Positions 1-64,000 are shown, counted from the first letter of the stretch. The stretch: DNA of 64,000 nt from Abyssibacter profundi (GCF_003151135.1 NZ_QEQK01000005.1:321955-385954), one strand, 5' to 3'. Made by a program: numbers and translations. The notes: generated from the sequence alone by a model not told the origin.

Positions 1-231
1 CCCATCGCCGATGTGCTGAGCCTGCCGCGACAGGTCGCCGTGCTGGCTTACCAGCTGGGTGATGGCCTGACCACGATGCTGAATCCGGCAGATGCCGTGC
101 TCATGGGAATCCTCGGCGTCTGCGGCGTGCCTTACGGCCGCTGGGTGCGATTTATCTGGCCGCTGGCGCTGCAGGTGCTCGTTTTCGGCAGTGTCGCGAT
201 GGTCGTGGCCGTGCTCATCGGGTATTCATAG
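1..231 (+). CDS. C-terminal fragment of a polytopic membrane protein (possible YfcC/C4-dicarboxylate-type permease); the gene starts upstream of the window
   Basis: Open frame runs from nt 1 with no stop. The segment is hydrophobic (GILGVCGVPYGRWVRFIWPLALQVLVFGSVAMVVAVLIGY). The family assignment is tentative. Confidence 0.45.
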   Translation, partial: PIADVLSLPRQVAVLAYQLGDGLTTMLNPADAVLMGILGVCGVPYGRWVRFIWPLALQVLVFGSVAMVVAVLIGYS

Positions 232-267
232 TCGGCAGTTGCCCACCCGCCAGATCAGGAGTCCTGC

Positions 268-819
268 ATGAGCGATGCCGCCGCCACGATGATTGCCAAC
301 CTTGAGGCCAAGACGGGCCGGAGCCTGGCCGAGTGGGTAGCCTTGGCCCGAACCAGCGGCGCCGAGAAGCACGGTGCCCTGGTCAAGTGGTTGAAGGCTG
401 AACAGGCGCTGACCCACGGCTACGCCAATCTGGTGGCCCACGAAACCTTACGCAGTGCTGCGGCGCATGCTGAGGCCGATGATCTGGTGGCGGCGCAGTA
501 TGCCGGCAAGAAGGCGGCGCTTCGGCCACATTACGATGCGCTGATCGCTGCTGTCCGCGGCTTTGGCCCCGACATCGAAATTGCACCCAAGAAGGCCTAT
601 GTGAGTTTGCGTCGCAGCAAGCAGTTCGCACTCATCCAGCCGTCGACCGCCAGCCGGATGGACCTGGGGCTGGTGCTCAAGGGTGAGGAAGCTGGGGGGA
701 TGATCGAGCCCTCCGGCAGCTTCAATGCCATGTGCACGCACCGCATCCGCTTGCCGGTGGACACGCCGATTCCTGATGAGGCCCTGGCTGCGCTCAAGCG
801 CGCCTACGATGCCGCCTGA
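268..819 (+). CDS. DUF4287/DUF5655 domain protein
   Basis: ATG start with a CAGGAG RBS 7 nt upstream. The N-terminal MIANLEAKTGRSLAEWV motif is typical of DUF4287. 183 aa. Confidence 0.7.
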   Translation: MSDAAATMIANLEAKTGRSLAEWVALARTSGAEKHGALVKWLKAEQALTHGYANLVAHETLRSAAAHAEADDLVAAQYAGKKAALRPHYDALIAAVRGFGPDIEIAPKKAYVSLRRSKQFALIQPSTASRMDLGLVLKGEEAGGMIEPSGSFNAMCTHRIRLPVDTPIPDEALAALKRAYDAA

Positions 820-1372
820 GCAGGCGACCGGGGCCCGAGTCGCCGACGGCCCCAAGCTGTTTTTGCGACAGGCGACGTTCGACGACACCGCCTTTGTCCG
901 AACGTTGGTCACGCAGCCCAGCTGGAGCCGTTATATCGCGCCCTCCGGTGTGGCGTCCGAGCAGGATGCGCGGCAGTACATCCAGACGCGCTTGCTGGAT
1001 CGCTACGAGGCGCAGGGTTTCGGGCTTTGGCTGGTGTCGCGACAACAGGATGGTCAGCTCATCGGTATGGCCGGGCTGGTCTGCCGCGAAACGCTGCCTG
1101 GCCCCGACCTCGGATTTGCCCTGATGGATGCGTTCGTCGGGCAGGGCTTCGCATTCGAGGCGGCTTCGCTCGTCATGCAGGTGGCCCGGGCGCAATACGC
1201 GCTCGCCGAGCTGTACGCCGTCGTCAAGCCGGACAATCAGCGGTCGATTCGATTGCTGCAGCGCCTCGGCTTCGTCTACAGGCACGCGCAGATGGGACCC
1301 GATGCGTTGAGATGGCAGATCCATCACCGTTCGCTGGCGCAGGGAACCCAGGCAGGGCTTGCGCCGTCCTAG
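809..1372 (+). CDS. GNAT family N-acetyltransferase (RimJ/RimL-like)
   Basis: Acetyl-CoA binding-type segment QLIGMAGLV...GFALMDAFVGQGFAFEAASL...RSIRLLQRLGF. The start was placed at the internal ATG 809, overlapping the upstream gene by 11 nt. The long N-terminal extension in the track is rejected. Confidence 0.7.
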   Translation: MPPEQATGARVADGPKLFLRQATFDDTAFVRTLVTQPSWSRYIAPSGVASEQDARQYIQTRLLDRYEAQGFGLWLVSRQQDGQLIGMAGLVCRETLPGPDLGFALMDAFVGQGFAFEAASLVMQVARAQYALAELYAVVKPDNQRSIRLLQRLGFVYRHAQMGPDALRWQIHHRSLAQGTQAGLAPS

Positions 1373-1421
1373 CCAGACCGGGCACGACGCCCCGTTTCCT
1401 CATCGCCACAAGGAGGATCGC

Positions 1422-2396
1422 GTGACTTCAATTTTCCGATTCGCTTGCTTGGCCCTGGCTTTGGTTATGGGGCCCCAGGTGCTGGCCGCACCGCCGAGCT
1501 ACCCGCATCCACTCAAGGCATTCGAGGTCGAATCACAGCAGCAGACCTTGACCATGCGCTATATGGATGTGACGCCCGCGCCGGATGCCCCGCCGCGTGG
1601 CACGGCTTTGCTGCTGCATGGCAAGAACTTCTGCGCCGATTACTGGGTCGACAGCATCGAACTGCTGCGGGCATCCGGCTACCGCGTGGTGGTCCCTGAG
1701 CAGATCGGGTTTTGCTCCTCGGATCTTCCGCGCCGCTATCAGTACAGCTTCCATCAGCTGGCCAGTAATACCCGCGCACTGCTCGACCATTTGGCCGTGG
1801 ATGAGACGCTGGTCATCGGCCATTCCATGGGCGGCATGCTGGCCACGCGCTACGCGCTGAAATACCCGCAGCAGGTCACGCGGCTGGTGCTGGTGAATCC
1901 GATTGGGCTGGAGGATTGGGTCAAGCTCGGCGTGCCGCATACGCCGATTGATGCCGCCTACGCAGCCGAGCGGATAAAAAGCTTCGCATCCATCAAGCGG
2001 TACCAGATCGAGAATTACTACGACGGTGACTGGTCTCCGGCGTACGAACGCTGGGCACGCCGGCTCGCGGCCCTGTACGAGGGGCCCCGCGGTGACGACA
2101 TCGCCTGGAGCCAGGCACTGACCTACGACATGCTGCAAACCCAGCCAGTCGTGCATGAATTTGAAGCGCTGCAAGTCCCGACGGTGCTGATCATCGGCCT
2201 GCGTGACCGGACGGCGCCCGGTCGGGGTCGCGCGCCCGCCGAGGTGGCCCGGCAACTGGGCAACTACCCCGTGCTGGGACGGCAGACGGCCGCAAGCATT
2301 CCCGACGCTCAGCTCATCGAGTTCGAGGGCCTGGGTCATCTGCCGCAGATCGAGGACTTCGAGCGCTACGCAGCGGCGCTCAAACCGCTGCTCTGA
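1422..2396 (+). CDS. Secreted alpha/beta hydrolase fold protein
   Basis: GTG start 6 nt after an AGGAGG RBS. Signal peptide FACLALALVMGPQVLAAP. Nucleophile elbow GHSMGG and HGKNF oxyanion region. Confidence 0.8.
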   Translation: MTSIFRFACLALALVMGPQVLAAPPSYPHPLKAFEVESQQQTLTMRYMDVTPAPDAPPRGTALLLHGKNFCADYWVDSIELLRASGYRVVVPEQIGFCSSDLPRRYQYSFHQLASNTRALLDHLAVDETLVIGHSMGGMLATRYALKYPQQVTRLVLVNPIGLEDWVKLGVPHTPIDAAYAAERIKSFASIKRYQIENYYDGDWSPAYERWARRLAALYEGPRGDDIAWSQALTYDMLQTQPVVHEFEALQVPTVLIIGLRDRTAPGRGRAPAEVARQLGNYPVLGRQTAASIPDAQLIEFEGLGHLPQIEDFERYAAALKPLL

Positions 2397-2543
2397 GGGA
2401 ATCGGCGCCCGTGCTGGGCTGCCGACCGTTGCCACTGTGGGCTGGGTCGCAACCCGTCTGCAGTCCAGGGTGTGGTGGGCCGACCGGATTCGGCATCATG
2501 CGTAACGCATAGGCTGCCCGTCGGCGGCACAGGTTTCGCAGAT

Positions 2544-4874
2544 ATGAACGAGTCCACGGCGTCTCCGGTGCCGGAGCGTATCGGGCCCTACCGCATCCTC
2601 AGCGAGCTGGGGCAGGGCGGAATGGGGCGGGTGTTTCTCGCCGAGCAGCAGGATCCGCAGCGCCAGGTTGCGCTGAAGGTCTTGTCGTCGACGGGGCCGG
2701 ATCTTGAGCGCCGTTTCCGACGCGAGTCGCAGGTGCTCGCCGCACTCGAACACCCCAACATCGCGCGGCTTTACGACGCCGGCGTCGCGACCGTGGGTGC
2801 GGTGAATGTGCCGTATCTGGCGATGGCGTATGTTGACGGGCCGACACTGACCGACTACGCCGAGCAGCAATCGCTAGACACCCGCCAGCGCATGGCCTTG
2901 ATCGGCAAGATCGCGCGGGCCGTCCATTTTGCGCATACCCGCGGGGTGATTCACCGCGATCTGAAGCCGGCCAATATTCTGGTCGACGCCCGGGGCGAAC
3001 CCAGAATTCTCGATTTCGGCGTGGCGCGCGTTGTGACCGAGGACAGCGCGACCCGCGTCACGCACGCAGGCGAGATCATCGGCACGGTCCCGTACATGAG
3101 CTGGGAGCAGCTGGTGGGCGATACCAGTCAGGCTGACCCGCGCTCCGATGTGTATTCGCTGGGGGTCATCGCTTACGAGTTGCTGGCCGGCCATCTGCCT
3201 TACGAGGGATTGGAATCCGGCACGCTGGTGACGGCCTTGGAGCTGCTCTCGCGTGCCACGCCACGCCGTGTATCCGCCAGCCAGCCCGCCGCCCGGGGTG
3301 ATCTGGAGACGCTCGTCCACAAGGCCATCGCCCGGGATGTGGACCAGCGCTACCAATCAGCCGCGGAGCTGGCGGACGACATCGACCGCCTGTTGGACCG
3401 TCGCCCCATCCAGGCGCGTCCACCGTCGATTGGCTATGTCACAGGATTGTTCGTGCGACGCCACAAACTGGCGGCGGGCGCGGCGCTGGCCATCGTATTG
3501 TCACTGGTGGTGGCCACGGCGGTCTCCGTTCGATTTGCCGTGTCGGAAGCCCAGGCGCGCCTGGTGGCTGAATCGCGATTGGCCGAGCGCGAGGCGGTGA
3601 ACACCTTTCTGAACGAAATGCTGGTGTCGGCCGATCCTGAGCGCACCCTGGGTGAACGCCTGGCCGTGGTCGATGTGCTGGATGTGGCCAAGGCCGAATT
3701 TGCCTCCAACGAGCGACTGAGTCCGGCCGTGCAGGCACAGCTGGGCCGAACGCTGGGCAATACCTATGTCGCGCTGGGTCGGTATGACGAAGGCATTGGA
3801 TTGCTGGATCGCGCCCTGGAAGCGGCCCGTGATTCGGCGGCCCGTGATCGTCTGCTGGTCGACAAGGCCAGCGCCGAGGTGATTGCTGCGCGGCTGGATG
3901 CGGCGTCGACCACGCTGGATGCGATTAGCGATGCCGCCGATCAGCGGATCGGGATCGAGGCCGCGTTTACGCGCGGCCGCATCGACCTGGAAGCCGGGCG
4001 CAGCGATGAGGCCGTGACCGAGCTGCGGGCCACTTATGACCAGGCCCGCGCGGCGCTGGGTCCGGATGACGATCTCACCCTGGCCGTGGGGCAGCAGCTC
4101 ATGGTGGCGCTGGTGCGCATGGGCGACAACGAGGCCTCGCTGGCCGTCGGCACCGACGTGGCGCAGCGGCTGGAAGCGCGCCTGGGGCGGGATAATCCGC
4201 GGACCGTCGTGGCCTGGGATGGGGTGGCGCTGAACTATCGCGACCAGGCGCGTTTCGATGAATCGATTGCGTTGCTGGCCGAGAACCATGCGATTTACGA
4301 GCGGGTGCTGGGGCCGGAGCATCCCCAGACGCTGATGACCGGCTGTTCGCTGGCCGCCGTTTACGCGATGGCGGGTCAGCCGGAAGCCGGTGTCGCACTG
4401 GTGCAAAAGGGGCACGAACAAATGCGTGCGCTGCTAGGCGATGAGGCCGAGGTCGTGCGGACACTGGCCAGCCTGCGGGGTTACGTGGCCTCCGAAGCCG
4501 GCGACTACGCGCAGGCGGTCGAGATCAATCGCCTGCTGGTCACACAAAGTGAAGCCAAGCCAGGCGGCCCGGAAATCAACGATCTGGTCGACTACAACAA
4601 CCTGGGCAACAACCTGCGCAAGCTGGGCCAGTCGGCCGAAGCCGTGCAGGTCTTTAATCGCCTGCTGGAGCTGGCTGGCGGCAAGCTGAGCCAGGACCAT
4701 CTGCACTACGGCTTATTTGCTGGGAACTACGGCAAGGCCTTGATCGAACACGGCGAGGTTGATCGGGCCCGGCCCGTCCTGGAACGCGCCTGCGATGTCG
4801 TGGGGCAGCATCTGGGCGCCGAGCATCCGCGGACGCAGGCGGTGTGCACGAACCCGGTGCTCGCGGAGGGGTAG
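2544..4874 (+). CDS. Hanks-type serine/threonine protein kinase with a TM helix and C-terminal TPR-like repeats
   Basis: Gly-rich loop GQGGMGRVF, VAIK-like ALKV, catalytic HRDLKPANIL, DFG and APE-like SWEQ. TM segment LAAGAALAIVLSLVVATAV. Long helical repeat tail. The ATG 2544 start is uncertain. Confidence 0.85.
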   Translation: MNESTASPVPERIGPYRILSELGQGGMGRVFLAEQQDPQRQVALKVLSSTGPDLERRFRRESQVLAALEHPNIARLYDAGVATVGAVNVPYLAMAYVDGPTLTDYAEQQSLDTRQRMALIGKIARAVHFAHTRGVIHRDLKPANILVDARGEPRILDFGVARVVTEDSATRVTHAGEIIGTVPYMSWEQLVGDTSQADPRSDVYSLGVIAYELLAGHLPYEGLESGTLVTALELLSRATPRRVSASQPAARGDLETLVHKAIARDVDQRYQSAAELADDIDRLLDRRPIQARPPSIGYVTGLFVRRHKLAAGAALAIVLSLVVATAVSVRFAVSEAQARLVAESRLAEREAVNTFLNEMLVSADPERTLGERLAVVDVLDVAKAEFASNERLSPAVQAQLGRTLGNTYVALGRYDEGIGLLDRALEAARDSAARDRLLVDKASAEVIAARLDAASTTLDAISDAADQRIGIEAAFTRGRIDLEAGRSDEAVTELRATYDQARAALGPDDDLTLAVGQQLMVALVRMGDNEASLAVGTDVAQRLEARLGRDNPRTVVAWDGVALNYRDQARFDESIALLAENHAIYERVLGPEHPQTLMTGCSLAAVYAMAGQPEAGVALVQKGHEQMRALLGDEAEVVRTLASLRGYVASEAGDYAQAVEINRLLVTQSEAKPGGPEINDLVDYNNLGNNLRKLGQSAEAVQVFNRLLELAGGKLSQDHLHYGLFAGNYGKALIEHGEVDRARPVLERACDVVGQHLGAEHPRTQAVCTNPVLAEG

Positions 4875-4890
4875 ATCAACGGAATTCGGC

Positions 4891-6117
4891 TTATGCGTCG
4901 GCAGCAACGGGTAAACCGGTGAGCTGGCCCAGCTGGGCAGCAGCGGCCTCGACGGCTTGCCGAGACTTGAAACCGTCCCCAATGCGCAGGGGTTTGCCCA
5001 GGCGGTGATGGACGGCCAGTGCGTGCCAGACCGCCGTCTGGCGTCCGCTCTGCGTGGTGCCCGTGCGCTGCCAGCCCAGGTGCCTGACCGCTTCTCGTGG
5101 CAGGTGGCGGGTCGTGATCGGCCAGCCGAAACAGAACACCCGCGTGGCGACCTGATCTGCGTCGATGAGGACAATGCGGCGATGACCGAGCGTCCAGAGT
5201 CCACCTAGCAGCATCCCAGTGCCGACGAGCAGGAAGACGCCAGCCATCAGGCCGGGGACCAGCTCAAAGACCGAGCCGACACCCGCCTGGGTTGCCAGGA
5301 ATCCGCCCGATGCGATGCTGCATAAACCGAATAACAGTAAGGGCAACGCCAGCACCCAATTGCGGCCAGGCCTGAAGTCCAGCGTGACCCGGTCCCCACT
5401 GCGGTAGATGTTCATCAGCCGGGACAGGGCCGCTTGCAGTGGCTGTGTGTCGATGCGTGTGGCTTGCTCCGCTGTCCGGTTGCGGGCCGGACCGGGCAAC
5501 ACGGGGATGGCGTACTGGCGTTTGAGATCAGCGCCGGGCTGGGAGACATCCAGCGTCAGACGCCAGACGTGGTAATCGCGGCCAGCCGGTTCGCTGGCCG
5601 GCAATTCCTCCGGCACCTTGAAGTGAAACCACAGCTGCTGTTCGCCGCGCTGCATGGCTTGCAGGTCCAGTGCATGGCTCCAGACCGGACGCGTGATGGT
5701 CTTTTTATGCCCGCGCCGGCGGGACTCGCAGGTCAGCTCAACCCGGATGCGATGGTCTGCGGCCAGCGGGCGACGCAGCTTGAAATACCCGGCCACGTCG
5801 CCACCAATCGCGCCCGGCCAGGGGTCGAGCACGGCTTCGACTTCGCCGAAACGACGCCAGGCCAGCCATTCGCGTAGCGCCAGCAGGCCCAGGCCGGCGC
5901 CCAGTGCATCGAAGAGCAGCACGGCCAGTATCGGCCAGTTGCCGCCGCGCAGTTCCTCCGGGATGGCCAGCGTGCCGGGCAGGGCCAGCGCAAAGACCAC
6001 GGCCGCCATGCCCAGCAGGAGCCAGTGGTTCGACCCCGCCTCACTGCGGATGGCGTGATGCCGCCATCGCTTGTCACGCGTCCACCAGTCGGGCGCTGCG
6101 GGCGAGGGGCGGCTCAC
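4891..6117 (-). CDS. Hypothetical polytopic membrane protein (2 N-terminal TM, soluble middle, 2-3 C-terminal TM)
   Basis: Long ORF with a hydrophobic pattern. GTG start overlapping the stop of the upstream flavodoxin-like gene (GTGA). No recognisable motif. Confidence 0.5.
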   Translation of the reverse strand: MSRPSPAAPDWWTRDKRWRHHAIRSEAGSNHWLLLGMAAVVFALALPGTLAIPEELRGGNWPILAVLLFDALGAGLGLLALREWLAWRRFGEVEAVLDPWPGAIGGDVAGYFKLRRPLAADHRIRVELTCESRRRGHKKTITRPVWSHALDLQAMQRGEQQLWFHFKVPEELPASEPAGRDYHVWRLTLDVSQPGADLKRQYAIPVLPGPARNRTAEQATRIDTQPLQAALSRLMNIYRSGDRVTLDFRPGRNWVLALPLLLFGLCSIASGGFLATQAGVGSVFELVPGLMAGVFLLVGTGMLLGGLWTLGHRRIVLIDADQVATRVFCFGWPITTRHLPREAVRHLGWQRTGTTQSGRQTAVWHALAVHHRLGKPLRIGDGFKSRQAVEAAAAQLGQLTGLPVAADA

Positions 6118-6587
6118 AACACACCGGCTGCCAGACCGGCGGCCATGGCGGCGCCCAGTTCATGGCAGTTGTCGACAAACTCGGGCTGGAACTCGCCTCG
6201 GCAGATCAGCGCATCGGCCACCGGTTTCCAGCGTAGGCCGGTGACAATCCGCTCCACGCCGGCCACGGTACCGCTGCCATCGTTGCCCGCACGCACGACG
6301 AGCGCGTAGGGCAGCCCCTGCTGATGATCCAGGGTGGGGTAGTAATTGCGATCGAAGAAGTCCTTCATCGCACCACTCATGTAGGCGAGGTTCTCCGGTG
6401 TCAGCAGCAGGATGCCGTCCGCCGCCAGCACGTGCTCGGCGTGGGTCTCGAAGGGTGACAACGACACCAGCTTCACCTGGTCCTCGCCGCCCGCTTTGGC
6501 GCCTGCGCGCAATGCCGCCAGCAGACGCCGGAGATTGGGTGACACCGCGTGGGCCACGATGAGTAGCGTCTTCTGCTCCGCGTTCAT
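6114..6587 (-). CDS. Flavodoxin-like fold NAD(P)H-dependent FMN reductase family protein
   Basis: ATG 6587 preceded by a GGGGGAC RBS. The KTLLIVAHAVSPNLRR...GILLLTPENLAYMSGAMKDFFDR pattern is typical of NADPH-dependent FMN reductase/flavodoxin-like proteins. Confidence 0.65.
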   Translation of the reverse strand: MNAEQKTLLIVAHAVSPNLRRLLAALRAGAKAGGEDQVKLVSLSPFETHAEHVLAADGILLLTPENLAYMSGAMKDFFDRNYYPTLDHQQGLPYALVVRAGNDGSGTVAGVERIVTGLRWKPVADALICRGEFQPEFVDNCHELGAAMAAGLAAGVL

Positions 6588-6736
6588 GCTGTCCCCCTGG
6601 GTGGTCGGCTCAGTCAGGCGGGTGGGCCGGGCGTGCGATACTCCGCGCCATGGCACCGAACCTGCTGTTCGTTGTCCTTGATTTGATGCATCCGCCGGTC
6701 TGACGCCGGAGTGGATTTTCGCTTTTAGGAGTTCCG

Positions 6737-8602
6737 ATGCGTATCACGATTGTATCGCTGCTGGCCGCCTTGCTTGCAGCCTGCGGTGCCCCCTCGACCG
6801 ACAGCAGTTCCTCGACCGAGGACAAGCGCGAGGCCACGACCGAAACCGCGATGAGCGAAACCGATCGCCTCAACGCGTGGTTCGAGGAGAAGTTTGAGGA
6901 AGAACTGCAGTTCAGCCCGATCCAGATGACCTTTCTGGGCCGCAAGGACCGCTATGGTGAACTGGGTGACTTCTCCGAGGCGGGCGCAAAGGCGCAGCTG
7001 GAGTGGCGCAAGACCGTCACGGAAGAGATGAAGAGCGCATTCGACTACGAGGCGCTTAGCGATGAGGCCAAGATGTCCTATGACATCTGGGTGTACGAGA
7101 CCCAGCAGGCAGAAGCCGGTTGGCCCTATCGTTTCAACCAGTACCCCTTCAATCAGATGCAGGGGATGCACACCTTCCTGCCGACCTTCCTGATTAGCTT
7201 CCACAAGGTGGAATCAGCCGAAGACATGCAGGCCTATATCTCGCGTGTGCGTGAGCTGCCGGCTGCGTTTGGCGAGTTGATCAAACTGGCCAAGGCCTCG
7301 GCGGACAAGGGCATTCGTCCGCCGAAGTTCGCCCATGAGGCCGTGATCAAGGAGTCCAAGAAGCTCATCGCCGGCGCACCGTTTGCCGATGGTGAGGACG
7401 CTTCGATCTGGACGGATATGCAAACCGAGATCAGCAACCTGCTCGACAGCGAGGTCATCGACGCCGAGCAGGCCGACACGCTGAAGGCTGAGGCCAAGGC
7501 GGCGTTGATCGATAGCTTCAAGCCGGCGTACGAATCCGTGATTGCCTGGGTGGAATCCGATCTGCCGAATGCGGCGGTTAACCCCACCGGCGTGGGCGGC
7601 ACGCAGCCCAATGGCGAGGCGTATTACAAGCACCGCCTGTGGACGCAGACCACCACGGATATGACAGCTGATCAGATCCACCAGATCGGCCTGGACGAGG
7701 TCGAACGGCTGCTGGGTGAGATGACGGCGCTGAAGAATCGGGTTGAGTTCGATGGCGATTTGAACGCTTTCTTCGAATTCCTGAACACCGATTCGCAGTT
7801 CCGCTTCCCGAACACGGATGAGGGCCGCGAGATGTACATCGCCGAGGCCACCGCCGCCATCGACACCATCAAGCAGTCTCTGCCTGACTACTTCGGCCGG
7901 CTTCCCAAGGCCGATCTGGTGGTCAAGCGAGTCGAGCCCTTCCGTGAGCAGGACGGGGCGGCCCAGCACTACTTTCCGGGTACCCCGGATGGTTCGCGGC
8001 CAGGCACCTACTACGCGCATCTCTCCGACATGGAGGCCATGCCGATTCCCGAACTGGAAGTGATTGCCTACCACGAAGGTGTGCCAGGCCATCACATGCA
8101 GATTTCCATTGCGCAGGAACTGGAGGACGTGCCCACCTTCCGCACCCAGGCGCGTTTCACCGCCTACATCGAAGGCTGGGCCCTGTACTCCGAGTGGCTG
8201 GCCAAGGAAATGCCCGGCACCTACGAGGACCCTTACTCAGAGTTTGGTCAGCTGTCTTCGGAAATCTGGCGGGCGATTCGCCTGGTTGTCGATACCGGCC
8301 TGCACGCCAAAGGCTGGACCGAGCAGGAAGCGGTCGACTACTTCGACAAGAACTCGCCGGTGCCACTGACGTCGATCAAGTCCGAAATCCAGCGTTACCT
8401 GGTCATCCCCGGTCAGGCGACCTCGTACAAGATCGGCATGCTCAAGATTCAGGAGCTACGCCGCGAGGCCGAGGCCGAGCTGGGTGACGCCTTCGATATC
8501 AAGGGTTTCCATGACACCGTGCTCGGTGGTGGGGCGCTGCCGTTGGAGCTGCTCGAACGTCGCGTCCAGCGTTGGGTCGATAGCCAGAAGCCAGCCGCGT
8601 AA
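6737..8602 (+). CDS. DUF885 family lipoprotein (putative metallopeptidase-like)
   Basis: AGGAG RBS. Lipobox signal MRITIVSLLAALLAACG. HEGVPGHHMQ motif characteristic of DUF885. Confidence 0.8.
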   Translation: MRITIVSLLAALLAACGAPSTDSSSSTEDKREATTETAMSETDRLNAWFEEKFEEELQFSPIQMTFLGRKDRYGELGDFSEAGAKAQLEWRKTVTEEMKSAFDYEALSDEAKMSYDIWVYETQQAEAGWPYRFNQYPFNQMQGMHTFLPTFLISFHKVESAEDMQAYISRVRELPAAFGELIKLAKASADKGIRPPKFAHEAVIKESKKLIAGAPFADGEDASIWTDMQTEISNLLDSEVIDAEQADTLKAEAKAALIDSFKPAYESVIAWVESDLPNAAVNPTGVGGTQPNGEAYYKHRLWTQTTTDMTADQIHQIGLDEVERLLGEMTALKNRVEFDGDLNAFFEFLNTDSQFRFPNTDEGREMYIAEATAAIDTIKQSLPDYFGRLPKADLVVKRVEPFREQDGAAQHYFPGTPDGSRPGTYYAHLSDMEAMPIPELEVIAYHEGVPGHHMQISIAQELEDVPTFRTQARFTAYIEGWALYSEWLAKEMPGTYEDPYSEFGQLSSEIWRAIRLVVDTGLHAKGWTEQEAVDYFDKNSPVPLTSIKSEIQRYLVIPGQATSYKIGMLKIQELRREAEAELGDAFDIKGFHDTVLGGGALPLELLERRVQRWVDSQKPAA

Positions 8603-8625
8603 TCAGACGCACAGTGCATGAAGAA

Positions 8626-8660
8626 AGCCCCCGGTGAGTGACTCACCGGGGGCTTTTTTG
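8626..8660. terminator. Bidirectional Rho-independent terminator between convergent genes
   Basis: Perfect 12-bp stem CCCCCGGTGAGT/ACTCACCGGGGG followed by TTTTTTG. An A-rich tract upstream supplies a U-tract for the opposite strand. Confidence 0.85.
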
Positions 8661-8695
8661 CGGGCAGACGATCGGCGGTCTGCCGTGATCGAGCC

Positions 8696-10528
8696 TTACT
8701 GCGGCGTGGCGGTCAGGACGTAGTCGCCCGAGCCGCTGTACGACAGCACCACCCAGCGATATTCGCCCGAGCTGGCGTTGTAGCTAATCGACTCATCCGA
8801 CGTGGCCGTGGTGGAACTGGCCACCCGCTGCCAGCCGCTGAACAGGAAGCTGGTGCTGTATCGCTGCAATTCCAGATCAAAGTCGGCGTTGCCCGGACCT
8901 TCCAGCACGCCGGTCAGCGTCCCGCCGGCCCACTGGAAGCCGCCCTCGGGGTGAATGTTCTCGTCATTCGTCCCGCTGAGCGTTCCGGTGTACACGGTGC
9001 AGCCGTTGCAGCCCGCGGTGCCGTCGCTGACGGTCACTGTCTGCGTCAGGGCGTCGGTCTGGCCGATGCTGTCCGTCACGGTCAGCGTCACATCGTAGTC
9101 GCCCGCAGCCGCATAGCTGTGGACGGGCGCCACGCCCGTGGCCTGGCTGCCGTCGCCCAGGGTCCAGGCATAGCTGGCAATGCCGTTGTCATCCGTACTG
9201 GTCGAGGCATCAAAGCTGCAATCCAGATCCGTGCAGTCCACGGAGAAGCTGGCCGCAGGAGGCTGATCAACCGGCGTGCTGCCGCCGGCGTTGTCGACAT
9301 ACAGCAGTTTGTTCGGCGAGGCGGTATTGGCCCCAACGACCACACCTGGAGTGGTGTCTGCCAGCAGGGCGCTGGTCAGCTGTGCGGGTGTCAGGTTCGG
9401 GTCCAGCCCGAGCAAAATGGCAGCGGCGCCGGCCACATGGGGAGAGGCCATGGAGGTGCCAGACAGCGTTGCCGTGCCCGTGTTGTTTGATGCGCTGGCC
9501 GATACGATGTTCGAGCCGGGTGCATACAGATCCAGGCAGCTGCCGAAATTGCTGTACGAGGCTTGGCCGTCGTCAATGTCGGTGGCGCCGACGGTGACGG
9601 CCGTCGGCTCGGCGGCCGGCGAGGTGTTGCAGGCATCGGTGCTGTCATTACCTGCGGCAACCACGGGCAGAATCCCGGCATCGTACAACCCACGGGCTGC
9701 GTCTTCCTGAGCCTGGCTGCGACCATTGAGCGTGCCCAGTGACATGTTCACAACCGCCGGTAATTCGGCATTGTCGGCCACCCACTCCATGCCCGCGATG
9801 ATGTCCGAGCCGGAGCCCGTGCCCAGGCAATCCAGCACCCGGACAGCGTGGACCGTTGCCTGCTTGGCGATGCCGTACTGCGTGCCGGCCGTGGTGCCTG
9901 CGACATGGGTTCCGTGACCTTCACAATCGTCCCAATCGTCCGGATCCGGCGCGAAAATCACGCCCGAGGACACAAAATTGCGACCCTGTCCCACGCGACC
10001 GGAAAACTCCGTGTGGTCGGCATTGATGCCGGTGTCGATCACGTAAATGTGCACGCCATTGCCGGCTGCATTCGGGTAGCTGTAACTGCTGTCCAGCGGC
10101 AGGTTTCGCTGGTCAACGCGGTCTAGGCCCCAGACCGGGCTGGATTGAGTGGCTGTGGCCACAACCAACTGATCCGGCTCGACCGATCGGACTGCCGGCA
10201 ACGCTGCCAGCGTGCCGGCGACATCAGCCGGCATCTTGGCGGAAAAACCGTAGAGCACGGTGTCGTAGCTGTGCAGCAGCGTACCGCCGCCAGCCTGCTC
10301 CAACAGCGATTCAGCCAGGCTGCGAACATCTAATGCCAGCTCGGGCTGGTAGAGCCGAACTATGTATTGGTCGGCAATGGCGTCAGCGCGCTCGGCGAGT
10401 TGGGTGTCTGTCGTGACCGCATCCCCAGCGGTCTCGATCGCGGTGGTATCCGGCGCCTGGGAACAGGCGGAGATCAGGCCGGCACTTGCAGCGGCCAGAA
10501 CAAAACGAAAGCCAAGACGGTGTCTCAC
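8696..10528 (-). CDS. Secreted S8 (subtilisin) family serine peptidase lipoprotein with PKD and C-terminal pre-peptidase (PPC) domains
   Basis: GTG start 8 nt after a GGAG RBS. Lipobox LISAC. Catalytic triad motifs [12 protein letters not shown] and [14 protein letters not shown]-like segment YAWTLGDGS...YDVTLTVTD. Confidence 0.85.
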
Positions 10529-10627
10529 GAGCAAAGCTCCTTGGGTGATTGCGGAACGGATCCGTGGAACCCGTAACCCTAGAGACTTGGCCATCCTGGG
10601 ACTATCAGACCACGCCATGACGCGCGT

Positions 10628-10643
10628 GTAGGAAAAATCCTAC
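10628..10643. promoter_or_regulatory. 16-bp perfect palindrome GTAGGAAAAATCCTAC in the divergent S8-protease/fbp intergenic region
   Basis: Read directly: 6-bp arms with an AAAA centre. Candidate dimeric regulator binding site. Confidence 0.35.
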
Positions 10644-10827
10644 AACGTGGGATTCTCGGCCCAGTTCTGTCGTTGTGCTGGAACGGGGGGGCGACTCGTT
10701 GCAACTGATGACGGATTTGCCGATGGGGCCTGCCAACCCAATCGACAGGCTGCTGCAGTGACACTTGCCGCACCCCTGTGTCAACGCGGATGGCATAATC
10801 CCGCGACTTTTCACACCCAGACCCTTC

Positions 10828-11793
10828 ATGTCGCATCCGATTCTGAACGACCAACTCCAGTCCCTCGATGATCAGGGCCTCGCCACGACGCTTGCTTGTC
10901 TGGCGGACACCTGCAAGACCATCAGTCAGCAGCTCAAGCGGGGGGAGCTTGCCGGCATCCTCGGTGCCGCCGGCAATGAGAACGTGCAGGGTGAGGAGCA
11001 GAAGAAACTCGATGTGATCGCCAACGACCTGATCAAGAGCGCGCTGGGCGCTTGTGAGCCGGTTCGTGGCATTGCCTCGGAAGAAGAGGACGATGTGGTG
11101 GGCCTGCGCGAGTCGGCCGGTTTGCTGGTGACCTTCGATCCGCTGGATGGCTCGTCCAACATCGACATTAACTCGATGGTCGGCACGATTTTCTCGATTT
11201 TGCCGGGCCAATCCACGGGGCCGGTGACCGAAGCCGAGTTCCTGCAGCCGGGTCGCAACCAGGTGGCGGCAGGCTATGTGCTGTATGGCCCCTCCACCAT
11301 GTTGGCGCTGACCACCGGCAATGGTGTCGACATGTACACGCTGGACCCGGTCAGCGGTGATTTTCTGCTGACGCGTGAGGCGAATATCCCGGAGGCGACG
11401 AAGGAATTCGCCATCAACATGAGCAACCAGCGGTTCTGGGCACCTGCGGTGCAGACCTATATCGCCGAGCTGCTACAGGGTGCTGAGGGGCCACGCGGCA
11501 AGAACTACAACATGCGCTGGGTGGCGGCGATGGTGGCCGATGTCCACCGCGTGCTGTGCCGGGGCGGTGTTTTCATGTATCCCTGGGATCAGCGCGACCC
11601 GAACAAGCCGGGCAAGTTGCGGCTGATGTACGAGGCCAACCCCATGGGTTTTCTGGTCGAGCAGGCCGGCGGCCAGTGCTGCACGCCGGAAGGCCCCATT
11701 CTGGACCTGCAGCCCGAAAAAATTCACCAGCGCGTGCCGGTGATTCTGGGCGCTGCCGAGGAAGTCAGCCGCTGCGTGGGTATGCACAGCTAA
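10828..11793 (+). CDS. fbp: Fructose-1,6-bisphosphatase class 1
   Basis: Start at MSHPILND. Class I FBPase signatures: EEEDDVV...[10 protein letters not shown] metal-binding loop and the [12 protein letters not shown] region. Confidence 0.9.
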
Positions 11794-11804
11794 ACCGCTG
11801 TGAG

Positions 11805-11835
11805 GGCGGCCCGGGCTCGATCAGCCCGGGTCGCT
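11805..11835. terminator. GC-rich hairpin between convergent fbp and the YhcB-like gene
   Basis: CCCGGGC-TCGATCA-GCCCGGG stem-loop. Weak T-tract. Confidence 0.4.
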
Positions 11836-12324
11836 TGAGGTGGTTTGCGTGGTCGCCGCGCCCAGCGCCGGCCGCGTGACCCGCCGGACCAGCTTGGTCA
11901 GGCCCGATTCCGAATCGGCCACATGCGCTTCGGCGTCGCGGATCGCGCTTTCCCAGGCCGGTGCAAAACCGGGTGCCCGCTCCAGCAGCAGGTGGACCGC
12001 ACGGTCGTAGACCTGCAGCAACCGCGCCTCTGCCTTGCCAGGCTTTTGCTGCAAGGTGGCGATGGACACGCGCAGGTTTTCGTTCTTTTCTCGCAGTGAC
12101 GCCAGTTCGGCGTTCAGCGCCTCGTTGCCGCTGGCGGTGATCTTGAGCTGCTGGCCGAGGTGCTTGTTCAGGTCGGTGAGTTCGGTGTTCAGGCGTTTGA
12201 TCTCGCGTTTCTGCTCACGGCGTGCAATGGCGCCGGTCCGCCACACCACCAGACACAGCACCAGGCCGGCGATGAGTCCCCAGGTGAAGCTGTGCGACAA
12301 GATGGAAAGCAGAAAGTCCTGCAT
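11821..12324 (-). CDS. Membrane-anchored coiled-coil protein, possibly YhcB/ZapG-like (DUF1043)
   Basis: ATG 12324. Single N-terminal TM (WGLIAGLVLCLVVW), then heptad-like KREIKRLNTELTDLNKHLGQQL...LASLREKNENL. The family name is tentative. Confidence 0.5.
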   Translation of the reverse strand: MQDFLLSILSHSFTWGLIAGLVLCLVVWRTGAIARREQKREIKRLNTELTDLNKHLGQQLKITASGNEALNAELASLREKNENLRVSIATLQQKPGKAEARLLQVYDRAVHLLLERAPGFAPAWESAIRDAEAHVADSESGLTKLVRRVTRPALGAATTQTTSSDPG

Positions 12325-12531
12325 GGGGGCCTGCCTTGCGGTCGTTAATGGATTCACCGATAAGACTGGCGGATCGCGCCGCGGTTCAGTTCAAGCCCGG
12401 CGACGGGTCGCGTCGCGCCGCTGACCGGTGGCGCTGTCGTCGGGTCTGGGCAGACTGACCTCGCAATCAGTCGCATCACGCCGCGCCGACGTTATAGGCT
12501 CGAGTCGAATTCGAATCCGTCGACTACCGCG

Positions 12532-13221
12532 ATGCCCGCAATACAGGCACACGCCGTCGCCGCGCTGGCCTTGTATGCCCTGCGCTGTGCTGCCAACTCG
12601 ACCAGGGCGCTGGCCGCGGACATCAGCGTCGGGGCACAAAGCCGTTACATCACCGAGGGTCGTGACAATCTGGCGCGCGGCGGTCTGGTCACGGCTGAAG
12701 CGGGCGGGACCTGGCGGGCGTTGAGCGCGGGGCTGTGGCTCGGCGTGGCGGATTCAACGGCGTATCGCGAGATCAACGCCAGTTTGTCGGCCACGCGGCA
12801 GTGGCTGGGCAGCGAGTGGACGCTGGCGTGGACACGGTTGTGGTTTGAACCCGACGACAGCACCGATCGTGAATGGTCCCTGGCGTGGCGCGCACCGCTG
12901 GCGAGCCGTTGGGAGGCCAGCGCCGTGGCCGTTCAATCCGTGGTTGCTGATGGTGTCTTTGTGGAGCTGTCGCTGTCGCGTGGCCTGTGGCAAGCCAACG
13001 GGCAGCGGCTATCTGCGGTTCTGACCCAGGGCGCAGATTTCGGCTACGCCACCCCGCAGTACGACGGACTCAATCACAACGGATTGGGCCTACGCTACGT
13101 GAACCGGCTGGCGTCAGGGTGGCAGCTGGGTCTGGCTGTTGATCACAACCGGGGCGGGCCCGATGTGCGGCGTAGCGGTGGGGGCGACGTCACCTGGCTG
13201 AGTGTTTCGCTGTCACGCTAG
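12532..13221 (+). CDS. Hypothetical secreted protein, probable outer-membrane beta-barrel
   Basis: ATG start with a signal-like N-terminus. Alternating aromatic/hydrophobic beta-strand pattern (WTLAWTRLWF, LSVSLSR C-terminus). Confidence 0.5.
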   Translation: MPAIQAHAVAALALYALRCAANSTRALAADISVGAQSRYITEGRDNLARGGLVTAEAGGTWRALSAGLWLGVADSTAYREINASLSATRQWLGSEWTLAWTRLWFEPDDSTDREWSLAWRAPLASRWEASAVAVQSVVADGVFVELSLSRGLWQANGQRLSAVLTQGADFGYATPQYDGLNHNGLGLRYVNRLASGWQLGLAVDHNRGGPDVRRSGGGDVTWLSVSLSR

Positions 13222-13299
13222 GCCCGCAAGCCGGCGTCGCAAAGCGCATGCTTGCGCAGGGTCCTGCGAGCCGGCCTGCGCCCAAGGGGCCTGAATGCC

Positions 13300-15444
13300 T
13301 CAGCGCTCGTCCAGCTGCGCCAACATGAAGCTGTATTCCAGCGCGACTTCTTCATAGCGCCGATACCGCCCTGACTTGCCACCGTGGCCGGCATCCATGT
13401 TCATGTGCAGCAGCAACGTGTTGTTGTCTGTTTTGCGGTGTCGCAGGCGCGCAACCCACTTGGCTGGCTCGAAGTACTGGACCTGCGAATCCCACAGCCC
13501 GCCGGTGATCAGCATGGCCGGGTAGTCCTGCTCCGCCACATTGTCGTAGGGCGAGTAGGCCAGCATGGTCTTGTAAGCCTCGGGCTCCTTGGGATTGCCC
13601 CATTCATCGAACTCATTCGTCGTCAGCGGGATGCTTTCGTCGAGCATGGTGGTCACCACATCGACAAACGGCACGTCGGCCACGATGCCGCGATAAAGCT
13701 CCGGCCGCATATTGGCCACGGCTCCGACCAGCAGCCCACCGGCGCTGCCGCCGGCGGCAAACACCTTGTCGGGCGCGCCGTAGCCTTCGGCGACCAGATG
13801 TTCTGTGACGTCGATGAAGTCGTTGAAGGTATTGATCTTGTGCTGCAGCTTGCCGTGGTCATACCAGTGCCGGCCCATCTCCTGGCCGCCGCGAATATGC
13901 GCAATGGCGAAGACAAAGCCGCGGTCCAGCAGAGACAGTCGCGACACGGACAGATAAGGGTCCATCGAATAGCCGTATGAACCGTAGCCGTAGACCAGCA
14001 ACGGGTTCTTGCCCGGCTCACGCAGGTCCTTGCGGTAGACGATGGAGATCGGCACCTGGGTGCCGTCGCGTGCGGTGGCGCGGATGTACTCCGATGTATA
14101 GGCGTCGGGGTCGAAATCGCCCTCCACCGGCTGGACCTTGAGCACGCGTTTTTCACCCGTCACCAGGTTGTAATCGATGGTGGTCGTCGGGTTGGTCAAG
14201 GTGTCCAGGTCATAGCGCATCCACGGCCAGTCGTATTCGGCGGACCCGATCAGACTGGCGGCATAGGTGGGCTCGTCCGCGTCGATGGTCCGGCTGTTGT
14301 CACCGGTCCAGTCCATGACGCGGATCTTGCGCAGTCCGTCACGCCGCTCGTTAACGGCCAGGTGGTGTTTGAAGACTTCCACCGATTCGATCAGCACATC
14401 ATCGCTGGCAGCGATCAACGGGGCCCAGGTGGACTTGTCCGCGCTGGTGGCCACGGGCGCGGTCATCACACGGAAATTCTTGGCCTGCCAGTTGGTGAGA
14501 ATGACGAAGCGACCATTGTGATCGGTGACTTCGTACTCGTGCCCATCTTCGCGCGGCAGCACCGGCTGGAAGTCCAGCGCGTCATCGCCTGCATGGGCGT
14601 AGCGGTACTCGGTCTGCTCCGTGCTGTAGAGGCCGATGTACAGAAAATCGCCCGACTTGCCGCGGCCAATGCCCATATAAAACGCATCGTCCGGCTCTTC
14701 GTAAATCAGCCGGTCGCCGTCGGCGGGCGTCCCCAAACGATGCTGACGCACCCGCTTGCCCAGCAGTGTGGTCGGGTCTTTTTCGACGTAGAGCACCGAG
14801 CGGTTGTCGTTGGTCCAGACCAGGTTGGCGTTGAGGTTTTCCACCTGGTCGTCGAGCCATTGGCCGGTTTCCAGGTTCTTGATACGCAGGCTGTATTGGC
14901 GGCGGCCCACGGTGTCTTCCGCAATGGCCATCAGCCGGTTGTCCGGGCTGATTTCGTAGTCGCCCAGCCGATAAAATTCGTGGCCCTCCGCCCGGGCGTT
15001 CTGGTCGATGAGCACCTCTTCCGGGGCATCCATGCTGCCCTTGCGGCGGGCGATGATTGGGTAGTCGCGGCCGGTTTCGAAGCGTGAGTAATACCAGTAC
15101 CCATTCTCGAAGGTGGGCGGGCTGGCATCGTCGCTTTTCAGGCGGGCCACGATTTCGTTGTAAATGGTTTCGCGGAGTTCAGCGTAGGGCGCGAGCTGGG
15201 CTTCGGTGTAGGCATTCTCGGCTTCGAGATAGGCCAGCACATCCGGGTCTTCGCGCTCGTCGTCTCGTAGCCAGTAATACGGATCAACGCGATCTCCCTG
15301 TGGGGAGCGAACAATATGCTTGCGGCGTTCGGCAATCGGCGGCATGGGTTCGGAGGCAGCCTCGGTCTGGGACGGTGGGGTGCTGGCACAACCCGCCAGC
15401 AGGAACACGGGCAGGCAGGCCCGTAGCGCAATGACTCGAAGCAT
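13300..15444 (-). CDS. S9A family serine peptidase (oligopeptidase B / prolyl oligopeptidase-like) lipoprotein
   Basis: Lipobox LLAGCAS. GGSAGGLLVG nucleophile motif. N-terminal beta-propeller region. C-terminal DAGHGG. Confidence 0.85.
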   Translation of the reverse strand: MLRVIALRACLPVFLLAGCASTPPSQTEAASEPMPPIAERRKHIVRSPQGDRVDPYYWLRDDEREDPDVLAYLEAENAYTEAQLAPYAELRETIYNEIVARLKSDDASPPTFENGYWYYSRFETGRDYPIIARRKGSMDAPEEVLIDQNARAEGHEFYRLGDYEISPDNRLMAIAEDTVGRRQYSLRIKNLETGQWLDDQVENLNANLVWTNDNRSVLYVEKDPTTLLGKRVRQHRLGTPADGDRLIYEEPDDAFYMGIGRGKSGDFLYIGLYSTEQTEYRYAHAGDDALDFQPVLPREDGHEYEVTDHNGRFVILTNWQAKNFRVMTAPVATSADKSTWAPLIAASDDVLIESVEVFKHHLAVNERRDGLRKIRVMDWTGDNSRTIDADEPTYAASLIGSAEYDWPWMRYDLDTLTNPTTTIDYNLVTGEKRVLKVQPVEGDFDPDAYTSEYIRATARDGTQVPISIVYRKDLREPGKNPLLVYGYGSYGYSMDPYLSVSRLSLLDRGFVFAIAHIRGGQEMGRHWYDHGKLQHKINTFNDFIDVTEHLVAEGYGAPDKVFAAGGSAGGLLVGAVANMRPELYRGIVADVPFVDVVTTMLDESIPLTTNEFDEWGNPKEPEAYKTMLAYSPYDNVAEQDYPAMLITGGLWDSQVQYFEPAKWVARLRHRKTDNNTLLLHMNMDAGHGGKSGRYRRYEEVALEYSFMLAQLDER

Positions 15445-15664
15445 GAAGATCGTATCCGGACGGAAAAAATCAATGGGGGCGGCGCAGCCGCTGTCTGGCA
15501 GCGACAGTGCCTGCGCACCGCGACCGCGGCAAGCCTTGGGATGTGATTCACGCGGCCGTCACGAGAATTCGCGCATAATCGCGGGCCAAAAATCACAGCA
15601 TGCCGCGCAGGGTCGCGGATCGACGCCGGCCTGGGCAGAACGACCGCGGCGTTGCGGAGACAGC

Positions 15665-16318
15665 ATGACCGAATTGACCTCGCATGATCTTGGGCCTGCG
15701 GTGCCGCGTCGCGGCAATCGATTCACGCGCTGGCTGGGGCGTCGCGTCCTCGCCGCCATCGGCCTGAAGGTCACCGGCGAACTGCCGAACTTCCCGAAAA
15801 TGATGGTGATTGGCGCGCCGCATACCTCGAACTGGGATGGCGTCATGGCCATCGGCATGGCGCTGGCGCTGTCCATTGATGTCCGCGTGGTGGCCAAGCA
15901 GGCCCTGTTCCGCTGGCCGTTCGCCGGCCTGTTGCGCTGGATGGGCGTGATCGGCATTGACCGCAATGCCGCTGGCGGCGTCGTCGGCGAACTGACCCAG
16001 CTGTACAACGATGCCGACCAGCTCTACATCTGCATGTCGCCCGAGGGCACTCGAGGTGGCGCCACGACCTGGAAAACCGGTTTTCACCGCATTGCCCTGG
16101 CGGCCGAGGTGCCGGTGCTGGTCCTGGTGTTCGATTGGGGACGTGGCCGGATCGATGTGGCGGACTGGTTCCAGCCCAGCGAGGATATCGAGGCCGATCT
16201 CGATCGTGTGCTGTCGAATTATCATGGGGTGCTGGCCCGTAATCCCTCGCGGTTGTCGGGACCGATCAAGGCCCTGGCGGACCAGCCGGATAGCGCCCCC
16301 GTCGATCGCGCGGCCTGA
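15665..16318 (+). CDS. 1-acyl-sn-glycerol-3-phosphate acyltransferase family (PlsC/LPLAT) protein
   Basis: HX4D motif in MMVIGAPHTSNWDG and the PEGTR block. Start at ATG 15665. The upstream extension would run antisense to the S9 gene and is rejected. Confidence 0.75.
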   Translation: MTELTSHDLGPAVPRRGNRFTRWLGRRVLAAIGLKVTGELPNFPKMMVIGAPHTSNWDGVMAIGMALALSIDVRVVAKQALFRWPFAGLLRWMGVIGIDRNAAGGVVGELTQLYNDADQLYICMSPEGTRGGATTWKTGFHRIALAAEVPVLVLVFDWGRGRIDVADWFQPSEDIEADLDRVLSNYHGVLARNPSRLSGPIKALADQPDSAPVDRAA

Positions 16319-16441
16319 GGCCGCAGCGGCAGCATCTTGCGCGGCGTCAGCCCGGTCTGACGTCGAAATCCGCCGCTGACCAGATGCGGTCGACGATGGT
16401 CTTCCCTACGCTTAGACGTGGATGCCACGGGGAGTACAGGG

Positions 16442-18961
16442 ATGTCAGGCCAGGGGACGACTGCAGAGCGCTGGGCGCGCGTATCGGCATTGTTCGATGC
16501 CGCCTGGGAACTGCCCGAGACCGAGCGCGAGCGCTGGTTGCAGGCACAGGTGGGTGACGACCCGGAGCTGCTGGATGAGTTGCGCGTGCTGCTGGCCGAG
16601 GCCGACAGCCAACGTGCGGGCGACGACTTGTTGCTCACCGGCGCCGCCCAACGCGAGGCGCCGGTCTTCCAACCCCTGCAGCCGGATACGCGCATCGGTC
16701 CCTGGTCGGTCCGCAGCCTGCTGGGGCGGGGCGGGATGGGTGAGGTCTACGAGGTCCAGCGGGTCGACGGGCATTTTGAACAGCGCGCGGCGCTCAAGGT
16801 CGTCACGCTGCAATCCCCCGCGGCCATTGTTCGCTTTCACGCCGAGCGTCGCATTCTCGCCACGCTCGATCATCCCGGCATTGCCAGCATTCTCGATGGC
16901 GGCGCGCTGGAGGATGGCCGGCCCTACATGGTCATGGAGTATGTGCAGGGCGAGCCGATCACGCAGTACTGCGCCCGGCGCGGTCTTGATCTACGACAGC
17001 GCCTCGCCCTGTTTCTACAGGCCTGTGATGCGCTCACCCATGCGCACTCGCGGCTGATCGTCCATCGCGATATCAAGCCGGGCAATTTGTTCGTCACCGA
17101 AGCCGGGCAGGTCAAGCTGCTGGACTTCGGCATCGCCAAAGTGCTGGGCGACGCCGTCGATGAACAGACCCGCACCCAGCTGGTCCTGACCCCGGTGTAT
17201 GCCGCGCCCGAGCAGCTCGCAAACCGGGCCGTGGGCACGCCAACCGATCTGTATGCGATGGGCGCGCTGCTGTATCACCTGCTGGCCGGGCGGCCCCCGG
17301 CTGACGTCGATACCAGCTCGGTGTCGCGGCTGATTTCGCAGGTGCTGGAGGGACAGTTCCCCAAGGCGTCGACGGTGACCCGCCCCCCGGATGGACTGCC
17401 GGCCACGCAACTGGCCGGCGATCTCGATGCCATTCTTGCGCGCTGTCTGCGCCGGGAGCCCGATGCGCGCTATCCCGGCATGGACGCATTAGCCGATGAC
17501 CTGCGGGCCTTTCTTGCCCACCGCCCGGTGAGTGCGCGGGCCGGCAGTCGCGGCTATCGAACGCGACAGTTCTTCCGCCGCTATGCCTGGCAGACCGCGG
17601 CGGTCACTGCTGTCATGCTGGCCCTGGTGGCCGGAACGCTGACCAGCCTGTGGTTTGCACGTCAGGCTCAGGTGGCACTCGTGGAGCTGCAGGCGGCCAA
17701 TGCCGCCACCGAAGATGCCCTGGCGCGGGCAGAACGCGCCGCCGCTTCGGCGCGGACCCGCGCCCAGCTGCGCACCCAGCTCACCGAGGCCTTTGTGCGC
17801 CTGCTGGGCGACGCGCAGACCGCCGAGCAAGGCGGTGAGGAATTGCTGGCCTTTCTCGATGCGCAGCGCCAGGCCGCGATGGCTCGGCAGGCGGAGGGCT
17901 CTCGGGATGCCGAGGCCCTGCTGATCGCGCTGGGCGAAGTCTTTGTTCAGCGCGGAGACGCGCCCACCGTGGTCGCCACGCTGGAAGCCATGGCCAATGA
18001 CCCGAATGTGCTGCCCCGAAACCGGGCCGGCGCCAATGCCTTGATGGGGTCGGCCTACGCCAACATGGGCGATCTGGAGGCGGCGATCGGTCCGCTGGAG
18101 ATCGCGTTGGCGTTCTACGAAGAGGAACCGGGCTTCGAGATCGAATACGCGCAGCACCTCGGATTGCTGGCACACGCCCGGCGGGATCCCGAGACGCGGC
18201 GCGAGGCCAACGCCGCCATTCAGCGTGTTTTGGGTCCGGCGTCCGCGCCGAATCCATTGGATCCCAAACTACGCGGCTTTTTGCATTCTCAAGTGGGCTT
18301 CAACTTGCTGCGTTTGGGCGAGTTGGCGCCGGCCGAGGCCGAGATGCAGCGGGCCGTGGCCGCTTATGAGTCGGTGGAGGGGGTCACGCCGACGGAACTG
18401 GGCATGATTCTGACCAACCTGGGTGGGACCCAGTACCGGCTCGGCAAGCTGGAGGCGGCCGTGGAAACGTTCCGCCGGTCTATCGCCTTTACCCGCGAGA
18501 CGGCCGGCGCCGGACGCTCGTTGGCCAATGCCCAGCGGTTTCTGGCCAGCATGCTCATCAAGCTGGGCGAGCACGCCGAGGCGCTCGAGCTGTTGGATGA
18601 GGTCACCGCGCAGCTGGACCAAGCCGGTCTGCAGGCCAACCAGCTGTACTTTATTGCACTGAACACCCGCACCCGGGCCTTGCTGGCCAGTGGCCAGGCC
18701 GAGGCGGCGCAGGCGCATGCTCGCGCGGTCATCGAGCGTATCGAAGAGCAGCGCCCGGATGATGCCGCCAATGTCGGGTCCGCGTACTACGAGCTGGCGA
18801 ATGTCCAGGCCAGTCGGGGCGACTCGGCAGCGGCCCTGGCCACACTGGAGCGCTCCGACGCCATTTTCCAGGCGCTGGGGGAACGTCGGGGGCAGGCGAT
18901 GGCGCGCAACAACGCGCTGCGCAGCCAGCTGACGGGCAGCGCAGACATTAACGGCGGATAG
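16442..18961 (+). CDS. Hanks-type serine/threonine protein kinase with TM helix and TPR repeats (paralog of 2544-4874)
   Basis: GGGGAG RBS 8 nt before the ATG. GRGGMGEVY, ALKV, HRDIKPGNLF, DFG and APE motifs. TM segment AAVTAVMLALVAGTLTSLWF. TPR-like C-terminal half. Confidence 0.85.
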   Translation: MSGQGTTAERWARVSALFDAAWELPETERERWLQAQVGDDPELLDELRVLLAEADSQRAGDDLLLTGAAQREAPVFQPLQPDTRIGPWSVRSLLGRGGMGEVYEVQRVDGHFEQRAALKVVTLQSPAAIVRFHAERRILATLDHPGIASILDGGALEDGRPYMVMEYVQGEPITQYCARRGLDLRQRLALFLQACDALTHAHSRLIVHRDIKPGNLFVTEAGQVKLLDFGIAKVLGDAVDEQTRTQLVLTPVYAAPEQLANRAVGTPTDLYAMGALLYHLLAGRPPADVDTSSVSRLISQVLEGQFPKASTVTRPPDGLPATQLAGDLDAILARCLRREPDARYPGMDALADDLRAFLAHRPVSARAGSRGYRTRQFFRRYAWQTAAVTAVMLALVAGTLTSLWFARQAQVALVELQAANAATEDALARAERAAASARTRAQLRTQLTEAFVRLLGDAQTAEQGGEELLAFLDAQRQAAMARQAEGSRDAEALLIALGEVFVQRGDAPTVVATLEAMANDPNVLPRNRAGANALMGSAYANMGDLEAAIGPLEIALAFYEEEPGFEIEYAQHLGLLAHARRDPETRREANAAIQRVLGPASAPNPLDPKLRGFLHSQVGFNLLRLGELAPAEAEMQRAVAAYESVEGVTPTELGMILTNLGGTQYRLGKLEAAVETFRRSIAFTRETAGAGRSLANAQRFLASMLIKLGEHAEALELLDEVTAQLDQAGLQANQLYFIALNTRTRALLASGQAEAAQAHARAVIERIEEQRPDDAANVGSAYYELANVQASRGDSAAALATLERSDAIFQALGERRGQAMARNNALRSQLTGSADINGG

Positions 18962-19622
18962 GATTGCGCGGCGGCAACGCGCGCAGCGTGCCGACCGTCA
19001 GCAGAATCAACGCCGCCCAGTAACTCAGCAGGATGAGCGTTCGCGCCGCGTCAAACGGCGCGAGAAAGCGATTGATTGCAATCAGGCTGTCGCTACCGGC
19101 GAACAGCAGCGCGCCAGCGATGACCGCCCAGGCCGGGCCATTCGGTAGCAGCACACAGGCGGCACGCCACACCATGACGCCGATGACCAGCATGTAGATC
19201 GCGACCGGAATCAGCATCGGTCCCAGGCGGGGCAGCAAGAGCACAAAGAACGGCACGGCGTACAGCGCAAACGCAGGCAGCGGCCAACGCCGGCGCCGCC
19301 TGGGCAACTGCAGAAACAGGCCGATGAACAGGCCATGGGCGACCAGAAAGCAGCCCAGTCCGATGGCAAACCACGGCACCGTCGACGCCGGCGCCGCATA
19401 GGCACCTTCCAATGTGACATCCCCACCGGCGCAGGCCAGCAGCGCGGCGACCAACAGCCGGTGCGGCCATGTCGTGCCATGGTGCAGCGTGTACAGCGCC
19501 AGCAACACGGCGGGCGCCCACTTGCTGGCCAGCACCCAGCCGGTCTGGTCGGCCTCCACCGCCCAGAGGCAGACGCCGGCGGCCAGCGGCAGCAGGCAGC
19601 AAACCGCAGCGCGGACAGTCAT
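18948..19622 (-). CDS. YhhN family lysoplasmalogenase-like membrane protein
   Basis: Multi-TM protein with LFAGSDSLIAINRF, a YhhN-type motif. Lies 16 nt downstream of the DUF2339 gene on the same strand. Confidence 0.7.
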   Translation of the reverse strand: MTVRAAVCCLLPLAAGVCLWAVEADQTGWVLASKWAPAVLLALYTLHHGTTWPHRLLVAALLACAGGDVTLEGAYAAPASTVPWFAIGLGCFLVAHGLFIGLFLQLPRRRRRWPLPAFALYAVPFFVLLLPRLGPMLIPVAIYMLVIGVMVWRAACVLLPNGPAWAVIAGALLFAGSDSLIAINRFLAPFDAARTLILLSYWAALILLTVGTLRALPPRNPIRR

Positions 19623-19637
19623 TGGGGTGAGCACGGA

Positions 19638-22343
19638 TCAGACCTCTGTTGTGTTGGTACGGGGCGGGATGGGCCAACGCCAGCCAGCAATCAGCATCAA
19701 CGCACCGACCCCCATGAAACTGATGACACGGGCGAGGGTGCCTGAGTCGGCGAGGTCGATGACGAATAGCTTGACCACCACCGCGCCCAGCAACGCTGCG
19801 GCAATCAGCCAGATCAGTCGATCGCCTTGGCGACGAGCCAGCATCATCAGGCCCAGCGCGGCGGTGCTCCAGCTGAGTGAGATGGCGGTTTGCACCACCA
19901 TCGAATCCATAAGCGCCCCGGCTTCAAACGGGACCGCGGCAAAATGATGCATGGCACGTCCCACCATGACGGTGAGCTGTAGCAGGGCCGCGCCCAGTAA
20001 TGTGGCGGGCACCAATCGGTGCGGCCATCTCGATAAGGGTGACCAGGCGATGCGGGCCATGCGCAGCCACCAGCTGGCCAGGCTGATCAGAATGCAGGTC
20101 TGCGTGAACTCAACCGGATTCAGCAGAGGGACAAACAACGGCTCGACTGCAGCGCCCGCGGCGAAGTGCAGGCCCAGCCAGCAGAGGCCGATGACCGGAG
20201 CCAGCAGGGTCGGTAGCCAGGCCCCGTACCCGTCCGGCCAGACCCGGAGCGGCCAGACTTCCAGCAGCCGGTCACGCGCAGCCGGGAGCGACAACGCCAA
20301 CATCACGGCCACCGGCGGCAACATGGCGGCCAGGGCCAGCCACTCCAGCCGGCCTCGGCCCGAGTCGGCAATCTGGGTCACGACCCACATGCCCTCGACG
20401 CTAACTACCGCGATGAGCAGCAGCGCGGCTCCGAGATGAGTGGCCCGGATGACACGCGGCGAGGCGGGCAAGCCACGGGCCAGCAGCCGGTAGCACCCAG
20501 CGAAGGCGGCAGGCCAGACTATCCAACCGAGTCCGGCGAGCAGGTGGTGCTCGGGGTGACCGGTCCAGCCCAGCCAGGCGAACAGGCCCATGGCGGGCAG
20601 CCACATGAGCCGCATGCGATCCAAGTCCTGCCAGTGCTCTCCCGCGCCCAGGGCATGACGCCCAAGCCAGCCCAGCGCCGCGAGACTGAGCAGCACCACG
20701 GCCAGCGTCAGGGCGGCGACGGTGTCGGGGGCGGCCACATGGGCCAATTCATGCACCCAGGTGATAAACCACCAGGCTGAAAACCAGCCGACGAGCGCGC
20801 GTTCCAGCCGATACTCCAAACCGTGCCCGACGCGCTCGCGCCGCTTGCGATAAAGCCAGGCACTGACCAGCCCGGCCAGGGCAACGGCGAGTTGCCCCGC
20901 AAAATCCGGCCCCGCCGGGGCATGTTCCGCGCCGGTGCCGCCAAGCAGCAACACAACACCGCCGATGGCCTGCAGCAGGCAGCCGGAGACCCGTGTCCAG
21001 CGCCGCTGCTGCCGGCAACCGACCCAGACCATGGCCATGCCTTCGATGGCCCAGGCCACGCCGGTGCCGGTGGGGCCCAGGGCATAGGGCACGGCAATGG
21101 TTGCCGCCGCGATGGCCAGAATCGCAAAACTGGTGGTCAGGTCCCAGAGCGTGTCTCGGGCGTGACGCAGCGCCAGCCAGGTCAGGGCGGCGTAGAAACC
21201 GGCCATCAACAGCGCGGCGATGGTCATCCCGCGAGGGGTGGCCGTCAGCAGCTGGCTGAGCGCGGCAAGGGTGGCGATGGGGTTGCCGAACGTGACGCCT
21301 GCATCGACAGACCCCTGGACCCGCCCGGCACGCTGGCCGGGTGCCCGCGCGGTGCGGATTGCGAACAGGGCCGTAGTGCCCACGTAAATCAGGAAGAACA
21401 GCACGGTGAAACAGACCGCGCTGAACCGATCAGCGGTTTGATAATCCAGCACACCCCAGGTCAGCCCAATGCCTGCAGTAAAGGCCAGACCCAGCACGTT
21501 CAGCTCCCGCCAGGCCCGGTAGATCGCGGTGGCGAGCACGCCAAGATTAAGCACCGCAAAGTAGCTGAACAGGGCGATATGACTGCCCTCGCCCGTGGAG
21601 GCCAGAATCGGTGCAAGAAAGCCACCGACGGTGGCCGTAACGGCGAGTCCTCGGGCGTTTTGGAGCAAGGCCAGCGCGAGCGTCAGGGCGACCAGCAGCG
21701 TCATGCCGGCCAGCGTGATATTCAGGCTGAGCAGGCCATAGAGCCGGCCTGCCGCGTATAGCGTCAGGTACAGACAGGCCAGTCCGCCTCCTTGCAGTAT
21801 CCACGCAGCCTGCGGCCGTACGCGCCGTTGTTGCCAGCCAAAAATCGCGAGCCCCAGCCCCACGATGGCGACGATACCCAGGCGCATGTGCAGCGGTAAC
21901 AAGCCTTGGTCGGCGGCGTACTTCACGAGGAAGGCGAGCCCGATGAACAGCACCAGCATGCCCACGCGCAGCAGGCTATTGCCGCCTGTGAGCCATTGCA
22001 GGCCGCGCGCCCACAATCGTTCGAGTACGCGGTCGAGCCATGCGGGCCGCCGGGGTTCGGCCTCCGGGGTGGGCGCTGCGGATGGTGGAACCGGGCGATC
22101 CGCGCCCTCCGTGGCTTCGGGTGGCGGTGAGGCTGACGGCGCGGAGGCATCCGTCGACTCCGAGGGGAGGGTCGGCGAAGCGGCGCTCAGACGCTCATGC
22201 TCGAGCCTGCGCAGACGAGCCTCCAGCTGGATTTGTCGACCGAGCAGCAACCCGATGAATGCGCCCGCGATCGCCAACCCCGGCCCGCGATGATCCAACC
22301 CGAGCCCGATGATCGCGAACAGCGCTGCCAGTATCCAAGGCAT
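19638..22343 (-). CDS. DUF2339 domain large polytopic membrane protein
   Basis: 901 aa. The N-terminus has a coiled RLRRLEHERL segment followed by more than 20 predicted TM helices. The architecture is typical of DUF2339. Confidence 0.6.
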   Translation of the reverse strand: MPWILAALFAIIGLGLDHRGPGLAIAGAFIGLLLGRQIQLEARLRRLEHERLSAASPTLPSESTDASAPSASPPPEATEGADRPVPPSAAPTPEAEPRRPAWLDRVLERLWARGLQWLTGGNSLLRVGMLVLFIGLAFLVKYAADQGLLPLHMRLGIVAIVGLGLAIFGWQQRRVRPQAAWILQGGGLACLYLTLYAAGRLYGLLSLNITLAGMTLLVALTLALALLQNARGLAVTATVGGFLAPILASTGEGSHIALFSYFAVLNLGVLATAIYRAWRELNVLGLAFTAGIGLTWGVLDYQTADRFSAVCFTVLFFLIYVGTTALFAIRTARAPGQRAGRVQGSVDAGVTFGNPIATLAALSQLLTATPRGMTIAALLMAGFYAALTWLALRHARDTLWDLTTSFAILAIAAATIAVPYALGPTGTGVAWAIEGMAMVWVGCRQQRRWTRVSGCLLQAIGGVVLLLGGTGAEHAPAGPDFAGQLAVALAGLVSAWLYRKRRERVGHGLEYRLERALVGWFSAWWFITWVHELAHVAAPDTVAALTLAVVLLSLAALGWLGRHALGAGEHWQDLDRMRLMWLPAMGLFAWLGWTGHPEHHLLAGLGWIVWPAAFAGCYRLLARGLPASPRVIRATHLGAALLLIAVVSVEGMWVVTQIADSGRGRLEWLALAAMLPPVAVMLALSLPAARDRLLEVWPLRVWPDGYGAWLPTLLAPVIGLCWLGLHFAAGAAVEPLFVPLLNPVEFTQTCILISLASWWLRMARIAWSPLSRWPHRLVPATLLGAALLQLTVMVGRAMHHFAAVPFEAGALMDSMVVQTAISLSWSTAALGLMMLARRQGDRLIWLIAAALLGAVVVKLFVIDLADSGTLARVISFMGVGALMLIAGWRWPIPPRTNTTEV

Positions 22344-22470
22344 GGTCCATCCTCCCTGTTCGCCATGCTACGGCCTGGACCGTTGCGGTGACAGTCTTGG
22401 TCGCGGGGGCTATGGTCGGGGCACCCTGGCGCAGCTGCGCCAGTCTGACGGCCATTCAGGAGGCCCACTC

Positions 22471-23874
22471 ATGCAACAACTGGTTCTGACCCTCATCGGC
22501 CTCAGCACGCTGATCAGCGTGGCGACAGCCAACGAGCCCCGCTCACTCATCGATCTGTACCAGCACCTGCACAGCCATCCCGAGCTGTCCTTCCATGAAG
22601 AGGAGACCGCCGCGACGCTGGCGGCCGAGCTGGAGCGATTGGGCTTTGAGGTCACCACCGGCGTGGGCGGTCACGGCCTGGTCGGGGTGCTCGAAAACGG
22701 TGAGGGGCCGACGGTGTTGCTGCGCGCCGACATGGATGCGCTGCCGGTACGCGAGCAAACGGGCAAGCCCTACGCCAGTACCGTCACCACCACCGATGAT
22801 GCCGGCAAGACTGTGCCGGTCATGCACGCCTGCGGTCACGACGTGCACATGACCAGCTGGGTTGGGACGGCCCGGGCGCTGGTCGAGCAAAAAGCGCAAT
22901 GGGCCGGTACGTTGGTGATGATCGGCCAGCCAGCTGAAGAGCGCGGTGCCGGGGCGCGGGCCATGCTCGCCGATGGTTTGTTCGAGCGCTTCCCTCGGCC
23001 TGATTTCAACCTGGCCATGCACGTGTCCGCGAACCTGCCGGCGGGCACGCTGGGCTATACCACTGGCTATGCGCTGGCCAGCGTCGATTCGGTGGATATC
23101 ACCGTTTACGGTGTCGGCGGCCATGGCGCTTACCCGCACACCACCAAAGACCCCATCGTGCTCGCGGCGCAAATCGTCACCAGCCTGCAGACGCTGGTGT
23201 CGCGGGTGATTCCGCCGGTCGAGCCGGGCGTGGTCACGGTGGGTTCCATCCACGGGGGCACCAAGCACAACATCATTCCCGATCAGGTGGATCTGCAAAT
23301 CACCGTGCGCGCCTACAGTCAGGCCACGCGGGATGCCCTTATCGACGGCATCCGCCAGATCGCCCAGGGCCAAGCCCAGGCGGCCGGGCTGCCAGAGGAC
23401 AAGTGGCCCGAGGTCACCGTTCAGGACGAGCACACCCGCTCCACGTTCAACAACCCGCAACTGGTTGATCGCCTGGTGCCGGTGTTCGAGTCGGCCCTGG
23501 GCGAGGCGCAGGTGCAAGCCGTGCCGGCCGTGATGGGCGGGGAAGACTTTTCCGAATACGGCCTCACCGATCCCAAAATCCCCAGCCTGATCTACTGGAT
23601 GGGCGCGGTGGAGCCCCGGACCTACCAGGCGTTCCAGAGCAGTGGCGAATCACTGCCGTCACTGCACTCGCCGTTCTTTGCACCGGACGCGCCACTCACC
23701 ATCGAAGCGGGGGTCAAAGCCATGACCGCTGCCGCGTTGGAGCTACTCGGCGAGCCGCCGGCACCGGACGACACCATCGCCGCCCAGCCTGATGCCGGAG
23801 AAGCAGAGACCCTCGCAGCAGAGTCTGCGGCTTCTAGCCCCGCCCCGGCAGAGGCGACCGCCGCAGCGCAATGA
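22471..23874 (+). CDS. Secreted M20 family amidohydrolase (aminoacylase/hippurate hydrolase-like) with a low-complexity Ala/Pro C-terminal tail
   Basis: CAGGAGG RBS. Signal peptide. YQHLHSHPELSFHEEET and MHACGHDVH metal-binding motifs of M20D. Confidence 0.85.
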   Translation: MQQLVLTLIGLSTLISVATANEPRSLIDLYQHLHSHPELSFHEEETAATLAAELERLGFEVTTGVGGHGLVGVLENGEGPTVLLRADMDALPVREQTGKPYASTVTTTDDAGKTVPVMHACGHDVHMTSWVGTARALVEQKAQWAGTLVMIGQPAEERGAGARAMLADGLFERFPRPDFNLAMHVSANLPAGTLGYTTGYALASVDSVDITVYGVGGHGAYPHTTKDPIVLAAQIVTSLQTLVSRVIPPVEPGVVTVGSIHGGTKHNIIPDQVDLQITVRAYSQATRDALIDGIRQIAQGQAQAAGLPEDKWPEVTVQDEHTRSTFNNPQLVDRLVPVFESALGEAQVQAVPAVMGGEDFSEYGLTDPKIPSLIYWMGAVEPRTYQAFQSSGESLPSLHSPFFAPDAPLTIEAGVKAMTAAALELLGEPPAPDDTIAAQPDAGEAETLAAESAASSPAPAEATAAAQ

Positions 23875-24380
23875 CGCCAACCGTCGGCTTTGGTGGCGGC
23901 TGCCATTGGTGTACCGAAGCGGTGTTTGAGTCCATTGCCGGCGTGACGCAGGTAGAGCAGGGCTGGATCACCTCCGTGCCACCCGATGAGGCCGAGTCTG
24001 AAGCCGTGCGCGTGCAGTTCGACGCGGCCGTCATCGACCTACGCGCCCTGATGCGCGTGCATCTGCAAACCCATGCCAGCACGTCAAACCACACGCTGCG
24101 CTCGCGTTACCGCTCGGCGGTTTACACCACCAGCCCAGCGCAGCAGCAACAGGTCACCGATCTGCTGGCCGAACTGCAGGCCGAGTTCCCCGCGCCATTG
24201 GTGACACGGGCGTTGCCGCTGGCCGCGTTTCGCAGTTCGCCGCCGCGGTATCGGCATTACTACGCGCGCCGCCCCGAAGCGCCGTTCTGCCGGCGTCATA
24301 TCGCACCCAAGCTGGAGCAGGTCGCGGCGGCGGTCCCCACGCGACCTACATTTCCAGCTCCATCGGATCAAAACGCATGA
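23871..24380 (+). CDS. msrA: Peptide-methionine (S)-S-oxide reductase MsrA-like (divergent, shortened)
   Basis: GGGCHWCTEAVF active-site motif (GCFWC-type) and the QYRSAVY-like block RSRYRSAVYTT. ATGA overlap with the upstream gene. The central NPTYEEVCSG block is missing, so the family is likely but this is not a canonical MsrA. Confidence 0.6.
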   Translation: MTPTVGFGGGCHWCTEAVFESIAGVTQVEQGWITSVPPDEAESEAVRVQFDAAVIDLRALMRVHLQTHASTSNHTLRSRYRSAVYTTSPAQQQQVTDLLAELQAEFPAPLVTRALPLAAFRSSPPRYRHYYARRPEAPFCRRHIAPKLEQVAAAVPTRPTFPAPSDQNA

Positions 24381-25840
24381 AAGCGCTCATCAAACTTGCC
24401 CGTGGGCTGATCTATGGCCTGGCTGGCCTGGGCCTGCTGCTCTGGCTGGGCGTGGTGTTGTCCCGCTCGGTCACACTGCCCGATGGGCTGGCCATGCGTG
24501 CCCCGCCGCGCCTGCTCGAAGACCCGCAGCTGTTGGTCGACACCACTTTCATCAACGAAGCCGGCGAACGGCAAAGCGATCAACAGATCTTCGATGCCAT
24601 CTTCGCGCTACTCGAACAGGCCCGCGAACTCATCGTGCTCGACCTGTTTCTGTTCAATCACTTTGCAGGCCCCGAGCCCGAAACCACCCGCGATATCACC
24701 ACCGAACTGACCGAACAGCTGATCGCCGCGCGCGCTGCCAATCCGCAGTTGCAGGTGATTCTGATCACCGACCCCATCAACACGGTATATGGCGGTCAGC
24801 CGGCGCCGCACCTGGATCGGCTGCGTGAGGCCGGTGTCGATGTGGTGATCACGAATCTCACCGCCCTGCGCGACAGCAACCCGAGCTACAGCGGTTTGTG
24901 GCGATGGACCGCCCGTTGGTTTGGCAACAGTGAGCAGGGCGGCTGGCTGCCCAATGCACTGGGCGAGGGCAAGATCACCCTGCGCAGCTACCTCCGGTTG
25001 CTGAATTTCAAGGCCAACCATCGCAAGACCGTCGTGGCCGACAACGGCCAGGGCCAGCTCCAGGCCATCGTCACCTCCGCCAACCCCCACTCGGATAGCA
25101 GTGCCCACAGCAACATTGCATTGCAATTTGCGGGGCCTGCTACGCATGACCTGCTGCGCTCGGAACAAGCCGTGCTGGACTTCTCGTCCAACACCGTCCG
25201 CATTCCCAAGCGCTGGCTCACCCCACAAGACGCCACCCCAGCTCCGGCAGCCACCCAGCCGCAGATCGAAGTGCTCACCGAACAGGCCATCAAGCGCGAA
25301 GTGCTCAGCCGGCTGGCGGCGACTGCAGCCGGCGACAGCGTAGACCTTGCCATGTTCTACCTGGCCGACCGCGACATCATCCAAGCCCTCATCGCCGCCC
25401 AGCAGCGGGGCGCGGCCGTGCGCGTCTTACTCGACCCCAACCGCGATGCCTTCGGCCGAGAAAAACAAGGCGTACCCGCCCGCCCCGTGGCTGCAGAACT
25501 GGTCGCCGGCGGAGTCGACGTACGCTGGTGCGACACCCACGGCGAGCAATGCCACTTCAAGGTGCTCATCGTGCGTCAACCCGACCGCGTACACGCCGTG
25601 CTCGGCTCCGCCAACTTCACCCGCCGAAACCTCGACAACTACAACCTCGAAACCGACGTCGCCGTCCACCTGCCGGCCGACGCCGCCTTGGCGCAATCCC
25701 TCACCGGCTGGTTCAACGGCCTTTGGAACCCACCAACGGAGCGGGAATTCTCGGTGCCCTACGCGGTGTATGCCGATGAGCGGAACCACCTGCGATGGGC
25801 TTACCGCTTCATGGAAGCAACAGGCTGGTCGTCATTCTGA
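24377..25840 (+). CDS. Phospholipase D superfamily protein with two HKD motifs and an N-terminal TM anchor
   Basis: HRKTVVAD...N and HFKVLIVRQ...GSANFTRRN HKD motifs. ATGA overlap with msrA-like. Confidence 0.8.
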   Translation: MKALIKLARGLIYGLAGLGLLLWLGVVLSRSVTLPDGLAMRAPPRLLEDPQLLVDTTFINEAGERQSDQQIFDAIFALLEQARELIVLDLFLFNHFAGPEPETTRDITTELTEQLIAARAANPQLQVILITDPINTVYGGQPAPHLDRLREAGVDVVITNLTALRDSNPSYSGLWRWTARWFGNSEQGGWLPNALGEGKITLRSYLRLLNFKANHRKTVVADNGQGQLQAIVTSANPHSDSSAHSNIALQFAGPATHDLLRSEQAVLDFSSNTVRIPKRWLTPQDATPAPAATQPQIEVLTEQAIKREVLSRLAATAAGDSVDLAMFYLADRDIIQALIAAQQRGAAVRVLLDPNRDAFGREKQGVPARPVAAELVAGGVDVRWCDTHGEQCHFKVLIVRQPDRVHAVLGSANFTRRNLDNYNLETDVAVHLPADAALAQSLTGWFNGLWNPPTEREFSVPYAVYADERNHLRWAYRFMEATGWSSF

Positions 25841-26264
25841 TGCACGCGTGACTCTGGCCGTGCCGAGAGAGCACCACAGAGGGTGCAGCTTGTGACGGTG
25901 GCGGCACCGGCAACGTGCACGCCGCGACGGTTGTCCGCTTTTTAGCGGGGATCTCGTACTGAAGATGGATGCCCCTCGCATCGAAATCGACATGACCACG
26001 TTGGCAAGAGGTAGGGACCGTGTATAACCGAAACACCGCAAGACATGCCGACATCAGTCGGCGCTGTCTGGCAATGCGGTGGCCTGTGCGGAGTCGATTG
26101 CAGGGGCTGCAGGTCGCTCATACGTTGACCGGGCGCAACTCACGCGGCGCCGGTTCAACCACCGCATGCTGGGTCGCAAAGATTTCCGGCCACTTTGGTG
26201 TGTCGCTTGCCGTTGGATTAGGCGGCCTTTGTCCATCTAATAAGCGTTAGATGCCCTCATCACC

Positions 26265-26282
26265 GACCCGTATAATCGGCCC
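26265..26282 (+). promoter_or_regulatory. -10-like TATAAT box 6 nt upstream of the methyltransferase ATG (possible leaderless transcript)
   Basis: CCGTATAATCGGCCCATG read directly. No RBS visible. Confidence 0.35.
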
Positions 26283-27566
26283 ATGACAACGACACGCCCC
26301 CTTGCCATCGATCTCTTCGCGGGCGCGGGTGGGTTGAGCCTAGGCTTCGAACAAGCGGGCTTTGATCTACTTGCGGCCGTTGAAGTCGATCCCGTTCACG
26401 CCTCCGTGCATAAGTACAACTTTCCGGATTGCGCGGTGTTCCCACGATCAGTCGAGAAGATTTCTGGCGCGGAACTTTTGAGGTTGGCTGGAGACCGGAG
26501 CATCGACGTCATCGTGGGTGGCGCTCCTTGCCAAGGGTTCTCTTTGATTGGTCAAAGGGCGCTAGATGATCCGCGGAACTCGCTAGTGAAAGAGTTCATT
26601 CGTATTGTCTCCGAGGTTCGTCCGCGATATTTCGTGTTTGAAAATGTCAAGGGTCTTACTCTCGGCAAGCATCGCAGATTTCTGGAAGAGATCGTCGAAA
26701 CTCTTCAAGGCGAAGGGTATTCTGTTCGACGGCCATGGAAAGTATTGAATGCTAGGGACTATTCGGTCCCACAGAATCGCGAAAGGTTATTCCTAATTGG
26801 CTGCCTTGATGGTGAGCCTCCTGAATATCCAAACCCGCATGAATCATTGGTTAGTTGCGAGGAGGCATTGGGTGACTTGCCTGATGCTGAATCGTTTGCG
26901 GAGCTCGAAAGCCAAGACTACGTAGCCTATGAACACGCAACCAACTTGTCGGAATATGCACGGCATATGCGCTGTCTTGGCCGTAACGGTTGGGACTTCG
27001 GTTATAGGAGAAGCTGGAACCCTTCGCTGCTAACGTCAAGCTTGCGAACATCTCACACCGAGATTTCCCGACGTAGATTTGGCGAGACGCTCGAAGGGAA
27101 AGTTGAGCCAATTTCACGATTCTTCAAACTTCCTTCCGACGGTCAATCTAATACCCTTCGTGCAGGCACCGATTCAGCACGAGGTGCGTTCACAAGTCCG
27201 AGACCCATTCACTACGCGTATGATCGGTGCGTAACGGTTCGCGAGATGGCTCGCCTTCATGGTTTTCCTGATTGGTTCCGGTTCCACGCCACGAAGTGGC
27301 ATGGGGCGAGGCAAATCGGAAATGCCGTGCCGCCGCCTCTCGCAAAGGAAATTGCGGCACAAATCATCGGTGCGATGGGCGTGAGCCCGGCGAGACCGAA
27401 GCGAACTCTGAAGCTCGGTGATCCTGACTTGCTGGAAATGGATATGTCTCAGGCTTCCAAGTTTTGGGGAATTGAGGTGCCTATTGGGAAGCGGAATCGC
27501 AAAAGCGGTGCTAAGAAACGGTCGCAGCTAGAAGTTGAACACTCGTTGAGTCTTGCCGATGGCTAA
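26283..27566 (+). CDS. DNA (cytosine-5)-methyltransferase (Dcm family) with a ~60-aa basic C-terminal tail
   Basis: Motif I FAGAGG, motif IV PCQGFS, motif VI ENVKGL, motif VIII QNRERLFLIG, motif X GNAVPPPLA. The gene is ~50% GC, against ~65% for the flanking DNA. Confidence 0.9.
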   Translation: MTTTRPLAIDLFAGAGGLSLGFEQAGFDLLAAVEVDPVHASVHKYNFPDCAVFPRSVEKISGAELLRLAGDRSIDVIVGGAPCQGFSLIGQRALDDPRNSLVKEFIRIVSEVRPRYFVFENVKGLTLGKHRRFLEEIVETLQGEGYSVRRPWKVLNARDYSVPQNRERLFLIGCLDGEPPEYPNPHESLVSCEEALGDLPDAESFAELESQDYVAYEHATNLSEYARHMRCLGRNGWDFGYRRSWNPSLLTSSLRTSHTEISRRRFGETLEGKVEPISRFFKLPSDGQSNTLRAGTDSARGAFTSPRPIHYAYDRCVTVREMARLHGFPDWFRFHATKWHGARQIGNAVPPPLAKEIAAQIIGAMGVSPARPKRTLKLGDPDLLEMDMSQASKFWGIEVPIGKRNRKSGAKKRSQLEVEHSLSLADG

Positions 27567-28368
27567 GAAACCTACAAATCGGTACCAAATGTTGGTAGAG
27601 AAAATCTTCTTCGACAATTTTGAAGAAGGCTCGGAAGAAATATTTTTCGTTCGCGAGGATTTGGAATCAGCGGCAAGTGATCTCGATATCGGCCTCCCGA
27701 AGAACCTAGGCGATGTCGTCTACGCTATGCGCTATCGAACTCCGCTTCCTGCCTCAGTGGAGGCTACACAACGCGAGGGAAAGGAATGGATTATCGAGGG
27801 CGTTGGGCGCGCCAAGTACGCTTTTAAACTTGTAAAGATCAACCGGATTACGCCCAACACCGAACTCATTACGATCAAGATTCCCGACGCAACGCCGGAA
27901 ATCGTCTCTGAATATGCTCTGTCTGACGAGCAGGCGCTCCTGGCAAAAGTGCGCTACAACCGTCTCATCGATTTGTTTCTGGGCGTAACTAGCTATTCGC
28001 TGCAAAATCATCTACGAACAACTGTGAAGGGCGTCGGGCAGATCGAGATCGATGAGATCTATGTCGGCGTTGATCAACACGGCGTTCAGTATGTCGTGCC
28101 AGTGCAAGCCAAGGGCGGAAATGATCAACTTGGAGTTGTACAGACCAAGCAAGACATTCTTTGTTGTGCCGAGAAGTACCCTGATCTTATTTGTCGCGCG
28201 ATTTCCACGCAGTTCATGGCAGATGATCTGATCGCAATATTCGAGCTAACGGTACAAGACGACCAAATTCGCTTGGTGCAGGAGAAGCACTATAAGTTGG
28301 TGCCAAGAGATCAGATTTCGTCGTCTGACATTCGTCAGTATCGTGCGTTGGCGCGGCCGGGCATCTAA
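27553..28368 (+). CDS. Uncharacterised 271-aa protein translationally coupled to the C5-MTase; putative PD-(D/E)XK-like restriction endonuclease
   Basis: 14-nt overlap with the MTase gene. Low-GC codon usage. The candidate nuclease core IEIDEIYVGVD...VPVQAKGG has a D...(E/Q)xK pattern. No family recognised by eye. Confidence 0.5.
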   Translation: MPMAKKPTNRYQMLVEKIFFDNFEEGSEEIFFVREDLESAASDLDIGLPKNLGDVVYAMRYRTPLPASVEATQREGKEWIIEGVGRAKYAFKLVKINRITPNTELITIKIPDATPEIVSEYALSDEQALLAKVRYNRLIDLFLGVTSYSLQNHLRTTVKGVGQIEIDEIYVGVDQHGVQYVVPVQAKGGNDQLGVVQTKQDILCCAEKYPDLICRAISTQFMADDLIAIFELTVQDDQIRLVQEKHYKLVPRDQISSSDIRQYRALARPGI

Positions 28369-28469
28369 CAAGTGACTATGGTCAGAAGTCAATAAATCCA
28401 GGCCAAATCCGGATTCCAATGCTGCCCGGTTTAGCAGCGTGCTGATGGCCACCTAGCCACCGGCATGCT

Positions 28470-29696
28470 TCACAACTCCAGAGGCGCACCCCGATAGGTA
28501 CGAACAGGGCTTTGCGGCGTTTCGACGGTTTGAGCTTGGTAGGTCACGACGCAGGTGACGGGCTGGCCGAAGACGCAGACTTCGGTGATGTTTTCAGCCT
28601 CGGCGCAGGCGACGACGGCGCCGATCACCGATTGTGCGATGGGGGTGGGGACGACGGTCTGGACCCAGCTGCGTTCGCGGTTCAGGCGTCGGCCCATTGC
28701 GACCTTGGACTCAGCCTCGACGAACCGGGCGGACAGGACATTGGCCCCGGTAGCCCCTGCGGCGACGGCCGCATCCAGCAAGGGTTGCATGTGTTGGCCG
28801 CTGGAGATGACGGTCACACGGGTATGGGGTTCAGCCCCCTGGGTGATCTCGGCGGCATCCAGGTCCACGCCTGCCGCATGGGCGCCGGTGCCCAGGCGCA
28901 CGACCTGTCGCCGCCGCCAGTCTGAATGCCCCAACAGCTCGTCGAGTGCTGCGATGACCTGCTGCATGTCGGCCGCGTGGTGGGGATGGCCCACGGTGGT
29001 GGCCAGGCTGACGATGCCTTTTTGCACGGGCATGCGGAATAGATAGCCACGGCCGGGCATGGTCAGTCGGCCGGCCTCGGTCATGGCCTGGACGACGGCG
29101 TCGGCATCGGCGTTGTCGACGATGACCAGCATGACTTCTTTGGTGCGCTTTTTGGTGATGCGCAGCCAGCCCAGGCGGTCCCGCAGGCCGCGACCCTCGC
29201 AGTAGTACACCACCGGGCCGTGAGCGCCGGCACGCATCGCAGCCCTGGCCACAGTGTCGGTGTGTTCCGGCTGCAGAATGCAGGCGATGGCCGCGAGGTT
29301 TTCGCGCAGGCCAATGGAGGCGTCATCGCCGGTTTCCCCTGCCTCCAGGCCCTCCCAGATCGGGAAGTCCGGCGTGTGGATCACATCGTCGCAGGGCACG
29401 GAGTACACCGCGCCGGAACCCGGATAGCGCAGGCCGGCCTGGTCGGCGATATCTCGGATGACGCTATCGACCTGAGCATCCGGCACCAGAAACTGGAGGA
29501 TCTCCTTTTCCGGGCTGATCAGCGGCAGAAACCGCTGCAACCATTGCTGACGGATGAGGGTGCCACGGGCGTTGGTCACAAAGGCGTTGCGCTCCCCTGC
29601 GGCAAACAGCCGTTCGATCACCGGCTTGACCGATGATGGCGGCAGGATGGCCGTGACCAGCGAAACCTTGTGCAGAATTTCAAAATGCTGGCTCAT
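28470..29696 (-). CDS. Single-chain triple PII (GlnB)-like domain protein
   Basis: Three internal repeats of about 105 aa, each with the PII beta-alpha-beta/T-loop/beta-alpha-beta pattern. For example KVSLVTAILPPSSVKPVIERLFAAGERNAFVTNARG ... GLRYPGSGAVYSVPCDDV. A ~60-aa linker lies before repeat 3. ATGA-type overlap with the upstream DUF1538 gene. Confidence 0.6.
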   Translation of the reverse strand: MSQHFEILHKVSLVTAILPPSSVKPVIERLFAAGERNAFVTNARGTLIRQQWLQRFLPLISPEKEILQFLVPDAQVDSVIRDIADQAGLRYPGSGAVYSVPCDDVIHTPDFPIWEGLEAGETGDDASIGLRENLAAIACILQPEHTDTVARAAMRAGAHGPVVYYCEGRGLRDRLGWLRITKKRTKEVMLVIVDNADADAVVQAMTEAGRLTMPGRGYLFRMPVQKGIVSLATTVGHPHHAADMQQVIAALDELLGHSDWRRRQVVRLGTGAHAAGVDLDAAEITQGAEPHTRVTVISSGQHMQPLLDAAVAAGATGANVLSARFVEAESKVAMGRRLNRERSWVQTVVPTPIAQSVIGAVVACAEAENITEVCVFGQPVTCVVTYQAQTVETPQSPVRTYRGAPLEL

Positions 29697-31561
29697 GCGA
29701 CCCCCAATTCGGGGTTATTGCGGGCGCGCGACACCACCCGGCCGACCAGCAAGACGGTGATGATCGGCCCGACCGAGGCCAGCGCCAGCACGCCGAAGCC
29801 GTCGATGACACCGGGCACGTTGCTGCCGATGCCCAGGCCCATGGCCAGCACCAGCGGCACGGTGATGGGGCCGGTGGTCACCCCGGCGCTATCCCAGCCG
29901 AAGTTCACGAACTCCTCGGAGGAGATCGCCGTCAGCAGCAAGAGCAACAGATAGGGCGGAATCAGCAGGTATTCCAGTGGGATGTTGAAGGCGATCTTGA
30001 TCACGCCGACAGCGATCCCGGCGCCGACGCCGAGGGCCACCGACTGCATGAGCAGCGATTTGCGAAAGGCGCCGATGGTGATCTTTTCGACGGTCTCGCC
30101 CAGGGCGTTGAGCGCCGGTTCGGCCAGCGTGGCGCCGTAGCCGAGGAAGAATCCGAAGATGGCCGCCACGATCTTGCCCGTGGTCGCCGAGTCGAACAGC
30201 GGCTGCTGCAAGCCCTCTGCGCCCCAGGGCACTAACGTGGCGAAGCTGAGCGGCACATTGCTGCCAAGCTGGGCGCCCAGCGGGGTCAGGCCCAGCGTGA
30301 TGCCCAGCATGAACAGGCTCATGCCGACGACGGAGAAGCCGATGCCGATGAAGATTTCGTCGCGGTTACGCAACCGCTCCGGCAAGACCAGGCGTAGGGT
30401 GATGAGCAGGAACAGGCACAAGGGCACGATGGCGCGCAGGGCCGCGGCCAGACCGTCGCGCAGCTCGTCCAGAAACTCCACCGAAGGGTCCCACACCGCC
30501 TGCGAGACCACCTTGGATTGCAGCTTGGGCTGCTTTTCCAAAATCAGCGTGGCCTCGTCCATGACAATGCGGCCATCCACGAGCTGCGGGTCGCCACCTG
30601 CGAACTTCAGCGTGTAGTCGTCCGGTGGCGTGCCGGTTTGCAGAAAGCGATCAAAATCGTCGACATCAAACCCATCGGGCCGATTGCGGGGCGTGGTGTC
30701 TGATGCCGCCTGCCGGTCGGCGACGGCGGCGGGCTCACCGGCGTAATGGGGCTGGCCGTAGTAATCCTGCTGCTGAACATGCCACAACCCCAGCATCAGA
30801 ACCGCCAGCACGGGGAACAGCGAGGCCAGCGTGACGATGCCGAAGCCGGCATTACCGGCATCGCCATCACCGACAATGCGGCAGACCCCAATGCCCAGCG
30901 CTAGCACCAGCGGGACGGTGACCGGCCCGGTGGTAACGGCACCGCAGTCCCAGGCCAGGCCCAGCACCGGCTGCAGGGCATCGTGATGATGCGCGTAGAG
31001 CGTGAGCGCGCATAACCCACCCACCAGCGGCAGGATGAACCACTTGAGCGACCAGCCGAGAAAGAAGCGCAGAATGCCCAGCAGCACCGCCACGCCCACG
31101 CCAATGCCGACCACCATGACCAGCTGGTTGGCGAAATCATTGAGCAGTGAGTAGAGCAGGGGCGCTTGCTCCGGCTGCACCCCGGCGCCCGCGCTGCGCA
31201 GGACGGCGATGGCCGGTTCGGCAAAGGTGGCGCCGACCCCCAGCAAGAAGGCAAAGCCGAGAATAATGGGCAGCGACGAATTACGCGGCAGCACTGCGCC
31301 GATCGTTTCGCCTAGCGGCATTAACCCCAGCCGCAGGCCTTCCATGAAAAACATCAGGCCGATGGCCACGATGCCGATGCCGGCGCCAATCATCAGGGCG
31401 TGCACGATGGGCAGGCCCAGCACCAGAATCTGGAACAACAGCAGATAGGCCACGATGAACCAGATTGCGCGCAGCTGTTCCTTCAGGTTTTCCAGCACAT
31501 AGGGCGTCAGAATCTTCAGCGTGTCGCCAAAGCTCAGTCGAACGCGTTCTGTCGCTGTCAT
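29693..31561 (-). CDS. Membrane protein with two fused DUF1538 domains (putative transporter)
   Basis: 622 aa. Two homologous halves, each about 6 TM with a GxGxG-rich loop (AIAVLRSAGAGVQPE / AEPALNALGETVEKI). A soluble ~110-aa linker carries the GDGDAGNAG and QQQDYYGQPHY segments. Confidence 0.6.
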   Translation of the reverse strand: MTATERVRLSFGDTLKILTPYVLENLKEQLRAIWFIVAYLLLFQILVLGLPIVHALMIGAGIGIVAIGLMFFMEGLRLGLMPLGETIGAVLPRNSSLPIILGFAFLLGVGATFAEPAIAVLRSAGAGVQPEQAPLLYSLLNDFANQLVMVVGIGVGVAVLLGILRFFLGWSLKWFILPLVGGLCALTLYAHHHDALQPVLGLAWDCGAVTTGPVTVPLVLALGIGVCRIVGDGDAGNAGFGIVTLASLFPVLAVLMLGLWHVQQQDYYGQPHYAGEPAAVADRQAASDTTPRNRPDGFDVDDFDRFLQTGTPPDDYTLKFAGGDPQLVDGRIVMDEATLILEKQPKLQSKVVSQAVWDPSVEFLDELRDGLAAALRAIVPLCLFLLITLRLVLPERLRNRDEIFIGIGFSVVGMSLFMLGITLGLTPLGAQLGSNVPLSFATLVPWGAEGLQQPLFDSATTGKIVAAIFGFFLGYGATLAEPALNALGETVEKITIGAFRKSLLMQSVALGVGAGIAVGVIKIAFNIPLEYLLIPPYLLLLLLTAISSEEFVNFGWDSAGVTTGPITVPLVLAMGLGIGSNVPGVIDGFGVLALASVGPIITVLLVGRVVSRARNNPELGVA

Positions 31562-31573
31562 GCGCAGTTGCTC

Positions 31574-32428
31574 CTAACGGCCGGTGGGGACAACCGGCGT
31601 TGCGGCGCCGCCGCCGGCTCCGATGATCACCGAGACTTTCTCCTTGGTCTTGACCACCTCGACCATCTCTTTCTGAATTTCCAGACTGCGATAGGTCAGG
31701 AACTGATCGGGATTCAGGCCAAAGGCTTCGGCGTAGGCCTTGTCGGCCAGGGCCTTGTTCTTCTCGGCGTCGGCGCGCGACAGCTCTGCCCGGGCCCGGG
31801 CAATTTCGGTGCGTGTGCGCTGCTCCTGTGCGGCCGTGCGTGCGGTTTCCTCCAAGACCACCGGCGGAGGTGTTACGCCACCGATCACCACGCGATTAAT
31901 GCGTACGGGCAGCGATTCCTCCTGCACGTAGTCGCGAATGGTTTCCAGAATGGCGACCTCGCCCTGTGAGGTCACGGTGGGGTCGGTGGTCAGGTCGAAT
32001 ACCCGCTGGCCGCGAGCAAAATCGCGCAGCGCCGTGCGGAAGACTTCCTGCACCTTGGTCCGGTACCACTTGGGGCCGAAGCGTTCGTGAACAACCGGGG
32101 TTTGCCCGGCTTCCAGCTGCACCAACAGGTAGGCCCGAAAATCCACCGGTACGTTGTCCGCCGTCACCAGGTCATCGAACTTTTCGTTGAACTGCTGGGG
32201 GCGGATGTCGTACTCGACCAGGTGGGATGTCCACCAGAGCCAGTGCGTGCCGGTGGCGCGTGGCTGCGGCTCAACGCCGGGTGTGCCGAAGAACCAGGGC
32301 TGATCGACCTGCACCCCCTCATGGCCGGCATCCACGGACTCGGGGCCGTAGATGCAGCCCGTACTCCCCAGCAGCATCAGCACCATGGCCCCCCATGTGC
32401 CGCTGCGTCCACTCAAGATTGCCCGCAT
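31574..32428 (-). CDS. SPFH/band-7 (stomatin/prohibitin-like) domain lipoprotein
   Basis: Lipobox LLGSTGC. SPFH core (FDLTTDPTVTSQGEVAILETIRDYV) followed by a coiled-coil Ala/Glu-rich segment (ETARTAAQEQRTRTEIARARAELSRADAE). Confidence 0.75.
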   Translation of the reverse strand: MRAILSGRSGTWGAMVLMLLGSTGCIYGPESVDAGHEGVQVDQPWFFGTPGVEPQPRATGTHWLWWTSHLVEYDIRPQQFNEKFDDLVTADNVPVDFRAYLLVQLEAGQTPVVHERFGPKWYRTKVQEVFRTALRDFARGQRVFDLTTDPTVTSQGEVAILETIRDYVQEESLPVRINRVVIGGVTPPPVVLEETARTAAQEQRTRTEIARARAELSRADAEKNKALADKAYAEAFGLNPDQFLTYRSLEIQKEMVEVVKTKEKVSVIIGAGGGAATPVVPTGR

Positions 32429-32501
32429 GTTGCTCTCCCTGGTGATGCCCTGATTATGGGTGCATCACCAACTGCAAGAACAGGTCTGGGGCGATCGCGG
32501 G

Positions 32502-33047
32502 TCAGTCTCCCGTACAGAATTCGTGGATCTGATAGGTGATGTCACCCGTTGAAGTGGACTGTGTGTGCGCCAGCTCGGCTGCGTCGAAGGCCGAGGTGGT
32601 CTCCAAAAAGTATTGATCGCGAGCCAGTCCTCCACCGCGCACACCATTAATGCCGGTGAGTTGCCGGCTGTCGCCCGTGGCGGTGCCATCGAGGTAGGTC
32701 CTCAGCTCCACGGTGTGACTGGTGGCCTCACCGTCAAACACCGATTCGGCGAACACGCTCAAGCGCGTGCCGGCCGCATAGACCACCCCATCCTGAGCAA
32801 TTGCACGCAGGTGCGTGGTGCCGGAGCCGGCCGTTTCGACGACCAGCGTCGCCGCACTGGCGAGGTTGCCATCAATGGCCAGACGGGGATTTGAGGCGGT
32901 GCAACCGGTGCAGGTGCCGGGTGCATCCACCTGGGTGGCCCCACCCGCAATCGCGTTGCAGGTGGGGGTTCCATCCGAACTGCCGGAGCAGCCGGCCATG
33001 ATGAGTGTCAGTGCGGTGATTCCGGCGGGCATCCAGCGTGGGGTCAT
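32502..33047 (-). CDS. Hypothetical lipoprotein
   Basis: Lipobox LIMAGCSG. Gly/Thr-rich, no recognisable motifs. Lies 73 nt upstream of the SPFH gene on the same strand. Confidence 0.5.
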   Translation of the reverse strand: MTPRWMPAGITALTLIMAGCSGSSDGTPTCNAIAGGATQVDAPGTCTGCTASNPRLAIDGNLASAATLVVETAGSGTTHLRAIAQDGVVYAAGTRLSVFAESVFDGEATSHTVELRTYLDGTATGDSRQLTGINGVRGGGLARDQYFLETTSAFDAAELAHTQSTSTGDITYQIHEFCTGD

Positions 33048-33167
33048 GTGGTGTCTCCTCTCGTCCTGCAGAGAGAGTACGGAGTGTGACGGCTAATCCG
33101 GACACCCAGCCGGATCCCTGGCGGGGGGGCTGCATTTCGCCTGGAGGTTGGCGCGGACAACTGAGGT

Positions 33168-34928
33168 TCAGGGAGCCAACGGCGGCGGGTCGGCCGGGCC
33201 CGATGACGGCAGGGTGGCCGGCGTCAGGCGTTGGCTGCCGGCGACCGACTGCAGCATGACCGGGTCCATGGATTCGGCAATCGTCGGAGTTTGCACGGTG
33301 GAGTAGTACCACTCGCTTTGCACCCGCTCGGCCGTAAAGTCCATGAGCATGTAGCCGAGGTTGGTTTCGTTGGCGTGTTTCATGTGCGGGTTGAAGCCCG
33401 AGGTCATCAGGCCGGTCCAGACCGGGACCGGCACCTGGGCCACGCCCCCACAGCACAGCTCCACACCCAGGCTGCCGTCGCCAGTCAGCGGGTTGTAGCT
33501 GGCCGTGTCGTTGGGATCGCGCGGCAGATCGCAGGCAATCACCGCATGGATGTCGCCGAAGATGAATACGCTGTTCTCGATGCCGTTGGCTTCGATGGTG
33601 TCGTACACGGCCTCGCGGTCGAAACGGTAGCCATCCCAGGCATCGGCATTGACGTAGCAGGGGTCTGTCGCAGGTGCGCTTGTCGTGCAGCCCGTCAGCG
33701 GGTTGGCCGGGCCTGCGTTCAGGGGGGCGAAGGTCGTGCCGTTGCCAATGATCTTCCAGGTGGCGGTACTGGCTGCCAGTTCCTGCAGAAACCACTCGCG
33801 CTGCTCGGCCCCGAGAATGGTTTGCGCCTCATCTAGCACGAACTCCGGATTTTCGGCCACGCGCCCGGACAGCCGCGTATCGAGCATGAAGATATCGATC
33901 ATCTCGCCGTAGGGAATCTTGCGCCAGATGCGGCCCAGGCCGTTCGGGTCATAGCCGGTCTGGCCTGTTTCCAGTGCGGGCTCGCCATCGGCAGGCGCGT
34001 CGAACCCGGTGCCGTTCTCCCGGATCGGCATCCATTCGAAGTAGGCACGGATGGCCCAGCCCATGCGCTCGGCCCAGTAGCCCTCGCCGGGTGCATCGGG
34101 GTCGTCCGGATCGCCTTCGGTGTGGTTGGAGGCACCGGTGGAGTAGCTGTTGTTGGTTGTTTCGTGGTCATCCCAGGTGGTGATCCAGGGATGCTGGCGG
34201 TGGGCCTCCTGTAGATCCGGATCGGTCTTGTACTGGGCGTGGCGCTGGCGGTAATCGGCCAGGCTGATGATCTCGTAGTCGGGCTCATGGGCACGCACCT
34301 GCGAGCCGCCGCCTTCGTAGATGTAGTCGCCAAGGTGGATGAACAGGTCCAGATCGGCGCGCTCGCCGACGCGGCCAAAGGCGTTGAAGTAACCAAAGGT
34401 GTAGCTGTTGCAGGCGGCAGAGGCAATGCGTACCTGCGAAACATCATCGCTGCGAGAGGGCGCGGTCTTGGTGCGGCCGATTGGCGATTGCACCACGCTG
34501 CCATCGGGCTGGGTCACCGAGAACTGGTAGTAGTACGTCGTGTAGCTGGCCAGCCCGGTGGGGTCCACCTTGACGGTGTAGTCACGGTCGGCTCCGGTGA
34601 TGAAGCGGCCCGTTTTCACGGTGTCGGTCATCTCGGGCGTGGTCGACAGCACCCAATCCACCGAAATGTCGGCTGCCGTGGGCTCTGCCGGGGTGACGCG
34701 TGTCCACAGAATGACCCGGTCGGTCCGCGGGTCTCCGCTGGCAACACCGTGTAGGAACGCCAGAGTGGTTGAGGCTGGAGCCGGACCCGATGAGCTGGAT
34801 GAACAACCGGCGCCGGCACCCATGGCAAAGGCGCCCAACGAAGCGCCACCAAAGCGCTTAAGAAACGTGCGTCGATTAATCGGCAGGCGGGGAATGGCGC
34901 GAAAACGCCGGCGGTGAAAGTCGCTCAT
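33168..34928 (-). CDS. PhoD family alkaline phosphatase/phosphodiesterase with a Tat signal
   Basis: Twin-arginine motif NRRTFLKRFGGASLGAFA. PhoD-like metallophosphatase blocks (GDYIYEGG, WDDHETTNN). Start at ATG 34928; the alternative is 34997. Confidence 0.8.
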   Translation of the reverse strand: MSDFHRRRFRAIPRLPINRRTFLKRFGGASLGAFAMGAGAGCSSSSSGPAPASTTLAFLHGVASGDPRTDRVILWTRVTPAEPTAADISVDWVLSTTPEMTDTVKTGRFITGADRDYTVKVDPTGLASYTTYYYQFSVTQPDGSVVQSPIGRTKTAPSRSDDVSQVRIASAACNSYTFGYFNAFGRVGERADLDLFIHLGDYIYEGGGSQVRAHEPDYEIISLADYRQRHAQYKTDPDLQEAHRQHPWITTWDDHETTNNSYSTGASNHTEGDPDDPDAPGEGYWAERMGWAIRAYFEWMPIRENGTGFDAPADGEPALETGQTGYDPNGLGRIWRKIPYGEMIDIFMLDTRLSGRVAENPEFVLDEAQTILGAEQREWFLQELAASTATWKIIGNGTTFAPLNAGPANPLTGCTTSAPATDPCYVNADAWDGYRFDREAVYDTIEANGIENSVFIFGDIHAVIACDLPRDPNDTASYNPLTGDGSLGVELCCGGVAQVPVPVWTGLMTSGFNPHMKHANETNLGYMLMDFTAERVQSEWYYSTVQTPTIAESMDPVMLQSVAGSQRLTPATLPSSGPADPPPLAP

Positions 34929-35042
34929 GAGTGGTCGGTGCTGAGGCCAAGGTTGGGAATCATATCCCGTGCCTGTTGCCGTCGGATGACGGTGCATCGG
35001 CGTCGGATTGCCTTGAAGTGATAATTCTAAAATAATGGAACT

Positions 35043-35375
35043 ATGAATGAATCAACCGCTACGCAACGTCTCGCCTCGCTGGCGCAGGACACCCGGCTGA
35101 CCATTTTTCGCACGCTGGTTCAGGCCGGGCCGCAAGGCCTGAATCCCGGGGTGCTGGCCGAACGATTGGGCATTGCCCAGGCCACGCTGTCCTTTCATCT
35201 CAAGGAGCTGCGGCATGCCGAGATGATCGTGTCCCGGCAGCAGGGGCGGTTCATTTTCTACTCCGCCAATTTCGGAGCGATGAACGAATTACTGAGCTAC
35301 CTCACGGAAAACTGCTGCGCCAGCAGCGACGAGGATTGCGTGACCGTGCCCTGCTGCGAGGAGGCCCTGCCATGA
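35043..35375 (+). CDS. arsR: ArsR/SmtB family metalloregulatory transcriptional repressor
   Basis: HTH segment LAERLGIAQATLSFHLKELRHAEMI. C-terminal Cys cluster CCASSDEDCVTVPCC. First gene of the ars operon. Confidence 0.85.
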   Translation: MNESTATQRLASLAQDTRLTIFRTLVQAGPQGLNPGVLAERLGIAQATLSFHLKELRHAEMIVSRQQGRFIFYSANFGAMNELLSYLTENCCASSDEDCVTVPCCEEALP

Positions 35376-36454
35376 CCGCGGCGCAAGCACCGTCCACCCC
35401 GGAGGCATCGACGAACGTGACGGGCATGTCGATGTTCGAGCGCTATCTCACCGTCTGGGTCGCTGCCTGCATTGTGGTCGGGATCGGCCTCGGACACTTC
35501 GTCCCCGGTGTGGCGCAGACGCTGGGCGAGCTCGAGGTCGCACAGGTCAACCTGCCGGTGGCGGGGCTGATCTGGTTAATGATTATTCCGATGCTGGTGA
35601 AGATCGACTTCGCTGCGCTGTCGCAGGTGCGCCAGCACTGGCGGGGCATCGGCATCACGCTGTTGGTGAACTGGGCGGTGAAGCCGTTTTCGATGGCTTT
35701 TCTGGGCTGGCTGTTCATCGGCGTTCTGTTTCGGGATTGGCTGCCGGCCGAGCAGATCGATTCCTACCTTGCGGGCTTGATCCTGCTGGCCGCCGCGCCC
35801 TGTACGGCCATGGTGTTCGTCTGGAGCAATCTCACCAAGGGTGAGCCGCATTTCACGCTGAGTCAGGTCGCGCTGAACGATGTGATCATGGTGTTTGCAT
35901 TCGCGCCGCTGGTGGGGCTGCTGCTCGGGCTGGCGTCGATTACCGTGCCCTGGGATACGCTGCTGCTGTCGGTTGGCCTCTACATCATGGTGCCGGTGCT
36001 GTTGGCCCAGTGGATTCGCCGCAAGTTACTGGCGCGAGGAGGGCAGGCCAGCCTCGATTCGGCGCTGGCTGTGTTGCAGCCGCTGTCGATTGTTGCCCTG
36101 TTGGCCACGCTGGTGCTGCTGTTCGCATTTCAGGGCGAGCAAATCGTGCGTCAGCCGCTGGTCATCGCCTTGCTGGCCGTGCCCATTCTGATCCAGGTCT
36201 ATTTCATTGCCGGGCTGGCCTATGGGCTGAACCGTTGGAGCGGAGAGGCCCATTGCGTGGCGGCGCCATCGGCCCTGATTGGCGCCAGCAATTTCTTCGA
36301 GCTGGCGGTGGCGACGGCCATTGTGTTGTTCGGGCTGGAGTCCGGTGCCGCACTGGCCACGGTGGTGGGCGTGCTGATCGAGGTTCCCGTGATGCTCTCG
36401 GTCGTGCGCATCTTCAATGCGACCAAGCCTTGGTACGAGCGAGGCCTGATATGA
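35372..36454 (+). CDS. acr3: ACR3 family arsenite efflux permease
   Basis: ATGA overlap with arsR. About 10 TM. ACR3 signatures MSMFERYLTVWV and LIWLMIIPMLVKIDF. Confidence 0.85.
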   Translation: MTAAQAPSTPEASTNVTGMSMFERYLTVWVAACIVVGIGLGHFVPGVAQTLGELEVAQVNLPVAGLIWLMIIPMLVKIDFAALSQVRQHWRGIGITLLVNWAVKPFSMAFLGWLFIGVLFRDWLPAEQIDSYLAGLILLAAAPCTAMVFVWSNLTKGEPHFTLSQVALNDVIMVFAFAPLVGLLLGLASITVPWDTLLLSVGLYIMVPVLLAQWIRRKLLARGGQASLDSALAVLQPLSIVALLATLVLLFAFQGEQIVRQPLVIALLAVPILIQVYFIAGLAYGLNRWSGEAHCVAAPSALIGASNFFELAVATAIVLFGLESGAALATVVGVLIEVPVMLSVVRIFNATKPWYERGLI

Positions 36455-36909
36455 AAATTCTGTACATCTGCACCCACAACCGCTGCCGCAGCATTCTGTC
36501 TGAGGCGGTCACAAACCATCGGGCCGGCGAACACATCACCGCTCGCAGCGCGGGCAGCCAACCCGCCGGCGCGGTGCACCCGCTGTCGCTGCGCTATCTC
36601 GATGAAGCGGGGTATCCGACCGCGGGCTTGCGTAGCCAGTCGTGGGACGAGTTCGAAGACTTTGCACCGGACGTTGTCATCACGCTTTGCGATTCTGCGG
36701 CGGGCGAGGCCTGCCCGGTCTGGTTCGGTCAGGCCATCAAGCTGCATTGGGGGCTGAGCGACCCGTCCAAGCTGGAGCCCGAACAGGCCGCCGATGCGTT
36801 CCGCCAGACCATTGCCCAGATCGAGGCGCGGGTGGATGCGCTGACCCGGATCGCCCACACGGACCGCGGTCTGTGGCCGGCCGCACTCAAGGAGCTGACC
36901 GCAGCATGA
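36451..36909 (+). CDS. arsC: Arsenate reductase (LMW-PTP type, thioredoxin-coupled)
   Basis: ATGA overlap with acr3. P-loop CTHNRCRS (CX5R). Confidence 0.85.
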
Positions 36910-37622
36910 ACCCCACCGATGACATGCCGGCGCTGGACGCCGAGCAATTCGCCAAGCCCGAGGCCGAGCGCTTCAGCCGAACCCACTCGCAGCATGCGCC
37001 GCGCATCCTGTTGCTCTATGGCTCGCTGCGCAAACGCTCGTTCAGTCGTCTGGTGATCGAGGAGTCCGCCCGGCTGCTGGAACGCATGGGCGCGGAGGTC
37101 CGCATCTTCAACCCGCAGGGGCTGCCGCTGCCCGATAGTTGCGAAGCCGATCACCCCAAGGTGGCCGAGCTGCGCGAGCTGGTGACCTGGTCCGAAGGCC
37201 AGGTCTGGTGCTCCCCCGAACGACACGGGTCGATGACCGGGATCATGAAGGCGCAGATCGACTGGATTCCGCTGTCATTGGGGGCGGTGCGGCCCACCCA
37301 GGGCAAGACGCTGGCGGTGATGCAGGTCTGCGGTGGTTCGCAGTCCTTTAATGCGGTGAACCAGCTCCGGGTGCTGGGTCGCTGGATGCGGATGATCACC
37401 ATTCCGAACCAGTCCTCCGTGCCCAAGGCGTTTCTGGAGTTCGGTGACGACGACCGCATGAAGCCCTCGGGCTACTACAACCGCATCGTCGATGTCATGG
37501 AGGAGCTGGTGAAGTTCACGCTGCTGACGCGGGACAACAGCGACTATCTCACCGACCGCTACTCCGAGCGGGTGGAAAGTGCCGAGGCGCTGATGAAGCG
37601 CGTCAACCAGCGCGCGCTGTAG
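36906..37622 (+). CDS. arsH: ArsH, NADPH-dependent FMN reductase
   Basis: ATGA overlap with ars[16 protein letters not shown] flavodoxin-like motif typical of ArsH. Confidence 0.85.
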
Positions 37623-39039
37623 TCGCTTTCAGGCGCTCGATCGCGCCGGCCAGTTCGCGCTGGATTCGCGTCTGGTTGCGGATTAAATCCAGTTGCGGCC
37701 AGGTGGCCCGTTCGCCCAGCAGGATGTAGTGGTGCAGGTCGTCCACCGAGGGGTTGCTCAGCAGCTTGCGATACATCCAGGCATTCATCGGTGGGTGGAT
37801 GTTGGTGTCACCCCGGTAATCCTGCTCGGCCAGTAGCCGGGCGTGCTCCAGCACGTTGTGCAGACCGTCGCGCTTGACCCGCGCCTGCAGCACCTTGAGC
37901 GTTTGCACCGCCTGCACCCGGGTGCTGGAGAGCATCAGGTCGGCCGCCAGTGCCGGCAGACTGCGGCCACCCCGGCTGGCCAGAAACGGCACGGCGTGCG
38001 GGTTGACCTGACTGACGATGAAATGGTTCACGTTGTAGAGCCGACCCAGACGTTTGGTGGGCAGGTCGCCTTGAAAGGTGCCATCAACCCAGCGTTCGTC
38101 AGGCAGATACGGCGTGATCTGCCCATTCGGCTGGCGGGCCTGCAGCATCACCGGCGGGAACAGCCCCGGCACGGCCGAGGAAGCGACCACCGCATCGCTG
38201 ACCAGGACATCCGGCGCAGTCTTGTCGCTCAGCACGCGAGGTTTTTGTCGCGCACGGCTGGGGGAGACGCTGATGCACAGGGCGCGGCCTGAGCGTGCCC
38301 GGGCCTCGGCGAAGGTGGTGTCGCCGATATTCTCCAGTGCGCAGCGCCGGTACTGGGCCTGGTCGAGCAGCCCGCCATCGCGCCAGGCCCGGCGTGGCGG
38401 CAGAAAACGAATGCCCAAGCGGTAGACCGCGTCGAGGTCGCCGAACAGCGCCTTGAGTTCGGCGTCGCTGCGATTGCAGACCGCCGCAGCCACCATCGAG
38501 CCGATGCTCGACCCGCAGATCACCTCCGGCAGCAGGCCCTGGTCCAGCAGCGCCTTGATGACACCCAGGTGGAAGAACCCCATGGCGGCCCCACCGCTGA
38601 GCAGCAGGGCGGGCTGCCCCAGCGTGAACTGCGCGGCGGTGAGCAGGCGCAGGCGGCTTTCGGCATCGCTGGGGCTGTCCGCGGCCTCGGCATAGGCCGT
38701 CAGCGCGGCGCCAACGGCTTCCAGGTAGTCCTCGACAATCTGCTTCGTTCCGGAGCGTGCAACGTTGTAAAGATGCGGCGCGGTGAGGTCGCCCTGGTGG
38801 CGGTAAATGCTCTCGTGCAGCGTCTCCGCTAGCGCCGTCCAGTCCCGCCGGCGGACCAGCGCATCAATGCGGGCGATATCCCGGCGTAGCAGGTCGGCCG
38901 CCAGTTCCGGGCTGTCGTCTTCGGCCCGCCAGTCATCGGCTCCCGTGGCCGCATCCAGTGCATGCGCGGCCTCGCGCCACTCCGCATAACTGGAGGCGTC
39001 GGCAAGCGCGTTTTTAAGACGACGAATCTGGCGGGGCAT
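37603..39039 (-). CDS. Patatin-like phospholipase (DUF3336 plus patatin domain)
   Basis: [16 protein letters not shown] Gly-rich loop and GSSIGS (GXSXG) nucleophile. 20-nt convergent overlap with arsH. Start at ATG 39039. Confidence 0.8.
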
Positions 39040-39237
39040 GTGCGACAAGCCATTGGAATCGGCGGCACATGATGCCACCCGAGGCGAACGGTTGAAGCCG
39101 ATGAGGTCCGCGTCACCCGTGGATTGCACTCGGCAATCACCTGTTACTGAGGCGGGGGCGGTGCTCGCTGCGCGGGCCGACGCAGGCTTGGGGAAGACCC
39201 GGGGCATGCCGTTCGGAGCCACGCGGCGGTCGCCTCC

Positions 39238-39954
39238 TCAACCCGTTAGTAGGAGATGCCCGACGAGCCCCAGGACAAATCCGGCCACGGCGCCCAGCGG
39301 CGGTGACCAGCGGCGTTCCAGCCGCGCCTGCGGCGCAATGTCCTCGAAAATCAGATAGAGGATGCCGCCGCTGGCGAACAGCATGAGTCCACCCATGAGG
39401 CTTGGCGCATCGGGTAGCAGAAAGTAGCCGGATAGGGCGGCGGCCGGTCCAACGAGCGCGAGCAGGGCGAAGACCGCCAGAATGCGTTCGGGTGAGCTGT
39501 GTTGCCGGGCGTCGAGTTCTTCAAAGGCATTAAAGCCTTCCGGAATGTTTTGCAGCACGATCAGCAGCGCCAGCAGAACACCCGTTTGCTCGCCGGCTGC
39601 AAAGGCGGCGCCGAGGGCGATAGCCTCAGGGATGAAATCCGACAACATCGCAACCATCTGGCCGGCTGCGCTTTGTAGCCGCCCGAGCCAGATATCCAGC
39701 AAACAGAAGACGATGCCGCCAGCCCCGAAGCTCAGCGCGGCCAGCCAGATCGGCAGCTGTTCAGCGCCGTCGGGCACCAGCACGAGGGCCACGGCGGACA
39801 GCAATGCGCCACCCCCGAACGCAACGATGAAGTGACGCCAACCGGGCCCCAGCACGGCCGGATGCAGGCGATCCCAGCGTGCCAAAGCCGCGCCAACCGG
39901 CATGGAGGCACCCGCCAACAGCGACAGCGCGAGCAGGGTGGCAAGCGTGTCCAT
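39238..39954 (-). CDS. ZIP family metal (zinc) transporter, ZupT-like
   Basis: 8 TM with the QNIPEGF motif (compare HNIPEG in ZupT). Overlaps the MBL-fold gene stop. Confidence 0.8.
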   Translation of the reverse strand: MDTLATLLALSLLAGASMPVGAALARWDRLHPAVLGPGWRHFIVAFGGGALLSAVALVLVPDGAEQLPIWLAALSFGAGGIVFCLLDIWLGRLQSAAGQMVAMLSDFIPEAIALGAAFAAGEQTGVLLALLIVLQNIPEGFNAFEELDARQHSSPERILAVFALLALVGPAAALSGYFLLPDAPSLMGGLMLFASGGILYLIFEDIAPQARLERRWSPPLGAVAGFVLGLVGHLLLTG

Positions 39955-40826
39955 CAAGCCGGCTGGATCAGCGTCCAGTGGTGATCGCGGTGGTGGACCC
40001 GTTCATCGTCCACCAGCTTGTCGAGATGCGCGATGAGGCTGCGGGCGGCGAGCGGATGCAACGCGGCGGGCACGTCGGCATAGACCACCGGAAGCAGAGC
40101 GTCCAGCGTGGCAGGCTCGCCGAATTGCTCCAGCCCGGCGATGACCTTGGCTTCGCGGGCCAGCCGATGTGCGATGACACCGTCGATGATGTCGATGGGC
40201 GGGCTGAGCGGGTTGCCGTGTGCCGGGAGAATGCGCTGGATCGGCTCTTCGCGCAGGCGGCGCAGCGAGGCGAGGTAGTCGCCCATATGGCCGTCGGGAG
40301 GGGCGATCACCACGGTGCCACCGTCCATGAACTGGTCGCCGGCAATGAGGTCGCCGGTGGCTTCGTTCAGATAACAAAGGTGATTACAGGCGTGGCCCGG
40401 CGTGTAAAGCACGCGCAGTCGCAGGCCGTCGCCCTCAACAACATCGCCTTCATCCAACAGCTGATCTGGCGTGAAATCGGCGTCGCGGGCGCCCTGTAGC
40501 TCCGCATGATGGGAATAAATGCGTGCTCCGGTGGCTTCGGCCAGTTCCCGCGCGCCGGGTGAGTGGTCGGGATGGGTGTGCGTGAGCAGTATCCAGCGAA
40601 TCCGCCCTTCAGCCGCCGCGAGAATGGTGTCGAGATGCCGCGTGTCACGAACGCCGGGGTCGATCACCGCCACCGCCTGTTCGCCCACCAGGTAGGTGTT
40701 GGTGCCGGGGCCGGTGAGCGGTCCGGGATTGGGGGCCGTGATTCGCTGCACCCCCTGTCCGAGGTCGCGCAGGGTGTAGGGCGGAAACGCCTCGCGCACG
40801 GCGGCGCTGTTCCACGGGGCCGTCAT
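39954..40826 (-). CDS. MBL-fold metallo-hydrolase
   Basis: LLTHTHPDHSPG (HxHxDH) motif. Start at ATG 40826. Confidence 0.8.
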   Translation of the reverse strand: MTAPWNSAAVREAFPPYTLRDLGQGVQRITAPNPGPLTGPGTNTYLVGEQAVAVIDPGVRDTRHLDTILAAAEGRIRWILLTHTHPDHSPGARELAEATGARIYSHHAELQGARDADFTPDQLLDEGDVVEGDGLRLRVLYTPGHACNHLCYLNEATGDLIAGDQFMDGGTVVIAPPDGHMGDYLASLRRLREEPIQRILPAHGNPLSPPIDIIDGVIAHRLAREAKVIAGLEQFGEPATLDALLPVVYADVPAALHPLAARSLIAHLDKLVDDERVHHRDHHWTLIQPA

Positions 40827-41034
40827 ATCTGTTGTCGCCGACAAAGCGTGGTGTTCAAGCCGGGGCGTTGCAGCATGGCGCGGGTTGTCGTCGGAGTGTG
40901 GCCGCAGCTTACTGGATGCGCGCCCGGCAACTCACCCCCGGCGGGCCGGGTCGTCGCATACACTGGGTGTCGAACAAGAAACGAAGCAGCCGTGGCGACT
41001 GGCGACCGTGCTGCGCGATGGCGGGGAGAGACCG

Positions 41035-43707
41035 ATGAGCAGGCAGGCAATGCGGCCGAAGCTGGGCGCGGGGGATGTGGAAGCAGCCGAGTGGCGCGAT
41101 GCGCTGCTGTCACTGTTGGAGGCCGACGGCCCGGAGCGCGTTCGCGCCATGCTGGATCTGCTCCAGGATGTTGCCGAGCGGGCCGGCGTGGGCTGGCGGC
41201 CGGTACTGGGCACGCCCTATGTGAACAGCATCTCCGTGCAGGAGCAGCCGGAGTTTCCGGGTGATCTGGCCATGGAGGAGCGCCTGGCTTCGATGATGCG
41301 CTGGAACGCCCTGGCCATGGTCGTGCGCGCCAATCAGGCCTATGGCGAACTGGGTGGTCACATTGCCAGCTATGCCAGCGCCGCCGACCTGTTCGAGGTG
41401 GGCTTCAACCACTTCTTCCACGGCGCCGAGCGCGATGGCGGCGATCTGGTGTTCTACCAGCCGCATTCGGCCCCGGGCGTCTACGCGCGGGCGTTTCTGG
41501 AAGGGCGTCTGAGCGCGGAGGATCTGGCGCATTACCGGCAGGAAATTACGGCCCGACGTGACGGCGCACAGGGCCTGTCGAGCTATCCCCATCCCTGGCT
41601 CATGCCCGACTTCTGGCAGTTCCCGACCGGGTCCATGGGCATCGGGCCGATCAGCTCGATCTACCACGCTCGCTTCATGCGCTACCTGGCCCATCGCGGT
41701 CTGGCGGACACGGCAGGCCGAACGGTCTGGGGGGTGTTCGGCGATGGCGAAATGGACGAGCCCGAGAGCATGTCCGCGCTAACGCTGGCGGCGCGTGAGC
41801 GCCTCGACAATCTGGTCTGGGTGGTCAACTGCAATCTGCAGCGTCTGGACGGCCCGGTGCGCGGCAACGGGCGGATCATCGACGAGCTGGAAGCCTTGTT
41901 CGCCGGTGCCGGCTGGCGCGTCATCAAGTTGGTCTGGGGTTCGGATTGGGATGGGCTGTTTGCCCGCGATACCGACGAGGCCCTGATTCAGGCCTTTGCC
42001 GACACGGTGGATGGTCAATTCCAGACCTTTGCCGCCAAGGACGGGCGATACAACCGCGAGCATTTCTTCGGCCAGAACGAGGCGCTTAAGCGGTTGGCGC
42101 AAGGGCTGACCGACGAACAGATCGACCGGCTGCGTCGAGGCGGGCACGACCTCGTCAAGATCTACGCTGCCTACGCGGCCGCGGCTGCCCACACGGGCCA
42201 ACCCACCGTGATTCTGGCCCAGACCAAGAAAGGCTTCGGGATGGGGGAGGCCGGCCAGGGCAAGATGACCACGCATCAGCAGAAAAAGCTGGATCGCGAC
42301 GCGATTCTGGCGTTTCGCAACCGCTTCAATCTGCCGCTGTCGGATGCGCAGGCCGAGGCCCTGGCGATTTACCATCCGGGCGAGGACAGCCCCGAGCTGC
42401 AGTATCTGCATGCGCGGCGCCAGGCGTTGGGCGGCTACCTGCCGGCACGTCGCAGCCAGGCCGATGCTCTCAGCCCGCCTGCGATTAGCAGCTACGGTCG
42501 CTTTGCGCTGCAGGCCGAAGGCAAGTCCATGTCCACGACCATGGCCTTTGTCCGCATGCTTTCGGGGCTGCTCAAGCACAAATCATTCGGCCCACGTGTC
42601 GTGCCCATCGTCGCGGATGAGGCGCGGACCTTCGGCATGGCCAACCTGTTCAAGCAGTTCGGCATCTATTCCAGTGCGGGGCAGCAGTACGAGCCGGAAG
42701 ACATCGGCTCCATCCTGAGCTACCGCGAGGCGCTGGACGGCCAGATTCTGGAAGAAGGCATCAGCGAGGCGGGCGCGCTGAGCAGCTGGGTGGCCGCTGC
42801 GACCAGTTACTCGGTGCATGGCGTGCCCATGCTGCCGTTTTACATCTACTACTCGATGTTCGGCTTCCAACGCGTGGGCGATTTGATCTGGGCGGCCGCC
42901 GACCAGCGGGCCCGCGGGTTTCTGCTGGGGGCAACGGCCGGCAGGACCACGCTGGGCGGCGAGGGTCTGCAACACCAGGACGGCCACAGCCATCTGATGG
43001 CTGCCACGGTCCCGAATTGCCGGGCCTATGACCCGGCCTTGGCCTACGAGGTCGCGGTCATCGTCGATCATGGCATGCAGGCCATGCTGCACCGTCAGGA
43101 GGACGTGTTCTATTACCTGACGCTGACCAACGAAAACGTCGACAACCCCAGCCTGCCCGAAGGCGTAGAGGCCGACATCATCCGGGGGCTTTACTGCCTG
43201 ACGGGTGAGAACACGGCGGCCGTCCGGCTGCTGGGGTCGGGCTCCATGCTCGCCGAAGTCCAGGCGGCAGCCGAGCAATTACGCGACGACTGGGGGGTGG
43301 ATGCGCAGGTCTGGAGTGCAACCAGCTACACCGAACTGGAGCGCGAAGCGCGGGCGGTGCAGCGCTGGAATCTGCAACACCCCGATCAGCCGGCGCGCAG
43401 CGCGCATGTCGCTGCCAGCCTGGATGGCGAGGCCCCGGTAATCGCGGTCACCGACTACCAGCGGGCGCTTCCGCAACTGGTTGCCGCACATATCGCCGCG
43501 CCGTTTGTCGCGCTGGGCACGGATGGGTTTGGGCGCAGCGATACGCGGCCGGCGCTGCGCGATTTCTTCGAGATCGACCGTCGCCATATTGTCTGTAGCG
43601 CACTGGCGACCCTGGCGCGCGAAGGCCGGGTGGAGGCCGCCGTCGCCATGCAGGCGCGACAGCAGTACCGCCTGGATGCCGAGGCGCTGCCGCCCTGGCA
43701 GCGATAA
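41035..43707 (+). CDS. aceE: Pyruvate dehydrogenase E1 component (homodimeric type)
   Basis: GGGGAGAG RBS. 890 aa. AceE-specific blocks (GGHIASYASAADLFEVGFNHFF, ThDP-binding GDGEMDEPES). No aceF or lpd follows. Confidence 0.9.
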   Translation: MSRQAMRPKLGAGDVEAAEWRDALLSLLEADGPERVRAMLDLLQDVAERAGVGWRPVLGTPYVNSISVQEQPEFPGDLAMEERLASMMRWNALAMVVRANQAYGELGGHIASYASAADLFEVGFNHFFHGAERDGGDLVFYQPHSAPGVYARAFLEGRLSAEDLAHYRQEITARRDGAQGLSSYPHPWLMPDFWQFPTGSMGIGPISSIYHARFMRYLAHRGLADTAGRTVWGVFGDGEMDEPESMSALTLAARERLDNLVWVVNCNLQRLDGPVRGNGRIIDELEALFAGAGWRVIKLVWGSDWDGLFARDTDEALIQAFADTVDGQFQTFAAKDGRYNREHFFGQNEALKRLAQGLTDEQIDRLRRGGHDLVKIYAAYAAAAAHTGQPTVILAQTKKGFGMGEAGQGKMTTHQQKKLDRDAILAFRNRFNLPLSDAQAEALAIYHPGEDSPELQYLHARRQALGGYLPARRSQADALSPPAISSYGRFALQAEGKSMSTTMAFVRMLSGLLKHKSFGPRVVPIVADEARTFGMANLFKQFGIYSSAGQQYEPEDIGSILSYREALDGQILEEGISEAGALSSWVAAATSYSVHGVPMLPFYIYYSMFGFQRVGDLIWAAADQRARGFLLGATAGRTTLGGEGLQHQDGHSHLMAATVPNCRAYDPALAYEVAVIVDHGMQAMLHRQEDVFYYLTLTNENVDNPSLPEGVEADIIRGLYCLTGENTAAVRLLGSGSMLAEVQAAAEQLRDDWGVDAQVWSATSYTELEREARAVQRWNLQHPDQPARSAHVAASLDGEAPVIAVTDYQRALPQLVAAHIAAPFVALGTDGFGRSDTRPALRDFFEIDRRHIVCSALATLAREGRVEAAVAMQARQQYRLDAEALPPWQR

Positions 43708-43712
43708 CCGGC

Positions 43713-43729
43713 CGGGCATCGAATGCCCG
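43713..43729. terminator. Hairpin CGGGCAT-CGA-ATGCCCG immediately after aceE (no clear U-tract)
   Basis: Read directly. Confidence 0.3.
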
Positions 43730-43812
43730 TGACCTGATGTCCGAATGACCTGACGGAATCCGCATGGAGTGAGTAGGCCAGTGCTGGCCGGATGATCGTC
43801 AGGGAGCGAGAC

Positions 43813-46617
43813 ATGACAAAGGCTGTGCGAAACGGGCCCAAGGCGCTGTATGCGCTCACCCTCGGACTGGTGCTGCTGACCGGCTGCGGTGGCCCGGCGT
43901 CCATGGAACTCACCGATGTGCCTGCCGATGATCCGACCGGCGGCGCGGGTGACCCCAGCACCGACCCGGGCACCGGGATTGCGACCCTGACCGCGCTTGA
44001 GGGCTGTCAGGCGATCGCCCCGCATGGCGGCTCCAGCTTCGTGCCCGGCGCACAGGTCGAAATCTCGGATGTGCCCGAAGGCATCGATGGGTTGTTCTTC
44101 GAACTGCGCGAGGCGTTTAGCGAAGACCCTTGGGTGTTTAGCGGCCCGGTTGATCGGGTGCGCCTGGACGTACCACGACTGGATGATGGCACCCCGGTCT
44201 TCCCGGGGCCCGACACCCGGGCGGCGCTCATCATGCCCATGGCCGCGGATGGCGACCCGGAGGGTGGGGTGCTGGAGCTGCGACTGCGGACCGAGACGGC
44301 TGCCTGTAACCCGTTCACGGTGGAAGCCCTGGCGCTGCCTCAGCCGCAAGGCGACGAGGCGCAGCGTCTGATGAGCGACATGGGGCGCGTGTTCGATCAG
44401 TTCGCGGCGATTTATGGCTTTCCGTCTTTGCAGGCCGTGGTCGAAACCGATTTGCAGGACATCTCGGTCGATCTGCAGCCGCTGGCCATTGAACTCAAGT
44501 TCCTGGCCATGCTGTTGGGCGTGACGGCCGATGGTGTGTCACCGGCGCCGGACAGCCTGGCCGCTCGCCTGGCGTCCATCGATGCCGATGGGCTGGAGCT
44601 GTTGCAGCGCATGCTGGCAGCCACCCGCCTCAATGAGCAGGTGCAGTCCGTGGCAGATGGCCTGATGACGGCGGTGCCTCCGGCCAGCACCGCCCGGCGA
44701 TCCGGACCAGCCGGTCGCAAGATGGACAACTTCGGAGGTTGTCGCGTCGTCTCGCCGCCCGCACCCACGATTAGCACCACGGAGGGCCTGAGCACGGCGA
44801 TGCAGCTCGCCCACGAGGCGGGTATCACCAATCTGACAGGCAACGCCACCACCGGACTCCAACAGGCCGTGGGTTTGCTGGGCGCCGCCAAAGGCCCGAC
44901 GGGGACGGTCTTCGGCGCCCTGGGCGACGTCTCGTTCGTGCTGCTCAAGGTGTCGGAGATGGCCGAAGGCTTGCTGCCTTCACAGTTCGGGCCGCTGCAT
45001 TACGACTTGCTGCGACCGGAGCTGCTGGAGGATGACCGCGATGCCGGCCGCCTGCTGACCTGGGATAACGCGCGTGTGACGGCCATGAGCAAGGGCTTGC
45101 GCATCACCAAGGCCATTGTCGATACGGCCGTGTTTCTGCTGGGTAAAAAGTTCGATGAGGTGGCCATTTTTGCGACCGTTTTCCAGCCCCAGCTCAATAC
45201 GCTTTACGACCAGTTGAACGAGTCCGCCTGTCTGGCCATCGAGCCGTTCGAATACGGCGAATTTGAGATCACCGACGAACGCTGGACCGAAGCCACGGCG
45301 GACAACCGCCTGTTCACCCAATCGGAGCATCAGGTGTTTCTGCCGGCCCAGGTGGGTTCGGGCCTGCTCCGGGTCAGCACGCGGCGCGATGCATTTCCGG
45401 TGGACCTGGCGCAGATGAGCATGCCCCTGAGCGTGCTGCCCAAGGAGGTCTCGGTGACGCCGGTGTCCCAGGCCGGCGGGCCCAGCGAGCCGCAGACGGT
45501 TACGGCAACCGTGCACAACACGCATTTCCCGGATCATGTGGCGTTTCGTGTCACGGCCGGCCAGGCCTCGCCGATCGGACAGCCGCGTTTCGACGGCACC
45601 TCGGTGACACAGGATTTTGCGGTCGGCGGAGACCCGGCCGATTTTCCCGTTCACATAGTGGCCGAGAGCACGACCACAGCCCTGCAGGGGCAGGCGCAGG
45701 GGCAATCCATCATCCGCTTTGAGCGCGATCTTCGGATCGAGGGGCCGGGCTGTGTCGAAACCGGAGAGACGGTGCAGCTGGTCGCCTTCGTCGATACAAC
45801 GTCGATGCGCCCCGAGGACATGGCGCTGAACTGGCACGCCGATGCCGGTGCGCTCAATGTGCTGCCCGTCACCGACCCGGCACGCCAAGTGGCTGAGTTC
45901 ACGGCGCCGGCCGATCGGGCGTTGCGCTTGGAGGTCTCGGCAGCATTCACCAATGCAACGGACGTGATGGCGACGCAGGCGCTGATGATCGGGCGCTGCG
46001 ACAGCGTGAATCCGCTGTATCTGTTTGCGACCGCCAGCGTGGACGTACGCAACGATGACGCGCGCGTGACCGACAGCCTGCCGCTGCCTTCACCGGATTG
46101 GACCGGCCTATCGACCTCGCTGTCAGCGGAGCTTAGCGGCGGGCGCAGCGACTTCGGGGTGCTGGTGGACGAGGCGCAAACCGTGGCCGGATCGGTTGGG
46201 CTGGATGCCAACAGCCAGACCATCAGCGAGTTGGGTCTGACCCTGCGTTACATTCGGGGGGCGGTCACCCGGCCCGGTGTCTACCGCTACGGACTGGAGG
46301 TGGCCTGCGGCGAGGGCACGCGTTCGCAAAGCGGTTCGTTTGTCATCATTCGCAACAGCTTTTACAGCGATGCCGACGGTGACTTGCAGGCGGCCGTGAT
46401 CGGCAATCCGGGTGAGGGCCGGGTGAGTGAGTGCGAAGGCGGGTTGGTCCGCTTCGAGTTTCCCATCGAGGTGCCGGCAGGCACGGCCAGCGATGCCGAG
46501 CCGGGCTTCCTGCAAACCGACGTGATCATGGAGTTTGGCCTGGGTGCGCAGGACGTCCCCCAGCGCACCGACCATCAATTCGATATGCGCTACCTCGGAC
46601 GTAGCGACCTGCCCTAA
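43813..46617 (+). CDS. Large (934 aa) hypothetical lipoprotein of unknown function
   Basis: AGGGAG RBS. Lipobox LVLLTGCGG. No recognisable catalytic motifs. Asp/Gly/Thr-rich N-terminus. Confidence 0.6.
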   Translation: MTKAVRNGPKALYALTLGLVLLTGCGGPASMELTDVPADDPTGGAGDPSTDPGTGIATLTALEGCQAIAPHGGSSFVPGAQVEISDVPEGIDGLFFELREAFSEDPWVFSGPVDRVRLDVPRLDDGTPVFPGPDTRAALIMPMAADGDPEGGVLELRLRTETAACNPFTVEALALPQPQGDEAQRLMSDMGRVFDQFAAIYGFPSLQAVVETDLQDISVDLQPLAIELKFLAMLLGVTADGVSPAPDSLAARLASIDADGLELLQRMLAATRLNEQVQSVADGLMTAVPPASTARRSGPAGRKMDNFGGCRVVSPPAPTISTTEGLSTAMQLAHEAGITNLTGNATTGLQQAVGLLGAAKGPTGTVFGALGDVSFVLLKVSEMAEGLLPSQFGPLHYDLLRPELLEDDRDAGRLLTWDNARVTAMSKGLRITKAIVDTAVFLLGKKFDEVAIFATVFQPQLNTLYDQLNESACLAIEPFEYGEFEITDERWTEATADNRLFTQSEHQVFLPAQVGSGLLRVSTRRDAFPVDLAQMSMPLSVLPKEVSVTPVSQAGGPSEPQTVTATVHNTHFPDHVAFRVTAGQASPIGQPRFDGTSVTQDFAVGGDPADFPVHIVAESTTTALQGQAQGQSIIRFERDLRIEGPGCVETGETVQLVAFVDTTSMRPEDMALNWHADAGALNVLPVTDPARQVAEFTAPADRALRLEVSAAFTNATDVMATQALMIGRCDSVNPLYLFATASVDVRNDDARVTDSLPLPSPDWTGLSTSLSAELSGGRSDFGVLVDEAQTVAGSVGLDANSQTISELGLTLRYIRGAVTRPGVYRYGLEVACGEGTRSQSGSFVIIRNSFYSDADGDLQAAVIGNPGEGRVSECEGGLVRFEFPIEVPAGTASDAEPGFLQTDVIMEFGLGAQDVPQRTDHQFDMRYLGRSDLP

Positions 46618-46619
46618 GG

Positions 46620-46817
46620 TCAGTCCCGGGTTCGGGCGGCTTCGGCCGCCCGCGCTGCGGGGCGATACAGCCGGGGCGAGTGTTCTTGCGCGGCCAGCCG
46701 TCCACAGACACGGTCGCCGTAATAATCGTCCCGGTAGTTACAGCGCACCGGGACCAGTGCAGGTTCCGGTGCCGCGGGGCGCAGCCACTGCGCCAGCCAG
46801 TTACTGATCTGCTGCAT
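46620..46817 (-). CDS. Small (65 aa) hypothetical protein with a CNYRDDYYGDRVCG segment
   Basis: ATG preceded by an AAGAGGA RBS. Contains the GC-rich hairpin GGGCGGC-TTCG-GCCGCCC near its 3' end. Confidence 0.35.
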   Translation of the reverse strand: MQQISNWLAQWLRPAAPEPALVPVRCNYRDDYYGDRVCGRLAAQEHSPRLYRPAARAAEAARTRD

Positions 46818-46863
46818 GGTGTCCTCTTTGCCACAAGTGATGACCTGATCATGCGTGCAGCTG

Positions 46864-46893
46864 GCCAATAACAAAAATGAATTATTTATTGGC
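46864..46893. promoter_or_regulatory. AT-rich inverted repeat GCCAATAA-N14-TTATTGGC between the nitroreductase stop and the small ORF start
   Basis: 8-bp perfect arms with an AT-only loop, in an otherwise 65% GC genome. Candidate operator or terminator. Confidence 0.3.
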
Positions 46894-46920
46894 TGGCGAT
46901 TGCTAAAAACAATGGTCTGC

Positions 46921-47655
46921 TCAGACTTCGTGGACGAAGCGCTTGCGGTCGAAGCGCATTTGTTCGTGGTAAATCCCCTTGGGATGGCGGCGGCCGGCGG
47001 CAATGACCATGACGGTGAACTCGTGGCGGCCATAGCCGCAGATTTCCCGGACGCGGGGTTCGTCAAAACCTTCCATGGGGCATGAATCAAAACCGTAGGC
47101 GCGCAGGGCCAGCATCAGGTTTTCGCAGGCCAGGGCGACGGATTTGGCCGCCCAGAGTTCCATGTCGGCATCGGTATTGGGGGTGCGCATCATGGGGCGG
47201 ACGAGACCGATGGCATCACGCACCGTCTTCTTGGCGCGGGCACCCAGGCCCAGCATGTCCATGGGCACCGAGCCGTACATAAACTGGGCCAGGCCACCGT
47301 AGTACTGGCGGACCACCTTGGGCGGCTCGCCCGGCCACCGCGCCAGGATGTCCTTGGCATGTTGGCGCCAGTTGCGTGTGTGGCCGGTGCAGACGATAAG
47401 CTCGGCTGCGGTTTTGGCCGCCTTCTGGCTCATGCAGGCCTTGATCAGTGCTTCGCGTTTCTCCGGGGTCGTGACCCGGTAGAAATTCCACATCTGCAGG
47501 TTGGAGCTGTTCGGCGCCATGAGGGCCAGATCCAGGCAGTCCTGCAGGACATCCTCCGGAATGGGTTCACTGGTGAACTGACGCACGGATCGGCGCGTGG
47601 TCACCGCTTTGCGGAACTCTTGCGGGTCGATGCTGGGCAAGCTGTCTTCGGTCAT
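46921..47655 (-). CDS. Nitroreductase family protein
   Basis: AGGAAGAG RBS. RRSVRQF FMN-binding motif and nitroreductase-fold pattern. 244 aa. The upstream extension is rejected. Confidence 0.8.
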   Translation of the reverse strand: MTEDSLPSIDPQEFRKAVTTRRSVRQFTSEPIPEDVLQDCLDLALMAPNSSNLQMWNFYRVTTPEKREALIKACMSQKAAKTAAELIVCTGHTRNWRQHAKDILARWPGEPPKVVRQYYGGLAQFMYGSVPMDMLGLGARAKKTVRDAIGLVRPMMRTPNTDADMELWAAKSVALACENLMLALRAYGFDSCPMEGFDEPRVREICGYGRHEFTVMVIAAGRRHPKGIYHEQMRFDRKRFVHEV

Positions 47656-47944
47656 TGTCTCTTCCTGGCGATCTTGAATCTTGCTAGTCGCGCGGCTCTT
47701 CCTGGCCGGTGACTTGGAACTTGAAGGCGCTGGTTTCGCTCGCATCTGCGCCGGCGCGGTCGCCGTTAAGCACCTGGCGGCGGGCTTCGTCCAGCGCCTG
47801 GTCAATGTCATCGATGGTGCGGCCTTCCAGGGTAATGGCAACTCGGAGCATGGCGGGGGTTGTGTGCAATCGGCGGGGCGCCATGGTCCCATAGCCGCCG
47901 GTCCAGCAGAACCGGAGACGCTCTGTTCAAGCGTCGCAGTCGTG

Positions 47945-48847
47945 TCAGGGCGCGCTCGCGTGTTGTGGGTGCTGGCGGCTGCGCAGAAACGCTTCCAGCC
48001 CCGCCAGGTCGTCGGTGTTGAGATGGTGCACGCCGGCGTCGGCCAGCCGGGTCCAGACCGCGGTGCGAGCTTCGCCTGGTGAGTCTGGTGTGGCCCAGAA
48101 GCGAATGCGATAGCCCAGTGAATGCGCCTGCTGCATGATGCCGTCGAGTCGCTGCGATTCCTCGGCGGGCATGGCGCCATCTCCGGTCCAGCTGAAGTGG
48201 TTGGTCCAGTTGTCCGAGATCAGCGGGAACAGCTCCACCGGTGGTGCGTCATCCAGATCGGCAAGGCGGCCGTCGATGAAGGCAAGGCGGCGACCCGCCG
48301 CGGCAAGCGTGTCGATCGGGCGGTTGCCGGAAATGACCACGGTCACGGCACCGGGGGTTACCAGACCATTCTCGTAGCGAGACAACATGTCGGCGTAGGG
48401 CTCTAGCTCTGCTTCCAGCGCGGCCCAGGTCGATTCGGCTTCGGTCTTGAAATCGATGAGTAGCTGGAAGGGCTGCTGTTGGTTGGGCTGGATCACCGCC
48501 TGGTCCAGGTACAGCGCGTAGAGCGGGTCCAGATACAAGCTGGCCAGTGTCCTGCTGGGGTCGATATCCTGCGGATCGTGCGCCACGTAGAGATCATCAC
48601 CCAGCCCCGGTCGGGCAATGGGTGACACGTAAACATCGGCCTCCGCGCTCATAAACCCATGTTCGAGGGCGTCGAATAGCGGACGGTCATGCTCGTAGTC
48701 GTTATGGGCATGTGCCTGATCTAGCGGCTGCCATCCGGTGTCAACGGGCGGCGTGGTGGGGGCCACATCGTCGGTCACGGGGAGCGGGCTGCTGCCGCAG
48801 GCAGCGAGTAGGAGCGACAGGGCGGTCAACGCAGTCGAACGGAGCAT
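47945..48847 (-). CDS. PLC-like phosphodiesterase (Ca-dependent PI-PLC/GDPD-like TIM-barrel) lipoprotein
   Basis: Lipobox LLLAACGSS. The HAHNDYEH motif resembles the catalytic His pair of PI-PLC-like phosphodiesterases. The family is tentative. Confidence 0.5.
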   Translation of the reverse strand: MLRSTALTALSLLLAACGSSPLPVTDDVAPTTPPVDTGWQPLDQAHAHNDYEHDRPLFDALEHGFMSAEADVYVSPIARPGLGDDLYVAHDPQDIDPSRTLASLYLDPLYALYLDQAVIQPNQQQPFQLLIDFKTEAESTWAALEAELEPYADMLSRYENGLVTPGAVTVVISGNRPIDTLAAAGRRLAFIDGRLADLDDAPPVELFPLISDNWTNHFSWTGDGAMPAEESQRLDGIMQQAHSLGYRIRFWATPDSPGEARTAVWTRLADAGVHHLNTDDLAGLEAFLRSRQHPQHASAP

Positions 48848-48930
48848 GCGCGGGCGGGGCGGTTTGGGTGGACGAGCAGGCTAGGGCGCGGAGATTGCGC
48901 CGCGATGGCAGCGGGTCCGGACCGCGGCGG

Positions 48931-49929
48931 TTACACCCGGAAATCCAGCTGTTGCACGGTGCCGGCCTGCCCGTTGTCACCAACCCAGACGCCTGTTCGC
49001 CGTAACTGGCCCGCAAGCTCGCGGGCCTCATCGGTGAGCTGGAACAGCGTCGCTGCCGAATCGGTGGACAAGGCCCCCACCACGCTGTTCTTCAGCGCCT
49101 GGATATCGTCTTCGCCCGGACGCCAGAGTCCGAGCTGGTCGAAGGCTGCGTCGCCGGCATCCACGAAACCGTTGCCGTCGTCGTCAAGCTTGCGCAGATC
49201 GCCGTAGGCGTCGCCGCTGAGCGCACCCAACACCTCTCGGCCATCGTCGATCCGTCCGTTGCCATTGCGATCGATCACCACCAGCGCATGCCCACCGGCC
49301 AGGCCAGGGATGTGGTCGAGCACCCCGTCGGCATCCAGGTCAAACTCGAATCGATCCTGCGTCAGCTCCGCAGCACGGCCATTGAAGTTAATGACCAGCG
49401 GGTCCTTGAGCTGCGGCGCACCGCCCACGGTTAGCTCCAGGCTGCTGCGCTCCACCACCGATCGCTGCATGGCCAGATTGATCTGCACGCTGATCTGCTG
49501 CCCGTCCTCGGTCTGGATGACCCCCTGGGCCGCGAAGGTCACCTGTTCGTGTTCGCGGTATTCCTGCACCGCGCGCAGGGTGACGCTGTCGCGCTCGATG
49601 TCGGTGTCGGGTGCCGATGCGGATGCCTCGGACGTCGTGTCCAGTGAGGCGTCGTCAAACAACTCGAACATCCGGCCGAGCAGCGATTCGACCAGGTCCT
49701 TCATCAGTCGCAGCTGGGGCGGGATGCTGTCGCCGTCTGAGACGGCTGTGGGGTCTGCTGACGGACTGCCCAGGCTATCGGTTGCGGCGCTCGCCGCGGC
49801 CTCTGCAGTGGGCCTCGCTGCCGGTGTTGCAGCCCGGGCGGGGCCCCGCTCCAACTCCACAACCGTGCGTTGGCTGCTGCTGTGCTGATGGCTGGATGCG
49901 AGCTGAAGATTTGATTGCTTGACGATCAT
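48931..49929 (-). CDS. Hypothetical protein with EF-hand-like/dockerin-like Ca-binding loops
   Basis: Repeated DxDGDG-type loops DLDADGVLD, DRNGNGRIDD and DDDGNGFVD. No signal peptide from ATG 49929. Confidence 0.5.
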   Translation of the reverse strand: MIVKQSNLQLASSHQHSSSQRTVVELERGPARAATPAARPTAEAAASAATDSLGSPSADPTAVSDGDSIPPQLRLMKDLVESLLGRMFELFDDASLDTTSEASASAPDTDIERDSVTLRAVQEYREHEQVTFAAQGVIQTEDGQQISVQINLAMQRSVVERSSLELTVGGAPQLKDPLVINFNGRAAELTQDRFEFDLDADGVLDHIPGLAGGHALVVIDRNGNGRIDDGREVLGALSGDAYGDLRKLDDDGNGFVDAGDAAFDQLGLWRPGEDDIQALKNSVVGALSTDSAATLFQLTDEARELAGQLRRTGVWVGDNGQAGTVQQLDFRV

Positions 49930-49986
49930 GCTGGACGCCTTGGCGGATGGACCCTGCAACGGGCATCGGCCGGTGCGGCCAAGACT

Positions 49987-50412
49987 TTAGGCGTCTGATT
50001 CAGCGGCGGCTGTCCGCGAGCGCTGGCCACGGGTGGCCAGGTTCATCAGCCGACGGAAGCTGGGGCACTCCAGATGCGAGGGCGCCGGACATCGCGCGGC
50101 ATGGCGCAGGCCATCACGCAGCGCACCGAGGCGCCGGATTTGATGATCGATGGCATCCGCGCGGGCCTGCAGGCGGTCGCGGTCGATGCGTGGCTCACCA
50201 TCCGGCGCGAACATCCGGCCGATCTCGTCCAGCGAAAAACCAGCGACCTTGCCCAACGCGATCAGTGCGAGCTGATCCAGCACGGATGGATCGTATTGTC
50301 GGCGCAGCCCCCGGCGACCGACCGAGGCGATCAAACCGCGCTGCTCGTAGTAACGCAAGGTGGCCGGGGCCAGCCCGCTTTGAGATGCCACCGCACCGAT
50401 ATCCAGATCCAC
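49987..50412 (-). CDS. MerR family transcriptional regulator
   Basis: N-terminal HTH DIGAVASQSGLAPATLRYYEQRGLI. GTG start immediately next to the dyad operator. Divergent from the methyltransferase. Confidence 0.75.
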   Translation of the reverse strand: MDLDIGAVASQSGLAPATLRYYEQRGLIASVGRRGLRRQYDPSVLDQLALIALGKVAGFSLDEIGRMFAPDGEPRIDRDRLQARADAIDHQIRRLGALRDGLRHAARCPAPSHLECPSFRRLMNLATRGQRSRTAAAESDA

Positions 50413-50416
50413 TGGG

Positions 50417-50440
50417 CTTGACCTCAAGTTGACTTTAAGT
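50417..50440. promoter_or_regulatory. MerR-type operator: dyad CTTGA-CC-TCAAG plus ACTT-T-AAGT, overlapping TTGACC/TTGACT -35-like hexamers
   Basis: Read directly in the 66-bp divergent intergenic region. Confidence 0.55.
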
Positions 50441-50478
50441 GGCACTCTGCCGGCTGACCTTCGGTGAGACAAGTCGAC

Positions 50479-51318
50479 ATGACGCAGACCAACGGGCAGG
50501 ACGCTCAAACTCAAGTATGGAATGGGGCGGCAGGCGAGGCCTGGGTCAGCTTGCAGACCCACCTCGACCAGCTTTTTGCCGGCTTCGAAACACGACTGGC
50601 AGAAGCCGTGGCGCCGCAGGCCGCCCAACAGGTGCTCGACGTGGGCTGCGGCACCGGGGCGACCGTGCTGGCCACAGCGCGGCGGCTGGGCGCTGACGGT
50701 CATTGCCTGGGGGTGGACTTGTCTCGGGCCATGATCGAGCGGGCACGGCAGCGGGCGGCCTCGGCGGAGCTGCCTGCTTCATTCGAGATCGCCGATGCGC
50801 AGGCGATGCCCCATCGGGCGCAGCGCTTCGACCGCATTCAGTCCCGATTTGGCGTGATGTTCTTTGCCTACCCCGTGGCGGGGTTTGCCCGCCTGCGGAA
50901 GCTGGCGCGACCCGGCGGTGAGTTGCATGCCATGACCTGGCGCGAGCGGGCGGACAATCCCTTCATGACACTGGCCAATCAGGTGGCCGCGCCCCTGGTC
51001 CCCGAGCTGCCCGTGCCGCAACCGGGAGCGCCGGGACAGTTCGCGCTGGCCGACCCAGTGCTGATCCGCAATGTGCTGGCCGGGGCCGGCTGGCAGCAGG
51101 TGTCGGTGGAGCGGCTTGACCAGCGCTGCACGATGCCGGCTTTCGCGCTAGAGACTTATGTCACCCGTATGGGGGCGTTGGGTCGCGTCTGGAACGGGCT
51201 GGATGTCGCACGCCAGCAGCGCCTGCGCCAGCGCTTGCTGGAGGCCTTTGAGCGTTTCGTCAGCGGCGGTCAGGTGCAGTTCACGGCTGCATGCTGGGAG
51301 ATCAAGGCGCAGGCCTGA
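50479..51318 (+). CDS. Class I SAM-dependent methyltransferase
   Basis: Motif I VLDVGCGTGATVL. Post-I acidic residue. 280 aa. Confidence 0.8.
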   Translation: MTQTNGQDAQTQVWNGAAGEAWVSLQTHLDQLFAGFETRLAEAVAPQAAQQVLDVGCGTGATVLATARRLGADGHCLGVDLSRAMIERARQRAASAELPASFEIADAQAMPHRAQRFDRIQSRFGVMFFAYPVAGFARLRKLARPGGELHAMTWRERADNPFMTLANQVAAPLVPELPVPQPGAPGQFALADPVLIRNVLAGAGWQQVSVERLDQRCTMPAFALETYVTRMGALGRVWNGLDVARQQRLRQRLLEAFERFVSGGQVQFTAACWEIKAQA

Positions 51319-51415
51319 TTCGGGCGCCGCAGATCAGCTCGTTGAGCCTGAACAGCGACGATTGTCATCATCCGTCAAGATTCACTGAATACAATGTCGG
51401 GCTGAACTACCCGAG

Positions 51416-52828
51416 ATGTCACCTGCTATGAACCCGATATTGGAAAACGCGCTGGAGCGCGGCCTGGATCGACGGCGTTTTCTCCAGAACATGCTGTTCT
51501 GCGCCGGCAGTGTACCGGCGGCCTCCTGGCTGACCGCCTGCGGCACCTCCAGTCCGGCTCGCGGGGTCTCAGGGGTCATGGATCCCGAATTCCGCAGCCA
51601 GTTTGCCGACATCGGTCCTCTGCAGGCGGCGAATGCCGATGGCATTCAGTTGCCGGAGGGGTTTAGCTCGCGCGTGGTCGCCGTGAACCGGCAGCCGCCG
51701 ATTGCCTCGAATCCCGGCTACCTGTGGCACACCGACCCGGATGGCGGTGCCTGCTTCCGCACTGACGACGGTGGCTGGATCTACGTGAGCAACGCCGAGG
51801 TTCGTGATGCCTCGGTGGCTTTGTCCCGTGAAGCGGCCGAGTTGCTGGGTGGCTTTCGCGGCGGCGTCGGAGCCTTGCGGTTTGATGCCGACGGCAATCT
51901 CGTCGATGCCTACGCCATTCAAACCGGGACGACAACCAACTGCTCCGGCGGCGCCACCCCCTGGGGGACCTGGATCAACGGCGAGGAGATCCGCGACGGC
52001 TTCATGTTCGAGTGCAGTCCGCTGCGGGACGGCGGCGAGGCCGTGCGTCTGGACCGTTTCGGTCGCAAGGCGCATGAAATGGTGGCCGTGGACGCCGACG
52101 GCCGTGCGATCTACCACACGGAAGATGTGACGGGCGACGACCGCTTTTATCGGACCATCTTCTCCGAGGCCGCTTGGCCCAATGGCAGCCGGCCCGACAT
52201 GGACCAGGGCATTCTCCAGGTTCTGCAGGTTCCGGCCGGACTGGAGGCCGCGCGAGCAGGCCCCACCCCGGTGAACTGGCTAAATGCCGTCGACGATGGC
52301 ACGCCGCAGCCGGAGGTTTACCTGGAAGAGAGCACCATCTTCGCTGGCAACGAGGGCGTGTACTACCTCAATGGTTTCGTGTTCTTCACGACCAAGAGCG
52401 ACGACAACATCTGGGCCTTGGATCTCAGCGCCGGGACCATCGAGAGCATTTACAACCCGGCCGATGGCGTCATCGGCTCGCCCGTGGACGAAAGCGAACC
52501 GGCGCTGGCTGGGGTCGACAACATCACCATGACGCTCGATGGGGAAATGCTGGTGGTCGAAGATGGCGGCGACATGCGTTGCATGGTGCTGTTGCCCGAT
52601 CGCACGACCATTCCGCTGCTGCGCCTGCCCGGTAGCCCCGATGTCACCGAGGTGACGGGCGTGGCCATCGCGCCCACGGGCGATCGGCTGTACGTCTCCA
52701 GCCAACGAGCCGGGTTGCAAGGGACACCGGCCGCGTTCGGCCTGGGCGGCGTGACCTACGAGATTACCCTGCCGTTTCGTGTGCGGGTCAACCTGCCGCT
52801 GGCGCAACCGATGCCGAGCGCCGGTTAG
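51416..52828 (+). CDS. Tat-secreted PhoX-like/DUF839 (COG3211) beta-propeller protein, paralog 1
   Basis: RRRFLQ Tat motif. NCSGGATPWGTWI and FRTDDGGWIYVSNAE blocks shared with the paralog at 58823. Confidence 0.5.
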   Translation: MSPAMNPILENALERGLDRRRFLQNMLFCAGSVPAASWLTACGTSSPARGVSGVMDPEFRSQFADIGPLQAANADGIQLPEGFSSRVVAVNRQPPIASNPGYLWHTDPDGGACFRTDDGGWIYVSNAEVRDASVALSREAAELLGGFRGGVGALRFDADGNLVDAYAIQTGTTTNCSGGATPWGTWINGEEIRDGFMFECSPLRDGGEAVRLDRFGRKAHEMVAVDADGRAIYHTEDVTGDDRFYRTIFSEAAWPNGSRPDMDQGILQVLQVPAGLEAARAGPTPVNWLNAVDDGTPQPEVYLEESTIFAGNEGVYYLNGFVFFTTKSDDNIWALDLSAGTIESIYNPADGVIGSPVDESEPALAGVDNITMTLDGEMLVVEDGGDMRCMVLLPDRTTIPLLRLPGSPDVTEVTGVAIAPTGDRLYVSSQRAGLQGTPAAFGLGGVTYEITLPFRVRVNLPLAQPMPSAG

Positions 52829-52878
52829 CCGCGCGGGGGTCGTCTTGGCTGCCGGACCGTGTCCGGCAGCCGTTCCGC

Positions 52879-53184
52879 TTAGCCCTCTAGCAGTTGCTGC
52901 AAAGCGGCGACATGCGCCTTCAGCGCCGCGCGGCCCTGGTCGGTCAACGCATACCAGCTGACCGGCTTGCGATCTTCAAACTGCTTATCGACGGCGACGT
53001 AGCCGGCGTCTTCAAGCTTGCGCAGCTGCGCGCCAAGATTGCCGTCCGTGGTGTCCAAGACCTGCTTAAAGCGGGCAAAGTTGATGCGTTCATGCTGTCG
53101 CAGCAGCACGGCGATGGCTAATCGCATGCGATGCTCAAACAGCTTGTCCAATGCCTCCAGGGGCAGGCTCGCGTCACTGCTCAT
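52879..53184 (-). CDS. Winged-helix transcriptional regulator (HTH_34-like)
   Basis: LFEHRMRLAIAVLL...GNLGAQLRKLEDAGYV pattern. 4-nt overlap with the upstream membrane protein gene. Confidence 0.6.
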   Translation of the reverse strand: MSSDASLPLEALDKLFEHRMRLAIAVLLRQHERINFARFKQVLDTTDGNLGAQLRKLEDAGYVAVDKQFEDRKPVSWYALTDQGRAALKAHVAALQQLLEG

Positions 53185-53729
53185 GCGGCGGCGCGACGCC
53201 CCGAGATCACGAGGCTGATGGCAATCAGCACGGCCGTGACCGTCCAGGCATAGGGCAGCAAAGCCAGTTTGATCACCAGATAGCCGACCCCCAGCAACAC
53301 CGCGGGTAGTGCCAGGCCACGGTCCAGATGCAGCGCGGCCAGACCGTAGGCCAGCGTGGCGACCAGCAGCATGCCCTGGCCAAACTCGGCCCCGGTCATG
53401 CCGCCTGCCCCTGGGATGCCCGCCAGCACAAAGCCCGCACCGCATATCAGCCAGTGATAGCCGTAGCGTGCCGCCTGGCTACGGTCATCCACGCCGCTGC
53501 GGCGGGCGGCGCGTGCCCCCAGGTACCAGCTGAGCAGGCCACCTCCCGGACCGGTGATGGCCCAGAACAGGCCGGCATGCTGAGGTGCGAAGTCGGGTAG
53601 GGAGAAGCCGATACCGATGAGCAGGGCCCACAGGTAATAAATGGCAGGTACGCCGCGTTCGATGGATTCGCCGCGAACCACATTGGCGACGTAGTTCAGG
53701 TCATCTTGCAATCCGGAATTCTGAGTCAT
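53181..53729 (-). CDS. Hypothetical 5-6 TM membrane protein
   Basis: Hydrophobic pattern. Co-transcribed with the wHTH regulator. Confidence 0.5.
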   Translation of the reverse strand: MTQNSGLQDDLNYVANVVRGESIERGVPAIYYLWALLIGIGFSLPDFAPQHAGLFWAITGPGGGLLSWYLGARAARRSGVDDRSQAARYGYHWLICGAGFVLAGIPGAGGMTGAEFGQGMLLVATLAYGLAALHLDRGLALPAVLLGVGYLVIKLALLPYAWTVTAVLIAISLVISGRRAAA

Positions 53730-53854
53730 GGATCTTCCTCTGGTTGGCAGTCAACTCTAAAAATCAGAGTATCAGGTTGGTGTTCTGCGTGGTGCGCTTG
53801 TGGAGTGCTCTAAAGCTTAGAGTATTAAGGGCGACGCGTCAACCTTGGGACGGT

Positions 53855-55108
53855 CTACTTGGATTGTGGGCCGTTCGGATTGACCTGATCGAGGTCAAAG
53901 TCCAGCCGATTGGTGTGGAACATCGGTTCTTCTGGCGCGATTTCGCTTCCCAGCGTTTGGATCACCGACCAATCAATGCCTGGGTCATCATGGCGGTCGC
54001 GGTACAGCGCCGCGGCCAGCTCGACAAAGGCATCGCGTTGGCCGGCGAGGGCGTAGTTGCGAAGCAGGCGCAGCAGGTACGAGGCCCGCGTCTCTCCCTG
54101 TTCGATAGAGGTGCGCAGAATGCGTGCGGCTTCTTCATGCTCGCCGTAGACCTCGTGTAGATGCGCTTCGTCTTCGACTTGCAGGGTGTCCAGCGCCCAG
54201 TTGCCGGGATTTGCAGCATCCGTGTCAGGGGTGCTCCCGCCGTCGGCTTGGTCCCGGGCCGACGCTCCAGCAGATGACCCTGAGGTCGGCGCTGCGGGCT
54301 CCGGCAGGATGACAGTGGCTTCGGTGAGTCGTGGCGTGGAGGGGAGAATCACCGTACGGGTGGGCGTTTCTGCCTCCGGTGGCGGCACCTGCACGGTTTG
54401 AGCGCCATACCGCCTGTACAGCAGCCAGCCCAGCCCCAATCCCGCGATCACCAGGCCCGCCAGTTGCCAGTGTCTCCAGGGGCGTGGCGCGGAGGCGGCC
54501 TGGGTGGGCTGCGGTGTCGCAGCGGACCCAGGCCCGAGGGGTGCTGCAGCGGCAGCAGACGCGTTGGGGGCCGGTTGTGCCGTGTCCGTTGGCTCGGTGC
54601 TCTGGGCTGCCGCTGCCTGCCGCGCCCGGAGTCGCTCCAGCGAGGTCATCGCGGATGCTTCGGGGAGGGGCGCCGGTGTGGCGGCAGTCTGTGTTGCCTC
54701 GGTAGACGGCGATTGCGGCTTCGGCGAGAACCGCAGGTCAGACATTCGGCTCTCACGCTGCGCATCCGTCCAGACATCGACCCGCAGGGCCAGGGCCCGC
54801 AGGCGCAGCGCGGTGGGCGTTGTCAGCTCCAGCAAGATGTCCGCGCCGCGACGGCGGGCTGAGAGCGTGGCAATTGCTTCCAGTTCCGGGTGGTCGGGGA
54901 ACCAGACCGCTGCCTCTAGCGCGCCCTGGCGATCTTGCTCGGTGAGCTGGATGGGGACCACAAGATGCAGCGGTTCGTCGAAACGACTGTCCAGTTCCGG
55001 TGCCCCAATGTGCAGTCCCCACAGCGGTGGGCTACATAGCAGCAGTACCAGCACCCAGGCCAGGGAGCGGCGGTGAACCAGATGGATGATCGGTGAACCG
55101 GATCGCAT
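53855..55108 (-). CDS. Hypothetical bitopic membrane protein with a Pro/Ala/Thr-rich linker and a FimV/HubP-like C-terminal helical motif
   Basis: Signal/TM at the N-terminus. Low-complexity PAPNASAAAAAPLGPGSAATPQPT linker. TM WQLAGLVIAGLGLGWLLY. C-terminal EAARILRTSIEQGETRASYLLRLL resembling the FimV C-terminal motif. Confidence 0.4.
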   Translation of the reverse strand: MRSGSPIIHLVHRRSLAWVLVLLLCSPPLWGLHIGAPELDSRFDEPLHLVVPIQLTEQDRQGALEAAVWFPDHPELEAIATLSARRRGADILLELTTPTALRLRALALRVDVWTDAQRESRMSDLRFSPKPQSPSTEATQTAATPAPLPEASAMTSLERLRARQAAAAQSTEPTDTAQPAPNASAAAAAPLGPGSAATPQPTQAASAPRPWRHWQLAGLVIAGLGLGWLLYRRYGAQTVQVPPPEAETPTRTVILPSTPRLTEATVILPEPAAPTSGSSAGASARDQADGGSTPDTDAANPGNWALDTLQVEDEAHLHEVYGEHEEAARILRTSIEQGETRASYLLRLLRNYALAGQRDAFVELAAALYRDRHDDPGIDWSVIQTLGSEIAPEEPMFHTNRLDFDLDQVNPNGPQSK

Positions 55109-55403
55109 ACCTCGAGGCACCTCTGCCCGTACTCTAAACCTTGCTGCCCTGCCGACAGCATGGCTCGGGAGTATAAGCCCCGCTGCCACCCGATCTCGGT
55201 GCTACAAGCAGATCAATTCGATCAGTTCTTACTGTTTGGCGGCGCGACGCTGCCCGCAGTGCATGTGGAGCCGCCATCGGGCCGAGCGGCTTTGAGTGAT
55301 GTGTGCAGGTGGATTGACCGATCGGTCAAGCTGGCGCACTGTCCTGTCCAGGGAAGTCCGCGCAGTGGGATGACGCGGCCCCATTGGTGCAGGGAGTATT
55401 GCA

Positions 55404-55886
55404 ATGGAAGCGTTGACTCGTCGCATGATCGGCCATGGTGCCGTCGTCATGTTGTTCGCACTGGCCGCCGGGTTCGGGCTCGCCATGAGCCTGATCGGTG
55501 GCTTTGAAGTTCTACCCGGTTGGATTATCGGGTTTACATTGCCCGGCGACGCTGAGGCCTGGGCACGGACGCACGTGGGCGGGTTGCTTAACGGTTTGCT
55601 GGTGATGGTGGGTGCGCTGGTCATCGCCCACCTGCGTCCGCCCGCGCGCACGGCGCGGAATCTGGGCTGGATGTTGGTGGGCACGGGCTACGGGAATACG
55701 GTGTTCTACTGGTTCGGAATGATTGCGGCGAATCGCGCCCTGACATTCGGCGATAACCGGTTCGGCCCCTCCGATTGGGCCGGGGTGCTGGGGCTGATTC
55801 CCGCCTTGGTCTTTGCATTCGTCAGCATGGTGGCGATGGTCATGATCATTCGCCACGCCTGGTCAGCCGGTGAGTCAACTGCGTGA
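55404..55886 (+). CDS. Hypothetical 4-TM membrane protein
   Basis: Hydrophobic pattern. ATGA-type overlap with the downstream flavoprotein gene. Confidence 0.5.
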   Translation: MEALTRRMIGHGAVVMLFALAAGFGLAMSLIGGFEVLPGWIIGFTLPGDAEAWARTHVGGLLNGLLVMVGALVIAHLRPPARTARNLGWMLVGTGYGNTVFYWFGMIAANRALTFGDNRFGPSDWAGVLGLIPALVFAFVSMVAMVMIIRHAWSAGESTA

Positions 55887-57211
55887 AGCGCATCGAGACT
55901 GACTACCTCATCATCGGCGCCGGGGCCATGAGCCTGGCCTTCGCCGACGAGCTGCATCGCAGCCAGCCGAATGCCCGCATGGTGATTGTTGAGCGGCGCT
56001 GTGCGCCGGGTGGGCACTGGGTGGACGCTTATCCGTTTGTTCGCCTGCACCAGCCCGCGCTGGCGTATGGCGTCAACTCGGCTGCCCTGGGCCGGGGCGG
56101 GGACGATTTGTCATCGCGGTCCGAGATCCTGGCTTACTACGAACGGGCGTTACGCCGTCTGACCGATAGCGGGCGCGTGACCGCGTTCTTTCGCAGTGAA
56201 GTGGACGAGGCTGGCCAAATCGTGTCGTTGTTGGACACGCGTGATCCGGTGTCGGTGACGGTCAAAAAGCGCGTTGTGGACGGCGGCTACATGCATGTCG
56301 AGGTTCCCGCCACGCACCCGCCGCGCTTCGAGATGGCGCCGGGCGTACGCGTACTTCCGCCCAATGCGCTGGTCGATGGCGGCAATGGCATTTCACCATT
56401 TGTCATCGTGGGCGCCGGAAAGACCGGAATCGACGCCGTGTTGTACCTGCTGGGCCACGGCGTGGCGGCCGACCGCATCCACTGGATCCTGTCCAATGAC
56501 ACGTGGCTGTGGAATCGCGCGCATGTGCAGCTGCCGGGTGTCGGGGACGAACTGCTGAGTTTTGTGCAGGCCATCGCCCAGGCCAGTGATCTGGACGATG
56601 TGTTTACCCGGCTGGAGGCGCGGGGCAGTTTGCTGCGCCTATCCGAGACGGTGACGCCTAGTCGCTGGCGCTGCGCTACGGTCTCCCGTGAGGAACTGAC
56701 GGCTCTGCAGACCATCCGCCAGGTGATCAGGCTCGGGCGGGTGCAGAAGATCGAGCCGGGCCAGATCGTTCTGGACGAGGGCACGGTCACCGTCCCCACC
56801 GACGCGCAGTTCATCAATTGCACGGCCAACGGCCTGCGGGCTCGCCCAGCACGGCCCGTATTCACACCGGAGCGAATCACGCTGCAGCCGCTGTTCATGT
56901 GCCAACAAGTCCTCAGCGCCGCGGTCATCGCGCACATGGAGGCCCAGGGCATGGACGATGCCAGCGCCAACGCCCTTTGGGAGGTCGTCCCCCATCCAGA
57001 TCATGCCAGCGACCTGCCCGACCGGATGGTGACCACCATGCGTAACCTGCTGCGTGCCCAGCCCCGCATGGGCTGGTGGTTGCGCCGGTCGCGGTTGAAC
57101 ATCCTGTCGCACCTCAGCTGGCCGCGTTATCTGAGCGCGGCCCTCAAGGCGCGGCGCTGGCTGCCGCGTGCCGAGGCCAATCTAGGCCGTCTGCGTCCCA
57201 GGGGCGGTTGA
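55883..57211 (+). CDS. FAD/NAD(P)-binding oxidoreductase (flavin monooxygenase-like)
   Basis: Two Rossmann GxGxxG motifs: YLIIGAGAMSLAF and FVIVGAGKTGIDAV. Confidence 0.7.
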   Translation: MKRIETDYLIIGAGAMSLAFADELHRSQPNARMVIVERRCAPGGHWVDAYPFVRLHQPALAYGVNSAALGRGGDDLSSRSEILAYYERALRRLTDSGRVTAFFRSEVDEAGQIVSLLDTRDPVSVTVKKRVVDGGYMHVEVPATHPPRFEMAPGVRVLPPNALVDGGNGISPFVIVGAGKTGIDAVLYLLGHGVAADRIHWILSNDTWLWNRAHVQLPGVGDELLSFVQAIAQASDLDDVFTRLEARGSLLRLSETVTPSRWRCATVSREELTALQTIRQVIRLGRVQKIEPGQIVLDEGTVTVPTDAQFINCTANGLRARPARPVFTPERITLQPLFMCQQVLSAAVIAHMEAQGMDDASANALWEVVPHPDHASDLPDRMVTTMRNLLRAQPRMGWWLRRSRLNILSHLSWPRYLSAALKARRWLPRAEANLGRLRPRGG

Positions 57212-57212
57212 A

Positions 57213-58631
57213 TCATTCCGCCGGGTCTTGCGCGCGGAAATTCACATCGGTGTTGGCGGCAATCCAGAGAAACACGGCGTAGGCCGCGACGTTTTGGCGC
57301 AGGGCCTCGGGGTCGATCTTGTCGAAGGTGTCGTCCGGCGTGTGGTGTAAATCGAAATAGTCGGTGCCGTCCTGTAGCAGCCGGAACGAGGGCAGGCCGA
57401 GATCATTCAGCGGAGACAGATCCGGGCCACTGCTACCCGTGTAGTCACGGGCGGTCTGGCCCACGCCCAGAGGCGCCAGCAAGCGCAGCATGGCGTCGAC
57501 AACCGGGTCGGCTGCGGCCGGTAGGTCGGCGCCGATGTTGTAGACCCGCCCCGCGCCAAAGTCACTTTCCGAACCGAGTTGGTGCCGGTCGAGTTCGTCG
57601 GCATGCGCCTCGGCATAGGCCTTGGCACCCAGCAGTCCGACCTCCTCGGCGCCCCAATGCACCAGGCGGATGCTGCGCCGCGGCTGCAGGCCCGAACGCC
57701 GAATCAGATCGACCGCGGCGGTCGTGATCGCGATGCCCGCGCCATCGTCAACGGCGCCGGTGCCCAGGTCCCAGCTGTCCAGATGGCCGCCGGTGATGAT
57801 GATCTCATCGCCGCGATCACTGCCGGGCAGGTCAACAATGAGGTTGGCACTGCGCGTCTTGCCGACGAATCGCGGCGTGGCCTTGATGGCGACCTGGATG
57901 GTCTCGCCGTCAGCGGCCATGCGTTCGAGCTGGTCGGCGTCGGGCTGCGACAGCGCAAGAGCCGGAATGGGTGTCTGACCTTCAGGCCACTTGGTTGACC
58001 CGGTGTGAGCCATACGATGCGACTGCGTGCCGACGGATCGAATCATGATGGCCTTGGCGCCCTTGCTGGCCGCGATGCCGGGGCCATCAAACCGGGTTTT
58101 GCCGAAGTAGGCGTAGGAGCTGCCGTCCTGGGTCTTGCCCATCGCGTGGCTGACATAGGCGATCTTGCCGGTTAGCGCACCTTCGGTCAGGGCCTCGACG
58201 TCTTCGATGCTCTCGAACAGGACGACCTCTGCTTCCACCGGAATCGGGCCGGTGGAGCCGGAGTCACCCAGCGCGGTTACAACCAATGGCTGGGGATAAG
58301 GCGCGGTGACGCGGGCCCATTCCTCACCGCGAACCCAGCCATCCAGTTCGAACCGCTCGATGCGAATCTGGTCACGATCAAAACCCAGTTGTTGCAGGGC
58401 GCGCACCGACCACTGCCGTGCGCGGGCCTCGGCCTCGGTGCCCGCCAGGCGGGGCCCGACCTGGGTGGTCAGGTCGCGCAGTAGGGTGTAAGCCGTGTCG
58501 TCGACCAGGGCCTGATCGCGTAGCTGCTTGGCCTGCTGCAGGATTGCATCGGGAACAGGCGCCGCCTGCGCGAGCAGGGGCAGACAGCAAAGTGCCAGCA
58601 TCCAGCGGGCAAGAGCCAAAGATTGGGTCAT
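57213..58631 (-). CDS. Secreted M28 family aminopeptidase with PA domain
   Basis: Signal peptide. M28 zinc-binding blocks (HLDSWDLGTGAVDDGAG, HWGAEEVGLLGA). Confidence 0.8.
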   Translation of the reverse strand: MTQSLALARWMLALCCLPLLAQAAPVPDAILQQAKQLRDQALVDDTAYTLLRDLTTQVGPRLAGTEAEARARQWSVRALQQLGFDRDQIRIERFELDGWVRGEEWARVTAPYPQPLVVTALGDSGSTGPIPVEAEVVLFESIEDVEALTEGALTGKIAYVSHAMGKTQDGSSYAYFGKTRFDGPGIAASKGAKAIMIRSVGTQSHRMAHTGSTKWPEGQTPIPALALSQPDADQLERMAADGETIQVAIKATPRFVGKTRSANLIVDLPGSDRGDEIIITGGHLDSWDLGTGAVDDGAGIAITTAAVDLIRRSGLQPRRSIRLVHWGAEEVGLLGAKAYAEAHADELDRHQLGSESDFGAGRVYNIGADLPAAADPVVDAMLRLLAPLGVGQTARDYTGSSGPDLSPLNDLGLPSFRLLQDGTDYFDLHHTPDDTFDKIDPEALRQNVAAYAVFLWIAANTDVNFRAQDPAE

Positions 58632-58822
58632 GGTGGGTCCAGCGTTTAATCGACGAAGGGCGTAGCGCCCGGTAGTGGGTTCGAAGGCGGCGCAGGGTGG
58701 CTGTCGCAAGCAACAGGCCACGGCGGTACCGGCCAGCTCGGGCTTGCCCGGTGTCTGAACTGACCTTCATGTCAGTGTCACGGGCAGGGCCTAGTCTAGC
58801 GGGTTCCCTGGGGAGGAATCCG

Positions 58823-60454
58823 ATGCACGAACAAACACCATCATTTACTGAACGGTCGCAGGCCTTGCTGCCCAAGGTGTCGCGACGCACTGTCCTGCAG
58901 GCGGTCTTCATGGGGGCGGCGGCGGCCTCGGCGCCTCGCTGGCTGGCCAGCGCAGCGCATGCGCAGGCGGCGGGCAGCATCAATCTGCCCACAGGGCCGT
59001 TGGCGAATATCGGACCACTGGAGAAGAAATCCGTCGGTGGATTCACGATCCCGGGCATCGACGAGCAGGTGTACGCGCCCGCAGGCTTTGAGGTGCGCGT
59101 TGTTGCGCGGGCAGGGCTGGACCCGCTGATCAACGAAGCGTCGCTGTCGGGTTACAACTGGCACATTTTTCCGGATGGCGGCGCGGTGTTTCCGTCCGAG
59201 TCCGATGGCGGTTGGGTTTATGTCTCCAACTCCGAGTTGCCGTCGGGCTTCGGTGGGGTCGGTGCTTTGCGCTTTGATGCCGAGGGCCATCTGATCGACG
59301 CCTACCCCATTTTGCGTGGGACCAGCAGCAACTGCGCGGGCGGCGCCACGCCCTGGGGCACCTGGTTGTCTTGCGAGGAGAATGGAGCGGCGGGCCAGGT
59401 CTACGAGTGCGATCCGTTCGGGACAGCGGCAGATGCGGTCGTCAAACCGGCACTGGGGTCCTTCAATCACGAAGCGGCGGCCATCGATCCGATCCATCAC
59501 GTGGTCTACGAGACCGAAGACGCCGGCGACGGCCGGTTCTACCGGTTTGTGACCGACCCGTCCGATCGCACGGTCCTGGACAACGGTGTGACCCGCCTGG
59601 CGATGGAAACCGGGCAGCTCGAAGTGATGAATATCCAGGGGTTTGAAGCAGGGGCCTATCCCGAGGCCGCCGACATCCGCAGCCCGCTGCCCGTCAGCTG
59701 GTCGCCCGCTGGCGATGGTGCGGGGACCCGGTTCGCCGGCGGCGAGGGGCTTTGGTACTACGAAGTGCCAGAGCATCTACGCAGCGTTCCTCCTGGCGGC
59801 AGCGTGAACACCCGCGGGGTGATGTTCTTTGCGACCAAGGGTGACAATCGCGTCTGGGCGCTGGACATCGAAAATCAACTGGTCGAGCTGGTCTTCGACA
59901 ATGACAACATGCAGCTCGATGTGGGCTTCGACGATGTCGACAATGTGACCGTCAGTCCCTTTGGTGATGTGCTGGTCGCTGAGGATGGTGATGCCATGCG
60001 CCTGGTGGTCATCGTCCCCAATGGTGAGGCCAAGGTGCTGATGCAGATCACCCGCGGATTGTCGGAGATTACCGGGCCGGCGTTTACCCCCGATGGCTCA
60101 CGGCTGTACTTCAGCAGTCAGCGCGGTCCGACACTGCCGGGGCTTCAGGTCCCCGGTGAGGGCGAAGGGGGTGGGGTGACCTTCGAAATGACCATACCGG
60201 AGGCGTTCCGCGTACTGCCCGCGGCGCCGCCCGCGCCCGAGCCCGAGCCCGAGCCCGATCCGGAGCCCGATCCGGAGCCGCCCGCGCCCGATCCGGAACC
60301 TGCACCCGAGCCCAATGTCACCATCGAGGAAACCCAGGCCGGCTCTGCCACAGTCGGCGGCTTGCTCGGCGGTGCAGCGGCCGCGGTACTTCGGCGCCGT
60401 TGGCTTGCGTCGCGAAACGACCAGACCGATGAGCCATCGGGTGACATCGGATAG
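58823..60454 (+). CDS. Tat-secreted PhoX-like/DUF839 beta-propeller protein, paralog 2, with a (P-E/D)n repeat and a hydrophobic-RRR C-terminal tail
   Basis: GGGGAGG RBS. SRRTVLQ Tat motif. NCAGGATPWGTWLSCEENG. C-terminal PEPEPEPDPEPDPEPPAPDPEPAPEP followed by GGLLGGAAAAVLRRRW. Confidence 0.55.
   Translation: MHEQTPSFTERSQALLPKVSRRTVLQAVFMGAAAASAPRWLASAAHAQAAGSINLPTGPLANIGPLEKKSVGGFTIPGIDEQVYAPAGFEVRVVARAGLDPLINEASLSGYNWHIFPDGGAVFPSESDGGWVYVSNSELPSGFGGVGALRFDAEGHLIDAYPILRGTSSNCAGGATPWGTWLSCEENGAAGQVYECDPFGTAADAVVKPALGSFNHEAAAIDPIHHVVYETEDAGDGRFYRFVTDPSDRTVLDNGVTRLAMETGQLEVMNIQGFEAGAYPEAADIRSPLPVSWSPAGDGAGTRFAGGEGLWYYEVPEHLRSVPPGGSVNTRGVMFFATKGDNRVWALDIENQLVELVFDNDNMQLDVGFDDVDNVTVSPFGDVLVAEDGDAMRLVVIVPNGEAKVLMQITRGLSEITGPAFTPDGSRLYFSSQRGPTLPGLQVPGEGEGGGVTFEMTIPEAFRVLPAAPPAPEPEPEPDPEPDPEPPAPDPEPAPEPNVTIEETQAGSATVGGLLGGAAAAVLRRRWLASRNDQTDEPSGDIG
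60232..60310 (+). repeat. Hexanucleotide tandem repeat (GAGCCC/GATCCG units) encoding the PEPEPEPDPEP tract
   Basis: Read directly: cccgagcccgagcccgagcccgatccggagcccgatccggagccg. Confidence 0.7.
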
Positions 60455-60471
60455 AGTCTGCGCCCTGATGT

Positions 60472-61407
60472 TTGGCTCTGACTGCATGGACGATGTCATT
60501 CGGTACACCCTGGCTGTTATTGGCCGCTCTGGCCGCTCTGGCCGCCCTGGCGACGCTTCTGCTCGTCTTGCGCCTGGTCACCGGCTGGGTCTGGAGCGGT
60601 TTACGGCATAGCCCTCGGCTGCTGCGGCGGCTGGGCGAGCATTCAATGTCTCGGGCCGTCTGGTCCTGGCTGAGTCACCGTTGGCCTCGGACGACGGGGT
60701 GGCTGGCTGCGCGTTTGGAGACCACGCGGTTTCCCGGCCTGCCGCTGACGCTGCTGATCCTGTTGGCGCTTTATCTGGCGAGTCTGGGCTTCGGATTACT
60801 GGACGATCTGGCTGAGGGTGATGACCTCATCGCGCTGGACAGGCAGTTCAACGAGGCGCTAGGCGTCGTGCGCGCCGAGCCGATCCTGCATGTCTTAGGT
60901 TGGATCACCGCGCTGGGTAACACCGAGACGCTGGTCGCGGTCACCTTGGTCGCCATCGGGTTCTTGTGGGTGCATCGCCGATCAAGCTTCATTCCGGGGC
61001 TGCTGCTCAGCATTATCGGATCGCAACTGGTGACCTGGGCGGGCAAGTTTCTGATCAACCGGCCGCGCCCGGATTTCCTGACCTTTGCAGAAGCCAGCTC
61101 GCCGTCGTTTCCCAGCGCCCATGCCACGGGTGCGATGGCCGTTTACGGCTTTATTGCCTATGCGCTGGCGCGGGACCTGCAGCGCGCAAACCGGCGGTTC
61201 GAGCTTGCATTCTGGGCAACCGTACTGATCGGACTCATCGCCGCCAGCCGTCTGGTGCTCAGCGTGCACTACACCAGTGATGTCTTGGCGGGACTGTTGG
61301 TGGGCGGGTTCTGGCTGCTGGCGGGATTCACGCTCACCGAATGGTTGCGTCATCATCAGGGCCAGACTCTGCCGGGTCAGGCCGTCAGCTTGCCGAACAG
61401 CGATTGA
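60472..61407 (+). CDS. PAP2 superfamily (phosphatidic acid phosphatase type 2) membrane phosphatase
   Basis: KFLINRPRPD (KX6RP), PSAHAT (PSGH) and SRLVLSVHYTSDVLAG (SRX5HX3D) motifs. The true start may be downstream of 60472. Confidence 0.8.
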   Translation: MALTAWTMSFGTPWLLLAALAALAALATLLLVLRLVTGWVWSGLRHSPRLLRRLGEHSMSRAVWSWLSHRWPRTTGWLAARLETTRFPGLPLTLLILLALYLASLGFGLLDDLAEGDDLIALDRQFNEALGVVRAEPILHVLGWITALGNTETLVAVTLVAIGFLWVHRRSSFIPGLLLSIIGSQLVTWAGKFLINRPRPDFLTFAEASSPSFPSAHATGAMAVYGFIAYALARDLQRANRRFELAFWATVLIGLIAASRLVLSVHYTSDVLAGLLVGGFWLLAGFTLTEWLRHHQGQTLPGQAVSLPNSD

Positions 61408-61479
61408 CGCCCTTGCGAGCCGGTGAAACGCCGGCCTGTGCGGGCCTCTGGGTCCCCCGAATCACTGCTTGTTGCCACC

Positions 61480-61797
61480 ATGTCATTTGCGCTGCTGCAT
61501 TTACCGCTGCACTTCCTGCTGCCTGGCTTGGTGGCCTGGCTGGGCTTCCGGCCTCGGTGGCGGCGGGCCTGGCTGATCATGGTGGCCACGATGCTGGTTG
61601 ATCTCGACCATCTGCTGGCCGATCCCATCTACGATCCGGGCCGATGCAGCATCGGCTTTCATCCGCTGCATCAGGGCTGGGCTATCGGCTTGTATGTCGC
61701 GGCGCTGGTCGTTCCGATGCTTCGGGTGGCGGCCACGGGCTTGCTGATTCACATGGGGCTGGATGGTTTGGACTGTGTGGTGCCTTCAGTTTCCTAA
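61480..61797 (+). CDS. Small hypothetical membrane protein (DUF6122-like)
   Basis: Start placed at MSFALLHLPLHFLLPGLVAWLG. Conserved HxxxD-like LVDLDHLL. The start is uncertain. Confidence 0.4.
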   Translation: MSFALLHLPLHFLLPGLVAWLGFRPRWRRAWLIMVATMLVDLDHLLADPIYDPGRCSIGFHPLHQGWAIGLYVAALVVPMLRVAATGLLIHMGLDGLDCVVPSVS

Positions 61798-61844
61798 CCG
61801 CCTGCCGATGGAGCAGGACGTTCGTCCCGCCTGTCTTGCCATTC

Positions 61845-62204
61845 ATGAAACCGCTTACCCTTCGCCTGCTTTGCGATGACATCCTTCGTACGTTTCAGGC
61901 CCAGCAAGTCGACGGTCAGCGACCGCTGGCTGTGCGCAGCATCTACCAGCATTTCGATAACGGCGATCTGTTGCTGGAGCAATTTGGAGACGCTCTCGGC
62001 CAGTTGGTGCGTGAGGGCGTCTTCGAGTCCGTGCTGCAGGATGGCGAGTTGTATCTGCGTCTCACGGACCGGGGTCATGCGCGCAGCTTGGCTGTGACAG
62101 GTACGCCGCCGTTACTTCATCGCCTGCTCAGGCAGGTGTTCGCGCTGCAATACAAACTGCAGGCGCCGGTGGGGCCGGTTCAGCGGCGGCGCGGGCGCAT
62201 CTGA
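61845..62204 (+). CDS. Hypothetical 119-aa protein
   Basis: ATG start. No motif recognised. Confidence 0.4.
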   Translation: MKPLTLRLLCDDILRTFQAQQVDGQRPLAVRSIYQHFDNGDLLLEQFGDALGQLVREGVFESVLQDGELYLRLTDRGHARSLAVTGTPPLLHRLLRQVFALQYKLQAPVGPVQRRRGRI

Positions 62205-62728
62205 TAAAGCGCCGTACTGCGAGCAACGAGTGCTCCGTCGCTGCGGCGTAACTCTCCATGCAGCGTGAACTCCGCCTGACCGTGGGCAAGGGTCTCGGCT
62301 TCCACGCGCGCGATTTCATCTGCTGACATGGCGAGCTCCACCGTGACATCGCTCTTGGCAACCTTGACGAATTCCATGCGCAAATCGGTGACGATGGGGA
62401 TAAACCGCGTGATGCCGTAGGTCGCCAACATCAACGGACCGCCCGGGAACTCCGCAAGCGTGAACAAAGCGCCGGCGTACATGGTGCCGATGTGATTCAC
62501 ATTGCCCTTGATCGGCATGCGCGCCACCACCCGACCCGGTTCTAGTTCGACGACCCGGACCCCGGTGTTGCGCACAAAGGGAATCACCCGTGGCGACAGC
62601 AGCTGCACCAAACGAGGGCGGATCGAATCGGCAAAGAGTTGCTCGGCGCCCTCAACGGGGAGGCCGGCCTGGCGGGCCCGATGCAGGGCTGTGCGACCAA
62701 AGGCTTCGATGGGTTGGCTCAGGTTCAT
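62180..62728 (-). CDS. Hotdog-fold thioesterase (YiiD C-terminal/DUF4442-like, PaaI superfamily)
   Basis: HIGTMYAGALFTLAEFPGG pattern typical of DUF4442 hotdog proteins. Start at ATG 62728. Confidence 0.65.
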   Translation of the reverse strand: MNLSQPIEAFGRTALHRARQAGLPVEGAEQLFADSIRPRLVQLLSPRVIPFVRNTGVRVVELEPGRVVARMPIKGNVNHIGTMYAGALFTLAEFPGGPLMLATYGITRFIPIVTDLRMEFVKVAKSDVTVELAMSADEIARVEAETLAHGQAEFTLHGELRRSDGALVARSTALYQMRPRRR

Positions 62729-62852
62729 GCGTGCTCGGATGGGTCGGTGGAGCGCACAGCATAACCAGCCTGGATGCCGGGAGGCGTTTGCACTTCGTCG
62801 GCTTGGGATTGACAGCCCAGATGGCGCCCATCGCTGCGGGTGGCCGAGGGCG

Positions 62853-63155
62853 TTAGCGAGTCGGCGGGTCCGCGTCTTCGAGAAACCGGTGTGCCGCCTG
62901 CAGCGTGACATCGAGAAACCAGTCACCCTCGCGGGACTTCGGTACGACGATGTTGTCGTCGACCAGCTGCCGGATGGCTGCAGCAAACACCCCGTCATCG
63001 ACGCCGCTCAATCCCTTAACAGCGGCGTGGAGTGACCGTGCGTCCAGGCTGCTGTGTCCGGCCAAGACCGCCTCTCGGATATGGTGCAGCAACTCGAATA
63101 GCAGCGGTGTGGCGTGCCGAGTTCTGCTGGAGGGGACGCGAGCAGTCTTGGACAT
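62853..63155 (-). CDS. Hypothetical 100-aa protein
   Basis: ATG start. No motif recognised. Confidence 0.35.
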   Translation of the reverse strand: MSKTARVPSSRTRHATPLLFELLHHIREAVLAGHSSLDARSLHAAVKGLSGVDDGVFAAAIRQLVDDNIVVPKSREGDWFLDVTLQAAHRFLEDADPPTR

Positions 63156-63191
63156 CCCGCGGATTCTATACGTCGGCTGGGTTCGGGGCGG

Positions 63192-63914
63192 TTAGCGTTT
63201 CTGCCGACCCCGCAAGCCCAGCAGCACGGCATCTGCCAGGTCGAGTTTGACCTGGCGGCGGATCCCCTTGATCAGATCGTGGCGGATACGTCGTTTGGTC
63301 GCGGCATGGGCGCGCATGTCCAGACTGGCGAATTGGCTGGCAAGCGCCCGTGCTGTCGGCATGAGTTCGTGGCTGTCCACGAGCTGGTCAAAGAAGCCGG
63401 CCTGGAGAGCCGAATCAACGTCGAAGAATTCCGAGAGGTTGACCGCGCGTTGGTAGGCTGCGGGCGTGAGGCGATGCCCGAGCATGGCGGCGCCGACTCT
63501 CGGAATGGTCAGGCCCAGGGCGACTTCATTGGCGGACACCTTGAAGTCACCACGCGTGCCGATGACGTAGTCGCAGGCCAGCATCAGAAACACGCCCATG
63601 GCCAGGACGTGGCCGTTGCAGGCAGCGATAACCGGGTAGGGGTACTCGAGCACCCGGGCGCTGAGCAAATACCCCAGGCGCAGCATCTTGAGCGTTTGCG
63701 GACCACCAGACTTCATGACCTTGAGGTCGAAGCCGGCCGATAACACGGTGTCGCGCCCGGTCAGAATCACCATCGCCTGATCCGCTTCGGCCCGGTCTAA
63801 GGCGGCTTCGATGGCTTCCAGCATGGCTGGCGACAAGGCATTGCGCTTGCCGTCGTCCAGCGTCAACGTGGCGACGCCATCCTGCAGTTCATACGTGACG
63901 AGCGTGTCGGACAT
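63192..63914 (-). CDS. Enoyl-CoA hydratase/isomerase (crotonase) family protein
   Basis: VILTGRDTVLSAGFDLK oxyanion-hole block and the ACNGHVLAMG block. Confidence 0.8.
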   Translation of the reverse strand: MSDTLVTYELQDGVATLTLDDGKRNALSPAMLEAIEAALDRAEADQAMVILTGRDTVLSAGFDLKVMKSGGPQTLKMLRLGYLLSARVLEYPYPVIAACNGHVLAMGVFLMLACDYVIGTRGDFKVSANEVALGLTIPRVGAAMLGHRLTPAAYQRAVNLSEFFDVDSALQAGFFDQLVDSHELMPTARALASQFASLDMRAHAATKRRIRHDLIKGIRRQVKLDLADAVLLGLRGRQKR

Positions 63915-64000
63915 GGGCGGGCTGCTTTGAGAGTGTGGAGGGCATCGTACCCAAGGTTGGAGCGGCTGCGAGCCGGCGCGGATCAGCGGCGATCCGGCCG

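Follow-up and report, generated by a model that had tools for sequence, protein, structure and literature searches.

Three open reading frames follow each other on the minus strand of the stretch of Abyssibacter profundi DNA that was analysed (64,000 nucleotides in full length, here called the window), and ORF calling reproduced exactly the coordinates and junctions that had been given for them in a preliminary description of this DNA:

28470-29696, minus strand: gene for a triple-PII-like protein of 408 aa (ORF; Pfam P-II), which is proposed to regulate the DUF1538 transporter from the cytoplasm
29693-31561, minus strand: gene for a fused double-DUF1538 protein of 622 aa (ORF; Pfam DUF1538)
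31574-32428, minus strand: gene for an SPFH/Band_7 lipoprotein of 284 aa (ORF; Pfam Band_7, lipobox), a lineage-specific neighbour

In the window sequence, the DUF1538 gene and the triple-PII gene share a 4-nt ATGA overlap, and a 12-nt spacer carrying an AGGAG Shine-Dalgarno sequence lies between the SPFH and the DUF1538 gene. The three products had been described as a band-7/SPFH lipoprotein, a protein of two DUF1538 halves and a protein that is GlnB-like three times. The first two assignments proved correct, as Pfam placed DUF1538 (PF07556) on two stretches of the 622-aa protein (1.2e-111, 371.5 bits), which is UmpA-like in its first and UmpB-like in its second half, and Band_7 (PF01145) on the 284-aa protein (1.9e-19, 70.9 bits, above the gathering score of 23.6), the lipobox of which (MVLMLLGSTG-C25) fits the PROSITE-style lipoprotein pattern. 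For the 408-aa protein, Pfam P-II (PF00543) likewise scored above its gathering score of 25 bits (2e-16, 60.6 bits), in two stretches, the third domain coming from profile and model comparisons.

A conserved two-gene unit

Across the reference genomes, a DUF1538 gene is located directly upstream of the triple-PII gene and on the same strand in 80/80 loci, a count that was seeded on triple-PII homologs (>200 clusters, ~400 aa), and no other flanking family occurs in more than nine of these 80 loci. The reverse sample, seeded on DUF1538, comprises ten loci from Clostridia, Oscillospiraceae, Pseudomonas and metagenomes, and in all ten a PII-like gene follows directly downstream. These ten loci cover single, paired and fused DUF1538 as well as one, two, double-fused or triple-fused PII; two separate PII-like genes are present in L084 and L093, and L081 carries a two-domain PII fusion, which fits poorly with the idea that one chain makes one trimer. 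The conservation of the DUF1538/PII linkage in other genomes, which the preliminary description had expected, is thereby established, and the two genes have the adjacency and co-orientation of the GlnK-AmtB and SbtB-SbtA kind. Where the whole gene lies on the contig, DUF1538 is one continuous double ORF in 71 of 73 loci, and stop and start codons overlap in 59/79 loci, usually by 1-4 nt. The conserved functional unit thus consists of two genes, DUF1538 and triple PII, and not of three.

The DUF1538 transporter and its substrate

The 622-aa protein divides into three parts:

30770-31561, minus strand: N-terminal DUF1538 half, aa 1-264, UmpA-like (7 hydrophobic segments; NCBIfam UmpA)
30488-30769, minus strand: inter-half linker, aa 265-358, probably periplasmic (AF2 helix plus 4-strand beta mini-domain)
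29693-30487, minus strand: C-terminal DUF1538 half, aa 359-622, UmpB-like (7 hydrophobic segments; NCBIfam UmpB)

The halves are 30-37% identical to one another and, with crude segment definitions, differ in the sign of their K+R bias (+3.2 for the N half, -4.4 for the C half). The same opposition is found in 51 fused proteins and in a Firmicute fusion. The halves are therefore predicted to lie probably antiparallel in the membrane, and since their bias is opposite, the linker would be periplasmic. Against this reading, the bias of DUF1538 proteins from single genes is mildly N-half-like, as opposed to the neutral value expected for dual topology. This linker, which had been described as a soluble Gly/Asp-rich connection, does exist but appears to be more than a spacer, as AF2 predicts a mini-domain at about residues 300-343 (helix 300-309, strands 316-343), and the residues G323, G330, I332 and W357 of the linker are invariant.

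DUF1538 had further been regarded as a family of unknown function, which is not wholly the case: for UmpAB of Halomonas zhaodongensis, a heterodimer of DUF1538 proteins, Na+(Li+,K+)/H+ antiport has been published, based on heterologous complementation and everted-vesicle assays from one laboratory (PMC5484666). Extrapolating from UmpAB, the likeliest activity of the fused protein would be monovalent-cation/proton antiport. It is, however, possible, if not the likely case, that the same DUF1538/PII architecture serves a substrate other than Na+/K+/H+, be it another ion or a small metabolite (for instance an anion, bicarbonate or an organic solute), and that antiport by UmpAB is secondary or confined to its own sub-family. 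The 622-aa protein reaches 232.8 bits against NCBIfam UmpA and 178.2 bits against UmpB, short of the equivalog cutoffs of 490 and 500, respectively; by these profile scores it is a homolog rather than an equivalog of UmpA/UmpB, and because they lie so far below the cutoffs its substrate may differ from that of UmpAB. Moreover, DUF1538 is a large family of considerable diversity (2283 clusters at 50% identity), a structure search with the predicted fold gave no match among solved structures, so that no solved relative constrains the chemistry, and neither a conserved genomic context nor a riboswitch indicates any substrate. The known pairs of PII-like proteins and transporters carry NH4+ and HCO3-, not Na+ (PMC10710835). 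Against this stands that cation/proton antiport is the sole experimental datum for the family (PMC5484666), that DUF1538 was selected among the cation-homeostasis Pfams that predict growth pH (PMC13255231), and that the hydrophobic motifs of both halves contain invariant carboxylates (E74, E115, D205, E481, D557), as expected for cation/proton coupling.

Three PII-like domains in one chain

Within the 408-aa protein, the following elements can be delimited:

29376-29666, minus strand: PII-like domain 1 (D1), aa 11-107 (Pfam 23.3 bits; hhalign to D2 E=9e-13; PGSG B-loop)
29508-29567, minus strand: long T-loop of D1, aa 44-63, partly conserved (mean column identity 0.70)
29007-29297, minus strand: PII-like domain 2 (D2), aa 134-230 (Pfam P-II 34.9 bits; profile match to single-domain partners)
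29145-29189, minus strand: short T-loop of D2, aa 170-184, GLRDRLGWLRITKKR, near-invariant (identity 0.88), proposed transporter-contacting element
28911-28973, minus strand: helical insert that separates D2 from D3, aa 242-262, conserved (model helices; invariant residues)
28545-28826, minus strand: PII-like domain 3 (D3), aa 291-384, degenerate (profile 292-397; hhalign to D2 E=8e-9; ferredoxin-like model)

Searched singly against Pfam, D2 is the sole domain above the threshold, D1 remains slightly under the cutoff of 25, and D3 gives no match. A search with the family profile, in contrast to these single-sequence searches, matched solved PII proteins in three regions (~63-105, 134-225 and 292-397), and D1 and D3 also align with each other (hhalign, 9e-6). 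In the AlphaFold2 model (pLDDT 79.9, pTM 0.79), the spans of the three domains each form a beta-alpha-beta-beta-alpha-beta unit, i.e., the ferredoxin-like PII fold of ~100-110 residues, and each unit resembles GlnK/GlnB structures in Foldseek (TM 0.6-0.75, normalised to the target). The threefold GlnB-like character is thus confirmed, and the three domains are mutually homologous, the product of an internal triplication. That the pTM reaches this value despite disordered linkers is consistent with a fixed arrangement of the domains, as in an intramolecular pseudo-trimer. The insert between D2 and D3 is modelled as helices 244-255 and 259-262, has a mean identity of 0.75 with A242, Q246, D252, G256, W260 and R261 invariant in the homolog alignment, and is also found in a further triple PII (L092).

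The domains have diverged unequally. The T-loop of D2 (15 residues) is the best conserved of all regions of the protein, with G168, G170, R172, G176, L178 and T181 invariant in and around it, and its R-(D/E/Q)-R-L-G motif recurs in L084, L085 and L093, the single-domain partners from proteobacteria. Against the D2 profile, the single-domain partners of other operons reach 61-92 bits, as compared to 27-47 bits against D1 or D3, which identifies D2, at the level of sequence, as the ancestral orthologue of the PII proteins that accompany DUF1538 as single domains. The T-loop of D1 (~20 residues) is unrelated in sequence to the canonical one, and D3 has no Gly-rich B-loop, a short T-loop (12 residues) of weak conservation, and an identity of 0.44-0.49.

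In E. coli GlnB, the numbering of which is used here, ATP/ADP and 2-oxoglutarate are liganded by G87/G89 of the B-loop, K90, R101, R103, Q39 and K58. D2 retains equivalents of G87/G89 (G215/G217) and of K58 (K186) and carries R172 in place of Q39, Y218 in place of K90 and V229/L231 in place of R101/R103, so that the canonical set for ATP and 2-OG, two of the ligands of the putative ATP/ADP/2-OG/cAMP-type gating in the preliminary description, is mostly missing. Likewise, D2 has an 11-residue gap across the Y51 region and with it no long T-loop (~18-20 residues) bearing the Tyr51/Ser49 modification site. One could speculate from the lost effector-binding residues that the triple PII is no reversible, ligand-dependent regulator but a subunit that the transporter requires for its structure or gating, in the manner of the KtrA/TrkA rings on KtrB/TrkH, all the more as its co-occurrence with DUF1538 is absolute and translational coupling suggests a fixed stoichiometry. 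From our point of view this is unlikely, since UmpAB cloned without any PII gene gave antiport activity in E. coli (PMC5484666), so that at least one member can transport without a PII partner, and since D1 and D2 both keep the Gly-rich B-loop that is typical of ligand-binding PII clefts.

The SPFH neighbour, the proposed mechanism and related systems

The preliminary description had counted the SPFH lipoprotein as a third member of the module. In the clade of the window its gene is probably co-transcribed with the cassette, given the 12-nt spacer and the common strand, the arrangement is retained in L001, L002, L089 and L090, and the linker of the transporter would lie on the lipoprotein's side of the membrane. 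Nevertheless, it is most improbable that the lipoprotein serves as the scaffold of the DUF1538/PII complex in a module of three components, and this reading is largely refuted by the distribution of the gene, as these four loci of a single clade (2/80 genome loci and two metagenome relatives) are the only ones to possess it. It is absent from the other 78 of the 80 triple-PII loci, from the sister lineages (Sinimarinibacterium/Nevskiales) and from every other locus, including L088, where the DUF1538 protein is 85% identical and the downstream synteny is kept. Its presence co-varies with a PhoD gene and not with the transporter; SPFH, PhoD and the product of a small lipoprotein ORF, all of them exported, make up one block. 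The co-occurrence of all three genes hence breaks down outside the clade, and SPFH is a lineage-specific neighbour of the conserved cassette. In having a charged, coiled-coil-like tail behind its Band_7 domain, the protein resembles the HflK/C and QmcA/YbbK scaffolds (the HflC match is marginal), from which it differs in being anchored by a lipobox instead of an N-terminal TM helix.

A canonical nitrogen regulator, i.e., a GlnB/GlnK-type sensor of ATP/ADP/2-oxoglutarate, as the PF00543 match and the database name 'P-II family nitrogen regulator' would have it, can practically be dismissed, as no nitrogen gene such as amtB or glnA is part of the conserved flanks of the 80 triple-PII loci, DUF1538 is the only invariant partner, the T-loop is short and without the Y51 region, and Q39, K90, R101 and R103 are replaced.

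Beyond what is observed, namely the domain content with its triplication, the strictly linked and coupled gene pair, the pattern of conservation and the fact that SPFH does not belong to the unit, we lean, by a modest degree, towards a translationally coupled cassette in which a hard-wired, asymmetric pseudo-trimer of PII domains gates a transporter resembling the cation/proton antiporter UmpAB. The first gene would encode the counterpart of the UmpA/UmpB heterodimer in a single chain, a secondary transporter with two homologous, probably antiparallel 7-segment halves linked by a small periplasmic domain. The second would provide a dedicated cytoplasmic PII-like regulator, in which three fused and diverged domains replace the non-covalent trimer: D2 as the orthologue of the single-domain partner, D1 semi-conserved, and D3 a degenerate structural copy. 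Packed as an intramolecular pseudo-trimer, the domains could sense a small-molecule effector in non-equivalent inter-domain clefts. Because the D2 T-loop is near-invariant, it is this loop, perhaps together with that of D1, that may dock on one asymmetric transporter from the cytoplasmic side and, by analogy to GlnK on AmtB and SbtB on SbtA, switch it off or on.

The preliminary description had considered the DUF1538/PII fusion state undescribed. This holds insofar as our literature search found no description of a DUF1538/PII linkage or of a single-chain triple PII; the fusion of DUF1538 itself is not rare, since fused proteins are common across the family. Apparently new is hence the triple PII in one chain, paired with a fused UmpAB-type transporter, within a well-known class of transporter regulators.

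With UmpAB, for which the corresponding paper mentions no PII partner (PMC5484666), the window protein shares PF07556, seven hydrophobic segments per half, the need for two non-identical halves, and the order of an UmpA-like N half and an UmpB-like C half, as in the umpA-umpB genes. It differs in that both subunits are joined in one chain, into which a mini-domain of ~95 aa is inserted, and in scoring less than half of the equivalog cutoffs (NF041627, NF041628).

GlnK is a PII homotrimer that plugs the homotrimeric ammonium channel AmtB in a 3:3 complex. As in that system, a PII-fold gene adjoins and is co-transcribed with a transporter gene, and the T-loop is the obvious docking element (PMC10710835), whereas the regulator of the window is a single chain of three unequal domains facing a pseudo-heterodimer, with a T-loop ~11 residues shorter and lacking the Tyr51 site, and with the ATP/2-OG residues not conserved. 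Similar in its genetic arrangement is also SbtB, a PII-like protein that regulates the cyanobacterial bicarbonate transporter SbtA outside nitrogen control and with its own effector set (PMC9974498), as here, too, the gene of a dedicated and divergent PII-like regulator lies directly downstream of the transporter gene. However, SbtB is a homotrimer and its target transporter a trimer, DUF1538 has no relationship to SbtA, and the triple-PII protein shows no evident signature for the binding of adenine nucleotides. Lastly, NifI1 and NifI2 (e.g., PDB 9p1x), although separate polypeptides that regulate nitrogenase and not a transporter, show that PII oligomers can consist of non-identical subunits, comparable to D1, D2 and D3 and to the gene pairs of L084 and L093.

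Gene organisation of the cassette and its surroundings

The three consecutive minus-strand ORFs were found exactly where the preliminary description had placed them, and they are flanked by the following genes.

26283-27566, plus: C5 cytosine methyltransferase (Pfam DNA_methylase, 1e-69; PADLOC MTase_II, 1e-161)
27553-28368, plus: Type II restriction enzyme, 271 aa, overlapping the methyltransferase ORF (PADLOC REase_II, 8e-132; no Pfam match)
28470-29696, minus: triple-PII ORF, 408 aa (Pfam P-II, 2e-16, two stretches)
29693-31561, minus: double-DUF1538 ORF, 622 aa (Pfam DUF1538, 1.2e-111, two stretches)
31574-32428, minus: SPFH/Band_7 ORF, 284 aa (Pfam Band_7, 1.9e-19)
32502-33047, minus: 181-aa ORF with a lipobox, upstream of the Band_7 gene
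33168-34997, minus: PhoD-like phosphatase with a twin-arginine motif
35043-35375, plus: ArsR-family HTH regulator ORF (from sequence inspection and Pfam labels of syntenic loci only)
35336-36454, plus: ACR3/SBF-type arsenite-efflux-like permease ORF (on the same basis)

The 622-aa and 408-aa ORFs meet in a 4-nt ATGA overlap, and a 12-nt spacer containing AGGAG separates the 284-aa from the 622-aa ORF. Since a consensus scan for promoters and terminators returned nothing above shuffled expectation, spacing is the only basis for the operon boundaries. The closest relatives of the window come from uncultured marine Gammaproteobacteria near Abyssibacter, Salinisphaerales and Nevskiales.

A Type II restriction-modification pair (26283-28368, plus) faces the PII gene in convergent orientation and lies within a GC dip (53% vs about 64% for the window); as neither L090 nor L001, both near-identical contigs, has it at this position, it represents a strain-specific island. 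On the other side, the ArsR-family and ACR3/SBF-type ORFs overlap each other and are divergent from PhoD; an HTH_20 and SBF pair also stands beside PhoD in the related locus L089, and the L090 record has SBF alone.

The SPFH gene had been proposed as a third member of the module, a view that the comparison of loci does not uphold. Only in the window's own clade (L001, L002, L089 and L090) is Band_7 found ahead of the cassette; it is missing from L088, a relative that keeps the downstream order DUF1538-PII-PLDc_2-PMSR and in which PhoD and Band_7 have both been replaced by unrelated genes. The DUF1538 proteins of L088, L089 and L090 are 85%, 83% and 99% identical to that of the window, respectively. 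In Sinimarinibacterium/Nevskiales and all other loci the upstream genes are unrelated. Given the 12-nt spacing, co-transcription of the SPFH gene with the cassette is plausible in the window's clade; a functional tie between them is not supported. The lipoboxes of the Band_7 protein (with Cys25) and of the 181-aa ORF, together with the twin-arginine motif of PhoD, point to a block of three exported proteins, in which the reality and extent of the 181-aa ORF are uncertain, the L090 call being just 84 aa long. PhoD adjoins Band_7 in the window, L002, L089 and L090, with no PhoD detected in L001; ahead of the cassette, the genes of the PhoD/181-aa/Band_7 block come and go together (window, L002, L089, L090).

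Linkage of DUF1538 and PII-like genes across genomes

The pairing of DUF1538 with PII put forward in the preliminary description is kept in other genomes. Scanning GTDB with one genome per species gave 150 triple-PII relatives, and in all 80 loci retrieved, which stem from Gammaproteobacteria of many orders and from Cerasicoccus (Verrucomicrobiota), both DUF1538 halves lie directly upstream of the triple-PII gene on the same strand. The double-DUF1538 ORF is continuous in 71 of the 73 loci that have the whole gene on the contig. In the other two, both from MAGs, it is broken inside one half and not at the linker (L072, 5446-5450; L079, 4539-4542), which probably reflects assembly frameshifts or pseudogenes and not genuinely split systems. 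In 59 of 79 loci, the stop of the DUF1538 gene overlaps the start of the PII gene (-4, n = 32; -1, n = 22; -8, n = 4; -11, n = 1). Clustering of the flanking genes yielded no third conserved partner or substrate clue, with no flank family in more than 9 of the 80 loci, and no riboswitch that could hint at a substrate turned up when the window and five diverse DUF1538 loci were scanned with Rfam. The conserved unit consists of two genes.

The reverse sample, reached by DUF1538 search, is small (n = 10); a PII-like gene stands directly downstream in all 10 loci, in the following combinations (coordinates refer to the PII-like partner).

L082 and L083 (Clostridia-type), L091 (metagenome): one DUF1538 and one PII of 102-105 aa
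L085: split DUF1538 pair and one PII
L084 (Pseudomonas; 5152-5885), L093 (4773-5513): one or two DUF1538 genes and two separate PII-like genes
L092 (4989-6119): split DUF1538 pair and full triple-PII, 376 aa
L081 (Subdoligranulum; 6374-7090): fused DUF1538 and two-domain PII
L086, L087: frameshift-ridden long-read assemblies, usable as PII-like fragments only

The combinations in L092 and L081, the latter a single, unannotated match of tblastn against annotated plasmids, imply that the triple-PII state is separable from the fused-DUF1538 state. Single-domain partners score best against the profile of the second PII-like domain (D2; 61-92 bits vs 27-47 bits for the first or third, D1 or D3). 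This marks D2 as the ancestral orthologue; the other two domains are extra copies. Where two PII-like genes are separate, the second is very divergent and has no Pfam match. A T-loop motif R-(D/E/Q)-R-L-G is common to the proteobacterial partners. The DUF1538/PII linkage is family-wide and older than the fusions, as far as ten reverse loci represent the family.

A two-domain PII chain as in L081 cannot close a trimer alone. Directly upstream of the DUF1538/PII operon of L084 (Pseudomonas sp. SP16.1, a distant genus), which is organised differently from that of the window, a 649-aa protein (1963-3912) shows a faint PhoD match; this echo of the window's PhoD may be fortuitous or may reflect a repeated link to phosphate metabolism.

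Architecture of the triple-PII protein and the fused transporter

The 408-aa protein consists of three PII-like domains. With a family profile of 56 homologs, matches to solved GlnB/GlnK/PII chains fall into three regions (about 63-105, 134-225 and 292-397), and profile-profile comparison relates the domains to each other (D1-D2, E = 9e-13; D2-D3, 8e-9; D1-D3, 9e-6). The AlphaFold2 model (pLDDT 79.9, pTM 0.79) contains three beta-alpha-beta-beta-alpha-beta units at 11-107 (D1), 134-230 (D2) and 291-384 (D3) and a conserved helical insert at 244-262; its low-confidence stretches coincide with the expected T-loop positions, and single domains match GlnK/GlnB structures in Foldseek. The high pTM despite disordered linkers is suggestive of fixed inter-domain packing, for which a pseudo-trimer would be the simplest arrangement.

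The three domains are unequally conserved. As single sequences, D2 alone passes the Pfam threshold, D1 falls just under it and D3 gives no match. Mean column identity is 0.69 in the core of D2, 0.57 in that of D1 and 0.44-0.49 in D3; it amounts to 0.88 in the D2 T-loop, 0.70 in the D1 T-loop and 0.75 in the insert helices. The PGxG B-loop is kept in D1 and D2 and gone in D3. Residues of D2 were mapped by aligning it to M. jannaschii GlnK1 (with HMMER) and to E. coli GlnB. In these alignments, D2 retains the B-loop glycines and K58; Q39, K90, R101 and R103 are replaced, and the T-loop is about 11 residues shorter. With these replacements and the shortened T-loop, the protein is a PII by fold and ancestry and not a canonical ATP/2-OG sensor; in sequence, it does not preserve the canonical ligand residues.

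By homology, the 622-aa protein joins a UmpA-like and a UmpB-like half in one chain, its N half scoring 233 bits against the UmpA and its C half 178 bits against the UmpB model of NCBIfam, both well under the equivalog cutoffs. UmpAB of Halomonas zhaodongensis, the sole characterised DUF1538 system, is a heterodimer with pH-dependent Na+(Li+,K+)/H+ antiport activity, as shown by E. coli KNabc complementation and everted-vesicle assays in a study that does not mention any PII gene (PMC5484666). The DUF1538 family comprises 2,283 clusters at 50% identity, and among the closest representatives fused proteins of 550-750 aa prevail. Seven hydrophobic segments are present in each half of the 622-aa protein, and strongly conserved motifs common to both halves include the invariant carboxylates E74, E115, D205, E481 and D557. 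The AF2 model (pLDDT 75.7, pTM 0.76) has many broken helices, and sequence comparison of the 622-aa and 284-aa proteins with PDB chains gave chance matches only (LHC proteins, Fab chains).

A positive-inside count over homologous loops, with crude segment definitions, gave opposite K+R bias in the two halves (+3.2 vs -4.4, mean of 51 fused proteins; +6 vs -6 in a Firmicute fusion). Combined with the count of seven segments in each half, the opposite bias suggests that the halves form an antiparallel inverted repeat whose two termini face the cytoplasm and whose linker domain lies in the periplasm, as far as such crude segments allow. The linker (aa 265-358; 30488-30769, minus) contains, in the AF2 model, a small helix + four-stranded beta mini-domain, and its putative periplasmic location derives from the K+R bias only. 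Its invariant residues are G323, G330, I332 and W357; the Firmicute fusion, with 517 aa in total, has a much shorter linker. In the singleton DUF1538 proteins of L082, L083 and L091, presumably homodimers, the K+R bias is mild and resembles that of the N half (+2 to +3); this fits the antiparallel model poorly, as near-zero values are expected of dual-topology proteins.

A possible asymmetric PII switch and its relation to known systems

PII proteins belong to the most widespread of all signal transducers, and textbooks depict them as symmetric homotrimers whose targets are symmetric too and often trimeric. In the cassette, the PII-like protein would act as a post-translational switch of the adjoining DUF1538 transporter, the substrate of which is most likely a monovalent cation/proton by extrapolation from UmpAB, the weakest link of the proposal. 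On a pseudo-heterodimeric target, two T-loops of a symmetric homotrimer would be superfluous, and a near-invariant T-loop in D2, a semi-conserved one in D1 and a decayed one in D3 would be the pattern that a 1:1 asymmetric complex selects. We offer, tentatively and at less than even confidence, the reading that this is the first PII-type regulator to work as a covalent asymmetric pseudo-trimer, bound 1:1 to a non-trimeric inverted-repeat transporter whose fold lacks a solved relative. In such a complex, for which we infer pseudo-trimer, docking and topology alike, one domain would carry the working T-loop, one would be auxiliary and one degenerate.

If this asymmetric reading is true, the PII variants of different phyla, be they single, double, triple or encoded by separate genes, would mark a stepwise path from symmetric homotrimer to hard-wired heterotrimer, parallel to the singleton, pair and fusion series of the DUF1538 partner. 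A family in at least 150 reference species, with the PII trimer fused in one chain of unequal domains and a two-fold pseudo-symmetric transporter as partner, would show PII signalling adapting to an asymmetric target, and a natural single-chain PII could serve as a tool for dissecting individual T-loops and ligand clefts. DUF1538 counts more than 2,000 clusters at 50% identity, with a single characterised member and without a structure; for this family the cassette provides a testable regulatory logic, and the transporter, a fold without detectable solved relative, is a strong candidate for structural work. The database names are 'P-II family nitrogen regulator' for the 408-aa type and 'DUF1538 domain-containing protein' for the 622-aa type; the strict linkage makes this annotation improvable, as the former are here very unlikely to be nitrogen regulators.

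In a literature search that covered few subscription-journal articles, so that absence is not proof, we found no mention of PII in any of the six papers that name DUF1538, no description of a single-chain triple PII and none of the DUF1538/PII linkage or architecture. PDB entry 9p1x, with two 'P-II family' chains, was considered as a DUF1538-PII complex and rejected, being a NifI1/NifI2-nitrogenase supercomplex.

The proposed switch is modelled on GlnK-AmtB and SbtB-SbtA (PMC10710835, PMC9974498), and the cassette belongs among such PII-like regulator/transporter pairs; it is not categorically new. PII control of transporters has been generalised as restricted to trimeric transporters (PMC10710835), a generalisation that the asymmetric reading, if true, would break. 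With a transporter that is a pseudo-heterodimer and not a trimer, the cassette is a plausible counter-example to this restriction.
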